Source: Spirochaetales bacterium
GTDB taxonomy: Bacteria > Spirochaetota > Spirochaetia > Treponematales > UBA12059
Reading direction: 5' to 3'
Assembly (NCBI GenBank): GCA_016928955.1
Contig: JAFGJV010000048.1
Coordinates: 62,001-102,093, forward strand
DNA length: 40,093 nucleotides
In this document: one piece after another, positions 1-40,093 of the stretch
How the letters are laid out: each line of letters starts with the position of its first letter
Position numbering within the stretch: position 1 is the stretch's first letter
Notes under the pieces: generated by a model
The model's input: the letters and a program-made list of their open reading frames with translations, nothing else
Told to the model about the DNA's origin: nothing
The model's database searches: none
Position numbers and translations under genes: made by a program

Positions 1-68
1 ACACTGACGGTCCCTCCCTGTGCGGCTCGCCGGACATGGCCGGCCTTGCCGGTATATGCTTAAAGCCC

Positions 69-97
69 ATACTACCCGAACGTAGAAGCCGGGGCAA
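69..97 (-). promoter_or_regulatory. Putative sigma70 promoter for a divergent gene starting at or beyond the left edge
   Basis: Minus strand TTGCCC(97-92)-17 nt-TAGTAT(74-69). Downstream there is a GGAGG SD and a GTG at 4-2 that runs off the window. Confidence 0.5.
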
Positions 98-110
98 CGC
101 CCCGGGGCGC

Positions 111-139
111 TTGTACCGCTTTCCAGGGCGTGCTAGCCT
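111..139 (+). promoter_or_regulatory. Putative sigma70 promoter, leaderless configuration
   Basis: TTGTAC(111-116)-17-TAGCCT(134-139) with an extended TG. It lies 6 nt before GTG 146 and there is no SD. Confidence 0.55.
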
Positions 140-145
140 TGGGGC

Positions 146-1126
146 GTGAACGTAGAATTCCACTATTACGCCATACACGCCCTGGCCCTTGAGGCCGGCT
201 TTGACGCTGACACGGCCAGGATCATGGCCTCAGCCTCCCAATACGTCGACACGTCGACCACGGCCCTGGCGTTCGACGCTCCACAAGGCCGGGTGGACGT
301 GGCCGTGACCCAGAATTACGTGTTCTGGGACGACTCGGTGCGGCGAGACATCTACCTGCCCTTCCACTTCCTGCCTGGAGAGCCCCAGGTCAGCTCTGCC
401 CTGCGCAAGGACGGCGCGTCCAACCCATACGCGGTCACGGCAAACAGCACCCTGGCAAAGGAGCTGCTGGTGGGCGCCTTCAGGGACAAGGATCCGTACA
501 TAATGGGCGTGGCCCTCCACGCCTTTGCCGACACCTGGGCCCACCAGAACTTTGCCGCGCAATCGGCGTCCTGGAACGAGCTGGACTCGGGCATGTCCGC
601 CCTGGGCCTACCGGCTGCAGGCCACCTGCACGCCCTGTCCGCTCCGGACGAGCCGGACAGGACCTGGACGGACAGCCGCCTTGTGCCCGCCGAGCGGACC
701 GTGGTCAACACGCGGCGTTTCGCCGACGCGGCGCGGAAGATTTTCCGTTACTTCAGGGTATTCCTGGGCAAGCCCTTTGACGACGACGACTTGGTTGTCG
801 AGCGCCTGGCGTCCATCTGGGCGGATCCGTCCAGGGACGGGCGCCTGGCCGAGTACTGCATACGCTACGACCTTGGCCCCTGGGACGCCCAGTCGTGGCG
901 CCTGGCGGCCGGCGCGCCTCCTGACCGCTCCCCGCTTGCGGGGGTGCGCCACTACGACAAGCTGGCATGGGCCAAGGCCGAGCTGGCCCGCGCCCTGCGA
1001 GGCGGCCTGAAAGCCATACCCGTGTCGTCGTCCTTGTACCAAAGCGAGCTCTATCAGTGGCACCAAGCCGCCACGGAGTACCGCCTAAGGGCCCAGGCGG
1101 CCCTGGCCAAACGGGGGCTGTTGTGA
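146..1126 (+). CDS. DUF6765-like protein, possible His/Asp metal-dependent hydrolase
   Basis: 326-aa ORF with N-terminal MNVEFHYY and PFHFLPG, LHAFADTWAHQNF and GH motifs that I recognise from the DUF6765 family. Confidence 0.7.
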   Translation: MNVEFHYYAIHALALEAGFDADTARIMASASQYVDTSTTALAFDAPQGRVDVAVTQNYVFWDDSVRRDIYLPFHFLPGEPQVSSALRKDGASNPYAVTANSTLAKELLVGAFRDKDPYIMGVALHAFADTWAHQNFAAQSASWNELDSGMSALGLPAAGHLHALSAPDEPDRTWTDSRLVPAERTVVNTRRFADAARKIFRYFRVFLGKPFDDDDLVVERLASIWADPSRDGRLAEYCIRYDLGPWDAQSWRLAAGAPPDRSPLAGVRHYDKLAWAKAELARALRGGLKAIPVSSSLYQSELYQWHQAATEYRLRAQAALAKRGLL

Positions 1127-1971
1127 ACACCCGTGCGCGCGCGGCGGGTCCGCTGTTCCTGCTCCTGGCGCTCGCGTCCTGCGCGTCCGGCCCGTCCCTG
1201 CCCTCGGACGCCGAGCCCGAACGCCTCCTGCCAGCTGGCGCCCTGGCCTACGCCAAGCTGGACCGCGAGCTGTTCAGGGCGGCCGCAGCCGCTCTTGGCG
1301 GCCCCGACGCCGCGCGTTCGGCCAAGGCCCTTGTGGACCGCACGGACACCGTGTGGGTGGCCGTGAGCGCTCAGTCGTCTGGCGATCCCGGCCTGCTAGC
1401 CGTGGCCAGGGGACGCTATCCCTCCGCTGGTTCCTTGGCTTTGGCCCTGCGTTCGGGCTGGCACAGGGACGGCCTATCGTGGGCGCAGGACTCGGGTCCC
1501 TTCCGCGTTGCGTCCGCCGGCACCAAGGCCCTGGCCTTTGGCACGGTGGCCCTGGACGGCGTCCTGAGCGCGATCACGATGCCCGGGCCCCATCCCATTC
1601 CGGACGATTGGCGCGCCGCCTGGGACGCGGACGTGGCCGTGTTCGTGCCCCGGCCCCTGGCCAGTCTTGCCGGTTCCCTGGGCATGGATCCGGACGCGGC
1701 GCCCCTGGAGGCGGCCATGGTCGCGGCCAGGCAGGACGGAGACGCCTACCGCGCGGAGCTGGTGTTCGGTTTCGCCGACGAGCGTTCGGCCAGGATATTC
1801 GCGCCCCTGTGCAGGCTCATCCTCTACGGGGCCGCGCACAGCCTGTGGTCGCCCCGGGCCAATGACATACTGTCAGCGGCCGAGTGGACCGTAGCAGGCC
1901 GGCGGGTCACGGCGCATGATTTCAGCCTGGATGCCGCCGAACTGGCCGCCTTCCTCACAGCCCTGCAATAA
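1123..1971 (+). CDS. Putative lipoprotein of unknown function
   Basis: In-frame GTG at 1123 overlaps the upstream stop (GTGA). Signal peptide with lipobox LALASC. The ORF-track start at 967 lies inside the upstream gene. Confidence 0.7.
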   Translation: MNTRARAAGPLFLLLALASCASGPSLPSDAEPERLLPAGALAYAKLDRELFRAAAAALGGPDAARSAKALVDRTDTVWVAVSAQSSGDPGLLAVARGRYPSAGSLALALRSGWHRDGLSWAQDSGPFRVASAGTKALAFGTVALDGVLSAITMPGPHPIPDDWRAAWDADVAVFVPRPLASLAGSLGMDPDAAPLEAAMVAARQDGDAYRAELVFGFADERSARIFAPLCRLILYGAAHSLWSPRANDILSAAEWTVAGRRVTAHDFSLDAAELAAFLTALQ

Positions 1972-3211
1972 AGTCGGCCACGGCCATGACCAGCGCGCCT
2001 GACACGTTGTAGCTCGGGTCGCTGAAGGCGGCGTTGTTGACAGCCACGTCGGCGGATACTTCCTTGAGCACATGGTTCATGCCGGGGACTAGCACCGTTT
2101 CCGCCCGCGGGGCTGCCTCCGTCAGGGCGGAAAAATCGGCTACCGTGGCCTGCAGGTCCATGTCGCCCTGTATGATGACCAGGCGGCCCGTGTAGGCCGG
2201 CAGCAGGGCTTCCAGGTCGTAGCGGAAAGCCTCGATCAGGTAGGGTTGCAGCGACGGGCGCAAGGCCGACGCGTAAAAGGGCGCAACGTCCCGCACGGTG
2301 CGTCCGGCCAGCAGTTCGGCCACAATGGCCTGGCCTTCAGCCCGTTGTTCCTCGGGCGCCTGGGCCACGGCGTCCTGTATGGCGTCCAGCGGGCTGTCCG
2401 CCGACGCGCAGGCAACCAGGAGACCGGCGGCCGTGGTCTTGCCCGCGGCGGCGGCCGCGACCAGGGCACCGTCGTTCAGGCCGAACAGCCACACGGAGGA
2501 AAAGCGCCGGTCGGCCGCCATGGTCGCCGTAACGTCCACAAGGTCGGATACCCAGGCGTCAAAGGACAATTCGCTTTCCGTGGATACCTGCCAGGTAGCC
2601 AGGCCGCTTCCCCGCTTGTCGTAGCGGTACGACGCCACGCCCTCGGCGGCCAGTTTTGCGGCCAGCTGGGCAAGGGCGTCGTGCCGGCCCGCCAGGTTGT
2701 AGTTGTTGCCGTTCCTGTCCGCCACGCCGAGTCCGGCATGGAGTATCACCAGGGGTACGGGCCCCCCGGTATTTTCAGGCAGGGTCAGGGTGCCCGGAAG
2801 AACGCGGCCGTCTCGCGCGCGCATGTCCAGAACCGACGCGGGATCGGCCTGGAACGACGAGCGTATCATCATCAGGGTTCCGCCGGCGTCGCCCTGCCTG
2901 AAACTTCCCTTTATGGCGCTTCCGTCGGGCTTGAGGCTCATGCTGAACACGCCGCCCCCAAAGCGCCAGTAGACCTCGAGATCGGCTCCCGCGAACGTTA
3001 TGGTCGCGCTTGGGTACCCAAAAAGGTTTTCCGTTGGCAGGTCCAGCAAGGCCCCGTTCTGTCCCACCGTCAGGCCGAAGGGCAGAGCGCCCTCAGTCAG
3101 GGTCATGGCGCCTTCCCAGCGCCCCAGCCACTGGCTTTGCGCAAAGGCCTGGGGGACTGCAAGGGTAAGGGTCGCTATAAGGCAGAGTGTACGAGCGTTT
3201 CGCGGCTTCAT
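1955..3211 (-). CDS. Secreted alpha/beta-hydrolase-fold protein (nucleophile Ser replaced by Asn)
   Basis: Signal peptide (AFA-Q), then PGTLTLP, DRNGN, YRYDKRGSG, GLNDG elbow, QGDMDLQ and GMNHVLK motifs. Overlaps the convergent lipoprotein by 17 nt. Confidence 0.85.
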   Translation of the reverse strand: MKPRNARTLCLIATLTLAVPQAFAQSQWLGRWEGAMTLTEGALPFGLTVGQNGALLDLPTENLFGYPSATITFAGADLEVYWRFGGGVFSMSLKPDGSAIKGSFRQGDAGGTLMMIRSSFQADPASVLDMRARDGRVLPGTLTLPENTGGPVPLVILHAGLGVADRNGNNYNLAGRHDALAQLAAKLAAEGVASYRYDKRGSGLATWQVSTESELSFDAWVSDLVDVTATMAADRRFSSVWLFGLNDGALVAAAAAGKTTAAGLLVACASADSPLDAIQDAVAQAPEEQRAEGQAIVAELLAGRTVRDVAPFYASALRPSLQPYLIEAFRYDLEALLPAYTGRLVIIQGDMDLQATVADFSALTEAAPRAETVLVPGMNHVLKEVSADVAVNNAAFSDPSYNVSGALVMAVADFIAGL

Positions 3212-3342
3212 AGGGCCGTAGTATAGCCGAAGATAGGCGCTCCGTCGCCCTTTCTTGCGTTTCCTGGCCCAGAGGCGCCATACTGGCTGTCTGCGGGGTT
3301 TGTAGGCAACCGCAGCCTACCTTAAGACACCATGGAGGGAAA

Positions 3343-4794
3343 ATGACCGCTTTGGCGCTGTCCGCGTGTGTCGTCCTTGCGCTTTCTGCGCTCATGCTGG
3401 CCCGCGCCCTTGCGGCGGGCGCGCCCCCGCCCGCGGGCACCCTGGATCCGGGCGCTTTGGACACGTGGGCAGGGGCAGAGAACCGGCTTTCGGCTCTGGT
3501 CAGGATACCCACGGTATCCCGCTTTGATCCGGCGGACGAGGACGCGTCAGCCTTTAGCCGCTTCACGTCCGAGCTGTCCATGCTGTACCCACTGGCTCAC
3601 GGCCGCCTTCTGGCCGCCAACGCGGGTGACCGGGCCATAGTGCTCGAGTGGCCGGGTAGCGACGGCTCGCTTGCGCCGGTCATCCTCACGGCCCACTTTG
3701 ACGTGGTGCCCCCAGGCGAACGCTCGCGCTGGGACCGCGACCCCTTTGGCGGCGCCGTGGAAAACGGCTACGTGCACGGGCGCGGCACCCAGGACATAAA
3801 AATCACCCTGTGCGCGGCCATGGAAGCGGCCGAACGCCTGCTGGCCGATGGCTTTGTGCCCAAACGGACCATCTTCCTGGCCTTTGGGGGCGACGAGGAG
3901 GTGGGCGGTGTACGCGGGGCAGCCCGCATAGCGGACTATCTGGCCGGCCGCGGCATCAAGGCGTCCTTCCTGCTGGACGAGGGCGGCTTTGTGGCAGACG
4001 GTTTCCTGGGCTTTGCCGACCGGCCCCTGGCCCTGGTAGGCATAAGCGAAAAAGGCTACATGGACGTGGCGCTTGAGGCGGACGGAGCCGGAGGCCACGC
4101 GTCCATGCCGCCGCGGCATACGGCTGCCGGCGTGGTGTCCAAAGCGGTCGCCGCCATTGAGGCCCGGCCCTTCAAGGGGGTGGTGTCATACACGCTGGCG
4201 GGCTTCCTGCGCGCCCTTGTGCCCTACTCGCCGTTCATATACCGGCTTTTGTTCGGCAACCTGTGGCTGACCGCGCCCCTGGTCAAACGCGCCCTGGCCC
4301 GCTCCCCAGAGACCAATGCCCTGGTTCGCACCACGGCCGCGGCCACCATGCTGTCCGGCTCAGACAAGGAAAACGTGCTGCCGGACAAGGCTCGGGCCGT
4401 ACTCAACGTGCGCATCCTGCCCGGCTCAAGCGTTTCGGAAGCACTCGGACGGCTTGAACGGCTGGCCAGACGGGCCGGAGCCAGGGCCATCCTGGCCCAC
4501 GACGGCCACGTCAACGATCCCTTGCCGGAATCGCCTGTGGACCACGAGGGCTTTGCGGCCATATCGCGCGCCATTGCCGACAGCCACCCGGAAGCCGGCA
4601 CCATACCCTTCATGTTCACGGCGGGCACCGACACCAAGCATTACCGGAACGTAGCCCAGGCCCTGTACCGTTTCGCGCCCATACGCCAGGACCGAGCCGA
4701 CCTTGCCGGCGTCCACGGCGCCAACGAGCGTATTTCAGTGGATAACGTCCGGAGGGCCTGCCTTTTTTACTGCTCTCTGATGCGTGGTCTGTAG
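3343..4794 (+). CDS. M20/M25/M40 family metallopeptidase (carboxypeptidase S / PM20D1-like), N-terminally anchored
   Basis: Zn-binding and catalytic motifs AHFDVV, GRGTQDIK, GDEEVGG, LDEGG, GGHAS, GTDTKHY and HGANE. GGAGG SD and hydrophobic N-terminus. Confidence 0.9.
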   Translation: MTALALSACVVLALSALMLARALAAGAPPPAGTLDPGALDTWAGAENRLSALVRIPTVSRFDPADEDASAFSRFTSELSMLYPLAHGRLLAANAGDRAIVLEWPGSDGSLAPVILTAHFDVVPPGERSRWDRDPFGGAVENGYVHGRGTQDIKITLCAAMEAAERLLADGFVPKRTIFLAFGGDEEVGGVRGAARIADYLAGRGIKASFLLDEGGFVADGFLGFADRPLALVGISEKGYMDVALEADGAGGHASMPPRHTAAGVVSKAVAAIEARPFKGVVSYTLAGFLRALVPYSPFIYRLLFGNLWLTAPLVKRALARSPETNALVRTTAAATMLSGSDKENVLPDKARAVLNVRILPGSSVSEALGRLERLARRAGARAILAHDGHVNDPLPESPVDHEGFAAISRAIADSHPEAGTIPFMFTAGTDTKHYRNVAQALYRFAPIRQDRADLAGVHGANERISVDNVRRACLFYCSLMRGL

Positions 4795-4880
4795 ACGGGG
4801 CCCTGGCCGACCCGAAGGGCGCTGCAGGTACCCGCGGATTATATCCTGCCTGTCTACGGAACATTCCGCAGCTTCAGGAA

Positions 4881-5426
4881 TCACTGGCCTGCCAAGTCCA
4901 GGGTGGCGGGAAACGACAGACCCCCGGAAACAGCCGCCCTGGACCGGAACCATTCAAAGCGCTCGGCCAGGGCGGCCAGAAAGGGACAGGCGCCGGGCCC
5001 TGCTGGCCACCGGACATAGAGGTAGTATCCGGCCGGGGCGCGAAGCACGAACGATGCTCCGTCGCCGGGCGAGTACGCCGTCCAGCCCGCGCCCAGGCCA
5101 GGGCACGGCACCCGCAAGAAACCATCGGGGAGCATCACGGGATCGGGGCCGTACCACACCTCGGCCAGGGCATCCGCGCCGGGCACGGCATAGGTGGCGC
5201 CCAGGCCCGGCAGCGAGTTGCGCTCCAGAAAGGGCAGGCCCTTCACGGCCTCGGCGCCGCTCATCAGCACGGCCGTGCCCGGAGGGGCTTGTATCGTCAG
5301 GCTATCCGCGGTCGGCTGAGGGCCGGAGCCTACCCCGCCCGCGTCTGTCGACACATCGTCGTCGAGGGCGCGGCAGGACACCAGCATGGCGAGCGTCGCC
5401 AAAACCGCGGATACCCTGGGCTTCAT
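4881..5426 (-). CDS. Putative lipoprotein of unknown function, translationally coupled to glmS
   Basis: MKPRVSAVLATLAMLVSC lipoprotein signal. The ATG overlaps the glmS TGA (5423-5426). Confidence 0.7.
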   Translation of the reverse strand: MKPRVSAVLATLAMLVSCRALDDDVSTDAGGVGSGPQPTADSLTIQAPPGTAVLMSGAEAVKGLPFLERNSLPGLGATYAVPGADALAEVWYGPDPVMLPDGFLRVPCPGLGAGWTAYSPGDGASFVLRAPAGYYLYVRWPAGPGACPFLAALAERFEWFRSRAAVSGGLSFPATLDLAGQ

Positions 5427-7261
5427 TCCACCGTCACGCTTTTTGCAAGGTTCCGCGGCTGGTCCACGTCTCGCGCAAGCTCAAGCGCTATGAAATAGGC
5501 CAGAAGCTGGAGCGGCACAACCATCAGGAAGGGCTGGAAACGGGAATCTACCGCGGGTATGGGTATGTACTCGTCGGCTATGGCCATCACCTCGGCGTCG
5601 CCCTGTTCCGCCACCGCTATGACGGGGCCGCCCCTGGCCTTGATCTCCTTCATGTTGCTGATGGTCTTTTCCCGCAGGTGGTCGTTGGGCACCAGGAACA
5701 CGCTGGGCGTGTCGGGGCTGACCAGGGCTATGGGCCCGTGCTTGATCTCGCCGGCGGCGTAGCCCTCTGCGTGCACGTAGGAAATTTCCTTGAGCTTGAG
5801 GGCGCCTTCCAGGGCTATGGGATACAGCAGCCCCCGGCCAAGGAAGAGGAAATCCTGGGCCTTGGAGTAGCGCTTGGCTATGGCCTGCACGTGGTCGCGC
5901 TGGCCCAGGGTATCCCTGACCAGGCCGGGCACGGCCTTCAGCTGTTCAAGATAGCGCGTCCCCTCGTGGTGGGGCATGTCGTGCATGCGGGCAAAGCTCA
6001 ACGCAAGGAGGTAGAAGGCCGCCAGCTGGCTGGTGAAGGCCTTGGTGGACGCCACCGCTATCTCGGGACCCGAGTGTACGTACACCCCGCCGTCGCTCTC
6101 CCTCGGAATGGTCGACCCCACAACGTTGCATATACCCAGCACCGTGCCGCCCCTGCGCTGGATTTCGCGCATGGCGTAGAGCGTGTCGGCCGTCTCGCCG
6201 GACTGCGACACGGCAAAGTACAGGCTGGACGGCTCGACCACGGGATTCCGGTAGCGGAGTTCGCTGGCCAGCTCGGCCGCGGCTGGTATCCTGGCCACCG
6301 TCTCGAACAGGTGGCAGCCCACAAGGCCGGCGTGCCAGCTTGTGCCCGCCGCTATGACCCGTATGCGCTCAACGGCGTGGAGCTCCTTCTTGCTCAGGTT
6401 GAGGCCTCCGAGCTTGGCGCAGCCGTACTCGCCGTCCAGTCGGCCGGACAGGGCCCTGGCTATGGACTCGGGTTGCTCGAATATCTCCTTCTCCATGTAG
6501 CAGGAGAAGCCTTCCTTCTCTATGGCGTCCAGCTCCCAGGCCACGTGGTCTATCCGTGGATCAATGGGCCGGTCCTCCGCGTCGCTCACGCGGAATTCGT
6601 GCGGAAGCATGCTGACCACTTCGCCGTCGTTCAGGTAGACCACGCGTTTTGTATGGGCAAGCATGGCCGTCACGTCGCTGGCCAGAAGCATCTCGCCGTC
6701 GCCCACGCCCAGGACCAGGGGGCTGCCGTTGCGCGCGCCCACGATGCGGCCCGGTTCGTCCGCGTGCACGCAGGCTATGCCGTAGGTGCCCTTGAGGTGG
6801 CCGAGCGACGCCTTGAGGGCTGCTTCCAGGTCGCCCTCGTAGTTGTAGGCTATCAGGTGGGCTATCGCCTCGCTGTCCGTCTCGCTCCGGAAAACCGCGC
6901 CTTCCTTCTCCAGCATCTCCTTGAGCGACAGGTAGTTCTCTATAATGCCATTGTGGACCACCGCCAGTTTGCCCGAGTTGTCCGTGTGGGGATGCGCGTT
7001 GACGTCCGACACGCCGCCGTGGGTGGCCCAGCGCGTGTGGCCTATCCCGCAGTGGCCGGGAAGGTCCTTGGGCACTTCCTGCCTGAGGGCGGCTATCTTG
7101 CCTTTTTTCTTGATGACGACCAGGGGAGCTCCGGTCTGGGGCTCGTCCGCCTGCACGGCTATGCCGGCCGAGTCGTAGCCTCTGTACTCCAGACGCTTGA
7201 GGCCTTCCACCAGGATACGGGAAGCCTGCCTTGGGCCTGTGTAGCCCACGATTCCGCACAT
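5423..7261 (-). CDS. glmS: Glutamine--fructose-6-phosphate transaminase (isomerizing)
   Basis: Starts MCGIVG (Ntn Cys) and contains LEYRGYDSAG, HTRWATHG, HNGIIEN, SQSGETADT, VASTKAFT and C-terminal PRNLAKSVTVE. SD AGGA. True start is 7261, not 7387. Confidence 0.98.
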   Translation of the reverse strand: MCGIVGYTGPRQASRILVEGLKRLEYRGYDSAGIAVQADEPQTGAPLVVIKKKGKIAALRQEVPKDLPGHCGIGHTRWATHGGVSDVNAHPHTDNSGKLAVVHNGIIENYLSLKEMLEKEGAVFRSETDSEAIAHLIAYNYEGDLEAALKASLGHLKGTYGIACVHADEPGRIVGARNGSPLVLGVGDGEMLLASDVTAMLAHTKRVVYLNDGEVVSMLPHEFRVSDAEDRPIDPRIDHVAWELDAIEKEGFSCYMEKEIFEQPESIARALSGRLDGEYGCAKLGGLNLSKKELHAVERIRVIAAGTSWHAGLVGCHLFETVARIPAAAELASELRYRNPVVEPSSLYFAVSQSGETADTLYAMREIQRRGGTVLGICNVVGSTIPRESDGGVYVHSGPEIAVASTKAFTSQLAAFYLLALSFARMHDMPHHEGTRYLEQLKAVPGLVRDTLGQRDHVQAIAKRYSKAQDFLFLGRGLLYPIALEGALKLKEISYVHAEGYAAGEIKHGPIALVSPDTPSVFLVPNDHLREKTISNMKEIKARGGPVIAVAEQGDAEVMAIADEYIPIPAVDSRFQPFLMVVPLQLLAYFIALELARDVDQPRNLAKSVTVE

Positions 7262-7389
7262 AGAACTGTCCTTTCCTGCCGCGTTCCAGCCGCGCCGGTA
7301 GCGCCTCAGGACCGATTCCCAAAGGCATCCGGCGCCGGAAGACGGCGTCGTCGCGGGGCCGCATCTGTGGCGGCCGCGCGCTGACAAGA

Positions 7390-7418
7390 AAGGTAGCCCG
7401 CAAAGCAGGCACCGTCAA
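7390..7418 (-). promoter_or_regulatory. Putative sigma70 promoter of glmS
   Basis: TTGACG(7418-7413)-17-TACCTT(7395-7390), implying a ~120-nt 5' leader. Confidence 0.6.
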
Positions 7419-7456
7419 GGCAAGCCACGGCTACCCCGGCTTTAATACGGCCCGCC

Positions 7457-7486
7457 TTGCCCTCCGTGGCGCGCGCGGTCCATACT
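7457..7486 (+). promoter_or_regulatory. Putative promoter of birA, leaderless configuration
   Basis: TTGCCC(7457-7462)-18-CATACT(7481-7486), 6 nt before ATG 7493, no SD. Confidence 0.5.
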
Positions 7487-7492
7487 TGGCAC

Positions 7493-8236
7493 ATGGATCG
7501 TAGCGCCTTTGTCCGCTTTCACCTTGAGCGCGTAGACAGCACCATGGACGAGGCCCGCAGGCTTTCCGGAGGCGTGCCGTTCGGCTCCGTGCGCGCGGAT
7601 GCACAGCACAAGGGCAGGGGCCGCCTTCCCGGACGCGTGTGGCTGGGCGAAGCCGGGCTGGACCTGGCCTTCACCGCGTGGCTGCCCGCGGACAGTTTTG
7701 GCTCTGCCCCGCCGCCCCTCCTAGCCGGCCTGGCCGTGCTCGACGCCCTTGTGGCATGGGCCGGCGATGCTGGCTGCGCTTTCCCCGCCGGACCGTGGAT
7801 CAAGTGGCCGAACGATATACTCGGAGGGCGCGGCAAGCTGGCCGGCATACTCTGCGAAGCGTCCGGCGGCGTCCTGTATGTCGGCATCGGAGTGAACCTG
7901 GCCGGCCGCCCGGACGCTCGCGGCTTCCGGACGCCCGCGTCGTCGGTACGGAATGAGACGGGCCGGGATCCCGGTCCTGAATGCCTGGAAACAGCCATCC
8001 TGGGCCGGCTTGCGTACCTGGTGGAAAACCGAAGTGACTGGCTCGGCCGCGTCAACGGCGCCCTGGCCTACCGCGGGCAGAGCGTGTCCTTCATGCCCGG
8101 CCTGGGAAACGGCGCGCCGGTCGCCGGAACCCTGAGCGGCGTGGACGAACGCGGCCATATCGTCATAGCCACGGACAGGGGGCCAGAGGCCCACGCGTCA
8201 GGGGAGCTGGACACGGCCCGCCCCATCTGTCATTGA
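7493..8236 (+). CDS. birA: Biotin--[acetyl-CoA carboxylase] ligase, group I (no N-terminal HTH)
   Basis: VDSTM, Q-x-x-GRGR, IKWPNDI, KLAGILCE and GIGVN motifs plus a C-terminal SH3-like GVDERG. Confidence 0.92.
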   Translation: MDRSAFVRFHLERVDSTMDEARRLSGGVPFGSVRADAQHKGRGRLPGRVWLGEAGLDLAFTAWLPADSFGSAPPPLLAGLAVLDALVAWAGDAGCAFPAGPWIKWPNDILGGRGKLAGILCEASGGVLYVGIGVNLAGRPDARGFRTPASSVRNETGRDPGPECLETAILGRLAYLVENRSDWLGRVNGALAYRGQSVSFMPGLGNGAPVAGTLSGVDERGHIVIATDRGPEAHASGELDTARPICH

Positions 8237-8270
8237 CGGCGGCCCCCGGTCATAGTAAGGTAAACTGGAT

Positions 8271-9833
8271 ATGGCCAGGAACGACGCACCAACGGCGCGC
8301 GGCGAAGAAAGCCCAGGCGGCTTTTTCCAGCGCATCCTCGGCATGTTCGGCATGGGTGACCCTGATGCCGACAAAAAGCGCCTCATCAAGCAGCTGGGCA
8401 AGGACCTGGCCCATTCGCGCTACCGCTTCTACCGGCCCAAAACCGGCGAGGTGCTGACCGGCCTGGCCCGGTTTTTTTACGAGACCTACAAAACCGTGGC
8501 CCCTGCCCAGGTGCTCCTGACCAACGCGGCGCAGAGCGGTGTTCTCAAGTCCTTTGTCATAGAGAGTTTCCTCACCAAGGACCAGCGCGCCCTTGCCGAG
8601 CGCCTGACGGACGCGTACCTGAACACCAAGGCCGCCACCATGTCGGTCAAGGACCTCCAGGAGCTGGTCAAGCAGGACATGATCTCGTTCTTCTCCGTCT
8701 TCGACGCGGAGAAAACCAGCCAGATAGACGGCGCCTACTCCACGCTCCTGTCCTTCATCAACTTCATCAACTTTGACTACTTCTTCCTGCTCAAGAAATT
8801 CGACTCAAACATAACCGAGCGCAGCTTTACCTACGTGCCCAAATTCGACGCCATAGCGGGCGACTACGTGGCCGACGACATCCACGACTTCCTGGAGGTG
8901 TTCCTGCCCCTCAATCTGGAGGCTGACTGGAAACGCATCTTCACGGCCCTCAAGGAATACCGCAACATGGACGTTATCCAGGTTGACGCCTGGCTAAAGC
9001 TCATACCCGCCCTCAAAGACGTCAGGGCCAACGGCGTGCTCGAGCAGATCGTCCGCCACGTCAAGAAAGACCCCATGGCCACCGTTTCGCCCCGGGCCAC
9101 TGGCGAGCGCATCGTCGAGCCCTTCATCGACAAGCTCAAGAACCAGACCACCATCCTGCTCCAGAAAATAGTGCAGGAGCGTCGCTCCAACAAAATAGAG
9201 GAGCTTTCAAAGGCCGTGTTCGGCACGTCCGTGGTGGTCAGGCTCAAGAACTACACGGACAAGGCCAACGTGGTGTTCGCCAAGAAGATGCTCGGGGGCT
9301 ACACCCAGACCGCGAGCCTGAACTACCTCAAGGCATACCTGATCGACTACTTCAAGAAGGACGTGCGCGAGCTGGTGGACATACTGCTCATCCGCGGGCA
9401 ATGGTCTGCCAACGTCCAGTCCCAGCAGCTGTCGGACGGGTACCACGCCCTTTTGGACGTGTCCGACGCCATCATCCAGTTCGACGACTCCCTGGCTGAC
9501 GACGGCGACCAGGGCATGCGCCTGCGGAACGCCCTCATGAAGAGCGACAGGGACAAGGACCAGCTCAAATACGTGCGCCAGATCCTCAAGGACATCAACG
9601 ACAAGGCCCTGGCCCTGGTCAACAAGTCGGCCCTGAACATGATAGCCGTGGGTCGCCACATCAAGGGCCTCTTGGACGACCTGTCCAAGCCGCACCACGA
9701 GATACTGCTCAATTGGAAAGAAGTGGAAAACGCGTCGGCCGCCCCGATGAAGAGCGCCCTGGCAGACAACTACCGCAAGATCTATTACATGGTACAGCTC
9801 TTGCAGTATTATGTGAAAGCCGACAAGGAATAA
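8271..9833 (+). CDS. DUF5312-like conserved spirochaete protein
   Basis: 520-aa helical protein with strong codon bias. FDYFFLLKKFD and LIRGQW segments resemble the spirochaete DUF5312 family as I recall it. Confidence 0.7.
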   Translation: MARNDAPTARGEESPGGFFQRILGMFGMGDPDADKKRLIKQLGKDLAHSRYRFYRPKTGEVLTGLARFFYETYKTVAPAQVLLTNAAQSGVLKSFVIESFLTKDQRALAERLTDAYLNTKAATMSVKDLQELVKQDMISFFSVFDAEKTSQIDGAYSTLLSFINFINFDYFFLLKKFDSNITERSFTYVPKFDAIAGDYVADDIHDFLEVFLPLNLEADWKRIFTALKEYRNMDVIQVDAWLKLIPALKDVRANGVLEQIVRHVKKDPMATVSPRATGERIVEPFIDKLKNQTTILLQKIVQERRSNKIEELSKAVFGTSVVVRLKNYTDKANVVFAKKMLGGYTQTASLNYLKAYLIDYFKKDVRELVDILLIRGQWSANVQSQQLSDGYHALLDVSDAIIQFDDSLADDGDQGMRLRNALMKSDRDKDQLKYVRQILKDINDKALALVNKSALNMIAVGRHIKGLLDDLSKPHHEILLNWKEVENASAAPMKSALADNYRKIYYMVQLLQYYVKADKE

Positions 9834-9937
9834 ACCGCGCGCGCCACGTGCGGCCCGCGAGTTTGGCCACGCCGGGTGCCACGGGCTCCGGCGCGTACGA
9901 CGTCCCCGGCACAACGATTCAACAGGAAGTCAACCGC

Positions 9938-11656
9938 ATGAAATTGGTGCTTGCAGCTTTCAAGCCTCACGCCCTTGCCGTGTTCGCGGTCATTGGGCTG
10001 GTCCTGGCCAGGGCCATGAGCGAACTGGCCCTGCCCCGCGTGCTCGGCCTGATCGTGGACAAGGGCATAGCCCTGGGTGACACAGCATACATCCTGCGCA
10101 TGGGTGCCATCATGCTGGGGGTAAACCTGGTGGGCATGGTCTGCGCCTTCGGGTCTGCCTACCTGAGCGCCAGGGTGGCCACCGACGTGGGCTCCAGCAT
10201 ACGCCGGAACCTGTTCCGGCGCGTCACGTCGTTCAGCCCCTCTGACATGGACGCCTTCGGAGCGTCCAGCCTGATCACCCGGGTGACCAACGACGTTGGG
10301 CAGGTGCAGAACCTGTCCATGATGTCGCTCAGGCTCATGGTCATGGCGCCCCTCATGATGGTCGGCGGCATAGTCATGGCGCTGAGCCAGGACCTCAGGC
10401 TGTCGTCCGTCCTCATCGTTGCCCTGCCCCTCCTGGCCGTTATGGTGGCCGTCTTCGGGCGCGTCAGCATGCCATTGTTCAGCTCCATGCAGGAACGCAC
10501 GGACGGCCTGGCCCGCGTGGTGCGCGAGAACCTGTCCGGGCTCAGGGTGATACGCGCCTTCAACCGTCGACAGCGGGAGGAAACCCGCTTTGCCAAGGCC
10601 AACGCCGACCTTGCCGAGCTGGGCATACGGGCCGGGCGACTCATGGGCCTGCTTATGCCTCTCATGTCGCTCCTGCTCAACGTGGCCGTGGTAGCCGTGC
10701 TGTGGATGGGCGCCATACGGGTAAACGCTGGCACCGTCCAGGTTGGCTCGCTCCTGGCCTTCACGCAGTACCTCAGCCAGATTCTTTTTTCCCTCCTCAT
10801 GATATCCATGCTGTTCGTCATGATACCCAGGGCCGCAGTATCCGTTCGCCGCATCAACGAGGTGATGGAACGCCAGCCCGGGATCAGGGACGACGAAAGC
10901 GCCTGCGCCCTGCCCGCGGGCCGCGACATCGTGTTCTCCGGCGTAAGCATGCGCTACCACGGCGCCGAGGAGCCAGCCCTTCTGGACGTGAGCTTTTCCT
11001 GCGAACCGGGGGAATTCGTGGCCATCATTGGAAGCACCGGCGCCGGGAAATCCACCGTGCTGTCCCTCATCATGAGGTTCCACGAGGCGGAAACAGGGTC
11101 CATAAGCCTCGGCGGCGTGGATATCCGGAAACTGCCCCAGTCAGGACTCCGTTCGCTGATCGGCTACGTGCCGCAGAAAACCTTCCTGTTCTCCGGCACG
11201 GTGGCGTCAAACGTTGGCTACGGAGGCCGGCAGGACCAGGTGGCAGATGCGCTGGACGTGGCCCAGGCCAGGGAGTTCGTGGACCAGCTGGACGGAGCTA
11301 CAGAAGCAGTCGTCGAGCGCGGTGGAACCAATCTTTCCGGCGGCCAGCGCCAGCGCCTGGCCATTGCGCGGGCCCTCGCCCGGCGTCCGGACATATACCT
11401 TTTGGACGACTCGTTCTCCGCGCTGGACGCGCGCACGGAGAGCAGGCTGCGAGCAGCCTTCAAAGCCAGGGCCGCGGGCAGCGTGGTGATCATGGCAACG
11501 CAGAGGGTACGAAGCGCCATGCACGCGGACAAGGTGATCGTGCTGGACGAAGGACGTGTCGTGGGCATCGGCACCCACGAGGAACTCACGGCGTCCAATC
11601 CTGTGTACCGTGAGCTGGCTGGAACCCAGAACGAGGAGGCCCGCCATGGCGCGTGA
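9938..11656 (+). CDS. ABC exporter, fused permease/ATPase, degenerate-site subunit (TM287/EfrA-like)
   Basis: TM domain, Walker A GSTGAGKS and signature LSGGQRQR. Non-canonical Walker B LLDDS and switch TQR. Start ATG 9938. Confidence 0.92.
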   Translation: MKLVLAAFKPHALAVFAVIGLVLARAMSELALPRVLGLIVDKGIALGDTAYILRMGAIMLGVNLVGMVCAFGSAYLSARVATDVGSSIRRNLFRRVTSFSPSDMDAFGASSLITRVTNDVGQVQNLSMMSLRLMVMAPLMMVGGIVMALSQDLRLSSVLIVALPLLAVMVAVFGRVSMPLFSSMQERTDGLARVVRENLSGLRVIRAFNRRQREETRFAKANADLAELGIRAGRLMGLLMPLMSLLLNVAVVAVLWMGAIRVNAGTVQVGSLLAFTQYLSQILFSLLMISMLFVMIPRAAVSVRRINEVMERQPGIRDDESACALPAGRDIVFSGVSMRYHGAEEPALLDVSFSCEPGEFVAIIGSTGAGKSTVLSLIMRFHEAETGSISLGGVDIRKLPQSGLRSLIGYVPQKTFLFSGTVASNVGYGGRQDQVADALDVAQAREFVDQLDGATEAVVERGGTNLSGGQRQRLAIARALARRPDIYLLDDSFSALDARTESRLRAAFKARAAGSVVIMATQRVRSAMHADKVIVLDEGRVVGIGTHEELTASNPVYRELAGTQNEEARHGA

Positions 11657-13538
11657 ACACGTCGGTCCGCAGGACCGCCAGCGGAACGCCCCTGAGGCGG
11701 CCGGGAGACACGGGGCCTTTGGCGGCAGGCGGGGCATGGGAGCCGGGCCCGGAGCGGCTCTGGCGGCCCCCGTGGAAAAAGCCAAAGACGCCCGCGGCAC
11801 CCTACGCCGCCTGGCCCATTTTCTCAAGCCCCGGGCGGGAACCTTCCTTGCCCTGATACCCCTGAGCGCCATGGCGTCCGTATTCGGCATAGCCGCGCCG
11901 CGCGTGATGGCCCTGGCCGTGGACGAGCTGTTCCGCGCCGCCACCGGAGGAGCCGGTCAGGCAGGCGTGAACCTGAGCCTGGTAGCGCTGGTACTGGCCT
12001 CCCTGGCGGGCTTGTACCTGCTTGGCGCCCTGTTCCAGTACCTGGTCGCCTTTATCATGGCCGGCCTGTCCCAGGCCACCACCCGCGACCTCCGCAACCG
12101 CGTGATGGCCAAGCTCCACAAACTGCCCATAGGCTGGTTCGACAGACACAGCCGAGGGGATGTCCTTTCCAGGGTGACCAACGATCTGGACACCGTGGCC
12201 AGCACGCTCCAGCAAGGCCTTGCCGAGCTTCTGGGCGCTTCGGTGTCCATGATAGGCGTGCTGGTCATGATGCTGATCATGAGCCCGGCCATGACGGCTA
12301 TCACCGTGCTGGTGCTGCCCCTGAGCATCCTGGTGACGCGGGCCATAACCACCCGCTCCCGCCCGCATTTCATGCGCCAGCAGAAGCACCTGGGCGAGAT
12401 CAACGGCCACGCCGAGGAAATGATATCCGGCCACAGCGTGATCAAGGCCTACGGCGGGGAAGCCGGATCAATCGAGCGCTTTGAGGAGCTGGACAACCAG
12501 CTCAGGGACGCAGGGCTCAAGGCCAACTTCATTTCCGGCCTCATCATGCCGCTCATGCACGTGGTGAACAACATAGGCTACATCATGGTGGCGGTGGCAG
12601 GCGGCGCCATGGCAAGCACGGGCGCCCTGAGCATAGGCGGCATCCAGGCGTTCATACAGTACGCCAAGCAGTTCGGCCAGCCCATCGTGCAGATATCCCA
12701 GATCATCAACATAATCCAGTCCACCCTGGCCGCCGCCGAGCGCGTGTTCGAGATCCTGGACGAACCCGAGGAAAGGCCCGACCCCGAACGTCCGGCCTTC
12801 CCTGAGCAGCTGCGCGGGGAAGTGCGCATACGGGACCTCTGCTTCTCGTACGATCCCGGGCAGAACCTCATGAAGCACCTGAACGTGCTGGTGCAGCCTG
12901 GCCGCTCGGCCGCCATCGTAGGACCCACGGGCGCCGGCAAGACCACCCTGGTAAACCTGCTCATGCGCTTTTACGAGCTGGACGGCGGGTCCATCCTGGT
13001 AGACGACGTGGACATAGCGGACATGGGACGCGAACGCCTGCGCTCCGTGTTCGGCATGGTCCTGCAGGATACCTGGCTGTTCCGCGGCAGCATCCGCGAC
13101 AACATAGCCTACGGCAAGGACGGGGCAACCGACAACGAGGTCATACAGGCGGCCACGGCCGCCCAGGCCGACCATTTCATACGCACCCTGCCGGAAGGCT
13201 ACGACACCCTCTTAAACGAGGAAGGCTCCAACCTGTCCGAGGGCCAGCGCCAGCTCGTGACCATAGCGCGCGCCTTCCTGGCCGATCCCGCCATACTCAT
13301 CCTGGACGAGGCTACCAGCAGCGTGGACACGCGCACTGAGGTGCACATACAGAAAGCCATGCGGGAAATCCTCAAGGGGCGGACCAGCTTCATCATAGCC
13401 CACAGGCTGTCCACCATACGCGACGCCGACGTCATCCTGGTCATGGACAAAGGCGCCATCGTGGAGACCGGCACCCACGAGGAGCTCCTGGAGGCAGGCG
13501 GCTTCTACGACAGCCTGTACCGCAGCCAGTTTGCCTGA
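11646..13538 (+). CDS. ABC exporter, fused permease/ATPase, consensus subunit (TM288/EfrB-like)
   Basis: GPTGAGKT, LSEGQRQ, ILDEATS and AHRLST motifs. GGAGG SD before ATG 11646. Overlaps the upstream partner. Confidence 0.93.
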   Translation: MAREHVGPQDRQRNAPEAAGRHGAFGGRRGMGAGPGAALAAPVEKAKDARGTLRRLAHFLKPRAGTFLALIPLSAMASVFGIAAPRVMALAVDELFRAATGGAGQAGVNLSLVALVLASLAGLYLLGALFQYLVAFIMAGLSQATTRDLRNRVMAKLHKLPIGWFDRHSRGDVLSRVTNDLDTVASTLQQGLAELLGASVSMIGVLVMMLIMSPAMTAITVLVLPLSILVTRAITTRSRPHFMRQQKHLGEINGHAEEMISGHSVIKAYGGEAGSIERFEELDNQLRDAGLKANFISGLIMPLMHVVNNIGYIMVAVAGGAMASTGALSIGGIQAFIQYAKQFGQPIVQISQIINIIQSTLAAAERVFEILDEPEERPDPERPAFPEQLRGEVRIRDLCFSYDPGQNLMKHLNVLVQPGRSAAIVGPTGAGKTTLVNLLMRFYELDGGSILVDDVDIADMGRERLRSVFGMVLQDTWLFRGSIRDNIAYGKDGATDNEVIQAATAAQADHFIRTLPEGYDTLLNEEGSNLSEGQRQLVTIARAFLADPAILILDEATSSVDTRTEVHIQKAMREILKGRTSFIIAHRLSTIRDADVILVMDKGAIVETGTHEELLEAGGFYDSLYRSQFA

Positions 13539-13552
13539 CGCGACGGCCGCGG

Positions 13553-14842
13553 CTACCGGGCGGCGTCCTTGTCGTCTATGAACGCCTCAACCTGCGGCCT
13601 GAGGCGTTCGCCCACCCTGCAGCGTATGATGGACGCCTGGCCGTCGTGGTCCTCGGACAGGACGGCTCCCTGGCTGTACAGCAGGGACACCAGGTCGTAG
13701 CGCTCGGGCGGCACGCGCAGGGTCAGTTCGCCGCGCTCGCCCTCTATGGCGTCGACAATGGCCGAACGGAGCTCGTCTAGGCCCTCGCCGGTAGGCACGG
13801 ACGTGAACACGGCCCGCTCGTGGCGCACCGCCAGGAAATTCATGACATTGCGGTCGGGCAGCTTGTCTATCTTGTTGTAGACCACGACCGACTTGGACAG
13901 GTCCGCGCCTATGCTGGACAGCACCTCGCAGGTGGTTTTCCAGTGCTTGTCGGACTCCGGGTCGGACGCGTCCAGCACGTGGACCAGGAGGTCCGCGCCG
14001 GCCGCTTCCTCGAGCGTCGCCTTGAACGCCTCCACCAGGCCATGCGGCAGATTGCGGACAAAGCCAACCGTGTCCGTAAGAAGCACCGGCCCGTGCTTGC
14101 CCTCCAGCCGCCTGGTCGTGGGGTCCAGGGTGGCAAAGAGCTTGTCCTCCGCCAGCACCTGGGCCCTGGACAGGGCGTTGAGCAGGGACGACTTGCCGGC
14201 GTTGGTGTAGCCGACGATGGCCGCCCTCGGCAGGGTCAGCCGTTCGCGCCTCCTGCGCTGGGTGTCGCGGCTTTTACGCACGTCCTTGAGCTCTTCCTTG
14301 ATGTCGCGGATGCGTTCGGATATGGCCCGCCTGTCCAGCTCTATCTTCTGCTCGCCGGAGCCCTTGGTGCCGTAGCGGCCGCCGCGCTGGCGGTGCAGGT
14401 CCTCGTACGAGTGCGTAAGGCGCGGCAGGGCGTACTGAAGGCGCGCCAGCTCAACCTGGAGGGACGCCTCGCGCGTGTGGGCCCGGCCGGCAAAGATCTT
14501 GATGATCAGTTCCGAACGGTCATACACGGACAGGCCGGACAGCTTCTCCCAGTTTCTCTGCTGGACGGGCGACAAAGGCGTGTCGAAGATGATTGAGTCC
14601 GCGTCAGCCGCCTTGGCCGCCTGCGTAATTTCGTCGGCCTTGCCTGAACCCAAAAGCAGCGCCGCCGTCCGCTCGCGCAGGGGCACGACCATGCTGCCGA
14701 CCACTTCTATGCCCTGGGTGTCGGCCAGGCTGGCCAGTTCTCGGATGAGACTGTCGGCCTCGGGCGCCTGTACGGTCTGGTCGCGCACACCGACCAGGAA
14801 GGCCCGCTCCGGGCGGGCAGCCGTTTCATGCATTTCACTCAC
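13553..14842 (-). CDS. hflX: GTPase HflX
   Basis: GSGK, LSPVQQRNWE, FAGRAHTRE, QVELARLQY-LPRL, GYTNAGKS, LFATLDPT, DTVGF and NKID motifs. Start is GTG 14842 or ATG 14833. Confidence 0.95.
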   Translation of the reverse strand: MSEMHETAARPERAFLVGVRDQTVQAPEADSLIRELASLADTQGIEVVGSMVVPLRERTAALLLGSGKADEITQAAKAADADSIIFDTPLSPVQQRNWEKLSGLSVYDRSELIIKIFAGRAHTREASLQVELARLQYALPRLTHSYEDLHRQRGGRYGTKGSGEQKIELDRRAISERIRDIKEELKDVRKSRDTQRRRRERLTLPRAAIVGYTNAGKSSLLNALSRAQVLAEDKLFATLDPTTRRLEGKHGPVLLTDTVGFVRNLPHGLVEAFKATLEEAAGADLLVHVLDASDPESDKHWKTTCEVLSSIGADLSKSVVVYNKIDKLPDRNVMNFLAVRHERAVFTSVPTGEGLDELRSAIVDAIEGERGELTLRVPPERYDLVSLLYSQGAVLSEDHDGQASIIRCRVGERLRPQVEAFIDDKDAAR

Positions 14843-14849
14843 AGTAGGG

Positions 14850-14878
14850 ATGATACCCGCCAGGCTCCCCGTGGTCGA
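14850..14878 (-). promoter_or_regulatory. Putative promoter of hflX, leaderless configuration
   Basis: TCGACC(14878-14873)-17-TATCAT(14855-14850), 7 nt before GTG 14842. Confidence 0.45.
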
Positions 14879-14927
14879 GGGGCCAGCTCGCTTGGAAGCG
14901 ACTTGTACCCTTAAAAACCCCCTTTGA

Positions 14928-14957
14928 TTGCCCAGGAAAGCCCGGAGGTGGTACAAT
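14928..14957 (+). promoter_or_regulatory. Putative sigma70 promoter of the aminotransferase operon
   Basis: TTGCCC(14928-14933)-18-TACAAT(14952-14957) with an extended TG. AGGAGG SD follows at ~14971. Confidence 0.6.
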
Positions 14958-14983
14958 GGGCCGTCCCAAAAGGAGGGATATCC

Positions 14984-16339
14984 ATGTCTCTTTCGTTGAG
15001 CGATATAGGCAAAGCCGTCCTTGAAACCGAGTATGCCGTGCGCGGCCCCATCGTCGCCCGGGCCCAGGAGCTGGAGCGGTCCGGCAAGCGTATTGTGTAC
15101 TGCAATATCGGCAATCCCCAGGCCCTTGGCCAGAAGCCCCTGTCCTGGGTGCGCCGCATCCTTGCCCTGTCTGAGTTTCCCGCCCTGGCCCAGCTGGCTC
15201 CCGGCGCTTTTCCCGCAGACGCGGTCGAGGAGGCCCACCGCCTGATTGAGGGCAGCAAGCACGGACTGGGCGCCTATTCCGAAAGCAAGGGCGTCCGCTT
15301 CATACGGGAAGCCGTGGCCCAGTTCATCCGCGAGCGCGACGGCATAGACGCCGATCCCGATTCCATATACCTGACCGACGGGGCGTCCAAGGGCGTCCAG
15401 GCGGCGCTGCGCATGCTCATATCCGGGCCCCAGGACGGCATCATGGTGCCCATACCCCAGTACCCCCTCTACTCCGCCACCATCACCCTGTACGAGGGCA
15501 AGCAGGTCAACTACTACCTGGACGAGCACAACGGCTGGAAGCTGTCGCGCCAGATGCTGGAGGAGTCCATAGCCGAGGCCAAGCGCTTTGGCGTCAGGGT
15601 CAAGGGCCTGGTGGTCATCAACCCCGGCAACCCCACGGGCTCCGTGCTGGACGCGGACAACATAGCCATGATCGTGGACTTTGCCCGGGAACACGGACTG
15701 ACCATCCTGGCCGACGAGGTGTACCAGGAAAACGTGTACAGGCAGGGCGAGCGCTTTGTGTCCTTTGCCAAGGTGATGCACGACAAGGGCGAGACCGATG
15801 TGTCCCTGTTCAGCTTCCATTCCACCAGCAAGGGCTTTTTGGGCGAGTGCGGCCACCGCGGCGGCTATTTCGAGATACGGAACATCCCGGCGGACGTGTC
15901 CGCCCAGCTGCTCAAGCTGCAGTCCGTGAGCCTGTGCGCGAGCCTGCCCGGCCAGGTGACCGTGTACTGCATGGTGCGCCCGCCCAAGCCCGGCAGCCCG
16001 AGTCACGACGAGTACGCGCGCGAGCGGGACGGCATCCTGGGCGAGCTCAAAAAGCGGGCGCGCCTGGTGGCCGACGGCCTCAACTCCATACCCGGCGTGG
16101 CCTGCAACGAGGTGGCCGGCGCGATGTACGCCTTCCCGCGCATCGAACTGCCCGCGGGCAAGACTGACTCGGAGTGGTGCATGGCCCTCCTTGAGGCTGA
16201 AGGCATCTGCGTGGTGCCCGGCTCAGGGTTCGGCCAGATACCCGGCACGGCCCATTTCCGCACGACCATACTGCCGCCCACGGACCAATTGGCCGATGTG
16301 GTGGACAAGATAGCCCGTTTCCACGCGTCGTACCGCTGA
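14984..16339 (+). CDS. Class I/II PLP aminotransferase, alanine aminotransferase (ALT/GPT)-like
   Basis: EYAVRGPI, NIGNPQALGQ, PIPQYPLYSA, INPGNPTG, ADEVYQEN, HSTSKG (PLP Lys), ECGHRGGY and VPGSGFGQ motifs. Strong SD. Confidence 0.92.
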   Translation: MSLSLSDIGKAVLETEYAVRGPIVARAQELERSGKRIVYCNIGNPQALGQKPLSWVRRILALSEFPALAQLAPGAFPADAVEEAHRLIEGSKHGLGAYSESKGVRFIREAVAQFIRERDGIDADPDSIYLTDGASKGVQAALRMLISGPQDGIMVPIPQYPLYSATITLYEGKQVNYYLDEHNGWKLSRQMLEESIAEAKRFGVRVKGLVVINPGNPTGSVLDADNIAMIVDFAREHGLTILADEVYQENVYRQGERFVSFAKVMHDKGETDVSLFSFHSTSKGFLGECGHRGGYFEIRNIPADVSAQLLKLQSVSLCASLPGQVTVYCMVRPPKPGSPSHDEYARERDGILGELKKRARLVADGLNSIPGVACNEVAGAMYAFPRIELPAGKTDSEWCMALLEAEGICVVPGSGFGQIPGTAHFRTTILPPTDQLADVVDKIARFHASYR

Positions 16340-16368
16340 CGCGCAAGGAGCCTACAAGGAGCACGTTT

Positions 16369-16647
16369 ATGGAATACAGAGCAAGCCACATCCTGGTCAA
16401 AGACAGGACCCTGGCCCAGGACCTGGTGCGCAGGGCCAAGCAGGGCGCAGACTTTGCCAGCCTGGCGCGGGAGCATTCCACCTGTCCGTCAAAATCGTCG
16501 GGCGGCGACCTGGGCTGGTTCGGCCCAGGCAAGATGGTCCAGCCTTTTGAGTACGCCTGCAAGAACCTGGGCGTAGGCTCCATTTCAGACGTGGTGCAGA
16601 CCCAGTTCGGCTACCACGTGATCAAACTCACCGGCAAGCGGGACTGA
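16369..16647 (+). CDS. ppiC: Parvulin-type peptidyl-prolyl cis-trans isomerase
   Basis: 92 aa with ASHILV, FASLAREHSTCPS, GGDLGWF, MVQPFE and TQFGYHVI. AAGGAG SD. Confidence 0.93.
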   Translation: MEYRASHILVKDRTLAQDLVRRAKQGADFASLAREHSTCPSKSSGGDLGWFGPGKMVQPFEYACKNLGVGSISDVVQTQFGYHVIKLTGKRD

Positions 16648-16698
16648 CCGAAACCCCTGCGGCCCGCGTACCCGCGTCCACCTTTTAAGGAGACCAGC

Positions 16699-18555
16699 AT
16701 GAACGGACAGGCCAGATGGTTTGCCAGCGACAACAACGCGTCCATCCATCCCAGGATACTGTCCGCCATCCAGGCGGCCAATGGCGGCCATGCCATAGGC
16801 TATGGCGACGACCGTATCACCCGGGAGGCCGAGGCCGCGGTGGCGGACATCTTTGGCCCCGGCAGCGTGGTGCGCTTTGCGGTCAACGGAACGGGCGCCA
16901 ACGTGTACGCCCTGTCCTGCCTGGCGGGCCACGGCGACGCTGTGTTCTGCTCGGACTGCGCCCACATCCTGGTAGACGAGACGGGCGCGCCGGCGGCCAT
17001 GGTCGGGGCCCAGCTGGTTCCGCTTCAGTCCAGGCACGGCAAGCTGGACGCGAGCGCGGTGGCCGCCGCCATAGACCTGTACGGCGATATGCACAAGCCG
17101 CGCCCGCGCGTTCTGTCCCTCAGCCAGCCTACGGAACTGGGCACCGTGTACACGCCGGCCGAGCTGGCCGAGCTCTGTGCCCTGGCCCACGATCACGGCC
17201 TGGCCGTGCACGTGGACGGAGCCCGGCTCGCCAACGCGGCGGCCGCCCTGAACACAGGTCCAGCGGAAGCCGCCGGCGACGCAGACGCCGTGTGCTTTGG
17301 CGGCACCAAAAACGGACTGATGTTCGGAGAGGCCGTGGTCTTCCCCAATCGGCCCGGCCGCGCCTTGCCCGATACCGCCCGCCTGCGGAAAACGTCCGGC
17401 CAGCTGGCCAGCAAAATGCGCTTCCTCTCGGCCCAGTTCCTGGAGTACGCCAAGGACGATCTGTGGCTGGAAAACTCCCGGGCCGCCAACGCCATGGCCG
17501 CCCGCCTTGCCCAAGGTGTACGCCGCCTGGGACTCAGGCTCCTTGCTCCGGTTGACACCAACGCTGTGTTTGCCTTCGCGCCCAAAGCGGTGGTGGAAGA
17601 ACTGCGCGAGCGCGCCTTCTTCTATGACTGGGAAGACGGGGCCGTCCGCTGGATGGCCAGCTGGGACACCACGGAAGCGGACGTGGATACCTTCCTGGCG
17701 GCGCTCGAAGCCAGCCTCAAGGCCCATGAAAGCGACGCTCCCGAACGGACGCCCGCCATGGATGCCGAGCTGGAGCGACGCCTGACAGCGGGTCGGGCCT
17801 TCCTCAAAGCCGGCTGGCACGACGTGGAACGCTTTCCCAGCGACCAGATGCTGGGCCTGGCCGCCCCGCCCCTGCGCGCGCCGGTGCCTGAAGGCGCGAC
17901 CATCGTCGCACTGCCCGACCCCCAGGCATCCGGCCTGGGCGCAAAGGCTTTCTCAGCCGTGACGGCGTCGCGCAGAAGCCGCCGGAAATTTTCCCAGGTC
18001 CCGCTGTCTCTGGCCGAGCTGTCCTTCCTCCTCTGGGCGACAGCCGGCGTGCGCGACCGTGAAGCCGCAAGCAAGCCCGGGGCCAAATTCGCCTTCCGTA
18101 CGGTACCTTCGGGCGGCTGCAGGCATCCTTTGGACCTGCTCGTGTACGCGCGAGCCGTGGACGGCCTTCCGCCGGGGCTGTACCGCTTCCTGCCGGAGAG
18201 CCACGCGCTGGCTCTCCTGAAAGCCTCGTCTCCCCTCGGCCACACGGGCTTTAGCCTGGACGCAGAGTTCGACGCGGCCCTCCTTGGCCAGCTGTGGAAC
18301 TGTGCGGCCCTGTTCGTCTGGAACGCCCTGCCCTACCGGGCGGAGTGGCGCTACACCGTGGCGGGCGCCAAGCTGTGCGCCCTAGACGCAGGACACGCCT
18401 GCCAGGCCCTGTACGGGGCCTGCGAGGCCTTGGGCCTGGGTACCTGCGCCATTGGCGCCTACGACCAGGAACTCATGGATACGGCCACCGGGGCCGACGG
18501 AACGGACGAATTCACCATCTACGCCGCGCCGGTAGGCCGGCCCCGGGAGGACTAA
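16699..18555 (+). CDS. Fusion protein: low-specificity L-threonine aldolase-like domain + SagB/ThcOx-type nitroreductase-superfamily domain
   Basis: N-part: FASDN, NGTGAN, SQPTELGTVY, HVDGARLANA, GGTKNG (PLP Lys), SKMRF. C-part: SDQ, RRSRRKF, LSFLLWA, RTVPSGGCRHP, RAEWRY, DAGHACQ, GLGTCAIGAYD. No internal stop. Confidence 0.88.
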   Translation: MNGQARWFASDNNASIHPRILSAIQAANGGHAIGYGDDRITREAEAAVADIFGPGSVVRFAVNGTGANVYALSCLAGHGDAVFCSDCAHILVDETGAPAAMVGAQLVPLQSRHGKLDASAVAAAIDLYGDMHKPRPRVLSLSQPTELGTVYTPAELAELCALAHDHGLAVHVDGARLANAAAALNTGPAEAAGDADAVCFGGTKNGLMFGEAVVFPNRPGRALPDTARLRKTSGQLASKMRFLSAQFLEYAKDDLWLENSRAANAMAARLAQGVRRLGLRLLAPVDTNAVFAFAPKAVVEELRERAFFYDWEDGAVRWMASWDTTEADVDTFLAALEASLKAHESDAPERTPAMDAELERRLTAGRAFLKAGWHDVERFPSDQMLGLAAPPLRAPVPEGATIVALPDPQASGLGAKAFSAVTASRRSRRKFSQVPLSLAELSFLLWATAGVRDREAASKPGAKFAFRTVPSGGCRHPLDLLVYARAVDGLPPGLYRFLPESHALALLKASSPLGHTGFSLDAEFDAALLGQLWNCAALFVWNALPYRAEWRYTVAGAKLCALDAGHACQALYGACEALGLGTCAIGAYDQELMDTATGADGTDEFTIYAAPVGRPRED

Positions 18556-18556
18556 G

Positions 18557-19678
18557 ATGCCAGCCCAGGTGTTTTTCATGGACGCGCGCTCGCGCTCGGG
18601 CGGCTCAAGCTCGTTGGCCAAAATCAAGGCCCTGCTCAAGCGGGTTGCCGAGGCTGAACCGGGTGCCCTCAGGAAGGGCGAGCTCTGCGCCATAAAGATT
18701 CACTTTGGCGAATTGGGCAACGACGCCTATATGAGTCCCGTGCTGGCCCGTGCGGCCGCTGACTTGGCCTTGGAAGCAGGCGCCAAGCCCTTTTTTACCG
18801 ACACCAATACCCTGTACACGGGTTCCCGCTCCAACGCGGTGGACCACCTGAACACGGCCATAGCCCACGGTTTTGTGCCTGAGGTGTGCGGAGCTCCCGT
18901 GGTCATAGCGGACGGCCTGACCAGCGAGAACTGGCGCGAGGTGCCCCTGCCCGACGCGTGCACTCGCTTCAGGTCGGCCAAGATAGCCGGTGGCATCCTT
19001 GAGGCCGACTGCATGATCGTCCTGTCCCACTTCAAGGGCCACGAGATGGCCGGCTTTGGCGGCGCCGTCAAGAACCTGGCCATGGGTTGCGCCCCCTGGC
19101 TCGGCAAGCGCGAACAGCACAGCGTGAAATTCCGCGTCAAGGAGGGTCGCTGCGTGGCCTGCGGCCGTTGCGTGCCCGTGTGCCCGTCCGGCGCCATCAC
19201 GCGGCCGGGTGACGGCAAGGCTGTCATCGACCAGGAGCTGTGCATAGGCTGCGGCGAGTGCCTGGCCTACTGCGCGCCCAAGGCCATTGTCATGGACTGG
19301 GACGTGGCCCTGCCTGAATTCACCGAGAAGATGACCGAGTACGCCCTGGGCGCCCTGCACGGAAAAAAAGACCGCGTGCTGTACCTCAGCGTTTTGTCGG
19401 CGATATCGCCGCTTTGCGACTGCACGCCCTGGTCAGACGCGCCCATAGTCCCCGACCTCGGCTTCCTTGCGTCCACCGATCCCGTGGCCATAGACCAGGC
19501 CGCCCTGGACCTGGTCAACGCGGCTCCCGTGCGTCCAGGCTCGGCCCTGGACGGCAAGGCCGGCCCGGGCGACGATAAATTCAAGGCCCTCCACCCCAAC
19601 ACCGCCGGGGATATCCAGCTGTCTCACGGCCAGGCCATAGGGCTGGGATCCAGGGACTACGAGCTCGTGCGCCTCTGA
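18557..19678 (+). CDS. DUF362-domain protein with 2x[4Fe-4S] ferredoxin insert
   Basis: IKIHFGE, TDTNTLY, SHFKGH, GFGGAVKNLAMG, CVACGRCVPVCP, CIGCGECLAYCA, SPLCDC and DPVAIDQA motifs. Confidence 0.88.
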   Translation: MPAQVFFMDARSRSGGSSSLAKIKALLKRVAEAEPGALRKGELCAIKIHFGELGNDAYMSPVLARAAADLALEAGAKPFFTDTNTLYTGSRSNAVDHLNTAIAHGFVPEVCGAPVVIADGLTSENWREVPLPDACTRFRSAKIAGGILEADCMIVLSHFKGHEMAGFGGAVKNLAMGCAPWLGKREQHSVKFRVKEGRCVACGRCVPVCPSGAITRPGDGKAVIDQELCIGCGECLAYCAPKAIVMDWDVALPEFTEKMTEYALGALHGKKDRVLYLSVLSAISPLCDCTPWSDAPIVPDLGFLASTDPVAIDQAALDLVNAAPVRPGSALDGKAGPGDDKFKALHPNTAGDIQLSHGQAIGLGSRDYELVRL

Positions 19679-19720
19679 TAGGCCCGCCTGCACTAGCCCC
19701 CGGAAGACTTTCTGAGAAAA

Positions 19721-19758
19721 ACGGCCCGCCCCGTGCATCGGGGCGGGCCGTCGCTTTT
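19721..19758 (+). terminator. Rho-independent terminator, probably bidirectional
   Basis: ACGGCCCGCCCCG-tgcat-CGGGGCGGGCCGT hairpin preceded by an A-run and followed by TTTT, between convergent genes. Confidence 0.75.
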
Positions 19759-19774
19759 GCTGGAAACCTTTTAT

Positions 19775-19810
19775 GGGCACCTCTAAAAACGGCAGTTTTT
19801 AGAGGCGCCT
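19775..19810. repeat. AT-cored palindrome, REP/MITE-like
   Basis: GGCACCTCTAAAAAC-ggca-GTTTTTAGAGGCGCC, a 15-bp arm with one mismatch. Confidence 0.6.
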
Positions 19811-19815
19811 TAGTG

Positions 19816-22800
19816 TCAGTTTCGGACGACCATCACCTTGCGGATCTCGTCCATGCCCGGCGCCACCACGCGTATGAAGTATACGCCGCGCGCCACCGGC
19901 CGTCCTCCGTCGTTGCGGCCGTCCCAGCTGACCGTGTAGTCCCCGGGAGCCTGGCGGCCGCGCTGGAGCACGGTCACCACGTCGCCGTCCAGGGTGAACA
20001 CGGCTATGGTCACCGGGCCCTCCTCGTCCAGCACGTAGTTGAGCCGCGTGCGCTCGCCCGTGGTCGGGTCTATCACGTTGTTCAAAATGGTCACGCCGCC
20101 GCGCTGGGTCTTGAGATCGCGTATGTCAAAGCTGAAGGGCCGCACCAGCCTGTACCATTCGGCAGGCAGGGCCGCGGCACCCGCCTGCATGTCCAGGCGA
20201 CCCGCGTAGAGATCCGTGGGTGTACCCGACAGCCTGAACCAGAAGTCCAGCGTGGCCCTGTCATGGATCTCAGGATGGTCTGCGTCAAAGCTGTTGCCCC
20301 AGAGCCCGCCGCCGTCGTCCGTGCATGCCTGGGTGTACACGCCGCCTGAGGGGAAGGCCAGGTTAGGATAGGCGGCCAGCCCCGAGAAGTCCACCTCCAG
20401 GTATTCGGGCAGCCATATTCCGGGCACGGCGCTCACGTAGCGCTCGTCAACGTTGGAGTCGAAGAACATGGTCGGGCTTACCGCGACGAGCACCGGATTC
20501 AGCCTGGACTGCATGACGATGTCCTGGTCGCGCAGCCATTGGGTGCCGTCAAAGGCACGAACAAGGCCCACCGTCACGTTTGCGCTCTCGGCCGGGCTCA
20601 GGGGTTCGAAGGTGCTCACATCTCCCGGCAGGTAGCCCGAGTCCTTGGCCCATATCGGCCACACGAACCACGAGTCCGGGTTGGCCGCGCTCCACGAGCC
20701 TGGGTCCGCGCTCGGCTGGACGGACACCAGGAGGTCTGACACGCGGTGGGTATTCTTTGACCCACGGCCCAGGGTGAAGGCCGGACGGTCCAACGGCAAG
20801 GTCGGTGGCGCTGGCGGATACTGAGAATAATCCACGCTGGGGTCTGAGGTATACCCTGTAATCGGCGGCCAGGTTGGTGGATCCGGCCCGATTATCTGAC
20901 TATTGTACGCCACATCCCAGAACGGGGGCTCTCCGAGATCTTCCGATGAAGCGACTACCGTCATTGTGGACATACCCGCCATCAAGTCGGCCATAGCATA
21001 CGTCCCATAGTCGGCCACGGCCTCTATGGTCCCAGAAGCGGTTCCGGACACCGAAAGAAAGCCCGTAGCGCCCATAAAGTCGGCAAGGTCTATGGGGCCA
21101 GTCCTGCCGCTTTTGGCCACGGGTTCTGAGAAATGCACGAAGGTGCCATCGTTTTGCGGCACGGTAAGCGTATAGCCGATTATCGGCCACGCTCCATCAC
21201 CGGGAGTCATCCAGTCCGACCCTCCGGTTCTGGACAGCGTACCCACGAATTTCTGTTCGGGGACATCCATAAGGGACGTGTTCGCAACAATGTGCCAATC
21301 AGGCAGCACCCCGGTGTCCAGATACGGCTTCTCAACGAGGTGTATATAGAAGGTCGTGGGATTGACCAACGATGGGCAGGAATAACCGTTGTCACCGACA
21401 TTCGTATCAACCTCATACCCGGCCACCTCGGCCAGGAATCCGGAAAAGTCTGCGTTCACAGGTCCTTCCGTGGTTACGCGTATCCTGTCCAGCTTGCCGT
21501 CATAATCCGAGTCTTCCGTGTAGCTGTACACGGAGTAGAGATAATCAAGCCACTTGAAGCAGAAATGCACGTTGTAGGGAGTTGCGTGAACGTCCGGCGG
21601 CACCGACACCGGATACGCGCGGGCATTTGAATAGAACACATCCACATACTGCATATCGAAGGTGGTCGGACCGGGCATGAACTCGAAGAACCAGAACAAC
21701 GCGTCCTCAGCCGGAGCCAGGGGCGGATTCGAAGGATCTGCCCCCGGTGTCATCCTGTTCAAGGTGATTTGTGTGGCCGCTCCCCAGGCCGTGCCCCTGA
21801 CTCTGAAAATGCCGCCCGATACGATACGCTGGGTCATGGCGTTTTCAAACAGAATGGTTGTACCGGGTTTTGAGCAGTGGAATACGAACCACGAGTTGTT
21901 CCCGTAGATGTATATAGTCGACAAAGTTGGATCAAAGGTTACAGTCCCGCTCCGGGCGATGAAACCGGTATGGCCAACGTCGTTGCGCCATTCGTTGTTG
22001 ATGACAAGGTTGGTAGCGGTCAGCCCATAATCCAGAACTCCCGTGAGCACGTGCAAGCTGTTCATTACGGTAACGTCGCCGGCCAGGGTATGGACCCCCG
22101 CGCCCGAACCTGCTATGCGCAGGTTGCGGTAGGTGCCGCCCGAGAAGCCGGTGGTGAACACCTGGCTGGCTGGATCGCTACCGTAGTACTCGACCACGCC
22201 GGCCGCCGTGTCAAAGGCGGTGAAGGCGTGCGTGGCCTGGGTGCCGGTCAGGCGCAGGACCGAGCTGTCGTCGGTCAAATCGAGCGTGGCAATGGTGAAA
22301 TTGGAGTCGCTGAGGTCCAGGGTCTCTCCCGCGCCGACCGCGGCCGTACCCGTTATGCCCAAACTACCCAAGCCGCTGTCCAGGGTAAGGGTCGTGACCA
22401 CGGACAGGTCGTCCAGGCTCATGTCGTTGCCCGCCGCTCCGCCCGTACGCACCACGCCCCTGAACTGATTGAAGCCCGTCACGTTGGATATGAGCCCGCC
22501 CTGGAAGAGAAAGTCGTCCAGGTCACCGTCGCCAAGATTGACGTTGCCCGTGTTGGCAAACGTGACGGGCGAAACCACATCACAGCCGCCGTTCATGGTA
22601 ACGGCGTATGCGCCGCCCCCGAATATCAGGCCGCTCAGGTCCACAAAGCCGGAGAACGTAACATTGCCCGTGGCCGCGCCATCCTGAAGGGTCAGGGTGC
22701 TTGCCGCTGATTCGGCCACGCCGCCGTCGAACACGATGGTCCCAGCGCCTGCCAGCAAGGCGGCCGACGTTCCCACGGTGGCGTTGCCGTGGTAGCTCTG

Positions 22801-25800
22801 GGCGCCGCTCGTGGTGATGTCCGCGTTGATGGCTACAAGGCCGTCCACGCTGAGGGTGGTGATGGCGCTCGCGTTTCCGTCAAAACGAGCGTCCGCCGTG
22901 GTCACGGTCAGAGCCGAGCTGGATCCGGTCAGGGTGCCGCCAAAGCGCACCACGCTGCCGGCGTTGGCCGTGAATACGGCGTTGGAAGCCAGGGTAACCG
23001 GGCCAAGGTAGTCCTGGTTGCCGGTGGTGGTCACGACCACAGCGCTATCCGTGAACGCCACGTCGCCCGTGGCCGACAGAGCCGAGAGGCCGCTGACGTC
23101 ATCAGGGAAGGTGATCTGCCCGTTGGCCCCGCCCCCGTCCGCGCTCGCGTCCAGGACCAGGGAAGAGGCCCCGCCCACGGTGGACGCAAAGCTGACGGCT
23201 CCGGCCGCCGCTGTTCCTGCGGCCGCGTCGGTGTCCACAGCGGCGTCTGCCGTCAGGGTCACCGGCCGCCTGAAATACACGGCTCCGCCGTTGGTCGCCG
23301 CCACCGTGCCCGCGTATGACAGGGTGATGCCGACCAAGGGATTGAGGTCTATGTCCATGCCGGCAGCGCCGGCCGTGGACAGAGGTCCGGCCACCACGAT
23401 GCCGCCAGCGGCGCTCGCCGCGGTGATGGATCCGGTGGCAAGACACGCGTTCAGGGTGTAGCCGTCTGCGTCGTTGATGCTGAGTACGGCCGAGCTCGGC
23501 ACGTTGACGCTTGAGAGCGCGTTGGTCGCGCGGTCCAGGATAGCGTCGCCAAGGCCGGCTGTTATGGTAAGGAGCCCACCGAGCGCCAGGTCTCCGCTCT
23601 GCGTTATGTCGTGGGTGGCGCCGCCGCCGCCCTGTATGGTCGCCCAGGCGGTACTGGACAGTGCAGACAGCGTAAAGCCGCTGGCGTCCAGCCAGGCCAA
23701 GGTGCCCGCCCGCGCCAGGGTACCGCCGGCATCCAGGGTCCGGAGTGACAGGACGGAAGCGTCGTTTGCCAAAGCGCCCAGTTCAATATTGGCTCCCGTG
23801 GCGTGCAGGGTGGCGATGTCCACCGTGCCGTCCGGAACGCTTGCGCTCTGGGTCTGGCTGACCGTCCCGGCGGCCCGCAAAGTCAGGGCGTTGGCTCCCG
23901 TTATGGACACGCCGTTTGTGCCGGCCACCGAACCCAGGTCCAAAGGCCCGTTTACGCTCAGGCTAACCGGCCCCGTGACCGCGGCGGCCAGAGTGGCCGC
24001 GGCGTTGGCCTGGGTCAGGGCAAAGCTGCCCGTGCCAGACAATCTGAGGCCGCCAGGGGCCGTGAACGCCGTGCTCTGGGTTGCGCCGCCTCCGCTTATG
24101 GACAGGTAGCCCGAGCCCCCGGCGACCAGGGCGGCGTTCAGGGCAACGCCACCGGCGCCGGAAAGGGATATATCCGCCGCTCCCGGCCCCGTGGTACCCG
24201 ACGCTCCGCTTACCGTGAGGATGCCGGCCGCCGTGGACAGGGTCAAGGTTCCGCCTGCGAATCCGTTGTTGGCCGTAACGCCCAGGGCGCCGGCGTTGGC
24301 GTACACGATGTTTCCCGACGACGCGCCGTTTGTCAGCACGGCCGCTCCGGCCGAGTTTGCCGGATTGCCCAGGCTGATGCCGTCGTTGGCGCTGACCGTT
24401 AGGGTTCCGGCGCCAGCGTTGACCGATAGCGCGCCCGCACCTACAACAGCCGCCGTCGTTTCCAGGGTCAGGCTGGAGCCGGCAACGGATAGGTTGTTGG
24501 CCAGGTTGATGCCGCCTGAAGTGGTCCGCAGGATCACCGGCCCGCTTGCGTTGGTCAGGGTAGCGATGCCGTCCGTCTGGATGGCGCCTGCGTGCGTAGG
24601 CCTTCCGATGGTCAGGGTGCCTACCGTGCTTATGGTGTCCAGCTCTGCGTCGGACAGGCCCAGGCTCCCTGCCAGGGCTCCCGCGCCCAGGCTGACCGGC
24701 CTCGCAAGGTCGTTCGGATAGATGGCCACTGCCGTGGCCGCCGTGATGCTGGTGGCCACGGCAAAATTCATGGTGTCTGCCGCCAGGGTCACGGAACCAG
24801 CGCCTGACGATATGGTGCCTGCCGTGTGCGCGAGGGTGCCACCGGCGTCCGTTACGGTCAGGGTTACGGAGCTCCCGCCGCTTACGTCGTGGCCAAGGCC
24901 GAGTCCAGATGTGGACCTGAGGTCCAGCACGGTACCCGCGCTGATGGTGCCGGCCGTCGCCGCGCTTCCGGCGTTGGACAGCCAGAAGCCGCCCGTGCTC
25001 GCCGCGCCGGCAAGATTGGCCGCCTGGGTAAGGATCGGGGCTGACGCGTCGCCCACGATGGTGGTGCCGCCGGCGGAGCCCAGGTTCACGGTGCCCGCTA
25101 TCAAGGTACCAGCGCCCGCCGTCTGCTCGGTGATGGTGCCCGTGGCGTTCAGGGCTATGGAACCCGCCGGCCCTACGTCCAGGTCCCCGGCTATGATGAT
25201 GTTGCCGCTTGAGTCGACGCGGAGGGCCCCTCCGGCCCACTGGCTCAGGGCCGGGTTGGCCCCGCCCAGGGTGACGGCGGCCGTGGACAGGAAGAGATCG
25301 CCGCTCGTGGTATTGGTGGCGGACAGGGTTCCGCCAACCGTGCCTATGGCAACGGAAGCGGCTGGTATGACGCCTATGCCCGACACTGCCTCAAGACTCA
25401 GGGATCCGGTCGCGGACAGGGTGCCCGCAACGCATGTAATCGAAGCGCCAGTCGCCAGGATGAGGTTGCCGGTTCTCGTGACCGGTCCTTCCACCACGAT
25501 GCCGCCCGTCTGCGACGCGTCGCCCACGGTCAGATTTCCCGTGGTTGTGACAACATCCAGTTCAGGGTCGCCAAGCAGCAGGCCGCCAATGCCCCCGCCC
25601 AGGCGGATGACCGTCGCGGCGTTCTGCGGACGCAGCGTCACGTTTCCTGCCCCGGCCGTTATCGCCGCGGCAAGGTTCATGTCGTCCGCCACCAACAGGA
25701 TGGTGGCCGTATTGGCCCCGCCCCCGTTCCCCAGGGCTCCGGCTACGGTGAGCAACTCTCCAAGGCCGCTTGCCGTCAGGCTGATGTCGCCGTTGGCCGT

Positions 25801-28800
25801 GCTCACGCCGCCCGCGGCCACGCTGATACTGCCCGTGCTTTCCGTCACGGTGAACAGGCCGCCGGTCACGGAGTTCGAGCCTGAAAGACCCAGGGTGTTG
25901 GCCGCTCCCACGCTGGATGCATAGACAACGTCGCCCGTGGCGCCAGCGCCGCCGTTCGTAAGGCCGGCGCTCAGAACCATATTGGCACCGGACAAATTGA
26001 TGCCGTCATTGGCGCTGACCGTGAGCGCTGTCCCGCCTATCACGCCCGCTCCCGCCACCGCGTCCGCGGCTGTAAGCGACACGGTGCCTCCGGTCACGGC
26101 ATGGCCTATGTTCAGGTTTGTTCCCGCCTGCAGGGTCACAGACGCGCTGGACGACAGCGCGGCGGCCGTGCTCAGCGAGTCGCCGGAATACAGGTCCAGG
26201 ATGCCGGCTCCGGTGTTTATTACCACGGCCGGCAGGGTCAGCAGGTCGGACACGTGCACCCACAGGGGAGCGTCCGCCGCCATGTTAGGCGCGGAAAGGC
26301 TTAAATTCCCGGTATGCGTGACGTAGGCTCCGGCCAAGGCCGAAGCCTGGCCCAGGTTGAGCGTGGTTGTAGACACGCCCGGGTTGGACGCCAGGGAGTT
26401 CAAGGGCGAGCCCAGGGCGCCTACCACACCGAAACTGCCGGCCTGGGTTTGGAGGTTGAGGATGTCCGACACCACGCTACCTATGCCGCCTATCGCTCCG
26501 GCCCCCAGGGTGTCCAGGCTGACCGTTCCGGCTCCCGAGTTGACCAAGCCGGATACGGTGATGGCGCCAGTATTGCGTATGGTTACCGTGCCGCCCGAGT
26601 ACTGGCTGATGTTGCTGACGGTCAGCGGCGCTGCCGTGTTATAAAGTTCAATGGCTCCTGACGCGGTATTGGTCGCCGTAAACGAGCCAACCGTATTGGC
26701 CTGGGTCAAGGCTGCTCCGCCCACGGATGTGACAGTCAGGCCCGCGGCGCTTACGACCCCGGACTGGCTGATGGGCCCGTCAGCGTTGACGGTCAGGGTG
26801 CCCGTGATGACGGACGCGTCCAGGATGATACCGGATGCGTCAATGACGCTGGCATTGGTGCCTGAGCTTATTATGAAGGTGCCAAAGTCGCTGGTGGCCA
26901 CGTCCAGGACCAGGGACTGGGCGGCGGGCAGGGCAAAGCTGGCAGTGCCGGGCACGGTTAGGATTCCCATGTCGGTGGCCGTGCCGGATGTCATGGCCAC
27001 GCTCAGGTCCGCGACCAAGGTGATGCTCGGCAGGGCCAGGGCCGTGCCGCCGCCAAGACTCAGGGAGCCCAGGGGGTCAAGGGAGCCGATAGCCGCGCCC
27101 AGGCTGAGAGTGCCCGTGCCCGCGTACAGAAAGAGCGACTCCGTCACGCCGCCGGCCGTCCCGTCTATGGTGGCCGCGGCGCCAAAGCTGAGGTTTCCGG
27201 CGCCGGCGCCCGTGCTGACCGTGGGGCTTGCCGTCTCGGCCAGGACCACCGGGCGCTGGAACTCTATGAGGCCGGCGTTGGTGCCCACGTTGGCGCCCAG
27301 CCTGACGGGAGCCCGGAGCGAAAGGCTCCGGCCGGCGTCCGTGTTGGTGAAAGCGCTGTCTATGCGTATAAGGCCGGGCGTGGCGTCGTCGCCCTCTATG
27401 ATCAGGTTGGGCACGGCCGTATTGACGGCCGCCGCCAGGGTGATGGCGCCTGTAAATCCGTCAGCGCCCAGGGTGACCGACGCAAAGCCCGTGCCCAGTA
27501 TGGTTAGGAGCTCAGCGCTGGTCAGGTCCAGGGAGCCAGGTCCCGCGTCCGCTGCGGCTCCCAGGTTGATAGGCTGGGTGGCCGTGACCGGGCGGAGGGT
27601 CAGGGTGCCCGTGCCGTACACGGAAGCCGCTACTCCCGCCGTCAGGTTGATCTCGTCCGCGCTGACCGTAAGCGACAGGGCGCCCACGTTGAAGCGGCCG
27701 AGCGCAATCGTCGAGCCTGACAGACCTATAAGCTCGGTGGCGGCCCCGAGGCTCATGCCCCCGGCCAGGGAGGTGGACGCTGAAAGACCGCCCGAGAAGC
27801 TGCTGGTCCCCGAAAAGCTGAGCGCCGCGGCTCCTGACAGGGTAAGGACGCCTAGGTTTGCCGTGGCCGCCTGGGTGACCGCGTTCACGGCCAGGGTGCC
27901 GGCGCCGCTGGCGGCCACGCCCAGGCCGGCCGCGCGTATCTTGGCCAGATCGGCGTTGGACAGGGTGCAGGCAGCTACCGCCGTACCAAGGCCCACCGTG
28001 GTCCCGGCAGGTGCATGGATGGACAGCGTGTTGGCGCCCGCGTCTATGGCGTACAGGTCCGCCGAGCTGAGAACGACATCCGCCGCGGTAATGATGGTCG
28101 GGACGGCGCAGGACGCGTGGCCCGCGCTGACGGTCAGGGTGCCCGCCACGCCGGTATCCGCGCCCAGGGCCAGGGTGCCGCCGGCCAGGCTCAGGTTGAA
28201 GTAATCCGTAACGCCGTAGTCAAAGACCGCGCCAGAGCCTGCCGTGGCGTAGCGGAAGGTACCTGTGTTGGTGTCCTGGGTGCCTATGGTGTGCGTGGTC
28301 TGCTCGCCGCTCAGGGCCACGATGCCGTCGTTGACCAGCGTCGCTATGTCAAAGTTATTGCCGCCCAGATCCAGGGTTTGGTTCGCGCCCAACGTGAGGA
28401 CGCCGCTTACGTTCAGGGCTCCGGACACGGTGGTGGTATCCGTGCCGCCGGATACGGACAGGTTGTTAAAGGTCTGGCCTCCCGTGGACACGGCCTGGCC
28501 GACCGTGCCGTTCAGGGCCATGGTGCCCGTGCTGGTCAGGGTACCCGTGATGGTCAGGGTCCCGCCCACGGTCACCGTTCCAGAGCTTGCCAAGGTGCCT
28601 TCCAGGGTCAGGTTGCCCGTTACCGTAACCGCGTAGGCGTTTGCCGTGAGCGTGGCGCCCGGCTCAACGCTCAGCGCCGACAGGGTGGCCGGGATAGCGT
28701 TCAGGATGGGCTGGTAGGTGGCCGGCCGTATGACCACGCGGGATCCCGCGGGGGGCACGGCTCCCAGGCTCCAGTTGGCAGCCGTGAACCAGTTGGTCTC

Positions 28801-30615
28801 GTTGCCGGCGGTTCCACCCAGCCATTTGTACGCGCTGGTATCGGTAACCGTGATGATCTTGTCGTCGGATACCGCGTAGTTGCTGCCCGAGTCAAAGGAC
28901 AGGGTGAGGCGCCCCGAGCCCTCGGCCGTGGTGGTGTTCACCTGGAGGCCGCTGATGGTCAGCGTGTCGCCCGCCGCCACGTTCGGAGGCGTGTTGAGGT
29001 TGACGTAAAGGACCGTGTTTCCCGACTCGTAAGCCGTGGACGCTACCCGGGCCGCCATGGCCCCGCCATAAGTGGGCGTGATCGCGGCGTTGAATGTAAG
29101 GCCCAGGCCTGCGGGCAGTTTGACGCGAATGTCCCCGGTGCCAGTGATGGAACCAGCCCCCACCTGGGTGACGGTCAGCTGGTTCAAGGCCACGTTACTC
29201 TGGGCTATGTTGATAGTCTGGCTGGCGGACATGGACAGGGTGGGAGCCGCGCCCGCGGAGAACAGGGTTTGGACCGTGCCGTTGGCCACCGCGTTGGGAA
29301 GGTCGTCGTCCAGGGCGGATGTCCCCGCGGCCCCGTCGGTTTCCACGCTGACGGTCACGAGTTCGGCCACGGCGTCCGTCAGGTTGAAGCTGACCATGCC
29401 GTCCGAATTGGTGGTGAGTATGGCGCCGGCCCCCGCCGCGCCGCCATTGATCCGGCCCGAGCCCGAGGGATCCACCCAGAGGTCGATCACATAGGGCACG
29501 GGATTGCCCGACGCGTCCACCACCTGGGCCGTGATGCTCTCCGTATCCACGCCGTCTGACAGGGCCACGCCGTCCTGCCCGCCCACGACCACGTGGTCGG
29601 CCGCCGCCGGCGTGTACGGATAGGAATAGGTCCTGTACACCTGGGCATCCGGCACGGCGGGAGTTGTGGCGCCCGATGTATCGTCATCCGCCCCGTTCCA
29701 CCAGAAATAGGCTTCAGACGTGTTGATATAGGCCGGTGTGTTCTTGTTGTTGTATACCGCCCGCCAGGTGCCCCCGTCCTGGCCGGCCGGGATCAGGATG
29801 CCGTTGTTCTTGTATTCCTGGGTTCCGCTGAAGTAGGAGCTGGGCGGTCCAGCCGGCATGGTGACCTGGAGCGTACCGACCTTGTTGTACAGCCAGCCTT
29901 CCAGCAGGATGCCATTGTCGGTTCCCACGCAGTCGAAGTCCCAGTTTGAGTATTCCAGGTACTTGCCCTCGTCCCCGGCGGGTATGAAGGGGTAGAATTC
30001 GTAGTCCACGTCGCCCCAGAGGGCCACGTTCCAGCTGTAGGAGAAGGTGCGCACGCCGCTCACGCCAGACGGCGAGACGCCGGCGGTGCCGTTGTAGGAT
30101 ATGTCTACCTGGTAGGAGTTCTTATCAACGCCCGTGTTAGCTACGGCCACGATCTTGAAATAATACTTGTTGCCTATATGCTCGCCCTGGGAAGGGAGAA
30201 CCCCGGAAAAGTAGCGCCAACCGGCATAGTTGAGATTGGTAGCATCGATCTGGGCCAGGATGGTCCCTGTGGTGGCCTCTCCCAGATCGGCGAACGAAAG
30301 CCGCCTTGACGTTGGGTCACTCAGCGTGCCCGAGCCGCCTATCAGGTAAAAGGTCGTTGTTCCCGTTCCACCGGCATCAGGCGCCGTATTGCTGTTTCTG
30401 GAATCGTTCACGCCGAAATACAGCGTGTCGTTGACGCTGTCCGGCACCTCGAAAAAACTCACGTTGTATATGTCGAAGCCGCCGAGCGCCGTGTCATAGC
30501 TGATGCTGAGCCAGGCGTTGGGATTGGCGGGCATGCGGCTGGTCTGGGCCACTGCGGGTGCGGCCAGAAGGCAGAGAACGAGGGCGCTGAAAGCTATCAT
30601 CTTGCATCGTGTCAT
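19816..30615 (-). CDS. Giant (3599 aa) secreted/surface protein: signal peptide, Ig-like (Big_1-like) domain, long G/T/A-rich beta-helical repeat region, C-terminal FlgD-Ig/CTD-like domain
   Basis: Uninterrupted ORF with an AVA-Q signal peptide and GGGAG SD. Contains ITAQVVDASGNPVP, WLGG...NW...NW...VP, FHA-like repeats and C-terminal VTIAVFTLDGDVV...SWDGRNDGGRPVARGVYFIRV...RKVMVVR. Confidence 0.9.
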   Translation of the reverse strand: MTRCKMIAFSALVLCLLAAPAVAQTSRMPANPNAWLSISYDTALGGFDIYNVSFFEVPDSVNDTLYFGVNDSRNSNTAPDAGGTGTTTFYLIGGSGTLSDPTSRRLSFADLGEATTGTILAQIDATNLNYAGWRYFSGVLPSQGEHIGNKYYFKIVAVANTGVDKNSYQVDISYNGTAGVSPSGVSGVRTFSYSWNVALWGDVDYEFYPFIPAGDEGKYLEYSNWDFDCVGTDNGILLEGWLYNKVGTLQVTMPAGPPSSYFSGTQEYKNNGILIPAGQDGGTWRAVYNNKNTPAYINTSEAYFWWNGADDDTSGATTPAVPDAQVYRTYSYPYTPAAADHVVVGGQDGVALSDGVDTESITAQVVDASGNPVPYVIDLWVDPSGSGRINGGAAGAGAILTTNSDGMVSFNLTDAVAELVTVSVETDGAAGTSALDDDLPNAVANGTVQTLFSAGAAPTLSMSASQTINIAQSNVALNQLTVTQVGAGSITGTGDIRVKLPAGLGLTFNAAITPTYGGAMAARVASTAYESGNTVLYVNLNTPPNVAAGDTLTISGLQVNTTTAEGSGRLTLSFDSGSNYAVSDDKIITVTDTSAYKWLGGTAGNETNWFTAANWSLGAVPPAGSRVVIRPATYQPILNAIPATLSALSVEPGATLTANAYAVTVTGNLTLEGTLASSGTVTVGGTLTITGTLTSTGTMALNGTVGQAVSTGGQTFNNLSVSGGTDTTTVSGALNVSGVLTLGANQTLDLGGNNFDIATLVNDGIVALSGEQTTHTIGTQDTNTGTFRYATAGSGAVFDYGVTDYFNLSLAGGTLALGADTGVAGTLTVSAGHASCAVPTIITAADVVLSSADLYAIDAGANTLSIHAPAGTTVGLGTAVAACTLSNADLAKIRAAGLGVAASGAGTLAVNAVTQAATANLGVLTLSGAAALSFSGTSSFSGGLSASTSLAGGMSLGAATELIGLSGSTIALGRFNVGALSLTVSADEINLTAGVAASVYGTGTLTLRPVTATQPINLGAAADAGPGSLDLTSAELLTILGTGFASVTLGADGFTGAITLAAAVNTAVPNLIIEGDDATPGLIRIDSAFTNTDAGRSLSLRAPVRLGANVGTNAGLIEFQRPVVLAETASPTVSTGAGAGNLSFGAAATIDGTAGGVTESLFLYAGTGTLSLGAAIGSLDPLGSLSLGGGTALALPSITLVADLSVAMTSGTATDMGILTVPGTASFALPAAQSLVLDVATSDFGTFIISSGTNASVIDASGIILDASVITGTLTVNADGPISQSGVVSAAGLTVTSVGGAALTQANTVGSFTATNTASGAIELYNTAAPLTVSNISQYSGGTVTIRNTGAITVSGLVNSGAGTVSLDTLGAGAIGGIGSVVSDILNLQTQAGSFGVVGALGSPLNSLASNPGVSTTTLNLGQASALAGAYVTHTGNLSLSAPNMAADAPLWVHVSDLLTLPAVVINTGAGILDLYSGDSLSTAAALSSSASVTLQAGTNLNIGHAVTGGTVSLTAADAVAGAGVIGGTALTVSANDGINLSGANMVLSAGLTNGGAGATGDVVYASSVGAANTLGLSGSNSVTGGLFTVTESTGSISVAAGGVSTANGDISLTASGLGELLTVAGALGNGGGANTATILLVADDMNLAAAITAGAGNVTLRPQNAATVIRLGGGIGGLLLGDPELDVVTTTGNLTVGDASQTGGIVVEGPVTRTGNLILATGASITCVAGTLSATGSLSLEAVSGIGVIPAASVAIGTVGGTLSATNTTSGDLFLSTAAVTLGGANPALSQWAGGALRVDSSGNIIIAGDLDVGPAGSIALNATGTITEQTAGAGTLIAGTVNLGSAGGTTIVGDASAPILTQAANLAGAASTGGFWLSNAGSAATAGTISAGTVLDLRSTSGLGLGHDVSGGSSVTLTVTDAGGTLAHTAGTISSGAGSVTLAADTMNFAVATSITAATAVAIYPNDLARPVSLGAGALAGSLGLSDAELDTISTVGTLTIGRPTHAGAIQTDGIATLTNASGPVILRTTSGGINLANNLSVAGSSLTLETTAAVVGAGALSVNAGAGTLTVSANDGISLGNPANSAGAAVLTNGASSGNIVYANAGALGVTANNGFAGGTLTLSTAAGILTVSGASGTTGPGAADISLSGAGGVALNAALVAGGSGYLSISGGGATQSTAFTAPGGLRLSGTGSFALTQANAAATLAAAVTGPVSLSVNGPLDLGSVAGTNGVSITGANALTLRAAGTVSQTQSASVPDGTVDIATLHATGANIELGALANDASVLSLRTLDAGGTLARAGTLAWLDASGFTLSALSSTAWATIQGGGGATHDITQSGDLALGGLLTITAGLGDAILDRATNALSSVNVPSSAVLSINDADGYTLNACLATGSITAASAAGGIVVAGPLSTAGAAGMDIDLNPLVGITLSYAGTVAATNGGAVYFRRPVTLTADAAVDTDAAAGTAAAGAVSFASTVGGASSLVLDASADGGGANGQITFPDDVSGLSALSATGDVAFTDSAVVVTTTGNQDYLGPVTLASNAVFTANAGSVVRFGGTLTGSSSALTVTTADARFDGNASAITTLSVDGLVAINADITTSGAQSYHGNATVGTSAALLAGAGTIVFDGGVAESAASTLTLQDGAATGNVTFSGFVDLSGLIFGGGAYAVTMNGGCDVVSPVTFANTGNVNLGDGDLDDFLFQGGLISNVTGFNQFRGVVRTGGAAGNDMSLDDLSVVTTLTLDSGLGSLGITGTAAVGAGETLDLSDSNFTIATLDLTDDSSVLRLTGTQATHAFTAFDTAAGVVEYYGSDPASQVFTTGFSGGTYRNLRIAGSGAGVHTLAGDVTVMNSLHVLTGVLDYGLTATNLVINNEWRNDVGHTGFIARSGTVTFDPTLSTIYIYGNNSWFVFHCSKPGTTILFENAMTQRIVSGGIFRVRGTAWGAATQITLNRMTPGADPSNPPLAPAEDALFWFFEFMPGPTTFDMQYVDVFYSNARAYPVSVPPDVHATPYNVHFCFKWLDYLYSVYSYTEDSDYDGKLDRIRVTTEGPVNADFSGFLAEVAGYEVDTNVGDNGYSCPSLVNPTTFYIHLVEKPYLDTGVLPDWHIVANTSLMDVPEQKFVGTLSRTGGSDWMTPGDGAWPIIGYTLTVPQNDGTFVHFSEPVAKSGRTGPIDLADFMGATGFLSVSGTASGTIEAVADYGTYAMADLMAGMSTMTVVASSEDLGEPPFWDVAYNSQIIGPDPPTWPPITGYTSDPSVDYSQYPPAPPTLPLDRPAFTLGRGSKNTHRVSDLLVSVQPSADPGSWSAANPDSWFVWPIWAKDSGYLPGDVSTFEPLSPAESANVTVGLVRAFDGTQWLRDQDIVMQSRLNPVLVAVSPTMFFDSNVDERYVSAVPGIWLPEYLEVDFSGLAAYPNLAFPSGGVYTQACTDDGGGLWGNSFDADHPEIHDRATLDFWFRLSGTPTDLYAGRLDMQAGAAALPAEWYRLVRPFSFDIRDLKTQRGGVTILNNVIDPTTGERTRLNYVLDEEGPVTIAVFTLDGDVVTVLQRGRQAPGDYTVSWDGRNDGGRPVARGVYFIRVVAPGMDEIRKVMVVRN

Positions 30616-30641
30616 GTGGTCGGCTCCCTTGGCTCTCTACT

Positions 30642-30670
30642 ATTATAGCCACAGGATGGCGTACTTCCAA
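30642..30670 (-). promoter_or_regulatory. Putative sigma70 promoter of the giant surface protein
   Basis: TTGGAA(30670-30665)-17-TATAAT(30647-30642). Confidence 0.65.
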
Positions 30671-30691
30671 TCAGGATGGTGGCGCTTTTAC

Positions 30692-30719
30692 TTGAAGAAA
30701 CGCTAAAGTGAATTATAGT
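30692..30719 (+). promoter_or_regulatory. Putative promoter of the lipoprotein gene, leaderless configuration
   Basis: TTGAAG(30692-30697)-16-TATAGT(30714-30719), 7 nt before ATG 30727, no SD. Confidence 0.55.
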
Positions 30720-30726
30720 TAACTCT

Positions 30727-31290
30727 ATGGAATCGCTGAGGCGCTTCATATCCAAGGTTGCCGCAGGGGCGCTCATTTTGGGCATAGTAGGCTGTGAGAG
30801 TCCGCAGGACCCTATTCTGGAAGAGCTGTACGTTCAATTCTCGCTGGACGGAACAGCTATTGACCTCAGGGCCGGTCCCGAGGGCAGCGCGGAACAGAGT
30901 TCGGGCGGCACCGTGACCGTGCTGGGAACTCCATGCGCCTATGAGCAAGACGGCTCTATCGTCATAGAGGCATCCCTTTCCATCTATGCCTATTCCCAAT
31001 CCTTTATATCCGGGGAAGGAAAGCTGTACCTGGAGATACCGGGCTTAAGCATCGGAAGCTACACGCTCAACAGCACAAGCGCGGGAAACGTTGTCTGGGA
31101 CTGGCCGAACATGATTGTAAGCGGGGAAACATGGCATATCGACCTGGAACTGACTTCCTTCGGCCCCCCGGGTGGCACGGCGGAAGGCAGTTTTTCAGGG
31201 GCCTTGACCACTGATGGTACCAATACCTACGCCGTGACGGATGGCGTCTTCCGCGTCCGTGTCTATCCCGAACTGGCCCCCGGCTCATGA
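30727..31290 (+). CDS. Putative beta-rich lipoprotein of unknown function
   Basis: MESLRRFISKVAAGALILGIVGC lipobox. C-terminal GTAEGSFSG...VTDGVFRV beta-strand pattern. Confidence 0.7.
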   Translation: MESLRRFISKVAAGALILGIVGCESPQDPILEELYVQFSLDGTAIDLRAGPEGSAEQSSGGTVTVLGTPCAYEQDGSIVIEASLSIYAYSQSFISGEGKLYLEIPGLSIGSYTLNSTSAGNVVWDWPNMIVSGETWHIDLELTSFGPPGGTAEGSFSGALTTDGTNTYAVTDGVFRVRVYPELAPGS

Positions 31291-31315
31291 TTGTAGCGTG
31301 TTGAGCATTTTAGGC

Positions 31316-31342
31316 TTGACAAGGTGTCATTTTCTGTCATTT
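31316..31342 (+). promoter_or_regulatory. -35 box with overlapping putative operator upstream of the acyl-CoA ligase
   Basis: TTGACA at 31316. TGACA-agg-TGTCA palindrome and TGTCATTT direct repeat (31325, 31335). Confidence 0.5.
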
Positions 31343-31402
31343 ATATATGGATTACAGAATATCCGTTCAGCACGATAGGCGACCCGCCTGAAAGGATTCT
31401 CA

Positions 31403-33037
31403 ATGTACCGTTTGCCCGTATACACGCTTCGCGAGCTTGTCGTCAACAGCCCGGCACACTACGGGCACCGTCCCTGCGTGGGCTGGGTTGGCGGGGAAGG
31501 CACCAGCTACGCGTCCTTTGGCATGGCTGCCCTGGCTTTGGCAAAGCGGTTGCGCGACGAGGGGCTCAAGCCGGGCGACCGCGTGGCCATCCTGTCCGAG
31601 AACCGGCCTGAGTGGGGCGTGGCGTACCTGGCCGTGACGGCCGCGGGCCTGGTGGCCGTGCCCATACTGACGGACTTTACCCAGGACCAGGTAAGGAACA
31701 TCGTCACCCACGCCGGTTGCGAAGCGGCCATCGTGTCCGACAAGCTCAAGGCAAAGCTGGGCCACACGGCCAAGCGCGTCTTACCCATGGAAGGCCTTGT
31801 GAACAACCTGCCGGTCCCGCCCGCGTCGCCTGCGGAGCTCACGGCTCTCCTGGCCAAGGCCTTCCCGGCCCTGCCCGAGGACCAGCTGGCCGTCATCATA
31901 TACACATCCGGTACCACGGGCACGTCCAAGGGCGTCATGCTCAGCCACAAGAACCTGGTGTGGGACGCCTGGGCCACGCGCTCCATCATCATACTCAGGC
32001 GCAACGACCGGCTCTTATCGGTGCTTCCCCTGGCTCACACCTACGAGTGCACCATTGGCTTCATAGGCCCGTTCATGCAGGGCTGTTCCATGTGGTACCT
32101 GGACCGGCCGCCCACGGCCTCCGTGCTGGTACCGGCCATGGAAACCGTGCGCCCCACGGTGATGTGCACCGTGCCCCTGATCATCGAGAAAACCTACCGG
32201 CTCAGCGTCAAGCCAGCACTGGAGAAAATAGGCCTCTATAAAAGCCCGCTCTTCCGCAAACTGCTCATCAGGGTGGCGGGCAAGAAGCTGTACAAGACCT
32301 TTGGCGGACGGCTCAGGTTCTTTGGCGTGGGAGGCGCCGGCCTTGCCGCCGACGTTGAGCAGTTCCTAATCGACGCCCGCTTCCCCTACGCCATAGGCTA
32401 CGGCCTGACGGAGACAGCGCCCCTGATCGCGGGCTGCGCGCCCTTCCGGACCGCCCTCCGCTCCACGGGCCCCGCGCTCAAGGGCGTGGATCTGCGCATA
32501 GCCGACCCGGACCCTGCCACCGGAGACGGCGAGATCCAGGCGCGCGGGCCCAACGTGATGGCCGGCTACTACAAGGACCCCGAGCGGACCAAGGAAGTGT
32601 TCACGGAGGACGGCTGGTTCCGCACCGGCGACCTTGGCCACTTTGACAAGCGCGGGCGCCTGTACATACGCGGCAGGCTCAAGGCCATGATCCTGGGTGC
32701 GTCCGGCGAGAACATCTACCCCGAGGAAATAGAGTCGCTTCTCAACGCCCACGAGATGGTGGCGGAATCTGTGGTATATGGCGACGACAAAGGCCTGGCG
32801 GCTTTGGTACACCTGAAGCCGGACATTATCGAGAAGATAGAGGCAGCCGTGCAGGATCGCCTTGAGGACCTGGGCGACATGCTTGAGGGCATACGCAAGG
32901 AAGTCAACGCCAAGCTGTCGTCGTTCAGCAGGATACACAAGGTGCACATCCAGAAGGAACCGTTCGAAAAGACGCCCAGCCAGAAGATCAAACGCTTCCT
33001 CTATCCGCACAAGGGCGACGAACAGAAAAAACCCTGA
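31403..33037 (+). CDS. Long-chain-fatty-acid--CoA ligase (AMP-binding family)
   Basis: YTSGTTGTSKGVMLSH, LPLAHTYE, GYGLTET, GPNVMAGYYK, WFRTGDLG and GENIYPEEIE motifs. Confidence 0.92.
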   Translation: MYRLPVYTLRELVVNSPAHYGHRPCVGWVGGEGTSYASFGMAALALAKRLRDEGLKPGDRVAILSENRPEWGVAYLAVTAAGLVAVPILTDFTQDQVRNIVTHAGCEAAIVSDKLKAKLGHTAKRVLPMEGLVNNLPVPPASPAELTALLAKAFPALPEDQLAVIIYTSGTTGTSKGVMLSHKNLVWDAWATRSIIILRRNDRLLSVLPLAHTYECTIGFIGPFMQGCSMWYLDRPPTASVLVPAMETVRPTVMCTVPLIIEKTYRLSVKPALEKIGLYKSPLFRKLLIRVAGKKLYKTFGGRLRFFGVGGAGLAADVEQFLIDARFPYAIGYGLTETAPLIAGCAPFRTALRSTGPALKGVDLRIADPDPATGDGEIQARGPNVMAGYYKDPERTKEVFTEDGWFRTGDLGHFDKRGRLYIRGRLKAMILGASGENIYPEEIESLLNAHEMVAESVVYGDDKGLAALVHLKPDIIEKIEAAVQDRLEDLGDMLEGIRKEVNAKLSSFSRIHKVHIQKEPFEKTPSQKIKRFLYPHKGDEQKKP

Positions 33038-33045
33038 TGCTGCGC

Positions 33046-33072
33046 GGCGCCGGCCCTTTGCGGGCCGGCGCC
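33046..33072. terminator. GC-rich hairpin between convergent genes (likely terminator)
   Basis: GGCGCCGGCCC-tttgc-GGGCCGGCGCC, with no strong U-tract. Confidence 0.5.
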
Positions 33073-33093
33073 CCACATCCTGCCAACAGTCTG

Positions 33094-33321
33094 CTAGAGC
33101 ATGCCCAAGGCCTTGAGGATACCCGGCACCCGTTCCACCTGGGACGGGAACAGGTCTGCAGGCACGTTCTGGCCGCCCGCCTTGGCAAACACCTGGTGCC
33201 GGGCACAGTTCGAGCTGTCGCCCAGGCAATAGTTCTTCTTCATCAGGTTGGCCGTGGCCGGCTTTTCGGCCATCGTGTCGTTGAAGAAGGCGCATTTTGC
33301 CAAACATTCGCATTCCGCCAT
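33094..33321 (-). CDS. Small Cys-rich conserved hypothetical protein (75 aa)
   Basis: AGGAGG SD and its own promoter. Pattern C-x5-C-x-FFND...YC-x6-CAR...VP-x-DLFP resembles a small-protein family I recall from anaerobes. Confidence 0.75.
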   Translation of the reverse strand: MAECECLAKCAFFNDTMAEKPATANLMKKNYCLGDSSNCARHQVFAKAGGQNVPADLFPSQVERVPGILKALGML

Positions 33322-33351
33322 GGCATCCTCCTACGTTATGAGCATACGCCG

Positions 33352-33380
33352 AGCATAGCTCATCGAGCCGGCGGCCGCAA
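33352..33380 (-). promoter_or_regulatory. Putative promoter of the small Cys-rich gene
   Basis: TTGCGG(33380-33375)-17-TATGCT(33357-33352). TATGCTC is repeated 11 nt downstream. Confidence 0.5.
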
Positions 33381-33421
33381 ATGTGTGGGGGAAGCGGTAT
33401 TAGGGACGGCCCTACTCGCGG

Positions 33422-36400
33422 CTAGCCGCGGGCTATGCGGCCAAAAACCGACAGGCTCACGCAACGCTCTCGGCAGGCGTCGGTGGGCAGGCTATCCAGC
33501 TCCAGGTCCAGAAGTCTCCTGGCCTCAGCAAGGTAGTCGTCGCGGTCTTCCCAGCGAAGCTCCGCTACCGCGGCCTGGCCATCCTTTTCAGCTCGCTCCA
33601 TGTCGGCGCCCGATTCCAGGAGTATCCACGCAAAATACATCCAGCGTGCCGTGACCGCGCGATCCCGGTACACGGGAGCCCCGAGTATGGGCGACGCGTC
33701 CCTCACAAAGAAGGCGAACTCGTCGCGGTCGCCGTCCAGGAAGGCCAGCTCCGCCAGGGTCACCTCGGCCGAGAACATGGCGCTGTAGTTGCCGCACAGG
33801 GCGGCCGTCTCCAGGGCCGCCTGGGCTGTGGCCCTGGCTTCCTTGCGCTGTCCCGCCAGGAGCCGCGCCCAGGCGAGGAGGGCGCCGGTATGCGCCCGTT
33901 CGCCCAGGTTGCGCGCCTGGGCCAGGTGGTAGTCGGCGGACGCCAGGGAGCGCGACGACAATTCGTCGTCACCCGACAGCCTGTAGGCAAGCCCCAGGGC
34001 CGCGTAATAGCCCACGGCCAGCTCGGCCTCAAAGCCGCAGAACAGCGATCCCGCGTTCTCCATGCCGAGCACGTCGTCTATGCTGAAATCCCGGAGGCTC
34101 TCGGCTATGGCGTGGGCCCGGCGCTTGCACACCTCGTCCTCGTCGCCCTGGCTCTCGGCCAAGGCTATGAGGCGGCCGTTCCAGAGCACGGCGTCCGCGT
34201 GCTCGCCCTTCATTTCCGTCCAGGTGACCATGGCGCTGGCATAGAACGTCTCGCCGCGCCCGTCCGAGCGGTCGATGCGCTCAAGCACGGCGCGGGCCTC
34301 GTCAAACTCGTTGAGGCCCAGGTAGCAGAAAGACAGGAAGTAGCGCGCATTGGACGCGCCCCGCTCGTTGCCCGCGCCTTCGTAGGCGTCCAGGGCCTTG
34401 CGGCCGTACAGCACCGCCGAACGGTAATCCATGTCCATGTAGTAGGTGGTCATGAACAGGTGGTAGCACCGGGCCAGATAGAAGCGCTTGCGGGCGCGCA
34501 GGGCCAGGCGGTACATGCGTTGCACGATGTCCCCAAGGCCATCGTACACGCGGTTGTTGAAGTAGGTGGCGTACTTGATGAAGTGTAGCTCGATGAGCTC
34601 TCCGAGCCGCTCGGGCGGGCAATGGTCGATCAGGGTTTGCACGACATCGGCGCCCTGCAACGGCAGGGCCGGGCGCTCGTCCACCAGAAAGGCGCGGGCT
34701 GCCGACCAGTTCTCCGCAGCCGCCAGATGGTAGAACACGTCTACCGGTTTCTTGTCGTCGCGCAGGAGCTCTGCCGCTATGGAGTGCAGGACCCGCCGGT
34801 TGTGGATGAGGAGCGACGAGTATACGGCGTCTTTCACGATGCCGTGCTTGAAGGTCCACGCGCCCTCCGCTCCCCGCGTGAGCACCCGCTCGTCAACCAG
34901 GCGGGCAAGGCGCTCGGGTACCGCGGCAGGATCGCCGCCGGTGCGCCTGCACAGCTCGGCAGCGAAGGCGTCCGTAAACGGGAAGCGCAGCACGGACAGC
35001 TGTTGGGCCAGGGCGCGGTCGTCGGGGTCCAGGCGGTCCAGGGCTGCCAATATGGTGGTCTGTATGCTCTCAGGCACCGTGCTGGCGTCCCGGCTGGACA
35101 GGACCAGCTTGACGTACTCCTCGATGAAGAGGGGATAACCCTGGGCCCGGTCCACGATCAGGCGAATGGCGTCCTCATTCAGGTTTTCGGAACCCAGGGC
35201 GCGGGCCAGGGCCGCCGCGTCGTCGTCGCCCAAGGGCTCAAGGACCACCCGAGTTTCGGCGCCGAATACCGCCGCCGCGCTCTCGTGGGCCATCCTGTCG
35301 CACAGCACCACGAAGGGCCGCTGTTGGGCCCGCGCAAAATACCCGCGGAAAAACTCCAGGCTACGCTCGTCCGTGGCCCGAGCGTTGTCCACAAAGACCA
35401 CGTCGGGGTAACGGTCGCCGTCGGACGCGAGCATGGCGTCGTATAGGGCGGCAACCGCGGCGGCAAAGCGGCTCTCCCCCGCGGGACGCTCGCTGGGCTT
35501 CCACAGACCGTAGGCGTCACGCAGGAATTCCTCCGCCAGCCCGGCGTGTTCACGGGCCGCCGCCGAGAATTCCTCAAAGCTGGCGTCCGAGCGCACGTCC
35601 AGAAAATCAGCCGCCGCGTGCAGGAGGGCGGAATAGTCGGAATTGCCAAAGCTGGACGGATTGACGGCCAGGAACGTGGCGCGGAAATCCGGAAAGCCCT
35701 TGAGCCTGGCCCAGAATTCGGCCACCAGGCGGGTCTTTCCTATGCCGCCGTCGCCCACAATGTACACGCCGCGGCTCTCACCCCGCATGTGCCGCACGTA
35801 TTCCGTGGTCAGGAGCTCCAAGGGCTCCTTGCGGTCCACAAAGGGCGTGGTATAGTCGAACATGGCCTTGCGGCGCGCCAGGGCCTGGTACGCAAGGACG
35901 CGCTCCTCCTTGCCCTTGAGCGACAGGCTCTGGGCATCGGAAAACACGAACAGTTTGTCGCAACTGTCCCGCACGGCCTGCGACACCAAGACGCCGTTCG
36001 GTGGCGCCGAGCTCTGCAGGCGAGACGCCACCGCCAGCGTATGGCCGGTCACCACGTCAAAGCTGCCCCGTTTGCCGGTGGCCACAAGGCCGGAATGTAT
36101 GCCCGTGCGGAACTGTATGCCGTCCGGGAAATCGCTCCCCGTCTTCCTCAGGGCGGCGTAGAATTCCAGGGCTGAATCTATGGCGCGGGCCGCGTCGTCC
36201 TCATGTATCTCGGGCAGGCCGAACACGGCAACCATGGCGTCGCCTATGTATTTTTCCACATAGCCGCCGTGCTTGCGCACGATGCCCTCAAAACGCGAGA
36301 ACACCCTGGTCATCAGGGTGTCCATCTCCTCGGGGTCCGAGCGTTCCGACAGGGCGGTAAACCCCTTCATGTCGGAAAACAGTACCGTGACCGTACGCCG

Positions 36401-36481
36401 CTCGCCCTCCTTGAGCGCCATGCCATCCGGCGAGAACGAGAGCGCTGGCAGGTCCGGTCCGTGGTCGTCTTGGTCGCTCAT
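33422..36481 (-). CDS. Class III adenylate/guanylate cyclase domain + AAA/STAND-type P-loop NTPase + TPR-like helical region
   Basis: ERRTVTVLFSDMKGFT, EKYIGDAMVAVFG, HEDDAARA, RTGIHSG, Walker A GDGGIGKTRL, GYPLFIEE, ALDRLD and FKHGIVKDAVY motifs, followed by an Ala-rich helical C-terminus. Confidence 0.9.
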   Translation of the reverse strand: MSDQDDHGPDLPALSFSPDGMALKEGERRTVTVLFSDMKGFTALSERSDPEEMDTLMTRVFSRFEGIVRKHGGYVEKYIGDAMVAVFGLPEIHEDDAARAIDSALEFYAALRKTGSDFPDGIQFRTGIHSGLVATGKRGSFDVVTGHTLAVASRLQSSAPPNGVLVSQAVRDSCDKLFVFSDAQSLSLKGKEERVLAYQALARRKAMFDYTTPFVDRKEPLELLTTEYVRHMRGESRGVYIVGDGGIGKTRLVAEFWARLKGFPDFRATFLAVNPSSFGNSDYSALLHAAADFLDVRSDASFEEFSAAAREHAGLAEEFLRDAYGLWKPSERPAGESRFAAAVAALYDAMLASDGDRYPDVVFVDNARATDERSLEFFRGYFARAQQRPFVVLCDRMAHESAAAVFGAETRVVLEPLGDDDAAALARALGSENLNEDAIRLIVDRAQGYPLFIEEYVKLVLSSRDASTVPESIQTTILAALDRLDPDDRALAQQLSVLRFPFTDAFAAELCRRTGGDPAAVPERLARLVDERVLTRGAEGAWTFKHGIVKDAVYSSLLIHNRRVLHSIAAELLRDDKKPVDVFYHLAAAENWSAARAFLVDERPALPLQGADVVQTLIDHCPPERLGELIELHFIKYATYFNNRVYDGLGDIVQRMYRLALRARKRFYLARCYHLFMTTYYMDMDYRSAVLYGRKALDAYEGAGNERGASNARYFLSFCYLGLNEFDEARAVLERIDRSDGRGETFYASAMVTWTEMKGEHADAVLWNGRLIALAESQGDEDEVCKRRAHAIAESLRDFSIDDVLGMENAGSLFCGFEAELAVGYYAALGLAYRLSGDDELSSRSLASADYHLAQARNLGERAHTGALLAWARLLAGQRKEARATAQAALETAALCGNYSAMFSAEVTLAELAFLDGDRDEFAFFVRDASPILGAPVYRDRAVTARWMYFAWILLESGADMERAEKDGQAAVAELRWEDRDDYLAEARRLLDLELDSLPTDACRERCVSLSVFGRIARG

Positions 36482-36487
36482 CCGTAT

Positions 36488-36516
36488 AGGTTAATCCCTG
36501 GGTGGGCGCTTGGCAA
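36488..36516 (-). promoter_or_regulatory. Putative promoter of the cyclase-STAND gene, leaderless configuration
   Basis: TTGCCA(36516-36511)-17-TAACCT(36493-36488), 6 nt before ATG 36481, no SD. Confidence 0.6.
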
Positions 36517-36597
36517 CAGAACCTTTTCCGGCTTGGCGACGCCTGGTCCTCCGCCGCCCGGGGAAGACCGCCGGGTCGTACCGTTACGTCGGCGCAC

Positions 36598-36628
36598 AAA
36601 AAAAGGCGGCCGTCCAAGCGGCCGCCTT
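36598..36628 (-). terminator. Rho-independent terminator downstream of the DUF4332 gene
   Basis: Minus strand GGCGGCCG-cttgga-CGGCCGCC followed by a run of Ts. Confidence 0.8.
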
Positions 36629-36694
36629 CCTCACAGAGCGGGCCCTTGGCATGCCGGAACCCGATCCTGCGCTCGTCCCTTTAGGAGGGGAACT

Positions 36695-37099
36695 TCAATA
36701 CGTCACCACGCGCGGCAGGGCCTTGGCCTGCTTTACCCAGTCCTCAACGCGGGACAGGCTGGGGAGCTGGCGTACCAGCTTCTTTTTGTCGTTCGTGGCC
36801 TTCATGGCCTCTGCCAAATTAGCCGCCTTGCGTCCGGCCAGCTCCACCACGGTGTCCACGCCCGCCTCCTCAAGGAGATCGGCGTACTCGGAGCCCACGC
36901 CCTTGATGCGGTACAGGTCGCAGTGGTTGACCCACTCAAGGATCAGCTTGTCAGAAAGCCCCGTGTCCTTGGCTATCTTTTTCCGGCCGTCGGGCTTGGC
37001 ACCCTTGGCCAAAAGGTCGTTGGTCCCGCGCACGCCCGCTTTTTTCAGCGTGTCGGCGTACTTCTTGCCGATGCCCTCAATGTCCTCAAGCTTGGCCAT
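36695..37099 (-). CDS. DUF4332-domain protein (helix-hairpin-helix, putative nucleic-acid binding)
   Basis: LEDIEGIG, WVNHCDLYRIKGVG, LLEEAGVDTVVELA and WVKQAK motifs. GAGGGG SD. Confidence 0.88.
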   Translation of the reverse strand: MAKLEDIEGIGKKYADTLKKAGVRGTNDLLAKGAKPDGRKKIAKDTGLSDKLILEWVNHCDLYRIKGVGSEYADLLEEAGVDTVVELAGRKAANLAEAMKATNDKKKLVRQLPSLSRVEDWVKQAKALPRVVTY

Positions 37100-37186
37100 G
37101 TGATTCGTCCCCTCGCGTATAATGATGCGGCAACACCCGGTTCCCGTCGAGCCGTCCGCCTGGAGGCGGCCACCCCGTTATTAAAT

Positions 37187-37215
37187 ACTATAAGCCCCAT
37201 CCAGCCGTACGTCAA
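37187..37215 (-). promoter_or_regulatory. Putative sigma70 promoter of the DUF4332 gene
   Basis: TTGACG(37215-37210)-17-TATAGT(37192-37187). Confidence 0.7.
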
Positions 37216-37290
37216 TTTTAGGCGCATGCATGCCGTGCACTACCCACCCCTCCACGGTATCCGGGCGCCGCGCCTGGGCCCTTCCCGCGC

Positions 37291-37319
37291 TTGCCACGCG
37301 CATCCATTCATAGTAACAT
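37291..37319 (+). promoter_or_regulatory. Putative sigma70 promoter upstream of the structured element and GT-like gene
   Basis: TTGCCA(37291-37296)-17-TAACAT(37314-37319). Confidence 0.6.
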
Positions 37320-37324
37320 TGCGC

Positions 37325-37520
37325 CGCGGCCGCCATTCGGGCTCAATCCGTTATCCGGCTTCCAGTTTTTTCACACTACCCGCCGTCCGGCATCGCAGCC
37401 AGACTCATCGAGACCGCCTGTCCCCTGGAAGCCGCGTGGAACGTTTGCCGTTCATGCACGCAGCGTGCGAGGCTGAGAGCGCGTCCTTTTTTTTGAGCCC
37501 GAAAATCCCCCCTGGCCGCG
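37325..37520. ncRNA. Candidate structured RNA / long 5' leader (unclassified)
   Basis: Nested perfect inverted repeats: 37325-31/37514-20 (7 bp), 37336-46/37493-503 (11 bp) and 37356-65/37425-34 (10 bp), plus internal hairpins. Confidence 0.4.
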
Positions 37521-37540
37521 TGATCGGTGGTTTTAAGCCC

Positions 37541-38773
37541 ATGAAGATAGGAATAGGTTTCGTAACTGGCCGCGTAGGCTTCAGGCATCTCTTCAAGACC
37601 TACGTCAACAACTGGAACGAACACGGCTTTCTCCGTGATGAGGACGCCCATCTTCACCTGTTTGTCGCCTACGACCTCTCGTATTCAGGCACCACCCGCG
37701 CGGATTACAGCCGCGTGGATCCCGCCCTCGCGGCCAGGCTGGACAGCCTCTCGTACTTCGGCACCACGGCCATACGCGACGAGCGGAGGATGCTGGTCAA
37801 CCACGGCGTGCTGAGCGCGGAAGAGTCCGAGCTACTGTTCGGAGAAGGCTACGGAAAAAAGAGGAACGCCGTCGTATGGCACGCCATCAAAGCCGGTATG
37901 GACAGGCTTCTGTTCATCGATGATGACGAGTATCCGCTTGCGGCCGTTCGCGGCGACCCCATCAGCTGGCACGGCCAGTCCATCCTCAGCTGCCATCTTA
38001 AGGCGTCTGAACACGCGGATATCACGCACGGCAGGCATTGCGGGTACGTGTCGCCCATACCCAGGATCGGCTTTGACCGGCGGCTTACGGAAACAATGTT
38101 CGCCGAATTCATAGAGGCCCTGTCAAACGACATCGTCACCTGGGACAAGACCCGCCGGATCGTCCTTGAGGACGGCGGGGTCACCTACGCCGACGAATCC
38201 GTTATCAGGTCGGGCGTGACCGAAGAGGTACCCCTGGTAAAGGGCATGAAATTCATCAGCGGCGCGAACCTCTGCCTCAACCTCAGGCGCGGTGGCGGCG
38301 ACGCGCCCTTCTTCAACCCGCCGGAAGCCAGAGGAGAGGACACCTTTCTTTCCACCTGCCTCGCGGACAAAAAAGTCGTGCGCGTCCCAGCGTACACCTT
38401 CCATGACGCGTACCTCCGTTACCAGACGCTTCTCCACGGCGTTCTGCCGCGTTCCCTGTCAGCCGTTGAGGCGGACGATACCCGCATCGTCAAGCGTTTC
38501 GCCAAGGCCGCCCTGGGCTGGACGCGCTACAAGCCCCTGCTCACCTGGGTAAGCGACCCCGGGCGCTACCAGGAAACCATCGAGTTCATGGAAGCCACGT
38601 TCACCAAGCTCGCGCCCGTCCTGCACGCGCGTTTCGGGTTGCCGGAATTCTCCCGCCTGGTCCCCGAGCTCAAGCGCTTCTCCAGACGCGTCCAGGAACA
38701 CGCCGACATGTTCGAGCGCACCAAGGAAGCGTGGAACAAGGCGCTTGCCTGGGCCAAATCCCAGCGCCCGTAG
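37541..38773 (+). CDS. Hypothetical protein, possible GT-A-fold glycosyltransferase-like
   Basis: 410-aa ORF from ATG 37541 with GYGKKRN, LFIDDDEYP (DxD), ISGANLCLNL and RGEDT motifs. The ORF-track extension to 36203 is spurious. Confidence 0.7.
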   Translation: MKIGIGFVTGRVGFRHLFKTYVNNWNEHGFLRDEDAHLHLFVAYDLSYSGTTRADYSRVDPALAARLDSLSYFGTTAIRDERRMLVNHGVLSAEESELLFGEGYGKKRNAVVWHAIKAGMDRLLFIDDDEYPLAAVRGDPISWHGQSILSCHLKASEHADITHGRHCGYVSPIPRIGFDRRLTETMFAEFIEALSNDIVTWDKTRRIVLEDGGVTYADESVIRSGVTEEVPLVKGMKFISGANLCLNLRRGGGDAPFFNPPEARGEDTFLSTCLADKKVVRVPAYTFHDAYLRYQTLLHGVLPRSLSAVEADDTRIVKRFAKAALGWTRYKPLLTWVSDPGRYQETIEFMEATFTKLAPVLHARFGLPEFSRLVPELKRFSRRVQEHADMFERTKEAWNKALAWAKSQRP

Positions 38774-38920
38774 GAAAGGTCAGCAGCGCATCTTTATGCG
38801 CCTCCATGAATAAGCGCTCCGTCTTGACCGCATTCCCCGCCCGTGCTATACCCGAAAAACCCCGGACAAGCCGGGCGAGCCGACGGCCATGCCGTCGCAG
38901 CCAAAAGGAGGACATCCGCC

Positions 38921-39922
38921 ATGCCCGTCAACCTCAAAGGACGCAGTTTCCTTACCCTCAAGGATTTTACCACCGAGGAAATCCGTTACCTTCTGGACCT
39001 GTCGCACGAACTGAAGGCCAAGAAGCGCTCAGGCATACGGGGCGACCTCCTTGACCGCCGCAACATCGTGCTCATTTTCGACAAGGCCAGCACCCGCACC
39101 CGCTGCGCCTTTGAGACAGCCTGCTGGGACGAGGGCGGCAACGTCACCTTCCTGACCAACAGCCAGATGGGCAAGAAGGAATCCGTGGAGGACACCGCCA
39201 AGGTGCTCGGCCGCATGTACGACGGCATCCAGTACCGCGGCTTCTCCCAGAAGCTCGTTGAGGATCTGGCCAAGTACTCGGGCGTGCCCGTGTGGAACGG
39301 CCTGACCGACGACGACCACCCCACGCAGATCCTCGCGGACCTGTTGACCATTGAGGAGCATGTAGCCAAGCCCCTCTCCAAGGTCAAGATGGTCTACTGC
39401 GGTGACGCCCGCAACAACATGGGCAACGCCCTGATGATCGGCAGCGCCAAGATGGGCATGCACTTCGTCGCCCTGGCCCCCAAGGAGCTCTGGCCCAATG
39501 AACAGCTCACGGCCGAGATGAAAAAGGTAGCCGCGGCCACGGGCGGCACGATCGAGTTCTTCGACATCTCCCAGAAGGACGCCGCGCTCAAAGGTGCCGA
39601 CGTGCTGTACACCGATGTGTGGGTATCCATGGGCGAGGAAGCCAAGTTCGCCGAGCGCATCGCCCAGCTTAAGGACTACCGCGTCACCATGGACTTCATC
39701 AAGCGCACGGGCAACCCCGACTGCGTGTTCCTCCACTGCCTGCCCGCCTTCCACGACCAGGAAACCGAGGTCGGCCGCCAGGTGGGCAAGGATCACGGCG
39801 TTCTTGAGCAGGAAGTGAGCGACGAGGTGTTCCGCAGCCGCCACAGCGTGGTGTTCGACGAGGCCGAAAACAGGCTGCATACCATCAAGGCCGTTATGGT
39901 AGCCACCATCGGAAGGCAGTAA
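38921..39922 (+). CDS. argF: Ornithine carbamoyltransferase (anabolic vs catabolic role not resolvable)
   Basis: [24 protein letters not shown] and DEAENRLH motifs. AGGAGG SD before ATG 38921. Confidence 0.95.
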
Positions 39923-40017
39923 AACAGGTTCCTGGAAGCGCGGAGAGGGAGGCACGAGAGCCCATCCTTCGCACGACACCATGCAGACAAACAGGCCGCC
40001 CCCTTAGGGGGCCACTG

Positions 40018-40065
40018 AAAAAGACCGCGAAGTTGTGCAAGAGCATGACTTCGCGGTTTTCTTTT
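40018..40065 (+). terminator. Rho-independent terminator after the OTCase gene
   Basis: ACCGCGAAGTTGTGC-aaga-GCATGACTTCGCGGT stem (with G-U pairs) followed by TTTCTTTT. Confidence 0.75.
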
Positions 40066-40093
40066 GGAAGCGCTTCGGTCGGAGGTGATGGAA

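Follow-up and report, generated by a model that had tools for sequence, protein, structure and literature searches.

A lineage-specific fusion of an L-threonine aldolase with a SagB/ThcOx-type flavin domain in Spirochaetia, probably two loosely tethered, independent enzymes

A single open reading frame of 618 amino acids in the window (the whole stretch of spirochaete DNA analyzed here, 40,093 nucleotides) joins an L-threonine aldolase (LTA) to a SagB/ThcOx-type FMN domain, which raises the question of whether two enzymes that share a polypeptide also share a reaction. An initial annotation had described two complete domains in one frame and proposed that the flavin domain acts on the product of the aldolase. 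Our analysis establishes that the fusion is genuine, and we consider it probable that it is a lineage-specific arrangement in which a housekeeping PLP aldolase is loosely tethered to an independent passenger FMN oxidoreductase. The gene has the following parts:

16687..16692, + strand: Shine-Dalgarno-like site of the fusion gene (sequence; duplex energy -9.2 kcal/mol)
16699..18555, + strand: fusion gene, LTA plus SagB/ThcOx-type FMN domain, 618 aa (ORF, Pfam and NCBIfam matches, homologues)
16699..17736, + strand: PLP-dependent low-specificity LTA domain of the Pseudomonas/Mycobacterium type, aa 1-346, with S10, H89, D93, H132, E146, D173, R176, K204, and R317 (phmmer, structure, residue counts)
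17719..17778, + strand: linker that varies between relatives, aa 341-360, with Met354 (pairwise identity averaging 20%; lengths differ)
17752..18552, + strand: orphan SagB/ThcOx-type FMN domain of nitroreductase fold, aa 352-618, with R425, S427, R429, Q531, R551, and Y552 (TIGR03605, alignments to ThcOx and BmdC, residue counts)

The frame has no internal stops, and the two complete domains of the initial annotation were recovered by Pfam (Beta_elim_lyase at aa 8-294 with 176.9 bits and Nitroreductase at aa 423-614 with 73.6 bits), by the NCBIfam SagB profile (TIGR03605, 106 bits), and in at least 62 full-length homologous clusters. Contigs from three of four public runs (X2, 17477-17857; X5, 14800-17841; and the RNA-labelled X16, 17506-17895) cross the junction at 17690-17780 without gaps, and the contigs of run X13 have a hole there; a comparison of the contigs of the four runs, rather than of raw reads, listed no indel within the frame. 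X13 and X16, both RNA labelled, cover the gene as contigs only, which does not imply transcription. All 18 fusion coding sequences checked are single frames, and an AlphaFold2 model built from 62 sequences has two well-folded domains (pLDDT, 88.5; pTM, 0.64). Across 7 genome pairs, dN/dS was 0.07 to 0.17 in the LTA half versus 0.09 to 0.20 in the flavin half, with dS near 1 in most pairs; catalytic residues are identical between fused and free LTA and SagB-type forms in residue counts, and both active sites are intact and under purifying selection.

The N-terminal half belongs to PF01212 (176.9 bits against a cut-off of 27) and falls short of both the equivalog for E. coli-type LtaE (NF007825, 64 bits against 312) and the profile for GntG-family PLP aldolases (NF041359, 92.4 bits against 230). 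It matches the threonine aldolase of Mycobacterium vanbaalenii, 7w0i (phmmer E value of 4.5e-76), on which the model superimposes with a Z score of 43.7 and an rmsd of 1.8 Å over 329 residues at 43% identity. The GGTKNG motif lies at aa 201-206 with its lysine intact, as had been read from the sequence, and K204, which we take to be the PLP Schiff-base lysine, is kept in fused and free forms. Together with S10, H89, H132, D173, R176, and R317, it is invariant in the 78 fused-clade rows at covered positions and present in 128 to 129 of 129 free rows. D93, E146, and Y309 likewise vary little or not at all in both sets of rows. Eighteen LTA positions are conserved in a lineage-specific manner, including R59, K133 (beside H132), and R228 (78 of 78 fused rows against 0 of 129 free rows), and most of these residues also occur in P0069, an LTA of the fused lineage that is joined to a GNAT acetyltransferase. 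The N-terminal half is predicted to be an ordinary low-specificity LTA, with PLP on K204, H89 as base, and the carboxylate bound by S10, R176, and R317, that would cleave L-(allo-)threonine to glycine and acetaldehyde.

The C-terminal half scores above the cut-off of the SagB profile (TIGR03605 at aa 438-614, 106 bits against 78.4) and far below that of the putative peptide maturation dehydrogenases (TIGR04511, 79.4 bits against 240). The predicted FMN-binding Arg-x-Ser-x-Arg motif (R425, S427, R429) and the active-site Tyr (Y552) are present in all 79 fused-clade rows. A Foldseek comparison of this half with ThcOx (8pz5) gave an E value of 5.5e-14, and a putative nitroreductase also matched at about 1e-13; a wide structural search was dominated by PLP-domain matches and scarcely probed the flavin domain. 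The alanine of the PSGG loop is replaced by Cys474 in 67 of 79 fused sequences, compared with 11 of 190 free SagB-type proteins. The counts for this change (A474C) and for N570A are the same in the fused clade (67, 10, and 2 of 79 each), and the two look like a compensatory pair. In our reading, this half, as an orphan FMN oxidoreductase of the SagB type, would hold its FMN between two protomers and use Y552 as Tyr base, and it most likely catalyzes, without YcaO, a two-electron reaction of its own small-molecule substrate. For Tyr-assisted dehydrogenation as its reaction we see about an even chance, and NAD(P)H-linked reduction of a quinone or nitro compound is a slightly less probable candidate. 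One soil protein of the SagB family made E. coli sensitive to metronidazole, according to the accessible part of PMC10055417; the literature searched yielded no native substrate for the YcaO-independent SagB-type family.

The linker is unconstrained: across 18 coding sequences it is 20% identical, against 68% for the LTA and 62% for the flavin domain. An in-frame ATG occurs in the linker of 5 of these sequences, at differing places, and Met354 is not conserved. The region 5' of this codon (17758) pairs weakly with the anti-Shine-Dalgarno sequence (-3.2 kcal/mol, against -9.2 kcal/mol at the true start), which agrees with the earlier remark that the internal Met lacks a ribosome-binding site.

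The fusion lies in a probable operon with alaT, ppiC, and a DUF362 gene:

14928-14957: promoter-like site of the probable operon (consensus match only)
14984..16339, + strand: alanine aminotransferase-like gene (alaT), first of the probable operon (profile matches; found in all 12 genera, fused or not)
16369..16647, + strand: PpiC/parvulin-type peptidyl-prolyl isomerase, conserved upstream neighbor (profile matches, relatives' loci)
18557..19678, + strand: DUF362 protein containing a two-[4Fe-4S] domain, often the downstream neighbor (profile matches; kept where the fusion is lost)
19721..19751, + strand: 13-bp stem-loop with T-rich tail, probable terminator of the alaT-ppiC-fusion-DUF362 unit (consensus match; inferred)

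The best NCBIfam match of alaT is PRK08363, at 224 bits below its cut-off of 534; by eye it presumably resembles the alanine aminotransferases of plants and animals, and it is 68 to 84% conserved and present in 39 of 42 genomes of the family. Three terminator-like sites were found where 3.4 are expected by chance, so the terminator at 19721..19751 is a prediction. Contigs of three of the four runs carry a one-base insertion at 19741, in the noncoding sequence of its stem, which is either a strain difference or an assembly error. A tRNA search of the window found none, and an Rfam scan of 13000-21000 gave no match. Downstream, on the - strand at 19816-30615, lies a gene for a repetitive, probably secreted protein of 3599 aa with a C-terminal FlgD Ig-like domain, relatives of which occupy the same place in several fused genomes. 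The fusion locus takes varied insertions in relatives (L113, L115, L117, L111, L112), among them a family-B DNA polymerase, PHP and HAD hydrolases, a phosphonate-binding-like protein, and sensor-like genes.

At least 62 full-length fusion clusters besides the window's own, at 50 to 65% identity, were among the best 120 listed of 4087 matches, as were 4 more that are partial and carry both domains; the source names lead to Spirochaetia. Within the window's family, a match crossing the junction was found in 25 of 42 genomes and 8 of 12 genera. These eight genera hold 29 genomes, of which 25 are fused, 2 are cut by contig ends, and 2 have no match; of the last two, one has a contig that breaks off just behind alaT, and in the other alaT has no match either. 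In genus g4 the LTA and SagB-type genes are both free, on different contigs, and genera g3 and g8 have a free SagB type. An MCP gene shared by the surroundings of LTA in g4 and of SagB in g3 was considered as a link and rejected, as it belongs to a generic chemoreceptor family. Outside the family, no fused match was found in 301 genomes of the order and 351 of the phylum, and the best 150 of 1.84 billion representatives included no independent LTA::SagB fusion, so this is not a common annotated architecture. Databases annotate the fusion either as threonine aldolase or as SagB family peptide dehydrogenase. We found no description of it in the open-access literature searched, within which it is apparently an undescribed architecture of two known domain families.

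In FastTree phylogenies of each domain, the fused sequences form one clade with an SH-like support of 100 (270 rows for SagB and 208 for LTA), and the nearest free LTAs are from spirochaetes. A tree of alaT alone was without resolution and was replaced by one of alaT, hflX, and DUF5312 (33 rows, rooted on the sister family, with genomes less than 30% filled omitted), which places all fused genera below one node of support 100, with genus g6 nested inside. Together, the trees show a single origin of the fusion. In g6 neither half is found at the locus and alaT runs directly into the DUF362 gene; its genomes have an E. coli-type LTA and no SagB-type match, and this genus has lost the fusion. P0069 has a counterpart in its lineage, the free SagB-type protein P0121; each lies on a contig of 37,223 bp, probably one and the same. 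AU tests of this pair as an ancestral two-gene state versus a later split gave p values of 0.46 and 0.22, and a single-sequence fold of P0121 reached a pLDDT of 33. A burst of change after the fusion, which the long stems of the trees had suggested, was rejected with matched taxa: the stem/crown ratios of the two domains (0.51 and 0.47) against those of three marker genes (0.61, 0.48, and 0.10) indicate no burst at the origin. The course of events we consider most probable is that two native spirochaete genes, apart in outgroups, were brought into the alaT-ppiC-DUF362 operon in a single ancestor and underwent one fusion there.

Whether the halves cooperate was approached through their free relatives. 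No SagB-type gene was found in 83 free LTA loci (1.22 Mb), and no LTA, DUF362, or ppiC gene in 96 free SagB-type loci (0.73 Mb, with many short contigs). Among 54 sister-family genomes, whose kinship makes them nonindependent, this LTA type was found in 18 and the SagB type in 35; the two occur together in 7, against 11.7 expected, and in all 7 on different contigs; counting any LTA, 31 genomes have it together with SagB, where 30.5 are expected under the same caveat of kinship. The Pseudomonas-type and E. coli-type LTAs appear nearly mutually exclusive in the sister family (together in 5 of 54 genomes versus 11.3 expected). An E. coli-type LTA was present in all 10 genomes of g3, g6, and g8, and no match to this type was found in 20 of the 25 fused ones. 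The LTA of the fusion is thus in most cases the sole LTA recovered, and the LTA types stand in for each other. Elsewhere, LTAs are fused to GNAT, M24 peptidase, SDR, pentapeptide, and EF-hand domains, and SagB types to DUF1330 and unnamed N-terminal domains, mostly in single, unverified representatives. An apparently longer LTA in one genome (G387, a frame of 798 codons) looks like an upstream run-on opposite another gene rather than a fusion. The genome of the window also encodes SHMT, the glycine-cleavage P protein, and aldehyde dehydrogenases, so the disposal of glycine and acetaldehyde would need no flavin domain.

From these data we infer that the halves probably sit on a flexible tether and work independently, and that the fusion may persist because it is tolerated and co-expression costs nothing. 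We take the LTA half to be tetrameric, as known LTA structure entries show four chains each. SagB-type domains bind FMN between two protomers, as the accessible part of PMC8795117 has it. The protein would accordingly form a core of aldolase subunits that carries flavin-domain dimers; a predicted complex of the LTA domain with two flavin-domain copies scored 0.00, an absence of answer that is evidence neither way. Several observations weigh against independence: in the eight genera, 25 of 29 genomes retain the fusion, down to 50% identity; a single probable split (P0069/P0121) and a single loss were found; the lineage has its own conserved changes in both halves (18 LTA positions and A474C/N570A); and the joining of genes from separate loci is something that selection could have favored.

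The initial proposal of a flavin domain working on what the aldolase releases found no support in neighborhood, co-occurrence, independent fusions, linker constraint, or rate of change. Free relatives would show no sign of a coupling acquired once the genes had fused, and such a coupling is hence compatible with these negative comparisons. In such a bifunctional enzyme, which we regard as unlikely, the flavin domain would oxidize or reduce a substrate or product of the aldolase, for example the released aldehyde, an aldehyde-cysteine thiazolidine/thiazoline adduct, or a beta-hydroxy amino acid, and would possibly pass electrons to the neighboring DUF362 Fe-S protein. The long retention of the fused state, the purifying selection on both halves (the 7 pairs above), the Tyr base kept in the flavin half, the lineage-specific basic residues close to the LTA active-site loop, and a probable operon that also holds an aminotransferase gene and an Fe-S protein gene are all consistent with this coupling. 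Weighing more heavily with us are the free genes, which are neither linked nor co-occurring, the single origin, and the unconstrained linker; moreover, the lineage-specific LTA residues are mostly common to the LTA::GNAT form P0069, and DUF362, absent from all 96 free SagB-type loci, stays where the fusion was lost.

Still less likely, and rather improbable on its own terms, is that the flavin domain services the aldolase, for example by reoxidizing pyridoxamine phosphate from a side reaction to PLP or by redox tuning of assembly or activity. PLP aldolases can be inactivated by side transamination, and this fact and the base that the flavin domain retains beside FMN could both be accommodated by such a role, as could the lineage-specific Cys474 of the PSGG loop (67 of 79 fused versus 11 of 190 free). 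LTAs nevertheless do without a SagB-type gene in 16 of 54 sister-family genomes, and no SagB-type enzyme with such an activity was found in the literature searched.

A role in azole-peptide maturation, with the C-terminal domain serving in trans as azoline dehydrogenase of a TOMM pathway, is favored by the TIGR03605 score above cut-off and by the presence of a YcaO cluster in the window's own genome. The initial annotation had considered this unlikely and had reported that YcaO is absent, which holds for the window, where none was found among the 30 ORFs scanned, and fails for the genome, where a cluster lies on another contig:

G000:C24:3987-14800, - strand: azole-peptide (SagBCD-like) cluster of the window's own genome (YcaO, 127.8 bits, and SagB match; other labels by eye)

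This cluster contains YcaO, SagC-like and SagB-type genes, three radical-SAM-like genes, an ABC transporter pair, and two membrane-protease-like genes, with a candidate Cys-rich precursor of 81 aa starting near 14775 and an adjoining recombinase-like gene. YcaO occurs in only 2 of 42 family genomes, so the cluster was probably acquired, and in 1 of 25 fused genomes, which is the window's own; on this count azole-peptide maturation is rejected as the function of the fusion. The cluster moreover has a dehydrogenase of its own, 28% identical to the fused domain, and the fused locus lacks both YcaO and a precursor. The fused domain has no leader-binding peptide-clamp domain, its N-terminal part being an aldolase, and carries Arg-Tyr in place of Lys-Tyr. 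Overall, we consider a role in TOMM maturation very improbable, which leaves the earlier judgment of it standing. An assembly artefact or a recent loss of a stop codon is refuted, with a residual probability we regard as negligible, because at least 62 full-length clusters, 18 of 18 single frames, and a junction bridged by three of four runs speak against it and nothing was found in its favor.

As it stands, the fusion is a lineage-marking domain architecture, and it illustrates that a SagB match need not imply peptide maturation and that a fusion of single origin says little in favor of functional coupling. In practice it would be of use for approaching the orphan SagB-type family, whose members are widespread and keep the catalytic Tyr. 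Were the halves coupled, the substrate of that family would be revealed by the fusion; the reaction would represent a new step of amino-acid fermentation, and the large YcaO-independent SagB-type family would gain its first native substrate.

Among known systems, the closest LTAs are those of M. vanbaalenii (7w0i), Pseudomonas putida (5vye/1v72), and Neptunomonas marina (7yvr), which have the fold of the N-terminal half (computed against 7w0i) but are stand-alone proteins of about 345 aa, whereas the fusion adds a flavin domain of 270 aa; K133 and R228 of the fusion stand where free relatives mostly have H/R/A and Y/F. The residues that the accessible text of PMC9922994 names for the P. putida enzyme (S10, H89, D93, H133, E147, R177, Y312, and R321) map to S10, H89, D93, H132, E146, R176, Y309, and R317 of the fusion, whose LTA half may be viewed as a natural variant of an enzyme class that, by the same portion of that source, is engineered for biocatalysis.

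The flavin domain shares the nitroreductase fold of ThcOx, a cyanobactin oxidase (5lq4, 8pz5), and BmdC, an NRPS oxidase (7ly4-7ly7), but it has neither their YcaO nor their NRPS partner. ThcOx 8pz5 is remote (18% identity by Foldseek, in an alignment longer than the domain). Unlike ThcOx as described in the accessible part of PMC5108345, the fused domain lacks the peptide clamp, and it has Arg-Tyr (R551 in 77 of 79) where ThcOx has Lys-Tyr. The FMN ligands of BmdC (R145/R146/S147/R149 and G294) and its base Tyr260, as given in the available text of PMC8795117, map to R425/R426/S427/R429, G586, and Y552.

Far closer are the orphan stand-alone proteins of about 250 aa named SagB/ThcOx family dehydrogenase, atlas clusters of which score 0.95. 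These proteins are free, with no common neighborhood beyond one related group (L151, L162, L167, L180, L182, L210, and related loci), in which the gene lies between a gene for a C_GCAxxG_C_C redox protein (11 loci) and an adenosine-kinase-like gene (13 loci) and follows a gene that by eye is glycerol-kinase-like (15 loci). Some SagB-type proteins carry N-terminal extras of about 100 aa, namely DUF1330 in P0126 and helical-looking segments without a Pfam match in P0203, P0248, P0412, L127:6927-7970, and L188:5671-6726; an apparent SagB fusion in L137 was rejected as two in-frame genes. The orphan stand-alone proteins align with the whole fused domain at 45 to 57% identity and have the same invariant residues.
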